From assembly GCA_030390025.1 (NCBI GenBank), contig CM059431.1, forward strand, positions 122,514,001 through 122,578,000: a DNA stretch of 64,000 nucleotides, written 5' to 3'. Shown here in pieces: positions 1 to 64,000 of the stretch. The DNA is from Squalus acanthias (lineage: Eukaryota). The translations under genes were made by a program, and so were the position numbers. The notes under the pieces are model-generated. The model ran no database searches. It was given only the letters and a program-made list of their open reading frames with translations, and was not told the origin of the DNA. Every line of letters begins with the position of its first letter. Position 1 is the stretch's first letter.

Positions 1-390
1 TAAGCAGGTGGTTGATGCTGTGTTTGCTAGAGCAAACACTTTTATCACTTTTCCCATGGATAGCCAGAAATAGCAGGATAGAGCTCTGGGGAATGACATA
101 GATTGTAGGTTTCTCCCAAGTCCGGGGCCTCTTTGACAGCACCCATAAAGCCCTGTGTGTTTCTTCAGATCACCCCACTTGCCATCATTATTTGTAAAGG
201 CTTCCACTCCATTAATGTGCAATGTGTGTGATCAACAGCAGCGCATCATGCTTTCCTGGCAACTGCCATGATGCTTTTATATTACACCAAGGCTCCATCT
301 CCCCCACTCCTTGTCCACGCACAGCAAGTGAGAGGTTGGCTGCTTGGGAACAAGGGCTTTCCTCTGCATACTTGGCTCATAACTTCCCCC
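1..390 (+). pseudogene. Degenerate PIF/Harbinger transposase fragment
   Basis: Relic motifs KGFHSINVQ, FPGNCHDAFIL and WLLGNKGF match the transposase at 20607-21767 (KGFHSLNVQ, YPGSCHDAFIL, WLFGDKGY); many frameshifts. Confidence 0.8.
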
Positions 391-394
391 ATCT

Positions 395-790
395 TAGAAA
401 GGACATTTTCATTCTGGAGAAGGTGCATAAAGTGGCAACAAGGATGATCCACAGTGTGAGATCATTGAGCTATGAACATTAAGTGGATACCTTGAGTTTT
501 TATTCGCTGAAAGATAATAGCAGAGCATCTCTGATCCAGCATTTAAGGTGATTAAAGACATGGACAGCAGGCAAGTAGATAATGTTTGAGGTGAGAGGAT
601 CAGGTGGAACTTGAAGCCCCATATTTAAATTGAGGAAGCCAGGAGTGAGATTGGATGCCTAGAAGTTTTAGTTTTACCAAAGGGCAGTCAATCTATGGAA
701 AAGGATACTAGAGAAGGAAATGAATTCTGATTCTTTACAGTCCTTCAAGATATCATTAGGTGTATTTCTGTAAAACAAGATGATCATGGC
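395..790 (+). mobile_element. Old CR1 LINE 3' fragment
   Basis: RKDIFILEKVHKVATRMI resembles the CR1 ORF2 C-terminus (RKDILALEAVQKRFTRLI in the 40400 ORF); decayed. Confidence 0.65.
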
Positions 791-2771
791 ATACAGATTT
801 TAGGAATAAATTATTTTGGAAAATAATTTAACAAATTTATGTATTTTGCAAATAGCAGAAAGGAAGTTGCTTACTGGAAGGATTGATTATGTCTCTCATC
901 CAGGAAATTGGAAATCATCAGAGATGGAACTATTGAAAGTCTAAATGTTGAATGCACACTATCATATGGGTCACAAAATACAGCAACAATCCCTTTAAAC
1001 TGTAAATAATGTCCTCTGAATTACTAATGAACCTTGCTAAAAAATGTAATATTGCTGAATGAAAGCACATTGACGTCATTAGTCAAAAGTTCTGCCAGCA
1101 ATGAGAATGTAAAAGATGTGTCATTAAATAATATCTAATTTCCACACTCTATGTAGTCTTGTCAACAGTTTCTGATTTAATGCAGGCTCTGAGTATTTTA
1201 TAATACCGTCTTAAACACAACATTTTCTGGAACTGCCTCTCATTATGGTAATGACAACTTGATATGCAGATTTAGAAGCATGATGAGCTGACATATTAAG
1301 GCATATAGAACATTGTAAAAGTGACTGGCCTTAAGGAATATTATTGCACTGTCAATACCGAATTTCTTGAGGAAAAAGATTATTTTTAGTGCCCAAATGG
1401 GTAGACTAGTTGGTTAACCACTGGACTGGAGTTTGAGTGGACCTTGGGTTGAAATCTTGGGCCAAGTTACAGGAGTGAGGCATCTCACAGCGTGATCTGT
1501 TAGTTAGACATTTTCGTACAAGTTTAGGATTTTAAAATTTTCGCACACAAAGTTACTTACTGCAAGTGTGAGTGAGGGCAACAGGGCATCTGGGATCTTG
1601 GTGAACAATGGGACAAACAGTGTATTTCCTTAACCAATGAGATTTAAGGATTGAGAAGTAAACAGAGGAAGGACTGAGAGTAGGGTGAATTAGAATGGGC
1701 GAATTCAATGTTAAAGCTGGTCCGAAAGAGAAATAAAGAGAGGGAAAGAAAGATTGGATTAAGAGAGAGAAAAAAAAGAGACAGAAAGGAAAAGTAAGAA
1801 AAATTTTAAAAATTAAAATTTGACAATTTAAAATCTCCAACACTTCACTACCTGAAGGAATGAGACTCCACATTTATAATTGCTCACTTTCTGGGCAAGA
1901 GAGATTGATTAGCAATCATTAACAATTAGCACAGTGTTAAAAGTATACTTACGTTAATAATTACTAGACTTAACTTTCTGTCACGAGTTTAATGGGCAAT
2001 TCATGTGCAAAAGCAGCAACTTCATGAAACTCATGGGGAGGTTAAGGGTGAGATGCTGTTTTCGTGAAGCTAATGGCAGAGCAGCGCAAATCATCCAGCA
2101 ACTTGCAGCGATTCTCAATTCACTCCATATCTCTTCCTCGCCACAAGTTGCTGGTGATTTAAGCATTAATATTGGTGTGTGTCGTTTAGGCACCACTATT
2201 TTTTCAGCAAAATCTGGGCCAATGTGTTTATTTCTTTGAAAATTAGAAGTATAAGGTAATACGTGAACCAAATCTGACAATGCACAAAATGCAAATGTTG
2301 GCTGTTTTTGTACAAAATCGGAATTATAAATCAAAGGAGGAACAATATATATTTATATCCATACAAGAATCAATATCCTCAGCTTAATCATGATAAACTC
2401 AAATGCCTTGGGCTATCAGCAAATAATAAAATCAAACAAAAGGAACAACCGGACATCAATCTTTATTCTTTAGCTGCCTTTCATCCAGTGAATGGAATTA
2501 TGTATAATTAAATGAATGGAATATTCTGAGGAACTCAAAGCCCTCTCCAAATCAGTTTTTAAGAACAGTAAGGTCACAAAGAAATAGGGCAGGGAAATGA
2601 CAAATACCAAGCCTTCATATCGAATGGACTATTTTCCAAGAAATCTAGTCAAGTTATGTCAATTGTATTGCAACAGAGATGGAAGTTCAGTTCTCAGGTT
2701 CTTCTTTGCCTTTTTAGAACTTATGTTGAGATATTTACTTGTTGTTCTCAATAAGACTTCATATTTTTCAT

Positions 2772-3618
2772 GGGGTGCTAATGGGGTGCAAAGCAACTAG
2801 CATCCAGGCGCGGAGATGTTTGCGCCGCTCACAAAATTGACCAGACATTTTGCAGCGGCACTAAACACTACCGCCACGATCTCCTGCGCCCGCAGATCAT
2901 GACGTCAGTCGAGCGTGCAACGCCCCGGTAGCACCCCGGACCGGATATTGAGTGGCGCCCCCTGTCTTACTGCCTGCTGCTAGCAACAACAGGTTGAGGG
3001 GAGCGTTTTGCAGTCGGGAAGGGACTGGGGGAGCGCTATTTAAAGGCGACCGCTTCCTGCCTTTTTTTGTCGGTGACATTTTTGCACCACGCATTCTGAG
3101 AGAGAGAGAGAGACTTCTGGAGAGATTCAACGCTGTGTGAAGGAGTTTTGGGTACTGAGCAGCACTTTGCAGGTTTATTTTGATTTGACCTTCCTTGCAT
3201 TGATTTAGAAGAGACAATGGGGGCTGCACTCTGAGCTCTTTCCCTGGGCCTCTCCATTGTTCTTTCCAGCAGATTTGATATACAGGTCTCTCCAGGCTGA
3301 GATTCAAGGCTGCAATGAGCAGGGTGTGGATGGAGAGCAAGATCGACCCTCCCCTTTAAGAACTGGCCGGCGCCAGTGTGTCTGTGTTCCATTGCTGACT
3401 GACATCACATGAGCTGCGCCAGCGTTCTGAGGTAGCGCCTCGCTCCTCGGCCTTTGCGCCTTAAGACAGATGTGTAGCGCCTGATTTAGCGCTCCAATCA
3501 CCTCCAGGGGTGATAAAAGTCAAGTTTGCAGTCAGAGGCGATAATTAGTGCCAGGCGCTAAACTTTGCGCCCGGCCGATAATGGCGCCCCAAACGGGGCG
3601 ATACTGAATTTTCCCCCC
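2772..3618 (+). mobile_element. Non-autonomous Harbinger, family A, left end truncated
   Basis: Homologous to 19186-20077; right TIR TACTGAATTTTCCCCC present; about 45 bp of the left end missing; abuts and truncates the ERV. Confidence 0.9.
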
Positions 3619-3926
3619 GCTGTTCCATTGATCCAGCGTGAGAACTGATTCTTGTTTTCGTAAAGTCCTTGCCAGAAGCTCAGTTGATTCCTTCTCCATC
3701 CGCAGTGTTTCCTCCTTCGTTGAAGTAACTTGTTGGTCTTTACTTCTTTTGGTTGTGGCTTTTTGCGAATCCAATTTCTGAGGCGTTGCCAAGCATCATG
3801 TGGAGGAATTGACGACACTGTCTGGCTGACCGCCGTCAGTAGTTCGATCACATCCATTTCCTGTGTCGTGTTCCAAGCTGAGTCTTGTAAGACAGTGTAC
3901 GACTGCACCTTGTATCGTTCCTCCAT
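3619..3926 (-). pseudogene. ORF overlapping the pol 3' end (env leader or accessory ORF), truncated by Harbinger insertion
   Basis: ATG lies in the pol QNG codons (CAAAATGGA), the position of the env start in prototype foamy virus; about 103 codons then cut at 3618; no hydrophobic segment seen. Confidence 0.45.
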
Positions 3927-5660
3927 TTTGGTATCCCGCAGGACATCTTTTTAGATTGTCTATAGAGATAGTTTTAAGAATATGCTTGCTATTCAGCTGA
4001 TTAATATGTATTTCAAAAGTTATTTCATTAATAATGGAACGTATTTGAACAGGTTTTTTCCACTTAGGTCTTAAACCAGGTTTTTGCTCGAACTTCTTTT
4101 CCTGTACCCATTCTACTGCTAGGGGTTGCCATGCTTTGTTTGTCAATTTTTTTCTGCCTATTTGTCTCCCTTATCCTCTGATCAATTTGATGTATCTCCT
4201 CTGTTACTACTTTTTTAAAATCTAACTGTCGCTGTCGGGTCAAGGAATCAGAGAGTGTAGAGGCAATAAAAGAACTATGGGTAAGCGGTGCATGCATCTC
4301 AACCCCATACATTAGATAATATGGAGTTTTAGGGGACACTATCCCTGATGCAGATGCGGGCACATTATTAAGTGATAGCTGCACTTCCGGAATGATGGTG
4401 GTCCACATATTTCCCCTGATTCTCAACAGTTTGACCAATAGCTTTTTTACTTCCTGGTTTTTACATTCCACCAGCCCCGCTGATTGCGGATGATGTGGCG
4501 TGCTGTGCTCTAACCCAATCCCCATTTGTTCGCAGTAGTCTTTGAAGACCGTGGAGGCAAAGGGTCCGCCTTGATCGAGTGTAAGATTTTGGGTGCACCA
4601 GCTACAGTAATTATGTCAGTAATAGCATTGGCGAGTGCGTTTTCCGAAACTGTTTTTGTGGGGACCAGCAGAAGCAAGTGCATCCATCTACACAAACGAG
4701 AACATGTCTGTATCCCAAAGATGGGGGAAGTGGTCCAATGAAGTCAATAAAGAATTTTCCCATTGGTTCATCAGCTTTCACAGGAGCCAATGGTGGTGGC
4801 TTAATTAGTGATGACTTATTGGTTAAATTGCATGGCTCACAATTTGCCGCGTATGTTTTACAGGCCTTAAGCATGCCTGGCCACCAATATAAGGGAGTGA
4901 ATTTGCAGAATGTTGTTCTGGCACCACAATGTGCTTGACCTATGGCCTCGTGAGCTTCTTTTACAAGCTGTTCTCGTCTGTGTCTCGGGGGCATTTCTCG
5001 GTTTCCCTTGGGCAACTTAACTAGCACAATACCCATAGGGGTTTCTGAGTAAAAGTACTTTGGTGGATATCCTGGTGGATTCTCTTTTGTTGGGTCTAAT
5101 AGCTGAATCAGTTCCTCATCTTGATTAGCTGCCCGTTCTGCCCTAGTGATAACACTAATATTGACAGGCCCCTCTCGAGGGGGTGTCATGCAGAACAAAC
5201 GTTTCACTTGTTCATCTGCAAGACTGTTGCCTTTTGAGTGTACTGTCCCAGTGGCATGCCCGTTTACATGAATCACCTGACAATTCTGTTTCTCCATCCT
5301 CGAACGGAGAATGTCTTCCCACAATGACTTATGTTTTATGGGTTTACCCTTATGATTGGTAAAGTTTGTTTCTTCCCAGAAAACTAGATCTTGGTTATAT
5401 CCTCTTTTACAATAGTCACTATCTGTACAGATTAATGTGGGTTTAATAGGGTCTGCCTTTTCTAAAGCATACCATAGTGCTGTGGCTTCAGCATATTGCG
5501 CTGTCTTATGGCCAAGGGGTATGGGCAGTAATTCTGCTGGATAAAAAGAATAGGAATCTCTAAAATTCCCTACTACTATCTCCATCCCAGCTGAAGATTG
5601 TTGGGATGTCCCTTTTTTAATTGTCATTGACGATCCATCACAGTAAATGACTTGATGGTA
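3796..5660 (-). pseudogene. pol: pol fragment (RNase H + integrase), about three frameshifts
   Basis: [46 protein letters not shown] (RNase H); AH..AHCG..YWWPGM..CEPC (HHCC); [37 protein letters not shown] (DDE); LRPKWKKP..TISIDNLK (C-terminal domain). Confidence 0.9.
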
Positions 5661-6192
5661 GCAGCCATTTGAATTTCCTAATTAAAAGACTTGGCCAATT
5701 CCGACAGGGTTTGCCATTTCATCAGGAACTAACCTCGGTTAGGATTTAATATGAACTTCATAAGAAATTTCTAGACCTCAATGGTATATTGAAGGAGTTC
5801 TGATTTAAGTTCAACAAGACCTGATCAGGGACTTGTCGTCTCTAGAGACTTAAATCTGGGTCTTAGTACCACTGTCAGTAAAACACTCCTTTATCACTTA
5901 ACAATCTACGAGATGGATATTGATATCAATGTAAGTATAGGGTTCTGTATCAACTTGTTAACACACACGTTCATCAACAAATGAAGGGATATTTACTAGT
6001 CCTAGCCCCTTTAGGGCTACCCCCGGATCAGGCGTATTTCTCAGATGTTCACTTTCAACTAAAGTTTGAGGTAGCCGAATCCTAAAGACACTTAATCGGG
6101 TTAAAGGTCCGGGCTATCTCTCCCGAAAGGAAAGGAACAACCCGAGAATGTTACCATCCTCCAGATAGTGCTTTTAATAAGTTTAGCTAGAC

Positions 6193-7119
6193 TGTAACGT
6201 CCCGGATATTATTGGGGTCTGGGAAACTTCCTCAGAGTTCTGCAACTCTTCACCAAAGAGTGTACAAAAATTGAGTTCACGAGTTTTTGATACAGAAGAC
6301 TTATGTGAGACAATTCTAAAAATATATAGAGATTTATTAAAGAACCAACATGCAATGTACAGTTGGTGAATCAGTCAATTGCAACATTAACAGTTCTAAA
6401 AAGAGAAAAAATACTATCTTTTTAACAGAGAATCTTACTTTTAAATCTTAACTTCGCTACAACTTTACAGTTCGTAAAGGTTTCTATACAGGATATCCAT
6501 CAATATCAAATACCTTTGATCCCCGAGGTACAAAGAGTGGTAGACTACAGAGCCGCCTCTGAAGCCGAGAATCACTTTGCCCGATCAAAGCGAGTCTGAT
6601 ATCCCATTTGAAACTTCAAAATTTATACCCTTTTTCAGTGGTATTTCCTTTAAAGTTTCTGCTGATGCAAGTCAATTATCCCTATTCAACTTTCTGCCGA
6701 CCTCTTCAATTCTTACTGCTACATCAGCCAGAATCTTGTCTCATCTCCAGGTGTTCTAGGGTCACCAAATAGAACAGAGTGAAAGGCAGGTGTTCCTTAT
6801 TTTGTCATCTTTATGAGGGCAGATGTTCCTTATCTAATGTGCCATCTTTACGAAGTTTAAATTAGAACACCTTAACCAGGGTGAACCATTGTTTTTGTTC
6901 CCAAAGGTCAGTCTGTCGGAGCCATGTACCTTCTGTTTCAATAAGGTTATTTATTCAGGGTCAACAACTGTCTTATCTCAATAGCCAGAATTCTTTCATA
7001 GCTATTTCATAGTTAGGTCTCTAAATTTCCAAACCCAGTTTGTCATGTTTAATAAGGCCAGAATTCTTTCTTAAGATAGTATATTTTTCTGAATAGGTTA
7101 TATGGCTTATTCCTTCACA
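6193..7119 (-). repeat. LTR (probable 5' LTR of the ERV)
   Basis: Minus-strand TGTGAAGG...ACGTTACA termini; TATAAA at 6627-6622; AATAAA at 6338-6333; no TSD; homologous end at 12408. The 6193 boundary is less certain because no clear PBS follows. Confidence 0.7.
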
Positions 7120-7370
7120 ATGCTGAGTATTTGCAACATTTTCTGTTTTCTCAAAGGCCTTCATTTACCATCCCAGCCCTTGCAAGCGTCCAGCAGCACT
7201 CCCTACACACTTAAAAAACTTTTAACATCTATTTCAGCAATTCACTACTTCAATAAAATCCAAAAAAACACTCCAAAAGCTTAAATACAAACTTACCTGA
7301 AAGATGTGTGTCTCCCTTTAAGAGGTGCTGACATTGCCACTGTCAGCCTGCTTGCACGCCAGGTTAACCC
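7120..7370. mobile_element. Fragment of non-autonomous Harbinger family B
   Basis: Homologous to about 8680-8910 and 54235-54460. Confidence 0.7.
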
Positions 7371-8203
7371 GGGTCATTTTAATATATACGCCTCATTTAA
7401 ATAAGTTAGACCCGACTCCTGCCTGAACCAGGTGTCAATGATGTGCTGCCAGTGGGTGGGAGCAAGCAAACGCAGTAAGAGGCTGCTGTCAGTGGGCTGT
7501 GGGATCGGTTCCCAGCAAAGGAAAGTCTAACTGGTTGGGGTTGTGTGGTTAAGGAGGCGATCCAGGAGAGAGGGAGGTTCCTAGGTTTCCCTATGGGACC
7601 CGGATGAGCACTCCTGCCCACGAGGAATAAAAAAACGACTTGCCTCCTCAGCCTTCTTCTAGGCCCACTGCTCCTTGGCGCCAGGTTTCCCTGGCGAGGC
7701 CAATGCCAGGCGCAGACCTGGTGATACAATGTTAAAATAGTACCAGGTTCTGATGAACTTTATCAGACCATGACTTTTGAATCTTGATGAGGACTTCACT
7801 TGGCTGGGGCGAAAGCCTTGTGGCTGGCCAAAATGTGCTGGCTAAAATCACATGTGGTGCAAGGTCAGTGCGGACCTGGTGAGTTGCACGCTGCTGCAAA
7901 GTTAATCCACCGCATGCCGTTCTCGTCGGCCTCAGGAGGTTAAAATCAGGTCTCATCAGTCAATTCTTCTTATGTAGCACATTTGCCAAGTAAACCATTT
8001 GGGTTAATCAAAAATATATTTGTACCCAAATTTAACAAAGTGATGTGAAAGCACTTTAGGATCTGGCCTATCTTCTGCCATCAAATTTGGCGGTTAGGGG
8101 AAGTGACTGACATTTTTTGGGCGGTCTCTGTAAATGAATTGTTAGCGGCATCGTAGGAACATTTTTTGTCACTTCAACCTCATTTGCATTAGTTCACGTG
8201 ATT

Positions 8204-9181
8204 GGCCTAGAAATTGGCCCACTCACAGTCACGAGTATTCGCCACGATCCGGTCGAAAAATGGCGGCCTCTGCTCTAGCGCCGTCCTCTGGCACGGGACT
8301 CGGTGGCTACCATTTTGGTGAGATCCTTAAGAGGACACTGTGATCATCAGTAACAGAAGGAAGGTAAGGTATGGGACAAATGTTGAAAGCGGAATTGTAG
8401 TCACTGGTACCTCAGGTGGATGATTCCATCCTGGATATCCCAGCCAGAAAGGGGCTAGATGGGTTGCATCCTTCGTTCTACTTCCTTCTCTTCTGAGTCC
8501 TCCTCTTAGGCTTCTTCCTCTTCGGCTTCTTCCCCTTCTGCGTCTTCCTCTTCCCTCTGTGAGCGGATGCTGTAAATCTGAAATGACAGCAAAAAATGCT
8601 GGAAATACTAAGCAGGTCAGGCAGCATCTTGACCTGAGACATGAACTCTGTTTCTCTCTCCACGGATGTTGTCTGACCTGTTGAGTATTTGCAGCATTTT
8701 CTGTCCTCTCAGAGGCCTCCCTTTACCATCCGAGGCCTTGCAAGCATCCAGCAGCACTCCCTACACACTTAAAAAACTTTTAACATGTATTGTAGCAAGC
8801 CAGTACTTCAATAAAATAAAAAAAAATCCAATCCAAAAGCTTAAATGCAAACTTACCTGAAAGATGTGTGTGTCCCTTTAAGAGGTGCTGACAGCATCTC
8901 TGTCAGTCTGCTGAACGTTGTGATTTCATGGTGAGCTTAGGACCCAGTGCTGAACTCAACGCTAAGGTCCAAGTTCGCCGAGGTGACGTTAAGTTGGTGT
9001 GCATGTCACCTCTCCCTCATTAAAATCTGCAGGGCCAATGATCTTACCGGCAGCGCTGCCAGGACTCGGAAATGGCAGATTCCGTGGGACCCGCCACCAG
9101 CTGGCAAAAGAGCAGCGACCGCCCTCTTTTCGCTACTTTTAGCTGGTAACGGGTGACGTAAAGCCCACAAATTTTTAGCCC
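8204..9181. mobile_element. Non-autonomous Harbinger family B, complete
   Basis: TIRs GGCCTAGAAATT...AATTTTTAGCCC; ATT TSD on both sides; internally homologous to 50770-50967 plus 54197-54710. Confidence 0.8.
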
Positions 9182-9189
9182 ATTGACTC

Positions 9190-9770
9190 TAGGTGCTATG
9201 TGTATGATTTTCTGAAACCACCACCACAGGGACCACACTGCGAATGGCTGAGGGCATCACGAACATGAGCCAATCAGTTGTACACAGATGCATTAACCAA
9301 GTAATTTCATCATCCCCATGGAGAATTGGTGGCCAGGTGAGCGAGCATTGTAGTTTTACAAAGTAGCAGGACTACTGGAGTACCAAGGATTTATAGATTG
9401 TGTCTACATGGCCCTAGATGCTCCCTTGGTCAATACCTCCACCTAGTTAAACAGGAAAGGATTCTATTCTCAATGTGCAGCTTACTTGTGATCAGCAGCA
9501 CCCCATCATGCAAGTGAATGCTGTCTTCCACGAGAGATGCTATGATGCCTTTATTTCAAAACGCAACATCATGCCAGCACTCTTTCACCCCAAATGTCAA
9601 TCTCTCATTGGCCTCTGCCAGATCAAGGCTATCCACTGCAGCCATGGCTGAAGACACCTGTGTGATTTCCCAAAACAAAGCACATGTACAATGCTGTCAT
9701 TCAATGCACCAGAGTAATAACTGAGCACCCCATTGGTATGTTGAAGGCACATTTCAGTTGCCTAGCTTCA
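9190..9770 (+). pseudogene. Old Harbinger transposase relic
   Basis: MSQSVVHRCINQV, QGFIDCVYMAL, NRKGFYS/NVQLTCD, IGMLKAHFSCL; stops and frameshifts. Confidence 0.75.
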
Positions 9771-11394
9771 TCTGAATTACTGGCCTCGATTTTAAACCCC
9801 CCCACCCCACCCCCCCCCCCCCCCCCCGATGGGCAGGTAAGGATCAGCCGAAGGTTTGATATTCCTAAAAATTGAGATCCCGCCACAAAGCTGCCGCTTA
9901 TCCGGCAGCTGTAACATCTATGGCAGCGATTCAGGCCCTGGACGAGTCTCCGACTAAAAGAAGGCGGGGGCCTACTTAAGATTCAAAAGTCGCAGCCCGA
10001 TGATGTCATCGGCTCCTCAACATAATTTTAAGGTCCACGCAAGGGGAGTCCTGTGCTGTCTACTGTAAAAATATGGCGGGTGGAGCCAATTGGCCAGAAG
10101 AGGCCCAGGTAAGTTTTTAAACATCCCCGCTCTTTTAATGAGCCAGGAAGAGCAGGCGTGCCCCCTCCCCCAAACCCATCAAGGAGTCCTTGGCCCTTCC
10201 AAGCCGCGGCATCCCCCCGAACTTAGGGGAATCCCCAGCCCCGGCATTCATACAGATCAGCTGGTCTGGCATCAGGGGACCCCATCTTCATCTTCCTCCT
10301 TGTCCTCCTCCTTCCCTTTGGAATCCTCATTCGATGAAGAGTGCTGAGCGACATGTTCCTCCTGCACATCTAGTCCTCAGTGCTGAGTTATATTGTGGAG
10401 AATGCAGCACACCACAATTATCCTGGAGACACTCACTGGCGAGTACTGAAGGGCACCTCCAGACCTGGCTGCATCGTTGGAGCTTGTACCTGAGCAGCCT
10501 GGTATTGGCCCCTACATGCCACTTGCACGGTGCGTTGAGGAGGAAGGCTGTTTGAACATAAGAAATAAGAGCAGGAGTCGGCCATACGGCCCCTCGAGCC
10601 TGCTCCGCCATTCAATAAGATCATGGCTGATCATCAACCTCAACTCCACTTTCCCGCCCGATCTCCATATCCCTTGATTCCCCTAGAGTTCGAAAATCTA
10701 TCTACCTCAGCCTTGAATATACTCAAAGACTCAGCATTCTCAGCCCTCTGACAGAGAATTCCAAAGATTCAGAACCCTCTGAGTGAAGAAATTCCTCCTC
10801 ATCTCAGTCTTAAATGGCCAACCCCTTATCCTGAGACTATGCCCCCTTGTTCTAGACACTCCAGCCAGGGGAAACAACCTCTCAGCATCTTCCCTGTCAA
10901 TCCCCTTCAGAATCTTGTATGTTACAATGAGATCACCACTCATTCTTCTAAACTCCAGAGAGTATAGGCCCATTCTACACAATCTCTCATCATAGGACAG
11001 CCCTCTCATCCCAGGAATCAATCTAGTGAACCTTTGTTGTACCGCCTCCAAGGCAATTATATCCTTTCTTTGATAAGGAGACCAAAACTGTGCACAGTAC
11101 TCCAGGTGTGGTCTCACCAAGGCCCTGTACAATTGTAGCAAGAATTCCTTACTCTTATACTCCAACCCCCTTGCAATAAAGGTCAACATGCCATTTGCCT
11201 TCCCTATTGCTTGCTGTACCTGCATGCTAGCTTTCTGTGTTTCATGCATGAGGACACAAAAATCTCTCTGAACACCAACATTTGAAAGTTTCTCACCATT
11301 TGAAATATATTACCTCACATTTCCCTACATTATACTCCATCTGCCACCTTACTGCCCACTCACTTAACCTATCTATATCCCTTTTAGACTCTTT

Positions 11395-11950
11395 GGGCGC
11401 AATCTTGCCAGCCCTGGGGAGGCGGGTATGGAGGCAGGACTGCCGGGAAAATGGCAGAATTTGGGGGCGGGTGCCCAACCCGCCTCCATGCCATCTTGCC
11501 AGGAGGCGAGTAGCAGTCCCACGTCGGGTCCTGTCTCCTTGGAGGCGGGAAGGGATTACAGCCACTTAACTGCCTGTTAACAGGAAGTTAACAGGCAGAA
11601 AATAGGCTTATCACCATTTTGCCCACACAAGTGCGGGCTTCCCGAAGGCTCCGAACCCCGCCAGGGTCACCGAGGCGAGTATGGGTCTGCGGGGGTCGGA
11701 GGGGTGCCAAAGTGCACTGTGAAGGTAAGTGATGGGTGCAAGTGTGGAGAGGTGAGTATCTGAGGTAAGTGCAAAGTGTTAGAAAAAGTGTACTTACCTT
11801 TGTTTCTTCCTGCAGGCTTCAGCCGGTGGGTATGCGGAGAGTCTTGCACCTCCGTGGTAGAGATGACAGATGGCCGTTGCATTCTCCAATGCAACAACCA
11901 TCTCATCTCTGCAAAAGAAAGAGGTTTGATGAGGTCTTGAATTCAGTATA
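11395..11950 (-). mobile_element. Non-autonomous Harbinger-like family C, truncated
   Basis: TIR GGGCGCAATCTTGCCAG; reverse-complement homologue of 59458-60306 and 56337-57170. Confidence 0.8.
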
Positions 11951-11959
11951 CTCCCCCAC

Positions 11960-12408
11960 TTGATGCCATTCTAACCAAGGTCTTCTGTTTGTATCTTTTG
12001 CATTTAAAACACCTCAACCAGGTGCACCATTGTCTTCTCAGTTACCTCAGTTGGTTACAACACATAGTCGTGTCTCCGTGTTTCATTTGATGTCATTTTT
12101 ACGAAGGCATATGTTTCTTAATTTTCTGTGATTCTTTCCAAAGTGTTGGTTTAAGACACTTTAACAGGGTATACCATTGTGTTCTTTCCAAAGCTGCAGA
12201 CTTAAGGACCTCCAACCTCCTGTTTCAACAAGGCTATTGTTTCAGTGTCAACAACTTATCTTATCCCAACAGCTTGTATGCTGTTTACAGCTTTAGATTG
12301 TTGAGGCTTCCAGATTTTCAAACCTAGTTTGTCATGTTTTAGTAAAGTCAAAGTTCTTTCATAGGATAGTGTATTTTTCTGAATAGGTATATTGCTTATT
12401 CCTTCACA
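11960..12408 (-). repeat. Partial LTR (U3 end) related to 6193-7119
   Basis: Shares TATTTTTCTGAATAGGT..GCTTATTCCTTCACA terminus and adjacent blocks. Confidence 0.75.
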
Positions 12409-13399
12409 AGCAAACTTGTATACATTACACTTGGTCCCTTCATCTAGGTCATTAATATAGATTGTAAATAACTGAGCCCCCAACACTGATCCTTGCGGCA
12501 CCCCACTAGTTACAGCCTGCCAACCTGAAAAAGATCCGTTTATCCCTACTCTCTGTTTTCTGTCCGTTAACCAATCCTCTATCCATGCTACTATATTACC
12601 CCCAACCCCATGAGCCCTAATCTTGTTTGCCTGACATGCAGGTCACCTCCAGCCATCCCCCTTCCACTGTGGCCTGGCTAGTATAATGGAAGCTATCAGA
12701 TCCTCCGAACAACCCTGAGATACAGCAGTCTGCATCCAATCTCTAATTTCCAAACATGCCCAACGAAATGCATGGCAGTTGGGCTACTAAATGAGCTGAC
12801 CCCATAGTGTTACTACACTGGTGTAACAAATTCTGTGGTTTACAATGCCACAACTTCTTCCAGACTACCATATCTGACCAATACTTTAATAATCTTTTGT
12901 CCATCTTCCCCATTCTTTCCACAAATATGTTATCTTAACAGTCCTTTCCTCATGTGCATCGACTCACACAGATTCCTATTTATGCCACAATATAATAAAG
13001 TTTAAGAAAATGATTGAGAGAGATGTAGATAATACAAAGACCTAAATAATAGATTGGAATAAACGCCAACTATGAGGGAATAAGGATGGAGTTGAGGAAG
13101 GTAAGCTGGACAAAAATACTGACAAAGAAGTCGGAAACACTGGCCATTATTTAAAGAAGAGATCAGTAGAGTTCAGGAGAAATATAGTTTACTAAAAAAT
13201 AAAAACAAACTAGTTTTCTATGTATTGCCAGGGGAGAATAGCAACAGATGTGGCAGATCCTGTGGCAAATCCAGAGATAGAAGAGAAAAAGAAAGTTGCA
13301 ATGGTTTGCTGATAAGCAGAGCTCACATGCCACTTTCAAAAGATGGGGTGACATGAGGGTTTCATGATATGGTTTATGCAGGGTACATAAGGAAGAAAA

Positions 13400-13940
13400 G
13401 CAGAATGTCATCCTGAATCTGCAGCTGCTATATACCTTCCTAGATCTCTGTGCCCGATACCCTCCATGGCCTCCCTTTAGAGGAAGCAGAATGCTTCCTT
13501 TTCACAGGGATTGCATTCTTGGAGATTTTGGGGTCACCCCACCTGTTGTAGATTTCTCCCTGATGTGATGGGCTCTCTTGTCATTGAAAAGAAAGCACAA
13601 AGGGCCAAATAACTTTTGGACCCCATGATATGAGGAGGAGGTAATTTTAAGTGTCAGAGATGCTTAGTACAGTGCATTCCTGGAAGGTACGGCTGGATCC
13701 TCTTACTTTGCTTGATCTGGCCAATTCACCAATGTTCTTCCAGCATTACCTGCCCATGCATAGTATAATGCAGATGGTACTCAGTACCATGGTTACTTCC
13801 TTATACTTTCAAAGATTAGTTTTCTTTGGAAGTCTGCATCACTCCATTCCAAACAGAGCCAGCCTCTTCTGCCTTACCTCATGTAACAGCATTTCCACAG
13901 CTGCATTCTAGAAGTGGGAGTAGCTCTTTGTTCTCCAGCT
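13400..13940 (-). pseudogene. Ancient Harbinger Myb/SANT gene relic
   Basis: AAVEMLLHEVRQKRLALFG, CWKNIGELARSSK|gtaag and DKRAHHIREKSTTGG resemble exons 1-2 of the younger Myb genes. Confidence 0.5.
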
Positions 13941-15222
13941 AACCTCACAGATATTTTTTAACTTACTTGGGCACAGCAAAAACAATAATAGTGCCTGGCC
14001 ATTCACCTCCATCAGGCCTTTACATCCTACAGCAGCACATTATTTCTTCTCCCCATTAACAGGCGAATCAGATGCATTTCTAATGTTTCTAGCATGTTGA
14101 GAGTGATATAATGAGGCTTATGATGTTGAAGAGCACCATGCGCACTCCACCATACTTCTGATTAGGATCATGCCCAACTGAAAAATCTAAGCTGCCAACT
14201 CCCACCGATTTTGCATAGGTTTCATGCAATCTTTCTCCCCAACTTTCTATCTCTTCTCATTTCCTTAATCCATTGATTGTTTGGTGGGATACGGTTCCAC
14301 AAGTGATGGTCACCCACATCGGCATTTCTCATCTGCGTTCTCATGTTATTTGACTGTGTTGGACAACGCAACCAGGTCTCATACTGTCTTCAACTAATGT
14401 CCAAATACATGGACTTTTAGCAGGGTACACTCGAAACTGATCAGGAGCAGGAACACTGGCTAACATTCCCCTGCCCAACCCAGGGCTCTGAGGCCAAATT
14501 AAGCACTCTACTGCTAGCTTGTCTATGATTACAGATCTCAGCAGGGTACAAGGATTGAACGTCAGATCTTCCTGGTTTATATGGAGTAGATTTTAACTTG
14601 CTGACAGAATGTAAAATTGCCATTGTGGACCAGCCGCCTGTTATAGAAACTGCCTGATTGTTATTTCCATTAATGGAAATCAAATCAGGGCAGTTTCAAT
14701 AATGGGCTGTGCAATTTTACGGCCTGGTGGCAAATTGAAAATCTCCCCCATGTCTCAGCTAGTCACATTTTAATTTTTGCACTCCCAATAGGGAGCCTCA
14801 CCCAGCAGGAGTGCCTATCAGAAATCTGGCAGTGCACAGTGGAACATTTTCCAACTATTTATTCAAATTGTCAGAAAATTATGTTCAGCATGCATCCACA
14901 TTTCTGACATGCACTGAATAAGGCTCCCCAACAGGAGTTCAAAGTTGGAAAATGATCCCAACTGTATCAACTAATGAGCCATTAGTGAAATTGTTAAGTC
15001 TCACTGTCATTGACCCATTATCACAATCTTTTTTCAAGTTAATCTTTCTCATCAGCGAGGCTGAGAAATACTTGGAAAGCACGTTTCTAGAAGTGGTCAC
15101 CCCGCTGTCTCAGAATGTGCAGGCGGAGAGGGAATGGTTGACCGCCAGACAGAGAAGGAGGACCAGGCAGGATTCCCCAGAGTGCATCTCACTCGCTAAC
15201 CAGTATTCAGTTCTGGAAACTG

Positions 15223-15831
15223 GTGGGGGTCATGGCTCCTATGGGGAGAGCAGCCAGAGCCAAGGCCACGGCACCACGGGTGACTCAGCTGCAAAGGGCG
15301 GGGGGGAGGAAGAAGAGTGGAAGAGCAATAGTGATAGGGGATTCATTGGTTAGGGAAACAGATAGGCGTTTCTGTGGACTCAGACATGACTCCAGGATGG
15401 TATGTTGCCTCCCTGGTGCCAGGGTCAAGGATGTCACTGAACGGCTGCAGGACATTCTGAGGGGGGAGGGTGAACAGCCAGAGGTCGTTGTCCATATCGG
15501 TACCAATGACATAGGCAGAAAGAGGGATGAGGTCCTGCAGGCAGACCATAGGGAGCTAGGAAAGAGATTAAAAAGCAGGACCTCAAAGGTAGTAATCTCC
15601 GGATTACTCCCGGTGCCACGTGCTAGTGAGTACAGGAATAGGAGGATAGAACCAATGAATGCGTGGCTGGAGAGATGGTGCAGGAGGGAGGGCTTTAGAT
15701 TCCTGAGGCATTGGGACCATTTCTGGGGAAGGTGGGACCTGTATAAGCCAGACGGGTTACACCTCAACAGACCTGGGACCAATATTCTCGTGGGGAGGTT
15801 TGCTAGTGCTATTGGGGAGGGTTTAAACTAG
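15223..15831 (+). CDS. CR1 ORF1 SGNH/GDSL esterase domain (N-terminus missing or frameshifted)
   Basis: IVIGDSLVR, CLPGA, HIGTND and DGLH blocks. Confidence 0.85.
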   Translation: MGVMAPMGRAARAKATAPRVTQLQRAGGRKKSGRAIVIGDSLVRETDRRFCGLRHDSRMVCCLPGARVKDVTERLQDILRGEGEQPEVVVHIGTNDIGRKRDEVLQADHRELGKRLKSRTSKVVISGLLPVPRASEYRNRRIEPMNAWLERWCRREGFRFLRHWDHFWGRWDLYKPDGLHLNRPGTNILVGRFASAIGEGLN

Positions 15832-16579
15832 CTTGGCAGGGGGCTGGGCACCAGCATATAGGAGCAGAAAAGAGGAATAAGGTGCATAAAAGAGTGAGTG
15901 TGTTGGATAGTACTAGAGACGAAAGTAGTACTAGAGGCGGAAGTAGTACCATATTAGATAGGAGCAGACTAAGAAAGACTACGAAAAATTCAAATATGGG
16001 TTTTGAATGCATGTACGTAAACACACAAAGTGTGGTGAATAAGGTTGGTGAGCTACAAGCACAATTAGCCGTGTGGCAATATGATGTTGTGGCAATAATG
16101 GAAACGTAGCTTAAAAACAGTGAGGACTGGGCACTTAATATTCAAGGGTACAAGGTGTTCAGAAAAGTTAGGGAAGGAATAAAGGGAGGTGGGGTGGCAG
16201 TGCTGATTAAGGAAGACATTGTAGTGTTGGAAAGGGAGGATGCTCTTGAGGGGACAAGGACAGAATCCATTTGGTTAGAGTTGAGGAGCAAAAAGGGTAT
16301 GATTCCGCTATTGGGGATATTCTACAGGCCTCCAAATAGTGAGAGGGAGGTAGAGGAGCAATTCTGCAGGGAAATCGCAGAGATATGCAAGAGCTATAGA
16401 GTGGTGATATTGGGGGACTTTAATTACCCAAATATCAATTGGGATAATGCTAGGGTAAAGGGAAAGGAGGGGGAGGAATTTCTGAAATGTGTTCAGGAGA
16501 ATTTCCTTGACCAATATGGAAGGACAAAAGTGAGAAGTCGCACAACACCAGGTTATAGTCCAACAGCTTTATTTGAAAT

Positions 16580-16614
16580 CACAAGTTTTCGGACCGCTGC
16601 TCCTTCGTCAGGTG
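16580..16614 (-). ncRNA. Second hammerhead ribozyme copy (mutated)
   Basis: Reverse complement CAC-CTGACGA-AGGAGCAGCGGTCC-GAAA-ACTT-GTG; one stem II and one stem III substitution. Confidence 0.6.
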
Positions 16615-16619
16615 CACTT

Positions 16620-16654
16620 CACCTGATGAAGGAGCAGCGCTCCGAAAGCTTGTG
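16620..16654 (+). ncRNA. Minimal type I hammerhead ribozyme
   Basis: CAC-CTGATGA-A-GGAGC(AGC)GCTCC-GAAA-GCTT-GTG: catalytic core boxes, stem II, palindromic AAGCTT stem III, CAC/GTG stem I. Confidence 0.75.
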
Positions 16655-16929
16655 ATTTCAAATAAAGCTGTTGGACTATAACCTGGTGTTGTGCGACTTC
16701 TCACTTTTGTCCACCCCAGTCCAACACCGGCATCTCCGCAATATGGAAGGAGGCATTGCTGGATCTGGTGCTGGGGAATGAGATGGGCCAGGTCGATCAA
16801 GTGTCTGTGGGAGAACACTTGGGTACGAGTGATCATCGTATCATAAGATTTAGATTGGCAATGGAGAGTAGCAAGGAACAATTTAGAGTGGACCTTCTAA
16901 ACTGGAATAGGACTAACTTCAATGGGATG

Positions 16930-17035
16930 TGGTTCAAGAAGGCGGCTCACCACCACCTTCGCAAGGGCAATTAGGGATGGACAATAAATGCTGGCCTTGC
17001 CAGCGATGCCCACATCCCATGAAAACAAATTTTAA
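16930..17035 (+). mobile_element. Short LINE/SINE 3'-tail insertion in CR1
   Basis: GCAATTAGGGATGG(A/G)CAATAAATGCTGGCCTT tail shared with 56190-56280 and inverted at about 46850-46900. Confidence 0.7.
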
Positions 17036-19185
17036 AAAACTAGCCAGAGTAAAATGGAACCAAAGACTGACAGGAAAAACTGTAACGGAACAATGGGAGA
17101 TCTTTAAGGAGGAGATGTTCCAAGTACAGGCTAGGTACATTCCAACAAGAGGGAAGGGTAAGGGAACAAAAGCAAGGGCTTATTGGATGACAAGGGAGAT
17201 AGAGAAGATGATGAAACAAAAAAAGAGGGTGTATGATGAATGTCAGGTGAATTCTTCAAGGGAGAACCAGACCAAATACAATAAGTTGAGATGGGAAGTG
17301 AAGATGAAAATAAGATTGGCAAAGAGAGAATATGAGAGTAGAATGGCGGTTAACATAAAAGGGAACCCCAAAATCTTCTACCAGCATGTAAACAGTAAGC
17401 GGGTAATAAGAGGCGGGGTGGGGCCTATTAGGGACAAAGAGGGTGATATATGCTTGGAGCTGGCAAGGCTAGAATACTCAATGAGTACTTTGTATCAGTG
17501 TTTACTAAGGAGGTGGATGCTGACAAAATATCAGTAGTAGTGGAAACGGTAGAAGCAATGGAAGGGGTGAAAATTGATAGACAGGATGTACTAGAAAGGC
17601 TGGGAATGCTTAGAGTGGATAAGTCGCCTGATCCAGATGGCTTGCATCCCAGGTTGCTAAGGGAATTGGGGGAGGAGATAGCAGAAGGGCTTGCCATATT
17701 TTTCCAATCTTCCCTAGATGCGGGGGAGGTGCCTGAGGATTAGAAAGTGGCAAATGTGACACCATTGTTCAAGAAAGGGTGTAAGGACAATCCTAGTAAC
17801 TACAGGCTGGTCAATTTAACATCAGTGGTGGGTAAAGATTTAGAAACAATAATCAAGCAAAATGAACGGGCACTTGGAGAGGTTTAAGCTAACTAAGGAG
17901 AGCCAACACGGATTTGTAAAAGGCAGATCGTGTTTGACTAATCTAATTGAATTTTTTGATGAAGTAACAGGGAGGATTGATGAAGGGAATGCAATGGATG
18001 TTGTCTACATGGATTTTCAGAAGGCGTTTGACAAAGTACCATGTAGAAGGCTGGTTAACAAAATTGTGGCTCATGGAACAGGTGGGTCAGTGGCAGCTTG
18101 GATAAGGAATTGGCTTAAGGACAGAAAACAGCGAGTTGTGGTAAATGGCTGTTTTTCAGACTGGAGGATGGTAGACAGTGGTGTTCCCCAAGGGTCAGTG
18201 CTGCGTCCACTGCTTTTTTTGATATATATATAAATTACCTGGATATTGGAATACAGAGTAGAATTTCTAAATGTGCCGATGACACCACACTTGGGGGTGT
18301 GGCAAACAGTGAGGATGATACCAATCGACTGCAACAGGACATAGAAAGGCTAGCAGAATGGGCAGACAAGTGGCAGATGGAATTTAATACAAAGAACTGT
18401 GAGGTGATGCATTTTGGCAGAAGGAACAGGGAGAGGCAATATACACTTAATGGCACAGTTTTAAAGAGTGTGCAGGGACAGAGGGACCTGGGAGTTAATG
18501 TGCATAGGGCCCTGAAGCTGGCGGGAAATATTGAGAGAGTAGTTAGCAAAGCATATGGGATCTTGGGCTTCATATATAGAGGTATTGAGTACAAAAGTAG
18601 AGAAGTTATGCTGAACCTTTATAAAGTGCTGGTTAGGCCACAACTGGAGTATTGCGTCCAGTTCTGGTCACCACACTTTAGGAAGGATGTGAAAGCACTT
18701 GAGAGGGTGCAGAGGAGATTTACCAGAATGGTTCTGGGGATGGGAGATCTTAGCTGCAAGGATAGGTTGGAGAAGCTGGATTTGTTTTCATTAGAGCAAA
18801 GGAGGTTGCGAGGTCATTTGATAGAGGTGTACAAGATTATGATGGGTTTGGATAGGCTAGACGGGGTAAGGCTGTTCCCACTAGTTGATGGTACAAGTAC
18901 TAGGGGACACAGATTTAAGGTTTTGGGCAACAGATACAGGGGGAATGTGAGGAAAAGCTTTTTTATGCAGCGAGTGGTGAGGACCTGGAACTCGCTGCCG
19001 ACGGAAGTGGTGGAAGGGGACACACTCAATGTTTTCAAGGGAAGACTGGATAGGCACTTGAGGGAAATAAACTTGCAGGGCTACGGGGATAGAGCAGGGG
19101 AATGGGACTGACTTGGTCGCGCTACAGAGAGCCGGCATGGACTCAATGGCCCGAATGGCCTCCTTCTGTGCCGTTATGACTCTAT

Positions 19186-20077
19186 GGGGGAAAAATTCAG
19201 TTGGTTGCGCCTCCCGTTAGCACCTTAAGAGGGCGCTAATGGGGCACAAAGCAACTAGTGCCCGGGCGCGGTGATGTTTGTGCCGCTCACGCAATTAAAT
19301 AGACATTTGCGGCGGCGCTAAACACTACTGCCACGATCTCCTGCGACGGCAGATCGTGATGTCAGTCGAGTGCGCAATGCCCCGGTAGCGCCCCGGAGCG
19401 GATATTGAGTGGCGCCCCCTCCCTTACCGCCTGCCGCTAGCAACGACAGGTTGAGGGGAGCGTTTTGCAGTCAGGAAGGGACTGCGGGAGCGCTATTTAA
19501 AGACGACCGCTTCCTGCCTTTTTTTGTTGGTGACGTTTTTGAACCACGCATTCTGAGAGAGAGAGAGAGAGACTTCTGGAGAGATTCAATGCTGTGTGAA
19601 GGAGTTTTGGGTACTGAGCAGCACTTTGCAGGTTCATTTTGATTTGCCCTTCATTGTATCAATTTAGAAGAGACTGTTGGGGCTGCACTCTGAGCTCTTT
19701 CCCTGGTTCTCTCCATTGTTCTTTCCAGCAGATTTGATGTACAGGTCTCTCCAGGCCGAGATTCAAGGCTGCAATGAGCAGGATGTGGATGGAAAGCAAG
19801 ATTAACCATCCCCTTTAAGAACTGGTCGGCGCCATTGTGTGTGTGTTCCATTGCTGACTGACATCACATGAGCTTTGCCAGCACTCTGAGTTAGCGCCTC
19901 GCTCCTCGGCCTTTGCGCCTTAAGACAGATGTGTAGCGCCTGATTTAGCGCTCCAATCACCTCCAGGGGCGATAAAAGTCAAGTTTGCAGTCGGAGGCGA
20001 TAATTAGCGCCAGGCGCTAATTTTTGCGCCCGGCCGATAATGGCGCCCCAAATGGGGCGATACTGAATTTCTCCCCC
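19186..20077 (+). mobile_element. Non-autonomous Harbinger family A, complete (892 bp)
   Basis: TIRs GGGGGAAAAATTCAG / CTGAATTTCTCCCCC; TAT TSD; both ends homologous to 20096-24366. Confidence 0.95.
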
Positions 20078-20606
20078 TATGACTTATGACTCTATGGGGT
20101 AAAAATTCAGTTGGTTGCGCCTCCCGTTAGCGCCTTAAGAGGGCGCTAATGGGGCGCAAAGCCGCTAGCGCCCAGGCGCAGCGATGTTTGCGCCGCTCGG
20201 GAACTTAACTAGACATTGTGCGGCGGCGCTAAACCTTACCGCCGCGACCACCTGCGCGCGCAGATTGTGACGTCATTCCATGGTGCAACGCCCTTGTGGC
20301 GCCTCGGAGCGGAAATTGAGTGGCGCCCCCTGCCTTCCCGCCTGGCGCATCCAACGACCGGAAGACTGGAACGCTATCAATCGCTGTGGGGCTGGGGGGG
20401 GCACTATTTAAAGGGGGCCTCTTCCTGTCTTTTTCTGTGGTTGACATTTTTGCACCACTCATTCTGAGAGAGAGAGAGAGATTCGGAGAGAGAGAAAGAG
20501 AGACTTCTGCATTGAGTCAACGCTTTGTGAGGTAGTTTTGCCCACTGATCCTAACTTCGCTGCTACTTTGGTTGCTGTCCTTCATAACTTTGCTTGCAAA
20601 GAGACT

Positions 20607-21767
20607 ATGGGGGCTGCACTGATTGGGGGCGTCGTCCTGCTCCAGCTGAATCGGAGGACATAGAGACGCAGAGAGAGAGTGGCAATGATGGCCAGACGGA
20701 GGAGGGCCAACAGGCGTATGTACAGGAGAGCTTACCCTCCCAGGGTATATCGTGAACAGCTCTCCTACATTCATATGTCTGAGGAGCTGTGTTTGCGAAG
20801 GCTGCGATTCAGCAAGGAGGTGGTCACTGAGCTCTGCCAGCTGCTGCAGCCAGATCTGCAGCCTCAACTGAGGTCCAGGACGTCTCTGTCGGTGGCAGTG
20901 AAGGTCACAGTGGCTCTCAACTTCTATGCTACTGGCTGATTTCAACCTGCTGCTGGGGACCTCGCCAATATCTCCCAGTTCGCGGTGCATTGCTGCATCC
21001 GGCAGGTCACAAATGCCCTCTTTAAAAAGAGACGAGAGTTCCTCTCTTTCCCCATGACCCCAGACAAGCAGCGTGACCGCGCTCTGGGCTTTGCGAGGAT
21101 AGCGGGCTTCCCCATGGTGCAGGGCGCCATTGACTGCACGCATGTGGCTTTGCGTGCTCCACATGAGAATGCCGAGGAATTCCGGAACAGAAAGGGGTTC
21201 CATTCCTTGAATGTTCAGTTGGTCTGTGACCACAGACAGCTGATACTCGCTGTCAATGCCCATTATCCTGGCAGCTGCCACGATGCTTTCATTCTGCACC
21301 AGACTACTGTGGCAGAACTTTTCGAGGCACCGCATCAGCCAGTTGGTTGGCTTTTCGGGGACAAGGGGTATCCATTGAGCACCTGGCTGATGACACCGCT
21401 CCATACGCCCAAAACCCCTGCTGAGCTGCGGTACAATGAGAGCCATCAAGCTACCAGGAACATCATTGAGCGCACAATCGGCGTGCTGAAGCAACGGTTC
21501 CGCTGTCTCGACCATTCTGGAGGAGCCCTGCAGTACTCGCCTGAGCGAGTATCCAACTTCGTAGTTGTGTGCTGCATGTTGCATAACATGGCAATCGTCA
21601 GGACCCAGCCAATGCCACCAGGCCTTGGAGCACCACCAGAGGAGGAGGAGGAAGAGGAGGAAGAGGACGAGGAGGATGATCATCAGCAGCACCAAGGCGG
21701 GAGGGCAGCCCACAATGGTGAAACTGCAAGGGCCGTCCGTCAACGGCTGATAGCAAGCCGCTTCTAG
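20607..21767 (+). pseudogene. Harbinger (HARBI1-like) DDE transposase with two in-frame stops
   Basis: GAIDCTH, NRKGFHSLNVQLVCD, GSCHDAFIL, GDKGYPL, IERTIGVLKQRFRCL, CCMLHN; single frame from ATG 20607 with TAG at 20661 and TGA at 20937. Confidence 0.93.
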
Positions 21768-22079
21768 GGCCCCTGCTGTGGAAATGGCTTCTGCCATTGC
21801 TAACAACATCAATGAACCCAGCACGCAACCCCTAAGCCAGCCAAGGCACTAATGATTCCAAACACCAAACATGTATATTTTGAATACAAAAACTTATTTA
21901 TTTTACAAACTCTGTGTGTGTCATTTCCTCATGACAAACTCATAGAAATAAACACAAAAAAACAGTCATTAACATAACTGGTTCTCACAACCTGGTGATA
22001 ATGTCCAAAACACTAAACAAAAGTTGGACCACGAACCTCAGCCTTTAATAAAAAAATGATGAGCATTTTGTCACACCTC

Positions 22080-24007
22080 CTACTTTTTGCCCTTCGAGGG
22101 TGATCTCCTTCCCTTGCACACTTCCCCCCTTCTAACCCTACTGCTCCTCCGCAATGGGACCTCAGTGGCTGCAGCAAGGCTGGTGGAAGGCTGCTGATCA
22201 TCAGACCCTGACACTGCAGATGCCCCTGAAGGATGGCCTCGACCAGTTCTGGGCCTGGAGGGCCCGGCTGCAGACTGCACCAACTCTGCATGGGCGGCAG
22301 CAGTCTGTCCTACAGGCGGTGGCAAGTGCAGTGGAGAAGTGACAGTGTTGGCAGCAGGAATGCTGTCATCGTGAGAGAAGACAGCAACTCCCTGCTCGAC
22401 CGACAAACTGGCACTCCCACGGGGCAGCACTTCAGCATCCGGAGCAATCTGCTGGAGCACAGATTGCTGGCCTGCTGTGGCGCGGTGAGAGCCCCGGGGA
22501 CATGTGAACGAACCATCGAGGTTGGCAGCAGTCAGTGCTCGCGTGGCCTCAATCTGAGTCTGCATGAGAGCAGTCAGAGATGGGATCACGGCAGTCAGTG
22601 ACTGAATTGCAGCACTAAGCTTTAGTGTGGCATCCACCTGTGCTACAGCGAAGTGCTCCACACTCCTTGCCATTGACTCAATGCATTCGGGCACCCTTCC
22701 CACTGCACCCATGAGCTCAGTGTGCATGCCCACCGCCTGGATGTTCATTTCTGCGATCAGCCGCTCCTCCTCTGCGTCCATTGCAGTAGGAGTCGCTGGC
22801 ATACTCTCCCTCTGGGGAGAAGGCCCCCGTTCTTCCCTACCCCCATGGCGTTGCTGCAGCCCACTGGGTCCTGGAGCTTCACCCTCATCAGACTCTTCCC
22901 CCCTGCTCCCCTCCAGGGAAGGCGTGTTCCCAGTGTGGGCATGGGCTTCCTCGGGAGAGGGTAGCACTGATGCTCCGGCTTCCTCTTCCTCCTCGGCTGC
23001 AGCTTCACTCCCACTGGCAGCTTCAGGGCCCGTCTCCTCAGCTGGTGAATCACCATCTGAAAGCAGGGAGGTACAAGAGTGGCTTTAGCGTGAGGACAGG
23101 GTGGCAGTAAGGGAGGAATAAGTGCAGCGAGTTAGCAAGTTGGATTGAAAGTGTCAAAGGCTGGTGTTGTGAGGGACAAGTGGAAGGACAGAGGACAAAA
23201 AGGTAATGACCTTACCATTGCTGTCCAGAACGGGGTCGGCGTCTCCAGTGGCAACGGGACCGATCACCCGGCTTGCCACAATCCTGTGGACGCGCTCCTC
23301 AAGATCGCTGAAGGGTTGCAGCTGAGGCCGCCCTCCACCTGTCCGTTGCTGCTGTCTCCTATTATGCGCCAGCTTGGCCTGCAAGAAAAAGGACAGCATC
23401 TGAGTAAATATACAGCCATGGTCTTGCCTGATGTGCCTCCCATAGGTGAATAGCCCTTACTGTATACAGCCATGGTCTTGCCTGATGTGCCTCGCATAGG
23501 TGAATAGCCCTTACTGTATACAGCCATGGTCTTACCTGATGTGCCTCCCAGAGGTGAATAGCCCTTACTGTATGCAGCCATGGTCTTGCCTGATGTGCCT
23601 CCCATAGGTGAATAGCCCTTACTGTATGCAAAGTGTGGAATGTGTGTGTGTGTTTCATGAAAGGGCCATAGGTGTTGGATGAGTGTTGTGCATTGGGGTT
23701 TTAAGACCCTCTGGCCATAGAGTGAGGTTGAGATGGAGGGATGGAGAGGTATTGAGAAAAAGCCACTCACCCTGACGACCCGAGTGAGGTCGTTGAACTT
23801 TTTGCGGCATTGAACATGGGTCCTAGGCACCATGCTCCTGGAGGAGACGCTCTGAGCCACCTCCCTCCACACTCTTCTGTACTGGCGTGGCAAAGGCCTC
23901 CTGCCACTCTCAGGGAAGAGTATACATCTTCAGCGCTCCACCGCGCCAACCAGAGCATCCAAGGCCCGCTCGGTGAAGCGCTGAGCTCGTTCTCTCACCC
24001 TCTCCAT
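22080..24007 (-). pseudogene. Harbinger Myb/SANT DNA-binding protein gene, three exons (24007-23771, 23378-23216, 23056-22080)
   Basis: RAQRFTERALDALV..WREVAQSVS..RTHVQCRKKFNDL|gtgagt; cag|AKLAHNRRQQQRTGGG..|gtaag; GT-AG introns preserve frame; one TGA in exon 1. Confidence 0.88.
23409..23628. repeat. 54-bp tandem repeat x4 in Myb intron 1
   Basis: Unit TATACAGCCATGGTCTTGCCTGATGTGCCTCCCATAGGTGAATAGCCCTTACTG with few substitutions. Confidence 0.95.
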
Positions 24008-25029
24008 CCTTGGCAGCAAAATGGATTCACAGGTCTCTCCTTGCCGAGCTTCAAGGCTGCAATGAGCAGGGTGTGGCTGGGGAGCAAGTTGGCCCCCCCC
24101 GCTTTAAGAACTGGCCGGCGCCAGTGTGTCTGTGTTCCCTCGCTAACTGGCAGCACCTGCGCTGCGCTCGCGCGCTGAGTTAGCGCCTCACTGCTCAGCC
24201 TTTGCGCCTTAAGACAGGTGTGCAGCGCCTGATTTAGCGCTCCACTCACCTCCCGGGGTGGTAAAAGTGAAGTTTCCAGTCAGTGGCGATAATTAGCGCC
24301 AGGCGCTAATATTTGCGTCCAGACGATATTTGCGCCCCAAATGGGGCGCAATCTAATTTTTCCCCCTATGACTCAGCAGTAAATGCCAATGAGGCCGAAA
24401 TTCATTGCCTCCACCAGATAGGAACAAGTACTCAGATCATTGTAATCCTTTGGGAAAAAAGACCTTACTTGATTTATGCAGACATTGTTGACTTGGACAT
24501 CGCTGTATTTTTGCCAGAACTTGCTTCAAACCTTGAGGAACCTTTAGGAAGTACTGTAGAATATGGGAGTTATTTTGGACACTCAGGAAACTGTGGTTGG
24601 GGTTGTTAGGAGTCCACAAAGGAGGAGGGTATCCTTATCCTAGCTGGGCACCCTCCTTTCATAGGGAGGGGAAGACAACCTGTCTCCAGGACCTCACCTG
24701 CTCCATCGCTGTGTCACTGAATCTTAGAGCTCTAGCATGATACATTTCTTAACCCAAATTGTGAAATTGCACCAAAATTTGAAACAGAGCTAAATGACAC
24801 CTCATTTTAAGAAGTGCAAGCATACTTTAAATAGGCACCAGGCCGCCCTGAAATCCCATCCTCCAAATTGGTGAGCTGCTGAATCAATGCTGAAAATGCA
24901 TGTGAGAGTCAAATGAGGCCCAAACATCAAAATGGTTCGGTCCTCTCGTTGATGACACCAGCCTGATGTCTGCTGTAATTAACATTGGCCTAAATGCCTT
25001 TGTCTGCTATTTGAACAAAGGTGTGTGGA

Positions 25030-25460
25030 GCCTGTCTCAGTCGGTAGTCCTCTTGCCTGTGAGTTGAAGGTCTATGGATTCTAAATCACACACCCAGTAT
25101 TGAGCACATAATCTATCTCTCTATTGAAAAAGTGCTGCATTGTTGGAGATGCTGTCCTTCAGAAGAGATGTTAAACTGAGACCAATGTGCCTAGTTCAGG
25201 TGGATGTTAAAGATTCTGTGGTACTATTAAAAGTACAGCATAGGGTTTTTCTGGTGTTCTGAGCAACATTCCTACCTCAACACCACTAAAATCAAATCTC
25301 ATTACTGTTTGTGGAAATCTTGAAGTGCACAAAATAGCTGTCAGTTTTATCTACATAACGACAATCACTGCACTTCGGAGTAATTCAGTGTATGTGAAGT
25401 GCTTTGAGAACTTTATGAGAGATATGGTATGGCTCTATATATATGCAAATATTTCTTTTC
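25030..25460 (+). mobile_element. DeuSINE (SacSINE1/AmnSINE1-like), degenerate
   Basis: Deu-domain-like GTGCTGCATTGTTGGAGATGCTGTCCTTCAGAAGAGATGTTAAACTGAG..CAGGTGGATGTTAAAGAT; tail CTATATATATGCAAATATTTCTTT. Confidence 0.75.
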
Positions 25461-26689
25461 GGAGCTTGACAACTCTGGGCCGCATCTGCATTGTCAAGCA
25501 GTTTTTATGAAATTCAGTTACTGTACATGCTTTGCTGTAATTAAATACTTGTCAGTCAAGCAGTCATCAGAAATGAACCATCCGTTGGGTAGTGCATATA
25601 TCCTTTTTAAGTCTACCTGAGGATTTGCATGTTGTATCTCGAGTGCATTGGCAGGACTGTTTTTTTTATATTTCAGTAAACCCTGAGTCGCAGTTTTCTT
25701 TTGTAAAGATCTAACTTTTATGCAAACTCTTTGCAGAAAGGGAAGATTCATTGTGCATTACAAGGTTTGCAGACTTTTATGAGCAGGAATTTTGATGTTT
25801 TAATTGCAAATATAATTCTGTTTATTGAAGATATGTATATACATTTTTTTTATTAACTTGAACAGGAAAAATGTAGTCATATGAATATTATCTTTATGCT
25901 TTGTGTTCTTTAAATAATTAGAAACATTTACATGTCAAGACTGAATCATCAGAAATAATAAGCATCTTATGCAGAATTTAATGATCTATAATAATTTATT
26001 CCCACCTTTTTTAAACGCTGAGTGTTTTGAACGCACTTGAAGATCTCAGAATGATTGCTGATAGTTAATGATAATTATAGTAAGTAATTTGTTGCAGAAA
26101 GTGGTTTGTTATTATTTAAATCTGACCAATATGCAGTATTTTTATTGTGTTCAAGACTTTTTATGCAAAATTGCAGTACTTCAACAGTAAATCACGCTAC
26201 ATGTGACAAGTGTAGAAATTAGGAGGATTTGTCGAGGGTTGTCGCACATCACCAAGTCAATCCCCTAATATATGATCAATTGTGCAGTAACTGAACCTCG
26301 CCATTTGGCAATTCACTAGTTTAGCTGGGCTGTATTCTACGGTATGATTTATCTACTATTGCAATTACAAATATCATGATTTTACCTAATTCCTGTCAAT
26401 ATCTAAAACATCAACTATTGGTGATTTGACCAATGGACTGGAGGAGAAGGGGGTTCTGGGAAAGAAAAACAAATGTTTCCCCTTTGAGCTCCTCGTTGCC
26501 ATAGTTACTGTGTGGGACAAAATGTGCCTTATAGCTGACCTGAATGAAAGCCAACGAAAAGGGATAACATAATCCACGTTATTATGTGGCCTGAATTCAC
26601 GTTTTATAACAAATAAGATACAATCAATAAATCTTCAATATCTAATATTATTCTATGCTTTCTTTATTTTGAATCTAGCTACCTAAGAT

Positions 26690-27900
26690 GAATTGATCTA
26701 TACATTTCAAAAAGCTGTGTCATGCTTGACCAGCCTACAGAAATTCTTTGAAGAAATTACAGATGCCTAACCATTAGGTAGGTGTAGTTTATATTGATTT
26801 TCAAAGAGCGTTTGATAATGTACCACAGATTTATGACAAAGATAATAGTAAATTTAATTAAAGAAAATGTGGCCGCATGGAGATTGATGTTTGAAAGGTA
26901 AAAGGTAAAAGACAGATCTTTTGTCTGGAAACATGGGCGAGTGGTGTTCCACAGGTGTCTGATGGGGCCGTTGCAATTTACTAGATCCAAATGTTTTCGA
27001 CTCAGAAATAAGGAAACAATATTGAAATTTGTTGATGACACAACATTAGGGTGTATGGCAAATTGTGACAGACTGTCGGGGGACATACATAGGATAGTAG
27101 GGTGAACAGATAAGTGGCAGATGCAGCCCAATGTAGAAAATGTGAATTAATACATTTTGGAAGTGAAAATGGGAAACAAAATACACCTTAAAAGGTAAGA
27201 TTTTAAAGGGAGAAAAGGAGCAGAGGCAAATACTTCAATGGCAGCCCAAGTAGAAAAGGTCATAAAAAAGGTAAATAGAATCCTTGGTTTTGTGTCTAGA
27301 AGCATACATTATAAAACCTTAGAAATTGTACAAGATCTTACATAGGCTGCAGTTGGAATATTGGGCATTTCATTACAGGAAAGATAAAGGGGCAGTAAAC
27401 CTGTTAAGGTGCATGCCCCACTGTCGGTCTGGCAGGACTGTGGCAGAAATCAAATGGAATTAGGCTGGGACCTGAATTCTCTGGATCACGTCCTTCCCTG
27501 CTGGTTTCCCTGGGCCTTTTTGGGGCTGGAGCTTTATTTCATTAGAGCTGGGGAGATGAAGGAAGGGGTGACCCAAAGAAGGCCTTCAAAATATGATAAG
27601 ACAAATAGTGAATGATTGTTTCCATTGATCATCGATACATTTAACAAGAGAACAAACTTAAGGTAATCGCACAAAGGAGACATTACAATTAACTTGCAAA
27701 AATAGTGGTTAGAATGTGAAATTCTCTGTCACAAGGTGTAGTTGAACCCGAGAGTTCTTTTAAAAGGCAATAAGGAAGTTGGTGAAAAAGAGGAATATTA
27801 AACAGAGTGGGGAGTGAGCAGGAAAATGCGATTAGACAGGTATCTCATATGGAGAAAAACACTGGCAGATACTGCTTCATGAGCTAACTGATTTGTTTCT
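26690..27900 (+). mobile_element. Old CR1 RT/3' relic
   Basis: Decayed YIDFQRAFDNVP, KFVDDTTLG and DKWQMQ motifs. Confidence 0.7.
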
Positions 27901-27915
27901 GTGTTGGAGTATACT

Positions 27916-28787
27916 GGTTGCGATTTTGTGATCAGTGTCGGGATGGGTGCGGGACAGCTGGTTTCAGGGTTCCGGTCCCACCCTCAGCTGCCTCCGCTCC
28001 ACAGATGTGATTTTCCCTTGATTGACCTTGTTAAACCCGCCCTGCGGGCTTGCCAGCCAATTAACAGGAAGCAGGTCTGATGACATCATTTGATGACGTG
28101 TCATCTGCCAGTTTCCTTAAAGGGACCATGCACAATTTTAGTTTGACAGTTGATTTTTCAGTGCTTGACAGCATTGAGGTGCTGAAAACACTGACAGTCA
28201 CTGCACAAAGGTGAACTCTTGCACCCAGGCTCTCCATCGACTCCCTCCATATGCTGGAATAGATGGCAGCTGCAGGTGAGATGACAGAAGCGATCTGTCA
28301 CTGGTGAGAGAAGTTCTCCCAATGAGATGGCACTGGATATATAGCTGGATTTCAAAACTTGTAAGCTAAAGAAATCTGTATATGTTTTAAAAATGCAGTA
28401 ACCAACATTTTCTTTGCTCTGAAACTCAACATGTGCAACATTGCATCCTTCACACCACTTCTGCAGCTGTCATCTTTTCACAAACATCAGACCAGACTTA
28501 CAACACACCACACTTACCTGGCGTGGTGTCCGGATGTCGGGAAACCCGACCCAGAAGTGGGAAAATCCAAAAACAGGCTGAAAACTACTGACAAGTACTT
28601 GTTAATAGGCAGCTAATTGCCTTTAATCCGTTTCCCGCCGCTAGGTGTCGGGTCCATTCGCAAATCGGGGACCCGACACTTGGGAAAGCTTTTTGGAGGC
28701 AGGTTGACGGCGGGTTCGGGACCCACTGTCAATCAATAGGACTTTAAACTCTGACCCGCCTCTCTGAGCACCGGCAAAATCGCGGCC
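27916..28787. mobile_element. Non-autonomous Harbinger family D, complete
   Basis: TIRs GGTTGCGATTTTG / CAAAATCGCGGCC; ACT TSD; ends homologous to 30491-33934. Confidence 0.8.
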
Positions 28788-29541
28788 ACTGTGATTCTAT
28801 ACCTCTTAAGATCAGCAGAGGTGAAGCAGAAATATCAATGCTTATGATTTTCTGTTACCTCCATTGGCACAGAAGGCATGGCAGCTAAAAATTTGCAGCC
28901 CACTCAATGCACTTCTGTCCTAAGTCCAGTGGGACTGCAGCGGAAGGGCCAGGAATTATGCCGGCTCTTGGATCTCATGAGTTCCCGCCTACCCACCAGT
29001 TTCCATTGGCTCTTGTCAAGGGCAGAACCTTTGCCTGGCCCCAAACAAGGTCACCTGTATCACAGTGAGGGCGTGAGCAGGGGAGAGGTCGCCGAGGCTG
29101 GGCTTTCCACAGCCCCAACTTGGGAATCCGCTAAAGGGCTGGTCCACCCAATGGGGAAAGTATTCATATTTATGCCAGAATGTCATGCTTGTGGCCTTTT
29201 GGGGTCATTCAGATTGGACAGTATTAACTTGTGAGTTAATTAACAATGTTATATGTTCTATACGATGGGTAAAAAAACAGACCAATAATGGTTGATTTGG
29301 GAAGTTGAAAGTAATGTTGAACATTTAGTGAGGACTATGCACCCAAGATAAGTAATAATCTACAGCTAGCAAATATGATGTGACAAGTTGCTTGTGTTTT
29401 CAAATCAGGTAGAAAAATAATCTAAGTCAATTGTTCCCATATTGTATTTATTTAAGTGCTTTTTGTTGTTTTTCTTATTGTGAATGGTAGTCTTATGCTA
29501 TAAGAATCATAAATAGTTGGTTTGGGTTAGTTAAATTCTTT

Positions 29542-30434
29542 GGGGGAGAAATTCAGTATCGCCCCATTTGGGGCGCAATTATCGGCCGTGCGCAAAGATT
29601 AGCGCCTGGCGCTAATTATCGCCACCGACTGCAAACTTGACTTTTATCGCCCCTGGAGGTGATTGGAGCGCTAAATCAGGCGCTTCACACCTGTCTTAAG
29701 GCGCAAAGGCCGAGGAGCGAGGCGCTACCTCAGAGCGCTGGCGAAGCTCATGTAATGTCAGTCAGCAATGGAGCACACACACAATGGCACGGGCCAGTTC
29801 TTAAAGGGGATGGTTAATCTTGCTTTCCATCCACATCCTGCTCATTGCAGCCTTGAATCTCGGCCTGGAGAGACCTGCACATCAAATCTGCTGGAAAGAA
29901 CAATGGAGAGTACCAGGCAAAGAGCTCAGAGTGCAGCCCTCACAGTCTTTTCTAAATCGATACAAGGAATGGTAAATCAAAATGAACCTGCAAAGTGCTG
30001 CTTAGTACCCAAAACTCCTTCACACAACGTTGAATCTCTCCAGAAGTCTCTCTCTCTCTCTCTCAGAATGCGTAGTTCAAAAATGGCACCAACAATAAAA
30101 GGCAGGAAGCGGTCACCTTTAAATAGCACTCCCCCTTTCCCTTCATGACTGCAGAACGCTCCCCTCAACCTGTCATTGCTAGCGTCAGGCGGTAAGGCAG
30201 GGGGCGCCACTCAATATCCGCTCCGGGGCGATACCGGGGCGTTGCGCACTCCACTGACGTCACGATCTGCCGGCGCAGGAGATCGTGGCGGTAGTGTTTA
30301 GCGCTGCCGCAAAATGTCTAGTTAAGTTCGCGAGCGGCGCAAACATCGCTGAGCCCAGGCGCTAGTTGCTTTGCGCCCCATTAGCGCCCTCTTAAGGTGC
30401 TAACGGGAGGTGCAACCAACTGAATTTTTCCCCC
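29542..30434 (-). mobile_element. Non-autonomous Harbinger family A, complete
   Basis: Reverse complement of 19186-20077; TTT TSD. Confidence 0.95.
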
Positions 30435-30490
30435 TTTGTCTTCAACGCAGTTTAATAGTCCTTGCACAAAAATATAAAATTGTAGTTATT

Positions 30491-33400
30491 GGCCGCGACT
30501 TCACAAGCGGAGGCGGGATCACGGCGGGAGAGATGGTTGGTGGGTTCCAGTCATGTTCCCGGCTGCAGCCGCTCTGTAAAAAGGATTTTCCCTTAATAGG
30601 GCTTGTTAAGCCCGCCGTGTGGGGTTCCTGGCCAATTAAAAGGAAGCGGGTCTGATGACATCATTTGATGACGCGTCATCAGCCGGTTTCCTTAAAGGGA
30701 CCATGGCCGCATTCATTTTGACATTTGTGCTGTCAGTGATCTACAGCATTGAGGTGCTGCAAACACTGACAAGCACTGCACAGAAGTGCACGGCTGCACA
30801 CAGGCTCTCCCATGACTCCCTCCATATGCTTATGGAGGGAGGCACAGCACGCAAGGAGGTTCTCTTCCCTTCCAATACCGGAAGAGACCTCCCCAGGACA
30901 CCAACGCAGCCTGGTTGCACATTGCACAGAGGGCAAAAGCAGGGATGTCGTTAGAAGTATCTGGATGCAGTGGCACAAACCTTTCAATGATCTCAGTAGA
31001 TCATGAAACGTTACTGCAAAACCACACTCAACCTCATCCTGCTGTGCCACTCATCACATCCCCATCACTCTGCCTTCCCTACCCTACTCCTGCACATCCT
31101 TACTCACACCAACTTACCTTGCACCTCCACCCATCCCTCTCTATCTAATATCACTTCCCCATTTCACTAGCCACCCCTCACACTGTAGAATTCGCAAAAT
31201 TATCGCGATTTTATAAAATAAGAAGGAGACATAAAGTTTCGTACAAACAGCTTTATTTCAGCAGAATGCTGTCAGGTTTTCAAAGCGGACACAAACAGCC
31301 TGTAAAATGGCCGCCACGCCTCGTGGCAGAACGTTCTAGACTTTCAATGAGCAGACAAGATGGCGTTCCAATAAACATTTGTGCAAGATCGTACAGGACT
31401 CAGCACATTTGAGATAATTGATAAGACATAATGGGTTTGCATTTTATACATAAATACTGGAATCGGTCTCCCAGGTGCGAATAAGGGCTATTGTACCGAG
31501 CGATCAAGGACCCATCCAAAGACATTAATATGCAAAATCCCCACGACTCTACGATGAGAGAGCCGTTTGCGGGTAGTTACAGAAAGCATTTGGAAGCCCC
31601 AAAACCCCTCCAGGGAGACTACTAGCCGGTTCCACAATGGGAGAAGTATTAACGGGTACTCAGACAGTTACAAGTATCACCGAAACCCATTAAAGACGGA
31701 GATCACCCTATACAAGAAGTTTGAGCTCCAAAACCCTGACAAAAGATAGACATTAAGATTGGGCGGGAAAAGAGGAATTACAGCACTATAACTGTAAGGT
31801 ACAACCGTCCATCTGTCTCTTGTTTTCTCTTGCCTCTTGCCTTGTTGCTCTTGTCTCTTGCCACCTGCCTCTTGCTGCTCTTGCTGTTTTGACTCGCTGG
31901 AAGCCTATTGAACTTTTATTCTCTTGCCTGACGGTTCTGGACTCTGATCCGCTAGGATCAACCTCGTGGCTTGCCGCGAAGATCTGTGTAGAACTGGGCT
32001 GTGAGGCCTTGAAACGGGCACACCATCCCGAGAAGTCGGTAAACGGTGTTGGAACCGAAGCCCCGAGATGAGATGAGATGAGATGAGATGAGATGAGAAG
32101 AGAAGAAGACGACAATACGTATCGCCACGGTCAGTAAGCCCCGACCGCGCCTGTAAGTCGAATAAACACTTTCCTTGCCCAGGAAGACCATTCTTTGAGT
32201 TTTACAAACTGGTGAGGGCACAGGAAGACTCTTTCTTCGAGTAGTATTGGAACTCCGAGGACAACACAGTTCTTCATGACAGCAGACGGTCCAGCCTGCT
32301 AGCCGGAGCAGAAGCGAGTAAACAAGTGGGGTACAGAGACCCCTGATCAACACGTGGATAGTCAGGTGCTGCGGTAAAAACATCCGAGCAGAGTTTCGGA
32401 ATTCTCCGAGTTATCACGAGTGGTGAGCATGAGTCTCGATCCTACAAATCTAGTTTAGGACAGGTATTGATAGGGGAGGATAATTGAGTTTTAAGGATAA
32501 TTGTAATGTGTGCCCCCTTTTACGATGTGTCGTGCGCTCCTCGTTTCCCTAAAATTAGTTCCATAACTGTGTGTAAGATTGTACTGTCATTAATCTGTGC
32601 TTATGACATGTATCTCGTAATCTTGAATAATATGCAATAAAGATTTTCCATTTCGCACTATTCAACCGGGTCTACCTGAGTTTTCCCTGCATTATTGCTC
32701 TCGCACCTAAGTCCAGTGTCAGAACCGTAAGGGCGAGTGGGTCGAACCACTCACAGGTGTCTAGTGTTACCAGGCTGGCTGGAGACCAGAACAGGCAACA
32801 AGGCCTAACCTCGCACTAGCACCTAGGCTAAGCACAGAGCCGCAGGTCACCCCTTACAACACTCACCCTCATCCTAGTGCAATAATACCAACTAACAACA
32901 CACAAGGGTAGGCACTTGGGTGTTTTATGCAATGTTTATGTGAATTTTCTGTTAATGTGTTGTCAAACATTGAAATCTTTATTTTCAACACTTTGCCTTA
33001 TTGTACAGATCTGTGCTCAGCTTTGGAAGTGTCTTAGTGAGTTGCAGTGAATGGTGAGACATAACGGTATCTCCTGCAATGGTGATGACTGTGAAAGGAA
33101 TAGCTTGGGCATTGTAGGAATGCTTTATGGTGTTGGTGTGGGGTGGTGTTAACCTGGCGCATCATGTGGCAGCCATGGTGTACAGCGTCAAGTGAAGATA
33201 ATCTGGCCATGGTGATGTCATCGCTGGCCTCCCGGGCAGCAATGTGGTCGGGTTCTGATGCCCTGTGTCCTGTGCAGCATCAGGTGATTGCAGAGAAGGT
33301 TGGTGTTGTTGTTAGTGTGCCTGGTGATGTTGGTGTTGGGGCTGATCGTGGAGGGATTCTGAGGACCAAAGTGAGCTTTTTTCAAGGGCACCGATGTTGC

Positions 33401-33934
33401 TGCAATAGATGGCAGCTAAAGTTGAGATGACAGAAGCGATCGGTCAATAGTGAGAGAGCTTGCTCCAAGGAGGTGACAGTGGATAGAGAGTTTACCCCAA
33501 ACACTTCCAAACTGCATACAGCTGAAAAGTGTCTTCCAAGTCCTGAAGGCTCAAGCTTCTGACATTGGAAAGTAACCAGCTGTGAAATGGTAGCTTTCAT
33601 ACCACTTTCGCAGCTCTCACCTATTCACAGCAGTGTGGAGACATAGAAAACCCGACCTACTTACCTGACATGATCTCCGAATGACGTGAACCCCGTTAAA
33701 AATGTGGTAAAATAGAAAAAGTCTGGCAAAACAAGCACTTAACAAGCAGTTAAGTATCTTAAATGCCTCCCCCACTGCTTGGTGTCGGGTCTGTTCTGAA
33801 ATCGCTGACCCGACACTCTGGAAACTTACATGGAGGTGGGTTCACAGTGGATTCCCAGCCCGCTTTCAATCATTTCAATTTTGAGAGGGACCCGCCTCCA
33901 AACCCGCACTCTGAGCGCTGGCATAATTCAGTCC
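30491..33934. mobile_element. Harbinger family D deletion derivative split by a solo LTR
   Basis: Degenerate TIRs; Myb exon 1 relic at about 30780-31005 (+); transposase C-terminal relic HIAAREASDDITMAR at about 33200-33250 (-). Confidence 0.7.
31184..32858 (+). repeat. Solo LTR, 1675 bp
   Basis: TGTAGAA...CCTTACA; ACAC TSD; ATTGG and GGGCGG at 31758-31766, TATAA 31787, AATAAA 32636. Confidence 0.9.
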
Positions 33935-34425
33935 AAAGAAGTAGAGGCATGATTTGAAAACATCTCATTTTTCCCAAGCTGTCACATCTCAGCCATGTTT
34001 AATATTTTCTGCTCTTTTATCCCAATTTATTCATATCCTGAAGGCACTGCCTCCTTGTTGTGGTACAGTTCTATGGGAGCCAGCAGTATGTAAGACTTGA
34101 CATTGAGTGTTGGCAGGCTGTGTGCATCACAAATGAATCAATCGTGTCCTCATCTGACAACCACAAACATGTACTTCCGAGCAGGGGTCACTGATCAATG
34201 TTGAGGATTCGCTGCCTAGTTCTCCTCACTTGCCAAGCTCATCGCATGCACTGAGGTCATTTTATAGAACAGAACAGGGATCAAACCTGGGATGTTTCTG
34301 GCGTGTAACAGAAAAGCCCTGCAGACATGTTGAAAGTAGTGAAATTTGATAAGGTTTGTCACTGATTTGGAATGGGACATCAAGAAACGTTCTGAGGTGC
34401 CTTCCCCACAACAGTATAGAATTAA

Positions 34426-35318
34426 GGGGGAAAAATTCAGTCGCGCCCCGATTGGGGCGCAAATATCGTCCAGGCGCAAAAATTAGCGCCTGGCGCTAAT
34501 TATCGCCACTGACTGGAAACTTCACTTTTATCGACCCCTGAGGTGATTGGAGTGCTAAATCAGGCGCTTCACACCTGTCTTAAGGCGCAAAGGCCGAGGA
34601 GCGAGGCGCTTCCTCAGAGCGCTGGCGAAGCTCATGTAATGTCAGTCAGCAATGGAACACACACACAATGGCACGGGCCAGTTCTTAAAGGGGATGGTTA
34701 ATCTTGCTTTCCATTCACATCCTACTCATTGCAGCCTTGAATCTTGGCCTGGAGAGACCTGCACATCAAATCTGCTGGAAAGAACAATGGAGAGTACGAG
34801 GCAAAGAGCTCAGAGTGCAGCCCCCACAGTCTCTCCTAAATCGATACAAGGAATGGCAAATCAAAATGAACCTGCAAAGTGCTGCTCAGTACCCAAAACT
34901 CCTTCACACAACTTTGAATCTCTCCAGAAGTCTCTCTCTCTCTCTCTCAGAATGCATAGTTCAAAAATGGCACCAACAATAAAAGGCAGGAAGCGGTCAC
35001 CTTTAAATAGCGCTCCCCCTTTCCCTTCATGACTGCAGAACGCTCCCTTCAACCTGTCATTGCTAGCGTCAGGCGGTAAGGCAGGGGGCGCCACTCAATA
35101 TCCACTCCGGGGCGATACCGGGGCGTTGCGCACTCGACTGATGTCACGATCTGCCGGCGCAGGAGATCGTGGCGGTAGTGTTTAGCACCGCCGCAAAATG
35201 TCTAGTTAATTTCGCGAGCGGCGCAAACTTCGCCGCGCCCGGGCGCTAGTTGCTTTGCGCCCCATTAGCGCCCTCTTAAGGCGCTAACGGGAGGCGCAAC
35301 CAACTGAATTTTTCCCCC
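34426..35318 (-). mobile_element. Non-autonomous Harbinger family A, complete
   Basis: TIRs GGGGGAAAAATTCAG / CTGAATTTTTCCCCC; TAA TSD. Confidence 0.95.
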
Positions 35319-35959
35319 TAAATCTTTAGAGACTAAAATAATACTTAAATAGATGGTTCTCCAAACTTGTTGCATAATAAATTACGTATTTCTTAATAGA
35401 ATGCCGATTTCTCTAATTTTTTTCACGGACCATAGCTCACATAGTTTCATGTCTGAAGGCCACGATCAAAAATGCCACAAAATTCGCAGGTGTGACCAAA
35501 ATCTTGGACAAAAAAAGGGGCTTTTGAGCTGGGTCTTAAGAAGGAGAGGGAGGTGAAAAGGCAGAGTAATTCCAGAGTGTGGGGCTTAGGTGGCTGAATA
35601 ACAGCTGCCAAAGGTATGTTGAGGGGGTGGGGGAGGGAAATGCACAGGTAGACAGAGCCACATTGGCCAGTGGGAATGGTATGAACGGAGAGGGGTAAGA
35701 TGGTAGGGTGAAGGTCAGGGATTTAAGGATATGGTTGGTAGTAGAGAAAAGAAGCCAGGGATTATTTTAATAATAGCTTTGTTTAAATTTTTTAATGTGG
35801 TATATGGACTGCTTCCTAATAACATTCCTTTGCCTTCTCTGATCCATGAAGAGATCGGAAAGGTATGCGAGAACAGGAAATGTATTTGAATGGGAGATTT
35901 CAATCAACCAGATATAAACCGAGAAAACCCAAGTTGTTTGTAGTCACATTTGGAAGATG

Positions 35960-37945
35960 TAGTGTAGTGCATGACTATTTCTTGACCCAGTGCGTTAAGG
36001 AAGGCATAAGACTTCATACTCATTTTGATCTGGTATTCATAAATGACCTAGAAAATGTATAGGAGATAGAGGTCATAGTGGCAGTAACCACAGAATGATA
36101 AATTTTAAGATGGTATGAGAATCAAAAATACCTGAGACCAGGAGACAGGTATATAATTTTGAAAGAATGCTAAAATAAGGGAATAACTAAAGCAGATAGA
36201 TTTGGGAAAGTTGTTTAACAACATTTCAGTGGAAGATAAATGGAACACCTTTAAAGGAATAAGGCTAAGCATGTAAGAAAAATATATTCCTAAAACAAAC
36301 TAACTCAGACTAAACAAATGTGATCCTAAATGGATCAATAAACAAAATAAAAATTAAATAAACAGTAAAAATGGCATGTACAAATCCTGTAGCAAGTGGC
36401 CAAATGGGATGAATACACAAAATAGCAGAAACATCTTAAAAAGATGATCAGCAAAGGAAAGAGACCTGGAAAAAGTCTAACAGCTGAAGCTATGCATAAC
36501 AGTAAAAACTTCTTTTAGCACCTCAACAGCAAGAGGGCAATCAGAGAAGAGCTGAACACAATAAAAGATGCAAACAGACTTGAAAATGAGAATAAGCATA
36601 AAGAGTAAATATCTTGAGTCTTCCAAGTATTCACAAGAAAAAACAAGAGCAGCATCCTTTCTCCAAAATCATTGGGCTGAAAACAAATACATCATCAAGG
36701 ATAGATGATGTTTATCCTACAAAGCTGAACGAGACTAAAGAAGTGATTTGGGAAGCATTGACAATCATTGGACAGTGGGGATATACCAGCAGATCAGAAA
36801 CAGGCTAATGTGGTGCCCATTATCAAAAAAGCTGACAAAACAAGAACAGGCAATTGCAATCCATCAATCTTACTTCCATTTCATGTGAAGTAATGCAATT
36901 GATTATCGGGAGTAAACCTGAGGACCACCTGTACAATAACAATCCAATGAATAGCAATTAACATGGATTTAGATGCCTGACCAACCTCCTCAACTTCTTC
37001 AAGGAAGTGAAAACCCAAGTGGACTGTGGTAAGCCTATGGTGTGGTGTACCTTGACCTTCAAAAGGCATTTGATAAAGTTTCACTTGAAAAGCAATTAAT
37101 TAAACTCAAAGGTGTGGGAATTCAGTATAAACCCTGGGAATGGATAAGAAAATGGTTGAAGGCTATGAAACAAGGAGTACCTGTTAGGGGAGCTATCATA
37201 GGTCAGGGGAACTCCTGAGTGGGGAGTCTCAGGGTACTGGGACCAGTACTGCTTCTAATTTACATAAACAACCTGGATTCACAGGAGGTACACTTAAATT
37301 ACGGCAGGGGCACAGAATGAGCGGTAGCGGATCAATGGAAAATAAAATTGGACGGAATGTATAAGGGGCAGCTGATCCACTAACACCCATTTTGCTTCCC
37401 CGCCAATGTTGAATTATACCCCCAGAAACTCAACACAAAGTGATCAAGTTTTCAGTTGATACCAATCTAGGAGGCACAGTGAAATCAAAAACGGCAGCTC
37501 AGTAATTACAGAATAGGTTGGAAAAATGTGTAAGGCAACAGAACAAATTGACAGATGAAATTTAATGCAGAGCAAAGTTAAGTGCTACACCTAGGAAGAA
37601 ATGAAATAGATGACATGCATACTCCATGAATGGTGATGAAATAACTAAGAATGAAGCTGCAAGAGATGTAGGAGTCTCAGTAGACTTGATGCTAGACATA
37701 TCTGACCAATGCAAAATGGAAAACATCAAAACCAACAGCCAAAACAGTAGAATATGTCAGAGAAGGTACTGATGAAACTTTATAATGCTCTAGTCAGACT
37801 GCACTATGAATACTGCATCCAGGTTTGGACACCAAGAAACAAGATACAATTCATTCAATGGAGGCAGTGTAAGAAAGAGCCACAAGGCTACTCCCCAGTG
37901 TTAGAGGTATGAAAAATGAATGGAAAAAAGTATGAAAAAACATGG
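35960..37945 (+). mobile_element. Old CR1 ORF2 relic (3' tail resumes near 44996-45060)
   Basis: DYFLTQCVKE..FDLVFIND, CLTNLLNFFKEV, KAFDKV and LHYEYCIQVW relics. Confidence 0.75.
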
Positions 37946-37990
37946 GGGGGTTATTTTGGCCAAAGGGTGAAAACCGGCGATAATAAATGG

Positions 37991-39632
37991 TGTAAGGGGT
38001 GACCTGCGACTCTGTGCTTAGCCTGGGTGCTAGTGCGGGGTTAGGCCTTGTTGCCTGTTCTGGTCTCCAGCCAGCCTGATAACACTAGACACCTGTGCGT
38101 GGTTCGACCCACTCGCCCTTATGGTTCTGACACTGGACTTAGGTGCGAGAGCAATAATGCAGAGAAAGACTCAGGTAGACCCGGTTGAATAGTGCGAAAT
38201 GGAAAATCTTTATTGCATATTATTCAAGATTCCGAGATACATGTCATAAGCACAGATTAACGACAGTACAATCTTACACACAGTTATGAAACTAATTTTA
38301 GGGAAACGAGGAGCGCATGACACATCGTAAAAGGGGACACACATTATAATTATCCTTAACACTTAAACCCTCCCCTAACAAACCTGTCCTAATCTAGATT
38401 TGTAGGATCGAGACTCATGCTCACCACTCGTGATAACTCGGAGAATTCCGAAACTCTGCTCGGATGTTTTTACCGCAGCACCTGACTATCCATGTGTTGG
38501 TCAGGGGTCTCTGTACCCCACTTGTTTACTCGTCTCTGCTCCGGCTAGCAGGATGGACCGTCTGCTTTCATGAAGATCTGTGTTGTCCTCGGAGTTCCGA
38601 TACTACTCAAAAAAGAGTCTTCCTGTGCCCTCACACCGGTTCGATAAAACTCGAAGAAGGGTCTTCCTAGGCAAGGAAGTGTTTATTCGACTTACAGGTG
38701 CGGCCGGGGCTTACTGACCGTGGCGATACGTATTGTCGTCTTCTTCTCTTCTCATCTCATCTCATCTCATCTCATCTCCTCTCGGGGCTTCAGTTCCAAC
38801 ACCGTTTACCTGACTTCTCGGGATGTTGCGCCCGCCTCCAGGCCTCACAGCCCAGTTCTCCACAGATCTTCACGGCAAGCCACGAGGTTGATCCTAGCGG
38901 ATCAGAGTCCAGAGCCGTCAGGCAAGAGAATAAAAGTTCAACAGCCTTCCAGCGAGTCAAAGCAGCAAGCGCAAGAAGAAGCAGAGGCAGCAGTCAGCAG
39001 AGCGATGGACGGTTGTACCTTACAGTTATAGTGCTGTAATTCCTCTTTTCCCGCCCAATCTTAATGTCTATCTTTTGTCAGGGTTTTGGCGCTCAAACTT
39101 CTTGTATAGGGTGATCTCCGTATTTAATGGGTTTCGGTGATACTTGTAACTGTCTGAGTACCCGTTAATACTTCTCCCATTGTGGAACCGGCTAGTAGTC
39201 TCCCTGGAGGGGTTTTGGGGCTTCCAAATGCTTTCTTTAACTACCCGCAAACGGCTCTCTCATCGTAGAGTTGTGGGGATTTTGCATATTAATGTCTTTG
39301 GATGGGTCCTTGATCGCTCGGTACAATAGCCCTTATTCGCACCTGGGAGACCGATTCCAGTATTTATGTATAAAATGCAAACCCATCATGTCTTGTCAAT
39401 TATCTCAAATGTGCTGAGTCCTGTACGATCTTGCACAAATGTTTATTGGAACGCCATCTTGTCTGCCCATTGAAAGTCTAGAACTTTCTGCCACGAGGCG
39501 TGGCGGCCATTTTACAGGCTGTTTGTGTCCATTTCGAAATCTGACAGCATTCTGCTGAAATAAAACTGTTTGTACGAAACTTTATGTCTCCTTCTTATTT
39601 TATAAAATCGCGATAATTTTGCGAATTCTACA
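37991..39632 (-). repeat. Solo LTR, 1642 bp, same family as 31184-32858
   Basis: Reverse-complement near copy; ATGG TSD. Confidence 0.9.
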
Positions 39633-40190
39633 ATGGGGGCAGTACTAATAGGATACGTCTGTTTGAAAGTCTTGATTTAGCACATAATTTTGGTCCTAAT
39701 GGCTCATTAGCATAATTTGAACTTGCCTGGAGGTACTAAACCAGAAACCTGCAGGTTTAGCACTCAAGTGCTGATTAGATGCAATTTTTGAAGAGCTGTA
39801 TATGTGGGCTCCTCGCACCCACTTCCACTGAAGTGGTGGAGTGCTCTGGCTGGCACACAGTGGCACAATGCAGGATGGCTCAGGGACCAAGGGAAAGGCT
39901 GCACAGGTTCTTGAATGCGGCTCTTGAGGTCCTGTTGGAGTAGGTCTCTCTGGATTGTAAAGTTTCGCAATTATCGCGATTCGAAATAACGAGATAGAAG
40001 CAGACTCGTTTGATCAGTTTATTTAAACAAAATGCTGTCATGATTAAACAGGACACAGAAGCCTGTAAAATGGCCACCACGCATCGTGGCAGAAGTTTCC
40101 AGAAGTACAGTGGGCAGACAAGATGGCGTTCGAATAAACATTTTCGATAAGCACTGATAAAGACAGGATGCAACCTGTTTGCATTTGTGA

Positions 40191-43100
40191 CAATGGCTCA
40201 AAGACTGGTGTGGGAAAAATGGGTTTTGCTTCTTGGGACACTGGCACCAGTACTGGGGCAGGAGAGAGCTGTTCCGTTGGGACGGACTTCACTTGGCCAG
40301 TGCTGGGACTAGTGTCCTGGCGAATCGAATAACTAGGGCTGTGGAGAGGGCTTTAAACTAATTAGTGGGGGGGAGGTTTCAAGAGAGCAAAAAATAAAAA
40401 TGACAACAGAGAGGGTCATAGACATAGGTAGCAGTAGGAGAATCACAAATCAGAGCGTGGCAGGAAGGGACAGAGTGTGTGGAGTAAAAGGTAAAGTGGT
40501 AAAAAGTAAAAAAGCTGGAACTAAGTGCCACAAAGCATATTTGAAAGTTCTCTATCTGAATGCACGTAGCATTCGTAACAAAATAGACGAGTTAATGGCA
40601 CAAATAACTACATATGGTTATGATATTGTGGCCATTACAGAAACATGGCTGCAGGGTGACAATGCCTGGGAATTAAACATACCAGGTTATTTAACGATCA
40701 GGAAGGACAGGCAGGAAGGAAGGGGAGGTGGGGTGGCTATGTTAATAAAGGAAGGAATCACTGTAATACAGAGTAATGATATTGGGTCAAAAAATCATGA
40801 TAATGAAACAGTTTGGGTGGAGATAAGGAATAATAAGGGGAAAAAAACACTAGTGGGCGTAGTCTATAGGCCTCCGAACAGTTGCAACTCTGTTGGACGG
40901 AGTATCAATCAGGAAATAGTTGAGGCATGTAATAAGGGAACATCTATAATTATGGGGGATTTTAACTATCATATTAATTGGACAAATCAAATGGGGCAGG
41001 GCTGCCTTGAGGATGAGTTCATTGAGTGTATTAGGGATGGGTTTCTTGAGCAGTATGTAACTGAACCGACCAGGGGGCAAGCAACCTTAGATCTGGTCCT
41101 GTGTAACGAGACAGGATTAATTAAAAATGTCCTAGTAAAGGATCCCCTTGGAATGAGTGACCATAACATGGTTGAATTCCATATTCAATTAGAGGGTGAG
41201 AAGGTTGGATCTCAAACAAGCGTGCTAAGCTTGAATAAAGGAGACTATGAAGGTATGCGAGCGGAATTGAGTAGAGTGGATTGGGAAAATAGATTAAAGG
41301 GTAAGACGACACATGATCAGTGGTGTACATTCAAGGAGTTATTTTACAACTTCCAAAAAATATATATTCCACTGAAAAGAAAAGGGTGTAAAAGAAAGGA
41401 CAGTCATCCGTGGCTAAGTAAAGAAATTAACGATAGTATTCGACTAAAAACAAGGGCATATAAGGTAGCGAAATCTAGTGGGAGGACAGAGGATTGGGAA
41501 AACTTTAAAAGGCAGCAAAAAATAACAAAAAGATTGATTAAGAAAGGGAAGATAGACTATGAAAGTAAATTAGCAAAAAATATAAAAACAGATAGTAAGA
41601 GTTTTTATAGTTATATAAAAAGAAAAAGGGTGGCTAAAGTAAATGTTGGTCCCTTAGAGGATGAGACCGGGAAATTAATGGTGGGAAATATGGAGATGGC
41701 AAAAACACTGAATGAATATTTTGTATCAGTCTTTACAGTAGAGGACACTAAGAATATCCCAACACTGGACAAACAGGGGGCTATAGGGGGAGAGGAGCTA
41801 AACACGATCAAAATCACTAAGGAAGTGGTACTCGGTAAAATAATGGGACTCAAGGCGGATAAATCACCTGGACCTGATGGCTTACATCCTAGAGTCTTGA
41901 AGGAAGTGGCGGTAGGGATTGTAGATGCATTGGTAATAATTTTTCAAAACTCCCTGGATTCCGCTAAGGTCCCGGCAGACTGGAAAACTGCTAATGTAAC
42001 ACCCTTATTTAAAAAGGGCAGTAGACAGAAGGCTGGTAACTATAGACCGGTTAGCCTAACATCTGTGGTAGGTAAAATTTTGGAGTCCATTATTAAGGAA
42101 ACAGTAACAGGACATTTGGATAATCATAATTTAATAGGACAAAGTCAGCATGGTTTTACGAAGGGGAAGTCATGTTTGACAAATTTGCTGGAGTTCTTTG
42201 AGGAAGTAACATATAGAGTGGATAAAGGGGAACCAGTGGACGTAGTGTATTTAGACTTCCAAAAGGCATTTGACAAGGTGCCACACAAAAGATTATTGCT
42301 TAAGGTAAAAAATCACGGGATTGGGGGTAATATTCTGGCATGGATAGAGGATTGGCTATCTAACAGAAAGCAAAGAGTTGGGATAAATGGTTCATTCTCA
42401 GACTGGCAATCAGTAACTAGCGGTGTTCCACAGGGGTCAGTGCTGGGTCCCCAACTCTTTACAATCTATATTAACGATTTAGAGGAAGGGACCAAGTGTA
42501 ACATATCAAAATTTGCAGATGATACAAAGATGGGAGGGAAAGTAGTGAGTGAGGAGGACATAAAAAACCTGCAAGGGGACATAGACAGGCTAAGTAAGTG
42601 GGCAGAGATTTGGCAGATGGAATACAACACTGGAAAGTGTGAGGTGATGCACTTTGGCAGGAAAAATAGTAGAGCAATTTATTATCTTAATGGCAAGAAA
42701 CTGGAGAGTACTGAAGTGCAAAGGGATCTGGGGGTCCTGGTGCACGAAACTCAAAAGGTTAGTATGCAGGTGCAGCAAGTGATTAAGAAGGCAAATGGAA
42801 TGTTGGCTTTCATTGCTAGGGGGATAGAATATAAAAATAGGGAGGTATTGCTTCAGTTGTACAAGGTATTGGTGAGACCGCACCTGGAATACTGCATACA
42901 GTTTTGGTGTCCTTACTTAAGGAAAGACATCCTTGCTCTCGAGGCAGTGCAAAAAAGGTTCACTCGGTTAATCCCGGGGATGAGGGGGTGGTCATATGAG
43001 GAGAGGTTGGGTAGATTGGGACTCTACTCATTGGAGTTCAGAAGAATGAGAGGCGATCTTATTGAAACATATAAGATTGTGAAGGGGTTGGATCGGGTGG

Positions 43101-43589
43101 ATGCGGGGAGGATGTTCCCGATGATGGGTGAGACTAGAACTAGGGGACATAGTCTTAGAATAAGGGGCTGCTCTTTCAAAACTGAGATGAGGAGGAACTA
43201 CTTCACTCAGAGGGTGGTAGGTCCATGGAATATGCTGCCACAAAAAGCTGTAGAAGCTACATCATTAAATAAATTTAAAACAGAAATAGACAGTTTCCTA
43301 GAAGTAAAGGGCATTAAGGGTTACGGGGAGCGGGCAGGAATTTGGACATGAGTCTAGGTTCGGATCGGTCATGGCCCTGTGGGTAGTGGAGCGGGCCCAG
43401 GGACCTTGTAGCCTGATTCTGCTCCTATTTCGTGTGTGCAATTCTGTTAGATGCAGGAGATGGTTCTGTGATAGATAGTAGATTGGCGGTTAGGATCAGA
43501 TCAGCCATGATCTTATTGAATGGCGGAGCTGGCTCGAGGGGCCGATTGGCCTACTCCTGCTCCTATTTCTTATGTTCTTATGTTCTTAT
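40191..43589 (+). mobile_element. Young 5'-truncated CR1 LINE
   Basis: ORF1 esterase C-terminus (WLKDWC..WDGLHL), intact ORF2, (TTCTTATG)n tail. Confidence 0.95.
40400..43351 (+). CDS. CR1 ORF2: APE endonuclease + reverse transcriptase, 983 aa, uninterrupted
   Basis: [56 protein letters not shown]. Confidence 0.96.
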   Translation: MTTERVIDIGSSRRITNQSVAGRDRVCGVKGKVVKSKKAGTKCHKAYLKVLYLNARSIRNKIDELMAQITTYGYDIVAITETWLQGDNAWELNIPGYLTIRKDRQEGRGGGVAMLIKEGITVIQSNDIGSKNHDNETVWVEIRNNKGKKTLVGVVYRPPNSCNSVGRSINQEIVEACNKGTSIIMGDFNYHINWTNQMGQGCLEDEFIECIRDGFLEQYVTEPTRGQATLDLVLCNETGLIKNVLVKDPLGMSDHNMVEFHIQLEGEKVGSQTSVLSLNKGDYEGMRAELSRVDWENRLKGKTTHDQWCTFKELFYNFQKIYIPLKRKGCKRKDSHPWLSKEINDSIRLKTRAYKVAKSSGRTEDWENFKRQQKITKRLIKKGKIDYESKLAKNIKTDSKSFYSYIKRKRVAKVNVGPLEDETGKLMVGNMEMAKTLNEYFVSVFTVEDTKNIPTLDKQGAIGGEELNTIKITKEVVLGKIMGLKADKSPGPDGLHPRVLKEVAVGIVDALVIIFQNSLDSAKVPADWKTANVTPLFKKGSRQKAGNYRPVSLTSVVGKILESIIKETVTGHLDNHNLIGQSQHGFTKGKSCLTNLLEFFEEVTYRVDKGEPVDVVYLDFQKAFDKVPHKRLLLKVKNHGIGGNILAWIEDWLSNRKQRVGINGSFSDWQSVTSGVPQGSVLGPQLFTIYINDLEEGTKCNISKFADDTKMGGKVVSEEDIKNLQGDIDRLSKWAEIWQMEYNTGKCEVMHFGRKNSRAIYYLNGKKLESTEVQRDLGVLVHETQKVSMQVQQVIKKANGMLAFIARGIEYKNREVLLQLYKVLVRPHLEYCIQFWCPYLRKDILALEAVQKRFTRLIPGMRGWSYEERLGRLGLYSLEFRRMRGDLIETYKIVKGLDRVDAGRMFPMMGETRTRGHSLRIRGCSFKTEMRRNYFTQRVVGPWNMLPQKAVEATSLNKFKTEIDSFLEVKGIKGYGERAGIWT

Positions 43590-46500
43590 ATGAGTGCTGG
43601 AATCGTTTTCCATGTACAAGTAAGGACCATTGTACTGGGCAATCGAAGGCCCATCCAGACACATCAATACGCAAATACCCCCACGGCTCTACAATGAGAG
43701 AGCCATTTTCGGGTGATTAAACAAGGATTCGGGGGCCCCCAAAACCCAGCCAGGGAGGCTCCGAGCCGGGTCAACAATGGGGAAAACATTAACGGGTAGT
43801 TGGCCAGTCTCAGGTGCTACCGAAACCTGTTAAAGACAAGAATCACCCCATGCTGGGAGTTTTGAGCGCCAATATTTCACAAAGGACATACATTAAGATT
43901 TGAGCGGGAGATAAGGGAACACAGCACGATAACTATAGACAACAAATGTCCATCGCGCTCTTATTCTCTTATCTCGGCTGATGCTCTTGATTCGACTCTT
44001 ATTCGCTTGTTTCGTGCTCTTGTTTCTCTGGACTGTTGACTCTGGACTTTTAGCCGCACTGGACGGTTATTCGAATGTTGGGTGGAGCTCAAACGGAACG
44101 AGCCGCCTCGACGAAGGCCGGTGACCGGGTGCACCATCCCGAGGGTCGGTAAACGGTGTCTGGACCCGAAGGCCCGAAGAAAAAGAGACGAGACGAGACG
44201 AGAAGAAGAGGAGAAGAATCCACGTGCCGCCGCGGTCAGTAAACCCCGACCGCGCCCGAAAATATACGACCCATTTCTTGAACTCTACAGGTTACTGCAC
44301 GAACTGGTCAAAGACTCTTCTTTGAATTCTACCGGCAACCAGTGTCGGACACAGGAAGAATCTTCTTCGAACCGGGCCCGAGTGCTGTCGAGTTCTTCAT
44401 GACAACAGGGAGCCCGGCCTGCTTGTTGCAGCAGCGAAAATAAACAAGTGGGGTACAGAGACCCCTCCAAACACGTGACAGTCAGGCGCTGCAGCGAAAC
44501 GAGCCGAGTGCCTCACTTTAAAATTCTCCGAAGTATCACGAGTGGTGAGCATGTATCCTGATCCTACAAATCTAGATGTAGTGTAGGTATTGATAGGGGA
44601 GGGTGGTTTTATTAAGGATAAAGTATAATGTGTTCCCCTTTTTACGATGTGCCGTGTGTTCTTCATTACCATAGACCAAGCTTTATGAATGTATGTATAC
44701 TTGTACTCTCGTTAACTTGCGCCTATGACATGTACTTCATGATTTTGGACGCTATGCAGTAAAGATTTCCATTTCGTACTATTCAACCGGGTCTATTTTG
44801 AGTTTTTCTCTGCATTACTGCTCTCGCACCTAAGTCCAGTGTTAGAACCGTAAGGGCGAGTGGGTCGAACCACTCACAGGTGCTTATTGCAACAAGGCTG
44901 GCCGGAGACCAGAGCAAGCAATAGTATTAGGCAATGAAGGCCTAACCCCGCACCAGCACCATCTGCGATACAAGCACGACACAAAACCCCTTACAGGATG
45001 GATGAATCAAGATGGGCCGAATGGCCTTCCTTATCAATAATTGTCATGAGATCCCATGAAGAGAATGAGAGGGAACAACACTGAATCATAGCTCTGAGCA
45101 GGGTATAAAACAAAGTCAGAGAAACATGGAACAGTAGTTTAGCAAATGGCCATAGGTAAAAGAAAGGTGCGATATACTGATATATAACAACGCATATGCG
45201 GAACTATGGGTATTCTATATTTGAATAATAGCAGGAAGTTGGGAAATTAGAATACTGCAGTTAATTCCCCAGTTAGTAATGTCTGCCCTTAATATGGTTT
45301 CTATGAACCTCATATTTTGATAAAAATGGTGCATTTTTATAACAAATGCTACTTATGTTCCAATGATAAACCCATGGCTTCTTCAATCCAGTGATCACAA
45401 TTCAGAATAAGCTGTAAAGGAGAAGCAAACAAGTTTTCTCAATTGCTAGATTTGTCCATTCACTGGGAAAGGTTTATTTTGGATAAGGTTGTGATTTCAA
45501 TTTCTGTCAGCATTGTTACCTTTTTGACAAAGGTAGATTTTCAACTAGCCATCCAGACATAAAACTGCTGTTGCAGATCAGCCACCCATTATAGAAACCA
45601 CATGATTTTCATTCTCATTGAAATTGTGCAGTTTTTGCTAGGAATATGTTTTTTAGAAGCTGGGCACCACCACTATGTCTAGATAGCCAACCCTCCATGG
45701 CCAGTCCACCACACGCTACAACCAAGCTTCAAGCCCTAATATCTAGACAGTCAGGGTAGGAGTGGGACATGCCGGTCATGGTTGTATTGGTAGCGGCACA
45801 AGGGGAGGTAAGTACTTAAAAGGGTTTACCCAGCATTCCCTGGGGAAACCTATATGATATTTATATAGTGCTCCAACGCATGGGGACCCTTATCCAACTG
45901 CGCCCCTCACACCAGGACACCTCCAGTGCTACCATCCCCTGATAACTCTATACCACTCCTAACAAACTGTGCTATCCTCATCTCAGTGTTTCTAAACACC
46001 CCAATCACTGCTCGTAATGCTCTTATATCCCACAATCTCCCATATATTCCAGACCTTTGCACCCCACCCCTCCATTCCTGGCCAATGCTTTCACACCCCA
46101 TGACTCTGTTGTAAAATCCTCCCAACACTTGCCACCCACACAGCCACTAAACTGCCCAACATTGCTGCATGTAGCTACTATAACCTACCTCCTGCATACC
46201 TGTAACAGTGGGCTTTAAACTAAGTTGAGATAAAATTAACTACAGAGTTAAATGAACATTTAATAATCATCATTAATTTGTAGATCCCATGCAAATATTC
46301 ACAGTATTATACAGTTTTGGCCTGGAAATATCATGAACACATTTACAATAATCTGTAATAAAAATGCAACTTCACTTCTTCAATTATAATAAATCAGTGG
46401 TCCTGATAACTGTGGCTGCAGTATATGCTATCTACAGGATGCACTGCACCAACTCACCAAGGTTACTTTGACATCGCCTCCCTGCCTATAACTTCCACCA

Positions 46501-46844
46501 CCAAGAAGGACATGAACAGCAATGTCATGGGAACACCATCAATTCCAAGTTCCCTTCTGAGTCATACATTATCCTGACTTGGAGATATATCACTGTTCCT
46601 TCATCATTGCGGGGTCAATATCATAAAATGTCCTACCTAATAACATTCTGGAAACAAAATTTGCTAAAGGACTACAGCAGTTTAAGGAGTAGGCCTTCAC
46701 CTGCCACCTTCACAGTACAGCTAGGAATGGATAATAATCACGGCCTTGCCAATGTTACCTATACTCTGAAAATAAATTTTAAAAATCTACAGAACAGTGT
46801 ATCCTTAGACTCAACATGAGCAACACTATGAGAGATCTCTTTTT

Positions 46845-46992
46845 TTTTAAATGCATTTACGGGATTTATTGCCCATCCCTAATTGCCCTTGAGAAGGTGG
46901 TGTTGAGCCATTATTTCAGAGGGCAGTTCAAAGTCAACCACATTGCTGTGGGTCTGGAGTCACATCTAGGCGAGACCGGGTAAGGACGGCAG
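46845..46992 (-). mobile_element. SINE fragment
   Basis: Reverse-complement similarity to 56020-56280. Confidence 0.6.
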
Positions 46993-48520
46993 AAAGAGGA
47001 ACTGAAAGAAATGAGTATTAGTAAAAAAATAGTACTGGAGAAATTAATGGGACTGAAAGCTGATAAATCCCCTGGACCTGATGGCCTACATGCTAGGGTT
47101 TTGAAAGAAGTGGCCATAGAAATAGTGGATGCATTGGTTGTCATTTTCCCAAATTCCATAGATTTAGAACGGCTCCCACAGATTGGAAGGTAGCAAATGT
47201 AAGCCCACTATTTAAGAAAGGAGGGAGAGAGAAAACGGGGAACTACAGACCAGTTAGCCTGATATCAGTAGTAGGGAAAATGCTAGAATCTATTATTAAG
47301 GACGTAGTAACAGGGCACTTAGAAAATAATAATAGGATTGGGTAGAGTTAACACGGATTTATGAAAGGGAAATCGTGTTTGACGAATCTGTTAGAGTTTG
47401 TTGAAGTTGTAACTAGCAGAATAGATAAGGGGGAACCAGTGGATGTGGTGTATTTGGATTTTCAGAAGGCATTCGATAAGGTGCCACACAAGAGGTTATT
47501 AAACAAAATTAGGGTTCATGGGATTGGGGGTAATATACTAGCATGGATTGAGGATTGGTTAACTGACAGAAAACAGAGAGTAGGAATAAATGGGTAATTT
47601 TCGGGTTGGCAGGCTATAACTAGTGGGCTACGACAAGGTTCAGTGCTTGGGCCTCAGCTATTCACAATCTACATCAATGATTTGGATGAGGGGACCAAAT
47701 GTAATATATCCAAGTTTGCTGATGATACAAAGCTGGGTGGGAATATAAGTTGTGAGGAGGACGCAAGGAGGATAAAGACAGGCTAAGTGAGTGGGCAAGA
47801 ACATGGCAAATGGAATATAATGTGGAGAAATGTGAAGTTATCCACTTTGGTAGGAAAAATCAAAAAGCAGAGTATTTTTTAAATGGTGAGAGATTGGAAA
47901 ATGTTGGTGTTCAGAGGGACCTGGGTGTCCTTGTACACAAATCACTGAGAGTTAACATGCAGGTACAGCAAGCAATTAGGAAAGGAAATGGTATGCTGGC
48001 CTTAGAGGATTTGAGTGTAAGAGTAAAGATGTCTTACTGCAATTATATAGGGCCCTGGTGAGACCACACCTGGAGTATTGTGTACAGTTTTGGTCTCCTT
48101 ACCGAAGGAAGGATATACTTGCCATAGAGGGAGTGCAACGAAGCTTCACCAGACTGATTCCTGGGATAGGGGGATTGTCCTATGAGGAGAGATTGAATAG
48201 ACTAGGCCTATATTATCTGGAGTTTAGAAGAATGAGAGGTGATGTCATTGAAACATACAAAATTCTTACAGGGCTTGACAAGGTAGATACAGGGAGGATG
48301 TTTCCCCTGGCTGGGGAGTCCAGAACCAGGGGTCACAGTCTCAGAATAAGGGGTCGGCCATTTAGGGCTGAGATGAGGAGAAATTTCTTCACTCATAGGG
48401 TGGTGAATACTTGGAATTCTCTACCCAACAGGACTGTGGAGGCTCAGTTGTTGAGTATATTCAAGACAGAGATCGATAGATTTTTGGATATTAAGGGAAT
48501 CAAGGGATATGGGGATATTG
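46993..48520 (+). mobile_element. 5'-truncated CR1 ORF2 (RT) with stops and frameshifts
   Basis: KSPGPDGLH, YLDFQKAFDKVPH, RPHLEYCVQFWSP. Confidence 0.92.
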
Positions 48521-49039
48521 CTTTCTGCTACAGTAGCACCACCTGAAATATGGAGACCATTGAGTATTTGCACTTCTTGTCTTCCATTTCCAATTTTAAT
48601 GAGTGTTTCTTAAAGTTGTAGTCTTGACCTTGATCCCTTCATTCTGAATTAAAGAATTTAATCACTTCCAGAAGGGAAAAAAAACCATAAAACTCCAAAG
48701 AAGTAACTAACCCACTAATTAGTATATAACATCTTTTATTTTACCAGCCAAGAACAACTATAATTAAACTTGCAGAACACTAGAAAACAGGATCTTCACA
48801 AAGTTATCTACAGTTCCACTTTCTGTAGGCTGCCTGACAAGACCGGATCAAATTACACATTGCAGGGTTGTCTGTAGCAGGCAGGATCAAATTACACATT
48901 CCAGACATACTGTTGAGTGTGTCCTGTCCTCCAAGGGCACCAATCAGAAATTTGCTCCAATGCACTTGTGTTGCAAATAAAAAGCAGCCATAGGTTTTAA
49001 ACCATACTTTGTATCTTCCTTTACATGTCCTCAATAATT

Positions 49040-49220
49040 AGGGTAATATTCTGACGTTGTGTTTGCAGTGGGAAGCTTCGCCTCCCCCCACAAGAGCGCA
49101 GATGGGAAATTTTGGTACTAGCTAAGCCCAACTTTCCAACCGTCATTTTAACTGGTTGGAAATTGTGTGCAGCACATGCTGGAATTTCTAATATTTGCTT
49201 TCACTGGGCAAGGCACCAAA
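49040..49220. repeat. Short MITE-like repeat, partial copy
   Basis: Near-identical to 55370-55548. Confidence 0.7.
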
Positions 49221-50967
49221 AATGTTGGCTTTCCTGATGACTCAATGGCTTCAGTTACAGTGGCAGAGCAGGAGCAGCTCCAAGAAAATTGCTGTCCAAA
49301 GACCTGTCATAGCACCATAGGGGGAGAAATTTGTGTTCGCCAGTAAAGTTGCTGGTGTCACCGGCAACTGGAGTTAACAGCTGTTGAAAATGGCTGCAAC
49401 GCTAATGGGGCAAAATTCAACTGGGGGGCAGGAGATTGTTGGTGCAGCGCGTACCGTCCGTGCAATGCCATCCTGGTGGCGTTGCTGGAGGCATCCGAGA
49501 CAAAGTTTCTGTCTAGGTGCGGCATGCGACCTTCTGGAATCGAGGCTGTGAAGCTGCATTGAATTGTGGGTAATGAAGAGGCCTGAGAATTAAAGGGGCC
49601 ATACATACTGAAGCGATACAAGTTAAAATGAAGTGAGACAATGCAGCTTTCAGCCCTTTCTGCCTTTTAAAAAATGTAACATTAAAAAGAATGTGAATAT
49701 TCAGTTCTCAAAGCTGAATTACCTTCCTAACCTCCAAAAATTGGAAAAATGCCTCCGCACTAACACAAATGGCTCAGCAAGCCAGGGAAGGGGCACCCAG
49801 GGTCGCACATGCAGCACTCCAGCTTTGTGCAGGGGGTCAACACTGCAAGAGCGGCCCTCTACCCACAGGAGCCAGGAGGCCCTCCAGAAAGAATGATGTG
49901 GAGCCACATCACCAAGGCTGTCACTGCCAGCAGTTTTGCCCCCTCCACCTGGCTCCAGTGCCCCAAGAAGCTCCATGACCTCAGACCACTGGTCACGGTC
50001 AGTGAATCCATCTTCAAAAGCAGTCTCCTACCAACTGCATCACTAGCCTCGCACACTGCTCAATGCACGACCCCCACCTCCAATCACTCACCTGCCAACA
50101 ATATGCACCAATCATGAGACACAGCTCCAAATCCTATCCTCACCTCCCCCCCCTTGGAGCAGACGATGCTGGCCATTCTAGGCAGGGGCATGGCTGAGCC
50201 CTTGGCCAGTGGCGGTGCTGAAAGGTTGAATGATGCTGGTATCCTCATAAGTTATCCTCCTTCTGGCATGCACCTCATGCTTTCCCACACTCCCATCAGC
50301 ACAACTCCACCCTTGTACCTTCCTCATTTCGCACACTCAAGAAATGCAGCCTGCCCAGCCAGTGGGAGACCAAGAAGAGGGAAAGGAGAATGAAGAAGAA
50401 GAATAAAAAGATTGATTTGACACTCCCAGTCACCAGCTCCTCAAGGTCAACCAGCAAGGCTATTTGCAGTGTCGCCCACTGAAAGTCAGCAGCCTTTCAC
50501 CAGCCATGCTGCAGCCACTGTTGTAGCACTGTGTGACATCAGTAGGATAGGCAAAGGAACACACAAAACACTCACTAAGATAATGCATACAGGTGATGAG
50601 TTGATTTCTTGATGTAACATTAGATAGATAGACGTATATAGGTGGATTGGAAAGTTTGCTTTATGGTGGCTTTTATTTCAGCATCATGGCCAAGAGGACA
50701 TTGTGATGGCCAGTAACAGATTGAAAGTAAGGTGTGGGACTAATGTTGAAAGGGGAATTGGGGTTGTTGTCACTGGGACCGGAGGCAGATGATTCCATTC
50801 TGGATATCCCGGCGACAAAGGGGCTGTCTGGGATGCATCCTTCTGTCTGCTTCCTCCTCTTCTCTGCCTTCCTCTTCCCTCTGTGAGCGGATGCTGTAAA
50901 TCTGAAATGACAGCATAAAATGTTGGAAATACTCAGCTGGTCAGGCAGCATCCTGACCTGAGACATG

Positions 50968-53900
50968 GGGCTGGATTTTGCCAGTGTGGGCGGGCTGGGG
51001 CGTGTCAGGTGGAAATCGTGTCAGACCCCGACTCCTAAGTGAAGTGTTGAAAAAGTGGGATTTTCCCCTAATTGGGCAATTGATTTCCTGCGTGTGGGAA
51101 CCACTGGCCCACTGAGTCTTTTCATACAGAAAGTCGCCTCCGATGACCTCATCAATGCTGCTGGATTTAAGGCCTGCAAGCAGCCTTGCTTCTTCTGGAG
51201 ACTGCAAACGCTTTGTAAATTGTATGAAGGAGTTGATTTCCCGACAATGTCCACGATCAAGCAAAAGTGTGCACCTCGGTTTGATGAGCCCTCCCTCCAA
51301 GCTCTGGTGCACGGAGCCAGATATAATAAGGAGGTGCTGTTCCCTTCCTCAGGGAGAAAAAAGCCACCCCAGCAGACAAAAGCTGTGTGGCTGCAATTGG
51401 CCGAGGAGGTCAACTCCATTTCAATGAGCCGCAGAACCTGGCCGCAATGCAGGAAGAGGTTTCATGACCTTCTCCGCACAAGAAAAGTGAGTATGACTTT
51501 CCCATCACCCTCAATCTGATCCCCATCGCCTCTCCTCACCAGCACTCTGCTTTGCCAACCTCTTCCTCCACATCTCACTTGACACTTACAGCCCTGCACC
51601 CTTAGCCATTCCCTCTCTCTCTCTCTGGTCACATTCACTTAACTATTCGACCATGCAGCCCTCACACTCCCTATTACTGTAATGCAATGACAACAACAAC
51701 TTACAACACACAGGGAGGGTCCTTTGTCTCCTTCTAAGCATCTATGCTATCGATTCTCTACACTCACTCCTTCATTCTCACTCAAACTCCACTTGTGTCC
51801 CTCATTGCAAGAAAAGAGAGCCCACAATAAGAGGGAAAGAGCCATGACAGGAGGAGGGCCACCCTCAGTAGCCCAGCTCACCCCCTGGGAGGAGGCTGCC
51901 CTGGAAATCGCTGGGATCGAGGACGATACCCAAGTGGGGGACGGACAGACGGGCAAGCTGGTGACAGAATAGTTTGGCATCTCTCTCATTGACATTGCAT
52001 GAGTCACTGATAATGAATCTGATGCTCTAACAGATTGATTTATGATCATCTGCACTATTCAATGTGCATGTAACCTTGACCTCACATCTCTAACTCTTTC
52101 CTTTACTCCCCCACAGGACCATCGAAAGCCCCCGTCCCCACTGTCCAGGAGGAAGAGCCTGAGCTTCCAGACTCCTCAGAGGAAGCTGCAACCTCTGAGG
52201 GTGCAGCATCAGCAGAACTCAGCGCACCCAGCACCAGCGCAGACCCTCACACCTCGGTGGGACCTTCACGAGATAGAGTAGTGTTGGCACCTGGTGTATC
52301 ACAGCCCACAAGTGAGCATCAGCAGATGGTGGAGACAGGGTCAGCAGTGGAGAGTCCTCGTCGGAGGGCGCAGGACTCTGCCAGCTCGGCTCAGCTGCAT
52401 GTCGACCCTGTGCCTCCGGGTCCATCCAGAAGGAGAGCGGTGCTGGAACTCCAGGAACAGATGCAGGAGCCTCTGGCAGGTTTTGTCTCCAGGGTCGCTG
52501 CGAGTGTGGAGCGAATGGAGGAGTCCATCTCGAACATGAGCAGAGCCTTTGTGGAGGCATTGGCGCATGAACGCATCACCGCGGAAAGGATGGCAACCTC
52601 CGTGGAATGGATGGCTAACTCCGTGGTAAGGCTGGCTACTGTAGAGGAGAGGATGGCTACGGCCATGGAGGAGCTTAGTCGCCAGGGTATGGAAAACATG
52701 GTAATTGTTCAGAATAGAATGACATCTCCTGAGGAGTGATGGTCAGCTATTGTGTATACAATCCAGACCTTCTGGAGTAGGACTTCCAGTGCAGAAACGG
52801 GTCCTCATGACCCCACTGAAGTGCAGCAAGGTGCTGTCAAGCCACTTGCTAGCTCTGAAGTGGGGCTGACCCATGAGAGGGATGTTGGTGGCAGACAACA
52901 AGGAAGTGGGGGCTCCTCTCCAAGCGCTCACACGACCATGCCACTGCAGAGCCCTCGGTCAGAGCCCCACCAGAGTCCTCACCCAACTGAGATGGGCGTC
53001 TCAGCCCCTGCACAGCCGCAGGAGCAGCAGACTGTTCGCGAGCCCTCACAGGCTCGCAACCCCAGAGGACGCCCGCCAAAGGCGTTGAGACAGGAGCAGC
53101 AAGAAAGTGAGCAAGGGGCCTCCACATCTGCTGAAGCCACAGGGGAAGCACCACGTAGGAGCCCGCGTAAGAGGAAGATAAAGCACAGTTAGTCACAAGG
53201 GTAGTCACTTGGGTTTTGTATTTGGACCAGCCATCATTGTCATTGTATTATAAACAGATTTGATGGCAAACTGTTGAAGTTGTGGCCTGTGTCATTTCAC
53301 AAATGGGGCTTTCACACTGAGGGCTTAGGGCACCTTGCAATTGTCAGTATGGTGGTCAGAGTGATAGGAATCCGTAGGTTCTTGTCCATTGTGGATGCTC
53401 TGGTAAGAAGGTGTGAGACAAAAGTATTTGATTGTGCAGGCTCACCAAATCTGGCCAAGATGACTGCGTCCCTTGCATCCCGAGCAGCAATGTTGTGGCA
53501 CGCTAGCGCCTTCTGGCCTGTGCAGCTTCAGATGGGTGACTAGCAGCCTGGTGCTCCTGTTGATGCTCCTGCTGTTGGTGCTGCTGTTGTTCATGGTTCT
53601 GCTGCTGCCACGGCTGGTCTTCGTCCGAATCTGATGTCCAGGAGGAAAGGAATTAAATGGTCGCCTTGCTTCTAGTATATGCCTCAGTTGAGGAAGCGCT
53701 CAGTCAAAGTGGGGAGAGGGGTTTCCCAGGAGGTCACACTGGAGATGGGTGTCAGGCTCCAAACTTCCACAACAATGAGTAGGCCTGCTAAAAGTTCGCC
53801 CAAACCTGAGACAACAAAGTTCTGCCACCTGCATATGATCATCGGTGAAAACTCTTTTGTAATGGTGGAGCTGCAGCTGTATGTAAGCAATCTAATTGTG

Positions 53901-54196
53901 AGGCCGCCAGGATTATCTGGCGTGTTCCAGAGGAGGCGTGTCGGATGGGGGGAATGTCTAAAAATCGGAAGGGCCTCTCAAAATGGGATAATAGAGACAA
54001 TTAAGTGGTTGTTAAGGGCCTTAAGGGCCTATCCCGCCTCTTGGAGGCGGGATGGAAAGGGGGTCAGAATACACACATTTGGGAAAATTGCTCGGAGGCG
54101 GGAAGTAGGCGGGATTGGGCCCGCCTGCCATTTTTTGCGATTTTACCACCTCGCCACCTCCAAACCCGCCTCCTCGTGCTTGGCAAAATCGAGCCC
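50968..54196 (+). mobile_element. Myb-only Harbinger nested in family B
   Basis: TIRs GGGCTGGATTTTGCCA / TGGCAAAATCGAGCCC; ATG/GTG TSD; empty site visible at 8635-8650. Confidence 0.85.
51247..53192 (+). pseudogene. Myb/SANT gene, three exons (51247-51486, about 51811-51952, 52117-53192)
   Basis: APRFDEPSLQALV..WLQLAEEVNS..RTWPQCRKRFHDL|gtgagt; EKRAHNKRERAMTGGG; one TGA at 52737; exon 2 splice sites non-canonical. Confidence 0.8.
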
Positions 54197-54712
54197 GTGA
54201 ACTCTGTCTTTCTCCCCACGGATGTTGCGTGACCTGCTGAGTATTCACAGCATGTTCTGTCTTCTCAAACGCCTTCATTTACCATCCAAGCCCTTGCAAG
54301 CATCCAGCAGCACTCCCTACACACTGAAAAAATTTCACATCTATTGCAGTAAGCCACCACTTCAATAATTTTTTTTTAAAAAACGTCCTAAACCTTAAAT
54401 TCAAACTTACTTGGATGAAGTGTGTGTCCCTTTAAGAGGTCCAGACATCAACACTGTCAACCCAGCACTTAATTCAGTGCTAGGGTTGAAGTTCGCGCTT
54501 GTGACGTAAAGTCGGCATTGCATGACATTTACGTTGCAATGCCGCCATTTTGTAGTGGTTGGCGCTGCCAGTTACCAGCAGCGCAAAGGTAAGGCTTAAA
54601 ACGGCAGCCGGTGTGGGAACCGCCAGCAGCTGGAAAAAGAGCAGCGGCTGCCATTTTAGCGCCAGTTAATGGCACTATGGAGTGACACTAAGGCCACGAA
54701 TTTCTAGCCCTA

Positions 54713-55125
54713 TAGAACTTTACAACATAGAAGGATGCCATTTGGCCCATCGTGCCTGTGCTGGCTCTTTGAAAGAGCTATCCAATTAGACCCACTCCCC
54801 TGCTCATTCTCCACAGCTTTGCAAATTTTTCCCTTTGAAGTATATGTCCAATTCCCTTTTGGAAGTAACTAATGACTCTGCTTCCACCACCCTTTCAGGC
54901 AGTACATTCCAGATGATAACTATTCGCTGTGTAAAAAAAATATTCTCCACATCTCCCCTCTGGTTCTTTTGCTAATTATCTTAAACCTGGGATCTCTGGT
55001 TATCAACCCTTCTACCATTGGAAACAGTTTCTCCCTATTTGCTCTATCAAAACCCTTCATAATTTTGAACACGTCTATTAAATCTCCCCTTAACCTTCCC
55101 TGCTCTAAGGAGAACAATCCTCTTC
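54713..55125 (-). mobile_element. CR1 3' fragment
   Basis: GLFSLEQGRLRGDLIDVFKIMKG plus 3' tail. Confidence 0.8.
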
Positions 55126-55369
55126 TGTTATATGGTTTCTGCACTACTTTATCTCTCTTTTATTGCTAAGGCAATGGGATTTTTGGTTGTGATCTTGGTG
55201 GCTACCTTTTCCATCTGGGGTGGCTTCTTCTGTGTTGCTTTTAGTTCTGGCTCACTGTTTTTCTGATGAGTGGCCATGATATTTTCTTCTACTGTGTTCT
55301 GTTGTTGTGACCTAGTAACTGTATGTACATCCAGTCTCTGAGAAACAATCCAGTCCCTGAGAAACATTC

Positions 55370-55580
55370 AGGGTAATATTCTGACTTTGTGCTTCCAGTG
55401 GGGAGCTTCGCCCCCTCCACCCCAAGAGCACAGACTGGAAATTCTGGCACAAGCTAAGCCCAATTTTCCAACTGTCATTTAAATGGCTGGAAATTGTGTG
55501 CAGCACGTGCTGGAATTTCTAATACGTGCTTTCACTGGGCAAGGCACTGCACCAAGAGTGCAAATCAGAAAAATAGCCCT
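55370..55580. repeat. Short MITE-like repeat with TIRs
   Basis: AGGGTAATATTCTGA...TCAGAAAAATAGCCCT; second copy at 49040. Confidence 0.65.
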
Positions 55581-55879
55581 TACATGTGATTATTATGTAC
55601 TTTTGTCATAAACTATTGTATACATTCTGCATTACACCAGCATTGTTCCTCTTTACACTTAAAATTTTATAAAAGGACTTTAGATTGAACAGTTGCATCA
55701 GTGATCGTTATGCAGACTAGAATTTTGGTATTTATATTGACAATTCTCTACAATTTCAAAAAGTCCAACTATATTAATCTGTAGTAACAATCAAATCACC
55801 AACAGTGGTTATGGTGATGTTACAATAGCAGCAGGTACATGTGCACATCTTTGCTAATAAGCTCACCAGGAACTGAGGG

Positions 55880-56286
55880 AATGATAGCATAGTGGTTATG
55901 TTACTGGCACTAATAAACCAAGAGATATGAGTTCAAATTCCACCATGGCTACTGGGGATTTTAAATTCAATTAAATAAATCTGGAATAAAAAGCTAGTGT
56001 CAGTAATGCCTGTCCTTAGCTGGTCTGGCCTATATGTGACTCCAGACCCACAGCAATGGGGTTGATTCTTAACCTGCCCTCTGAATTGGCCTAACAAGCC
56101 ACTCAGTTGTAAGCAAACCAGTAGAAAAAGACTCTCTCCCTAAAAGCACTGTGGGAGTACCTTCACCACAGGGACTGCAGCTGTTCATGAAGGTGGTTCA
56201 CCACCAGCTTCTCAATAGCAATTAGGGATGGGCAATAAATGCTGGCCTTACCAGCAATGTCCACATCCCATGAACGGAAAAAAAAA
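55880..56286 (+). mobile_element. tRNA-derived SINE
   Basis: A-box-like TAGCATAGTGG, B-box-like GTTCAAATTC, LINE-type tail and A-run. Confidence 0.7.
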
Positions 56287-56336
56287 TGCAGATTTATGTT
56301 TGGTGGGACTGAAGTGTCAGATTTTTCTGACTCCAT

Positions 56337-57170
56337 GGGGATGATTTTATCGATGGAGGCGGGACTGCTGCTTGTCGGGTTTTAGTCCCGCCTCCATTGA
56401 CGTCCGGCCAACCCACGCTATTTTCCCTTGATTGACCTTGTTAAGCCCGCCCAGCGGGCTTAGCAGGCCAATTAAGGAAAAGCCAGTGACAGAGAACGTT
56501 AGCGTATGACGTTTCATCTGTCAAAATATTTTGACAGATGAATTGTCATCATTTGACAGCTCTGTGAAGCTGTCAAATGCTGACAATCTGTCTTCTAAGT
56601 TGAGTCCTTGTACTCAAGACTCACTTAGAAAGTTTTCCTGAGCAGAAAGCAGAAGGCTGCTGCATTTAAGAATGTATCGGCCATTCTGCTTTCTCTGCCG
56701 GTGAGATGAGGCAGCTCCGCAGCCTAAAGGGATGAAGCCTGGAGGAAGAAGCAAAGGTAAGTAATCTTATTAAAACACTTTAGACTCACCTCACACACTT
56801 ACCTCTCCACACTTGCACTCATCACTCACCTGCACACCGGACATCTCGGCCCCTCTGACCCCGGCAGACCCACGGCTCACCTCGCTGACCCTGGCGAGGT
56901 TCGGAGCCGTCGGGAAGCCCACACTTTAGGTCGCAAAATAGGGATTAGCCAAAAATCTGCCTGTTAACTAGCTGTTAACAGGCAGTTAATTGGCACTAAT
57001 CCCCTTTCCGCCTCGAGGAGACGGGACCCGGCGCGGGTCGGGTATCCGCCCCCTGGAAGATGGCACGGAGGTGGGTTGGGGGCGGGATGGGTACCCGCTC
57101 CCAGATTCTGCCATTTTCCCGGCAGTCCCACCTCCAAACCCGCCTCCCCAGGGCTGGCAAAATCGCCCCC
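56337..57170 (+). mobile_element. Non-autonomous Harbinger-like family C
   Basis: Homologous to 59458-60306; right TIR CTGGCAAAATCGCCCCC; CAT/TAT flanks. Confidence 0.8.
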
Positions 57171-58074
57171 TATCTCTTTACCTTTCCTCTTCTCACTGTG
57201 TCTTCCTTTCCTCTCTGCTGCTCAAATCTATACTTTCGTCCCATTTTTGCCCCTTAAATATTCTGGAAAATTACATAATCCTCTACATTATAATGTCCTT
57301 GTCTCTTAGATTGTAGATATATACATAGGAAGAAATATAGATACATATATCACAAAGAGAAATAAAGAATACAACATCTTGGGGGGAAAAAAATCTTCAT
57401 TATGAATTGGCTGCATGCCAGTTAATTTTCATGAGAGCAAAAGAGAAAATTAGAGTATAGTGAAGCAGCTGTGATTGGCAATTCAATAAACTAGTATTAT
57501 TCTAGTTTGTGTTTATTACAGGAAAAGAGTAAATGGGGCCCTCAGAGAAAGGCCTCACTATGAAATGTTAATAAATGAGAACCACCTTAAAAGAGAGTCA
57601 GAAAAAAAAATGGGGCCCCTAGAGATAATCCTCACTGGATTGGTACCAAGCCAGAAGATTACTTTTTTTTCAGGGAACCATAGTCTCTCTATTGTAATTG
57701 TTCCACATGTCACAGTACATTCTTTATCACTCTGGGGTGCAAACACCAGGGGCTAAAAATTTGTTTGCCCCAGAAAACAGGTGTGGGGATTGCAATGCGT
57801 GATCACCCCGCGCTCATTCTAATGAATGCAGGAAGCACCCTAACTTCATGCTGCCTGCTGATTAGCATGATTGTGGCATTCAGCCCAACACGGAACACGC
57901 TGCTGAATGACTGAACACTCAGCAGGGGGCCCAAGTTTGTGCCAGGCTAGTACCAATTAAAGCTAGCCTGCACTACTTAAAGGCAGTCTGCACCTCTTAA
58001 AGAGGAGGTGCATTCTGCCTGCAGCAGCTCATTCAACTGGCTGGGGAAGAGAGTGAGAGGAGGAAAAATCATCA

Positions 58075-60632
58075 ATGATGTCACAACAGGGGATAGTGCA
58101 TGCACCAAGGTTCTCTGATGCAGTACTGAAGGCCTTGGTGCAGGAGGACAACTCGAGGAGAGAGGACCTGTTTCCACAGGGGGCCAGGAGGCCCTCCAGG
58201 CAAATGTGTAAAATCCAATGGGAGCAGATAGACCCTGTGGTAAATGCCAGCAGTATAGCCCCGAGGATCTGGACGCATTGTAGGAGGAAGTTTAATGACA
58301 TCACACGAGTGGTCAAGGTCGGTGACTTAATCTTCAAATGCCATATCCCACCATCTGCACCAGTAGTCTCACACACTGCTCAATGCACCACACCCACCAC
58401 CCCCATCATACTCCTACCAATAATCTCTACCAAACAAAACTCATACCTCACATTCATAGCTTCACCTCACCCTCACACACTTCCCACTGCTGCAAGCCTC
58501 ACACCCACATCTCACACCTTGCACACACTGTCAGCTATTCAACCACACTCACTGACACACTTCCCTTTCTCTTGCAGGAAAAGGTGGCTCACAGGACCTA
58601 ACCGGCAGAGGACAGGCGCACCTGCATAACCTGACCCATATGGCAGAGAGGGTGCTGGCCATTATTGGGAGTGGCATCACTGAGCCCGTGGCCAGCAGCG
58701 GGGCAGAACGAATACAAGATGATGGTATTCTCATAATTAATCCTCCTTCTCGCATCTCACTTCCCCCGCATCCCATAATCTCTTCCGATTTACAAGCTGC
58801 ACATGATGTAAGCATGCACCTCTTGCTTTCCTGCACCCCACCTCCCCTCACCACAACCTTACCCTTGTGCCTTTCTCCTTTAAGATAGCCAAGAACTGAC
58901 ACATGGCCAGGCATGGATAGAGGAGCACAAAATAGAAAAACATCAAGGCACTGATGATGAAGACACAGCACCATCACTCGATTTCATACTCGCAGCCATG
59001 AGCTCAGATACTGAAACTTTGCGTAGTTTAGAAGATAGGTTAGAGGCTGGATCTGCACGTGGTGAGACATTGGGCACGAGTGGCCTGCAGCCGGGCCAGG
59101 AGGAAAGGGTAGAGCAGGTGCCAGCTCCCCAGAGGGTGATGTTGCACATGAGTTCTGCTGCAGAGGACCTGCATGAGGACTTCGATGGGGTGGCCTACAG
59201 AAGAATGCTGATGGGTATGAACAATGAAATGCTTGGTGCATTTGCAGGCCTGCCAGAAAGCCTGAATGAAATGTCAAGGAGCATGGAGGAGTCCGGCACC
59301 AACCTTGCACAGGGCTTTGCACAGAGCTTGGAGCCCATGATTTCCAGCATGGCAGTGATTGGCAACTCCATTAGCACACTTGTGGATCCAACCATGATGC
59401 AGCATCTGATAACTAATGTCTCAGCTTCCACTGTAGCACAAGCAGAAGCCACCCAAAGGGCTGGATTTTGCCAGTGGGGAGCTTTTGGAGGTGGGACTCC
59501 CACTTGTCGGGTTTTAGTCCCGCATCCATCAACTTCTGGCCAACCCACGCTATTTTCCCTTGATTGACCTTGTTAAGCTCGCCCAGCGGGCTTAGCAGGC
59601 CAATTAAGGGAAAGCCAGTGACAGAGAACATCAGCGCATGACGTTTCATCTGTCTAAAAATTTTTGACAGATGAATTGTCATCGTTTGACAGCTCTGTGA
59701 AGCTGTCAAACACTGACATTCTCTATAGTTTGATGAGTTCTTGAATTCAAGACTCATCAAACCTCTTTCTTCAGCAGAAATTAGCTGGTTGCTGCATTGG
59801 AGAATGCAGGAGCCATCTGTCATCTCTGCCGGTGAGATGCGAGACTCTCCGCATCCCCAACTCTTGAAGCCTGCAGTAAGAAACAAAGGTAAGTAAACTT
59901 TTCCTAACACTTTCCACTTACCTCACATAATCACCTCTCCACACTTGCACCCATCACTTACCTTCACTGCGCACTTTTGCACCCCCCCCCGACCCCCGCA
60001 GACCCACTGCTCACCTCGGTGACCCTGGCGGGGTTCGCAGACTTCGGGAAGCCCACACTTGTGTGTGTAAAATGGGGATAATCCTCTTATCTGCCTGTTA
60101 ACTACCTGTTAACAGGCAGTTAAGTGACTGTAATCCCCTTCCTGCCTCCAAGGAGATGGGACCCGCCACGGGTCGGCTACCCGCCTCCTGGCAAGATGGC
60201 ACGGAGGCAGGTTGGGGGCAGGATGGGCACCCGCCCCCAGATTCTACCATTTTCCCGGCAGTCCCGCCTCCATACCCGCCTCCCCAGGGCTGGCAAGATC
60301 GCGCCCTACGTCTGAGTGCTGCAGTGGAAGCTCAGACTTCTGCCACGCAAGCTTAGACTGCTGCCACCGCGGCTGCATTTACCAGTGTGGTAGCAGTCCA
60401 GCAATCTGTCCGCCAACATATTACTAAGACTGCTGAGGCACCACCCCGGGGGAGTGGCAGTGGCTCAGTGGAGCACAAACCTGACATCCTAGTGCTGCTT
60501 GTCGTCCTGCAAGGCCATCTGCAGTCTCCCCCACTGAAAGGCAGCAGCCTTCCACCAGCCATGCTGCAGCCACTGGGGTAGCACTTGTAGGAGCAGTAGG
60601 ACAAGAAAGGGCACACAGAAGACGGGCACTAA
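58075..60632 (+). pseudogene. Myb/SANT gene (exons 58075-58317, about 58578-58724, about 58885-60632; exon 3 interrupted)
   Basis: APRFSDAVLKALV..WTHCRRKFNDITRVVK|gt; cag|EKVAH; EATQ/RLSAAV rejoins across the MITE. Confidence 0.75.
59458..60306 (+). mobile_element. Non-autonomous Harbinger-like family C inserted in Myb exon 3
   Basis: TIRs GGGCTGGATTTTGCCAG / CTGGCAAGATCGCGCCC. Confidence 0.85.
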
Positions 60633-60834
60633 GGAAACGCTCAAGGGTGATTCGTTGACTTTGTTATGTAATATTGGATGGATTGATGTATAAAGTTGGA
60701 TTGGAATGTTTCTTTTATGGTGGCTTTTATTTCAGCATTGTGGCCAAGAGGATGCTGTGATGGTCAGTAACAGAGGGAAGGTAAGGTGTGGGACTATTGT
60801 TGAATGGGGAATTGGGGTTGGTTTCGTATCGCAG

Positions 60835-61972
60835 TCAGATGAGTCGATCACGAACAGCCTGGGCAGAAAGGGGCTGTCTGGGTTCCCTCCTTTCTTCCGC
60901 TTCCTCCTCCTCTTCCTCCTCCTTCTGCTCCTGAGTTGGTGGCTGTCTCCCTTGTGGCAAGGGATGTGCCCTCATGATGGTGAGGTTGTGGAGTATGCAG
61001 CAGTCCACGTTGAATCTTGAGACATGCTCTGTTGAGTACTGCAGGGTTCCTCCACAGCGGTCCAGGCAGCGGAAACGTTGTTTAAGGACGCCAACAGTCT
61101 GCTCTATCAGATTGCACGTGGCAGCATGGCTTTCATTATATGCATGCTGCCCACGTGTGTGTGGGTAGCGCAGTGGAGTCATGAGCCTGGTGGTCAAGGG
61201 ATAGCCCTTGTCACCCAATAGCCATCCTCTGGTTTGTTGTGATAGCTCACAGACTAAGGGAACAGCGGACTGGCGCAGAATAAAAGCATCATGACTGCTG
61301 CCAGGAAACCAGGAAATCACCATCATGATGTGCTGAGCATGGTCGCACACCAACTGCACATTCAGCAAGTGGAAACCTTTGCGGTTGCGGTACATCTCAG
61401 TATTTAGATGCAGTTCCCGCAAAGCCACGTATGTGCAGTCGATGGCAACCCTGCACCATGGGGAAGCCCGCTATTCTGGCAAAGCCACGTGCACGCTCTG
61501 TCTGCTTCTCTCTGGTCAGAGAGAAGAAAATGAAGTCCCCTCTCCTGGCATAAAGAGCGTCTGTCACTTCTCTTATGCAGCAGTGGATGGCAAACTGGGA
61601 AATGTTACAGATGCCACCTGCTCCAGCCTGGAAGGATCCTGATGTGAATAAATTCAGGGCCACAGTCACCTTCACAGCCACTGGCAGCGCTGTCCTTGTC
61701 CTGGTGTGAGGCTGCAGGTCTGGTTGCAAGAGGTGACAGAGTTCTGTGAGCACCTCCTTCGTAAAGCGCAGACACCTCACACACTGCTCCTGGCTCAGGC
61801 TGAGGTAAGAGAATTGCTCTCGGAAGACCCTAGGTGAGTAAGTCCTACTGCTGAGAACCATTCTCCCACTCCACCTCCTCCTTCTGCGAGCAGCTTGTCC
61901 TCTTCTTTGCTGCCTCTGCTCCATTTCCCTGACATGCTGCAGGCCAAGGGGGATGACAGCTAGAGCCCCCAT
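60835..61972 (-). pseudogene. Harbinger DDE transposase with a frameshift near 61445
   Basis: RVFREQFSY..VAVKVTVALN..ARIAGFPMVQG / NRKGFHLLNVQLVCD..GDKGYPL..VGVLKQRFRCL..CCILHN. Confidence 0.9.
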
Positions 61973-62018
61973 GACTGGGAGCAAGTGGTCTGACCAGAAC
62001 CCTTGAAGTCAGAACCAA

Positions 62019-62610
62019 GGGGGTAAAAATTGGGTAGCGCCCCCTTTGGGCTGATTTTAGCGCCTCGGAAAAGTTAGCGCCCGCGCGGCCAATTTTCCCA
62101 GGTAGCTCCCCGAGAGGAAGGAGGGGCACGACTGGAAGCGCCCCGCATCCCTCTTGGGGTGCTGAGAGCCAATATCGTGGTGCTACATGGCGCTGCGACA
62201 CGTCGCGCCGCGGTACTGCAGGCCTTCCTCCCTTTATTAAAGGGGAGGGGCCTGGTGCAGTGCGTCCCGGCGCCCAGCTGGGCCACCAGAGATCGGGAGT
62301 GCTGGCAAACGAGCCCGGCACTCAAGATGAGTGCTGGGCTCACGGAGAGCAGCCGGCACCCCGCAGGGGGGCTTCACGGGGGCCGGGGACAGCAACGGGG
62401 GAAGGTGCTGGCAGGCAGCCAGCAACAAAATGGCCGCCCACCACTCCCCTTTAACTAGCGCCGCTCCGGCCGCAGGTAGTTCCCCCTGACCCCGGTGGAC
62501 ATAGCATCTGGCGGTTAGTCGGGGGGCGCCACCCAATATTACAGCCGGGGCGCGAGCGGGGCGCTGCGCACGGCGATGACGGGAGGCGCAAATCAACCGA
62601 ATTTAGCCCC
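62019..62610. mobile_element. CpG-rich Harbinger-type MITE (592 bp)
   Basis: TIRs GGGGGTAAAAATT / GAATTTAGCCCC; CAA TSD. Confidence 0.8.
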
Positions 62611-63194
62611 CAAGGCCTTCTCTATTTGCAGCACCACTCCCTGGCACCTCACCAACGTTAAGCAACTCTAGAAAGCTCCAAACACTTCTTCAAACTTACA
62701 CAGAGCCAGTAGAAATTAATCAGCAACTAACTTTAGAGTGGTTGCTGATCCCTTTACATATCGTTGGTGGGAGTTCCTTGCTGCTGCTGGACGCATGACA
62801 GGGCGTTAGCTCCAGCGTTGACAACAAAAATGGCAGTGCTGGCATCAAATCAGCGTTGCACGCTGTTTAACGTCACAATCTGCCCAATCAACATACTTCT
62901 AACGCCCGCCCTACCGTCGTTACCAAGGTGGCATCCGGTGCGGCACACACCAGAAGTGTGCGCGCAGCCCATAAGCCATTTTTGTCACAAAATGGCACCC
63001 GTAGTGCTGAAAAGTCGGGTGTTACGGAGCTGAATTTCTCGTAATTAATATGACTTGCATAAGATTGGGTTCTCTCTGCTTTTCATGTCGTGCTACAGAG
63101 CGTGTACTTTCTACAGCACACAAAGTGGATATCATTTTGAAACTACATAAATCTGGGTTTGATCTTTCAAACAAAAGATATAAAATCTCATAGG

Positions 63195-63570
63195 AATGGG
63201 TAGTGTAGTGGATGAGAACATGGTTCTTTCATCTCAGAGAACTGAATTTGAATCAAGCCCAGAATGATGAAATGAAAGACTCTTCCTCCTGGTTGTTGTC
63301 GGGCCTGAGTGAGATGAGTGCGGATAATTTCAACCCAGTGGCTTGAGGTCTTGCAGCACAAAGCTTCCCATAACTCAGCACCAATTGACATTGAAACTGT
63401 CACTTAAGGAAATAAAACATTGACAGTGGGTCGACGAGGAACCTGTTTGCTGGCATTGAATTTCCTCACTCTAGATCAGCACACACGTTCATGAAAAACC
63501 TAGAGTGGGAGGTTTGTGCTTGGGCATAAATAATCGTGCCTCATGGAGCATATAGAAGATTGTATTACTG
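63195..63570 (+). mobile_element. Ancient tRNA-derived SINE, possibly LF-SINE-like
   Basis: A/B-box-like head and blocks GGCCTGAGTGAGATGAGT and CAGCACCAATTGACA resembling LF-SINE from memory. Confidence 0.4.
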
Positions 63571-64000
63571 GTGTGCGGTCCTCCTTGTGTAATTTACCTC
63601 TTTGCTCTCACCAAGGCGATTATATTCGCTTCGGTACAAAAGAGGAAAAACTGCTCCTTTTCTTCTCAAAAAACTCTATTATTACAAATTATGCCATTAT
63701 GACTTAATGTTATTACATCCTTTCCCCTGGACCTGGCAGCAGCTTCATTGCAGCCAGTGTAGGTGTTGTAAATAAAATGAAGTGTTCATTAGAAAAATAA
63801 TTTTCTTGCTTCCAATGTGTTTGTAATCATAAGATTAGATTGTATAATAATTAACCAAATCATATAAAGGAGGAGAGTACGCCTCAAAAAAAATCGAGTA
63901 CTTATACCTCAACCAGCAGTATTACCCGTGCTGACTATCCAATAACTCGGATTTTGCAGTCAGCGGAGAAGGAAAGGCACTCGCCTTTCACTACGCTGAC

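What the first reader, a model, noticed from the sequence alone, without database searches (positions are those of the whole stretch)
3619..7119. Foamy-virus-like endogenous retrovirus in a probable shark genome
Seen: RNase H and integrase motifs run collinear with prototype foamy virus Pol. Examples: [12 protein letters not shown] vs [28 protein letters not shown] vs KFFIDYIGPLPPSQGY, LRPKWKKP vs LRPRWHKP, TISIDNLK vs TVSIDNLK (foamy motifs recalled, not searched). Known: foamy-like ERVs occur in fish, amphibians and a chimaera but are sparsely sampled in cartilaginous fish. Inference: this may be an undescribed lineage. Only about three frameshifts suggest it is not very old.
Basis: partly seen in the sequence, partly recalled or inferred. 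Interest (0 to 1): 0.78.

Follow-up and report, generated by a model that had tools for sequence, protein, structure and literature searches.

The report
Envelope-less foamy virus family in shark
This is a broken, shortened copy of a foamy-virus family that lost its envelope gene and spread through a shark genome like a jumping gene, and whose capsid and polymerase genes share one reading frame, unlike mammalian foamy viruses.

Summary
The foamy call holds. The window's RNase H and integrase match prototype foamy virus; relatives in the same genome carry spumavirus Gag, A9 protease and, rarely, foamy Env; trees reject Gypsy and class I. The window copy is a dead, non-autonomous member: the LTR is 5982-7119 (not 6193-7119), a 3.36-kb gag-to-RT deletion is shared with at least 40 loci, and the 3' end is cut off. 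The family is large: at least 2,738 LTR starts and 285 RNase H copies, against 11 env matches at 6-7 places. 23 of 29 sampled copies run from integrase to the 3' LTR with no room for env; none showed env. Pol stayed under purifying selection between env-less subgroups, pointing to retrotransposition inside cells. Unexpectedly, gag and pol lie in one frame, split by TGA (106 exact loci) or open with TGG (31), with no Met before the protease in 17 of 17 copies, suggesting read-through Gag-Pol rather than the spliced Pol of foamy viruses. Shark endogenous foamy viruses are already published (one key paper unreadable), so host range is not new. This scan had not noted the family before.

The parts
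5982..7119 (-). 5' LTR, 1,138 bp, TG...CA
   Evidence: Ends fixed on 9 other LTR loci, 6 of 9 flanked by perfect 4-bp target-site duplications; 92-95% identical to the 39 other best hits
5966..5979 (-). Primer-binding site position, degenerate in this copy
   Evidence: 8 of 20 other copies have the exact 14-nt Lys-type site two bases after the LTR; its complement lies in a word present 215 times in tandem clusters; the tRNA-Lys name is recalled, not confirmed by a tRNA scan
5661..5717 (-). First 19 codons of gag (ATG at 5717), with a premature stop at codon 12 in this copy
   Evidence: Located by homology to full-gag copies; in frame with RNase H in 8 of 9 deleted copies
5660..5661 (-). Junction of a 3.36-kb deletion removing capsid, protease and RT
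   Evidence: Same breakpoint in the window and 7 of 7 other deleted copies tested, 1-nt overlap, no GT..AG ends; 40 exact junction words genome-wide, control 0
5199..5651 (-). RNase H
   Evidence: PF00075 E 1.6e-18; foamy Pol/RNase H best PDB hits
3796..5130 (-). Integrase (NED/H2C2, core, SH3 C-terminal domain), broken by three frameshifts
   Evidence: PF17921, PF00665, PF18103; PFV integrase E 1.6e-31 and 3e-21; frame changes
3622..3795 (-). Start of the short env-less spacer that in other copies leads to the polypurine tract and 3' LTR
   Evidence: Colinear with other copies for 269 of a 610-nt reference stretch, then cut off
2773..3618 (.). Unrelated terminal-inverted-repeat element, itself truncated, at which the provirus ends
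   Evidence: Repeats D1/D2/D8, I4/I5/I10/I11; junction shown; no rest of the provirus found upstream in the window

Best explanation
A foamy virus (spumavirus Gag, A9 protease, foamy Env) entered a shark germ line. One descendant lost env and the accessory region in a single deletion and then multiplied inside cells as an LTR retrotransposon, leaving thousands of LTRs and a few hundred internal copies, roughly 10-40 My ago. Gag and Pol are encoded in one frame; Pol is most likely made as a Gag-Pol precursor by read-through of a TGA that ends Gag (or directly, in copies where that codon is TGG). Two in-frame deletion derivatives (one without capsid; one, the window's type, without capsid, protease and RT) were copied in trans by helper copies. 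The window copy is one such passenger, now dead. Shown: lineage, anatomy, shared deletions, counts, frame relation, purifying selection. Inferred: intracellular route, read-through, trans-complementation, dates.
For: Lineage: (37-39% identity over 92-94% of Pol to 7 mammalian foamy Pols). Env loss: 23 of 29 distinct copies have the next LTR 441-1,086 nt after the integrase SH3 region, 6 undecidable, 0 with env; the spacer is colinear in all three subgroups; PF03408 gives 11 matches at 6-7 places (floor) against 285 exact RNase H words and 2,738 exact LTR starts; a 361-bp piece 457-817 bp upstream of one env match is 89% identical to the window integrase. True integration: 4-bp TSDs. Selection: net dN/dS between env-less subgroups 0.16 (PR-RT), 0.01-0.05 (RNase H), 0.24-0.27 (IN). 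One frame: spumavirus Gag and A9 protease in one open frame in one copy; one shared stop position in 9 of 17 covering copies; TGA in 10, TGG in 6, GGA in 1 of 17; 106 and 31 exact loci; no in-frame Met before the protease Asp in 17 of 17; no strong splice acceptor, no slippery site, other frames closed. The TGA sits about 20 residues after a V-K-I-I motif like the foamy p3 site (seen; motif from PMC5210030), as a native Gag end would.
Against: Copies were picked as best matches to the window protein, which favours env-less, little-mutated copies and lowers pN/pS. The env search used a stricter first look, so env loci are undercounted. Rare env-bearing relatives could have supplied Env in trans; solo LTRs cannot be assigned to env-less or env-bearing parents. 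The gag/pol junction of an env-linked copy was not obtained (none of 150 listed hits lay at the expected places); the one TGG copy lying 7 kb from an env match is not proven to be the same provirus. The hairpin behind the TGA is not significant (z -1.42 for 36 nt; -0.58 and -0.30 for 79 nt). Within-group pN/pS (0.32-0.65) does not separate helper from passenger classes. Capsid-less copies carry TGA in 11 and TGG in 18 of 38 hits, so a clean Gag-giver/Pol-giver split does not hold. No RNA evidence of read-through or of a spliced pol message.
Confidence: 0.68

Rival explanations
1. Spread by reinfection, not retrotransposition: env-less genomes were packaged into particles made by a few env-bearing helpers (or a circulating virus) and entered the germ line as defective passengers.
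For: Env-bearing relatives exist in this genome; foamy budding needs Env (PMC3705263, passages); the window's class certainly needed RT in trans.
Against: Pol was under purifying selection on branches between subgroups that share the env deletion; env loci are few and more diverged (84-89% to env-less copies, against 88-95% among them).
Confidence: 0.2
2. Pol is still made separately, as in mammalian foamy viruses, from a spliced or non-AUG-initiated message; the shared frame is incidental and TGA is a firm stop.
For: This is the rule for all studied foamy viruses (PMC3705263, PMC3196705, passages); the protease Asp lies 29 codons after the stop, close to the 20-23 codons from Met in mammalian Pols; no significant read-through structure.
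Against: No in-frame AUG in 17 of 17; acceptor-like AGs after the stop have 5-10 pyrimidines in 18, the background median; no GT..AG joint into pol among the 15 joints shown for 3 RNA-guess runs (9 not shown; contigs cannot show absence); both deletion classes keep gag's ATG in frame with pol.
Confidence: 0.25
3. TGA copies make Gag only and depend on the minority of TGG copies for Pol: a two-part system.
For: TGG is enriched among capsid-less copies: 18 of 29 typed against 13 of 102 others, Fisher p 3e-7; the branch to the TGG clade shows dN/dS 0.05-0.27; foamy Pol can be packaged apart from Gag, and in-frame fusions work in PFV (PMC3196705, passages).
Against: The TGG clade is nested inside TGA copies in both copy trees, so it is the later one; 11 capsid-less copies carry TGA; kin share both traits, so the p value counts loci, not events.
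Confidence: 0.15
4. The element is a Gypsy retrotransposon or a class I (gamma/epsilon) ERV with chance foamy-like motifs.
For: No env, gag-stop-pol in one frame and 4-bp TSDs also fit those groups.
Against: AU p 1e-59 for grouping with 6 Gypsy rows and 2e-7 with 4 class-I-like rows; spumavirus-specific Gag and protease profiles; no MLVIN_C, no Cys-His box.
Confidence: 0.02

Closest known systems
Mammalian foamy viruses (PFV, SFV, FFV; Spumaretrovirinae)
   Same: Pol 37-39% identical over 92-94% of its length; PF20672 Gag, PF03539 protease, PF18103 integrase tail, PF03408 Env in rare relatives; Gag capsid region hits PFV Gag structures 5m1h/8ozk; Lys-type PBS, 4-bp TSD, GGGTG at the PPT/LTR border in 14 of 16.
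   Different: No env, tas or bet in the amplified form; gag and pol in one frame with no Met at the pol start, whereas those viruses make Pol separately (PMC3705263, passages); thousands of germ-line LTRs.
Cartilaginous fish endogenous foamy virus (Wang, Chen, Cui, J Virol 2023, PMC9972966)
   Same: Same host class and virus group by its title; this family may be one of its lineages or a relative.
   Different: Unknown: only the title was seen in reference lists; the text was not held. Whether it reports env loss or the gag/pol frame is open.
ERV-Spuma.0-Sca of small-spotted catshark (PMC10699275)
   Same: Shark Spuma ERV, 293 elements, oldest about 36 My (parts 1-2 of 4 read).
   Different: It groups with teleost FLERVs and showed no recognisable Gag domain there; this family has a clear spumavirus Gag domain. 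Grouping with teleost-type FLERVs is not rejected here (AU p 0.26). No direct sequence comparison was made.
High-copy EFVs of tuatara (ERV-Spuma-Spu) and coelacanth (CoeEFV)
   Same: High copy number; re-integration was proposed; only 165 of 1,959 tuatara Pol hits had Env nearby (PMC6669660, passages).
   Different: There the proposal rests on Gag GR-box loss and the described elements carry env; a single shared env deletion with its own sub-lineages was not described in the passages read.
XtERV-S and ERV-L (class III, non-foamy)
   Same: XtERV-S has gag and pol in one frame split by TGA, with read-through predicted (PMC8278194, passages); MuERV-L is env-deficient and amplified (abstract start).
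   Different: They lack foamy Env, Gag and protease signatures; frog class-III-like Pols held here fall outside the starred foamy clade. No named ERV-L was in the trees.
P0008, an unnamed 1,687-aa Logan protein
   Same: Foamy-like Pol (35-37% identity) preceded by about 520 residues in the same open frame; groups with this family and a catshark RT at 88/88 in the RT tree.
   Different: No PF20672 hit in its N-terminal part; host and context unknown; position unresolved in the RNase H-integrase tree.

Membership tests
Spumaretrovirinae lineage | Pol/RT groups with foamy viruses | tested here: met
   Starred clade 100/100 (RT, 35 of 41 rows) and 100/99 (RNase H-IN, 23 of 41 rows, includes the window frame). 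Order inside the clade unresolved.
Spumaretrovirinae lineage | Spumavirus Gag central domain, no Cys-His box | tested here: met
   PF20672 E 8e-13 to 3.5e-16 in 4 gag frames; PFV Gag PDB hits; no CCHC in the one frame tested
Spumaretrovirinae lineage | A9 aspartic protease | tested here: met
   PF03539 above cut-off in 3 frames
Spumaretrovirinae lineage | Foamy-type Env | tested here: inconclusive
   Absent from 23 of 29 copies (6 undecidable); present at 6-7 places genome-wide, one shown to adjoin family integrase
Spumaretrovirinae lineage | Pol with its own AUG in a frame different from gag (spliced pol mRNA) | tested here: not met
   Same frame, no Met before the protease Asp in 17 of 17. 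DNA level only.
Spumaretrovirinae lineage | Accessory genes tas/bet and internal promoter | tested here: not met
   About 590 nt from the SH3 region to the LTR, longest open stretch 55-101 codons in 11 copies; not examined in env-bearing loci
Spumaretrovirinae lineage | Lys PBS, 4-bp TSD, GGGTG at PPT/LTR border | tested here: met
   8 of 20 exact PBS, 6 of 9 TSDs, 14 of 16 borders; tRNA identity recalled
Spumaretrovirinae lineage | Late reverse transcription, Env-dependent budding | not testable with these tools
   Needs cell work
Gypsy/Metaviridae | RT within Gypsy | tested here: not met
   AU p 1e-59
Class I ERV (gamma/epsilon) | RT within class I; MLV-type integrase tail | tested here: not met
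   AU p 2.3e-7; SH3_11, not MLVIN_C. The class I rows are unnamed or automatic records labelled by their Pfam hits.
Teleost-type FLERV clade | RT groups with ray-finned fish FLERVs | tested here: inconclusive
   Not the best tree, not rejected (AU p 0.26, two rows only)
CFEFV / ERV-Spuma-Sca (published shark families) | High sequence identity to the published elements | not tested
   Sequences not available as tool records; nearest named shark protein (S. torazame, P0122) is 41% identical in RT
Lokiretrovirus, ERV-L | Placement with named members | not tested
   No named member was returned by the searches; no dUTPase hit in the pol frames scanned

The most novel reading that the evidence does not exclude
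A bona fide foamy-virus lineage of sharks made Pol as a Gag-Pol read-through product, so the separate spliced Pol that defines spumaviruses arose later, in the lineage leading to tetrapod foamy viruses; this lineage then dropped Env, Tas and Bet and became an autonomous retrotransposon with its own in-frame, capsid-less and RT-less satellites, none of which is yet in print.
Probability: 0.33. Interest if true: 0.82.

Novelty: new variant of a known kind. Interest (0 to 1): 0.6.

Why it matters
Separate Pol expression and Env-dependent exit are the textbook marks of foamy viruses, and endogenous foamy viruses are usually rare. A family with clear spumavirus Gag, protease and Env ancestry that has gag-stop-pol in one frame would give a natural counterpart to the engineered PFV Gag-Pol fusions (PMC3196705) and a way to ask when spliced Pol evolved. 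Its single env deletion followed by thousands of insertions would be direct genomic evidence that a foamy virus can turn into a germ-line retrotransposon, so far shown in cell culture for primate FV and only proposed for tuatara and coelacanth elements.

Tried and rejected
Splicing as the origin of the two shared deletions: rejected, ends are TT..AG with 1-nt overlap and AT..AG with 8-nt microhomology, which fits template switching. Read-through hairpin: present in most copies but not better than shuffles. Slippery frameshift site: none in 3 copies. A conserved 151-codon +1 frame inside gag: no Pfam hit, ends 59 nt before the junction, not pursued. Host class from the window's LINE ORF2: best hits unnamed, uninformative. 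IMG/VR scan: nothing. Search with the window frame alone: one frog protein at 36%. ESM Atlas on the P0008 N-terminus: no hit at 0.9. Newt P0259 as a second Gag-Pol fusion: set aside, the pol-only records align only from its residue 347, so it may be a gene-model join. Expression: no RNA holder listed; three RNA-guess runs cover the element in contigs but show the same DNA-type deletions, so nothing is concluded. Gag/pol junction of env-linked loci: not found among 150 listed hits. L035 as an env-bearing copy: interrupted by another repeat, link to the env match unproven. Runs with 0.00 share (X21-X24) not used.
Full report
Observation. The minus strand of 3796-5678 encodes RNase H and a complete integrase in four pieces. 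The best solved-structure matches are prototype foamy virus integrase (E 1.6e-31) and foamy RNase H (8e-26); HIV integrase, MLV-type RNase H and Ty3 are many orders weaker. The LTR is longer than stated: 5982-7119, ending TG...CA, fixed by 9 other LTR loci, 6 of which have perfect 4-bp target-site duplications, 2 a one-base mismatch, and 1 is a 3' LTR. The copy stops at about 3621 against an unrelated, truncated inverted-repeat element; no remainder was found upstream in the window.

Host. The genome is 3.71 Gb. The PRDM11 part of a catshark protein matches four exons at 81-92%, including 81% over the poorly conserved tail; that points to a shark, without a control from other classes. Earlier scan notes on this genome say the same. 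Runs under 7 organism codes in 8 studies hold part of the element's words, the best about half, so the family is probably shared with related species. The species was not determined.

Family anatomy. Twenty longer copies were fetched, chosen from the 115 best protein matches, plus 4-kb loci. They read LTR, PBS, leader, gag, pro-pol, short spacer, polypurine tract, LTR. Gag hits the spumavirus central domain (PF20672) and PFV Gag structures; the protease hits the spumavirus A9 profile. Pol is 37-39% identical to 7 mammalian foamy Pols over 92-94% of its length, with Gypsy hits at 22-33% over mostly under 45%. In the RT tree (35 of 41 rows; 6 lacked the region) and the RNase H-integrase tree (23 of 41 rows; 16 too short or absent, 2 near-duplicate SFVs removed; includes the window's own open frame) the family sits in a starred clade with mammalian foamy viruses and amphibian relatives, in the RT tree also chimaera, catshark and teleost-type rows. 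Grouping with Gypsy (p 1e-59) or class I (p 2e-7) is rejected; grouping with two teleost-type FLERV rows is not (p 0.26). Order inside the clade is open.

Env loss and amplification. Of 29 distinct copies, 23 have the next LTR 441-1,086 nt after the integrase SH3 region, 6 are undecidable and none shows env. The spacer is colinear across all subgroups, so one deletion, and has no long open frame. The foamy Env profile finds 11 matches at 6-7 places, a floor. A 361-bp piece just upstream of one is 89% identical to the window integrase and 84-89% to other copies, so Env-bearing relatives exist and are more diverged. Exact-word floors, each with control 0: 2,738 LTR starts (the word was exact in 17 of 31 held LTR starts), 285 RNase H copies. 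Seven LTR pairs differ by 0.9-4.2%, 9-42 My at the rate assumed in PMC10699275; the rate is uncertain. The copy tree is star-like with three subgroups. Net dN/dS between subgroups is 0.16 for PR-RT, 0.01-0.05 for RNase H and 0.24-0.27 for integrase; within subgroups 0.32-0.65. Copies were chosen by protein similarity, which biases these down, least so for PR-RT. I infer replication with working Pol after env loss; help from rare Env in trans is not excluded.

The window's subgroup. A 3.36-kb deletion joins gag codon 19 to the start of RNase H, with the same breakpoint in the window and 7 of 7 copies tested, 40 exact loci, and in frame in 8 of 9 copies. It lacks RT and capsid and must have been copied in trans. 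A second deletion of about 990 nt removes the capsid domain (38 hits at one mismatch, control 4); measured against a copy without a frameshift there it is 993 nt, in frame, in 3 of 4 copies. Both have template-switch-like ends, not splice ends. The window copy has a stop at gag codon 12, three frameshifts and a decayed PBS: it is dead.

The gag/pol junction. Gag (525 codons from its ATG in two copies) runs in the same frame as the protease. One codon, 29 before the catalytic Asp, is TGA in 10, TGG in 6 and GGA in 1 of 17 copies; genome-wide 106 and 31 exact loci. No in-frame Met follows it in 17 of 17; an out-of-frame ATG is present in all. Mammalian Pols start 20-23 residues before that Asp. 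Acceptor-like AGs are weak, both other frames are closed and there is no slippery site. The TGA lies about 20 residues behind a V-K-I-I motif resembling the foamy p3 site (motif from PMC5210030), and the TGG clade is nested among TGA copies, so TGA is probably the native Gag end; one divergent copy has TGG, but its closest gag relatives mostly show a TGA. TGG is enriched in capsid-less copies (18 of 29 typed against 13 of 102; 9 of 38 untyped). Read-through is the simplest reading and has a class III precedent in XtERV-S (PMC8278194), but it is not shown: the downstream hairpin is not significant and RNA data were uninformative. An unnamed Logan protein, P0008, also has foamy-like Pol fused to a long N-terminal region.

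What is known. Foamy viruses make Pol apart from Gag and need Env to bud; primate FV can retrotranspose in cells (PMC3705263, passages); engineered PFV Gag-Pol fusions replicate (PMC3196705, passages of abstract, results, conclusions). Shark Spuma ERVs are published: PMC10699275 (parts 1-2 of 4 and a supplement keyword search), chimaera FLERVs in PMC5512871 (passages, section 6), and Wang, Chen, Cui 2023 (title only). High-copy EFVs with proposed re-integration are known from tuatara and coelacanth (PMC6669660, passages). Also read in passages or sections: PMC5210030 (passages, section 14), PMC10581153 (passages, part 1 of 3), PMC3386198, PMC3814592, PMC8278194, PMC12690878, PMC12386078, PMC11468914, PMC12642411. 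Chen 2021 and Magiorkinis 2012 were seen as titles only. Nine searches showed no paper describing an env-less foamy lineage with a shared deletion or an in-frame gag/pol in a true foamy lineage, but the two most relevant J Virol papers and their supplements are outside the library, so absence from print is not established. The scan's own index had no look-alike.

Verdict. A real endogenous foamy-lineage element, in a host class where such viruses are already reported. What is new-looking is the family: env-less amplification with satellites, and a gag-stop-pol layout that fails the spumavirus hallmark at DNA level. It descends from a foamy virus and works like an env-less class III retrotransposon. 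New variant of a known kind; interest 0.6.

Noticed in passing
window 11957-12408 (-): Partial LTR of the same family, 75-82% identical, from another subgroup
   Followed up: partly
window 40337-43351 (+): Open 1,004-codon LINE ORF2 frame with endonuclease and RT; related decayed copies at about 10.7 kb, 18 kb and 48 kb; an ORF1-like GDSL esterase frame at 15142-15831
   Followed up: partly
window 60835-61470 (-), 23264-23929 (-): Harbinger-type transposase (DDE_Tnp_4) and Myb/SANT frames; the inverted-repeat elements at 2773-3618, 19306-20085, 29534-30313 and 34425-35197 may be their non-autonomous partners
   Followed up: no
window 50960-53214: 2.3-kb repeat 85% identical to the insertion that interrupts integrase in locus L035; an open frame in it has no Pfam hit
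   Followed up: no
window 31278-32861 and 37988-39539: Inverted duplication of about 1.5 kb at 91-98% identity
   Followed up: no
P0122 (S. torazame record GCB66461.1): Gene model joining a foamy-like RT to PRDM11; probably an annotation join, a co-option is not excluded
   Followed up: no
G000:C30 (0.4-2.2 Mb): Cluster of at least 15 PR/SET-domain exon copies about 39% identical to PRDM11, like a PRDM9/7-type expansion (the name is recalled)
   Followed up: no
P0169 (Coilia grayii): Teleost FLERV-like polyprotein of 2,206 aa with an N-terminal Macro domain hit just under the cut-off
   Followed up: no
L026-L044, gag 3' part: A 151-codon open +1 frame overlapping gag in 7 of 20 copies, ending 59 nt before the gag/pol junction; no Pfam hit
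   Followed up: partly
run X18 on L029: A third internal deletion, close to but distinct from the window's (3282 to 6622), in another organism code: repeated selection for the same satellite layout is possible
   Followed up: no
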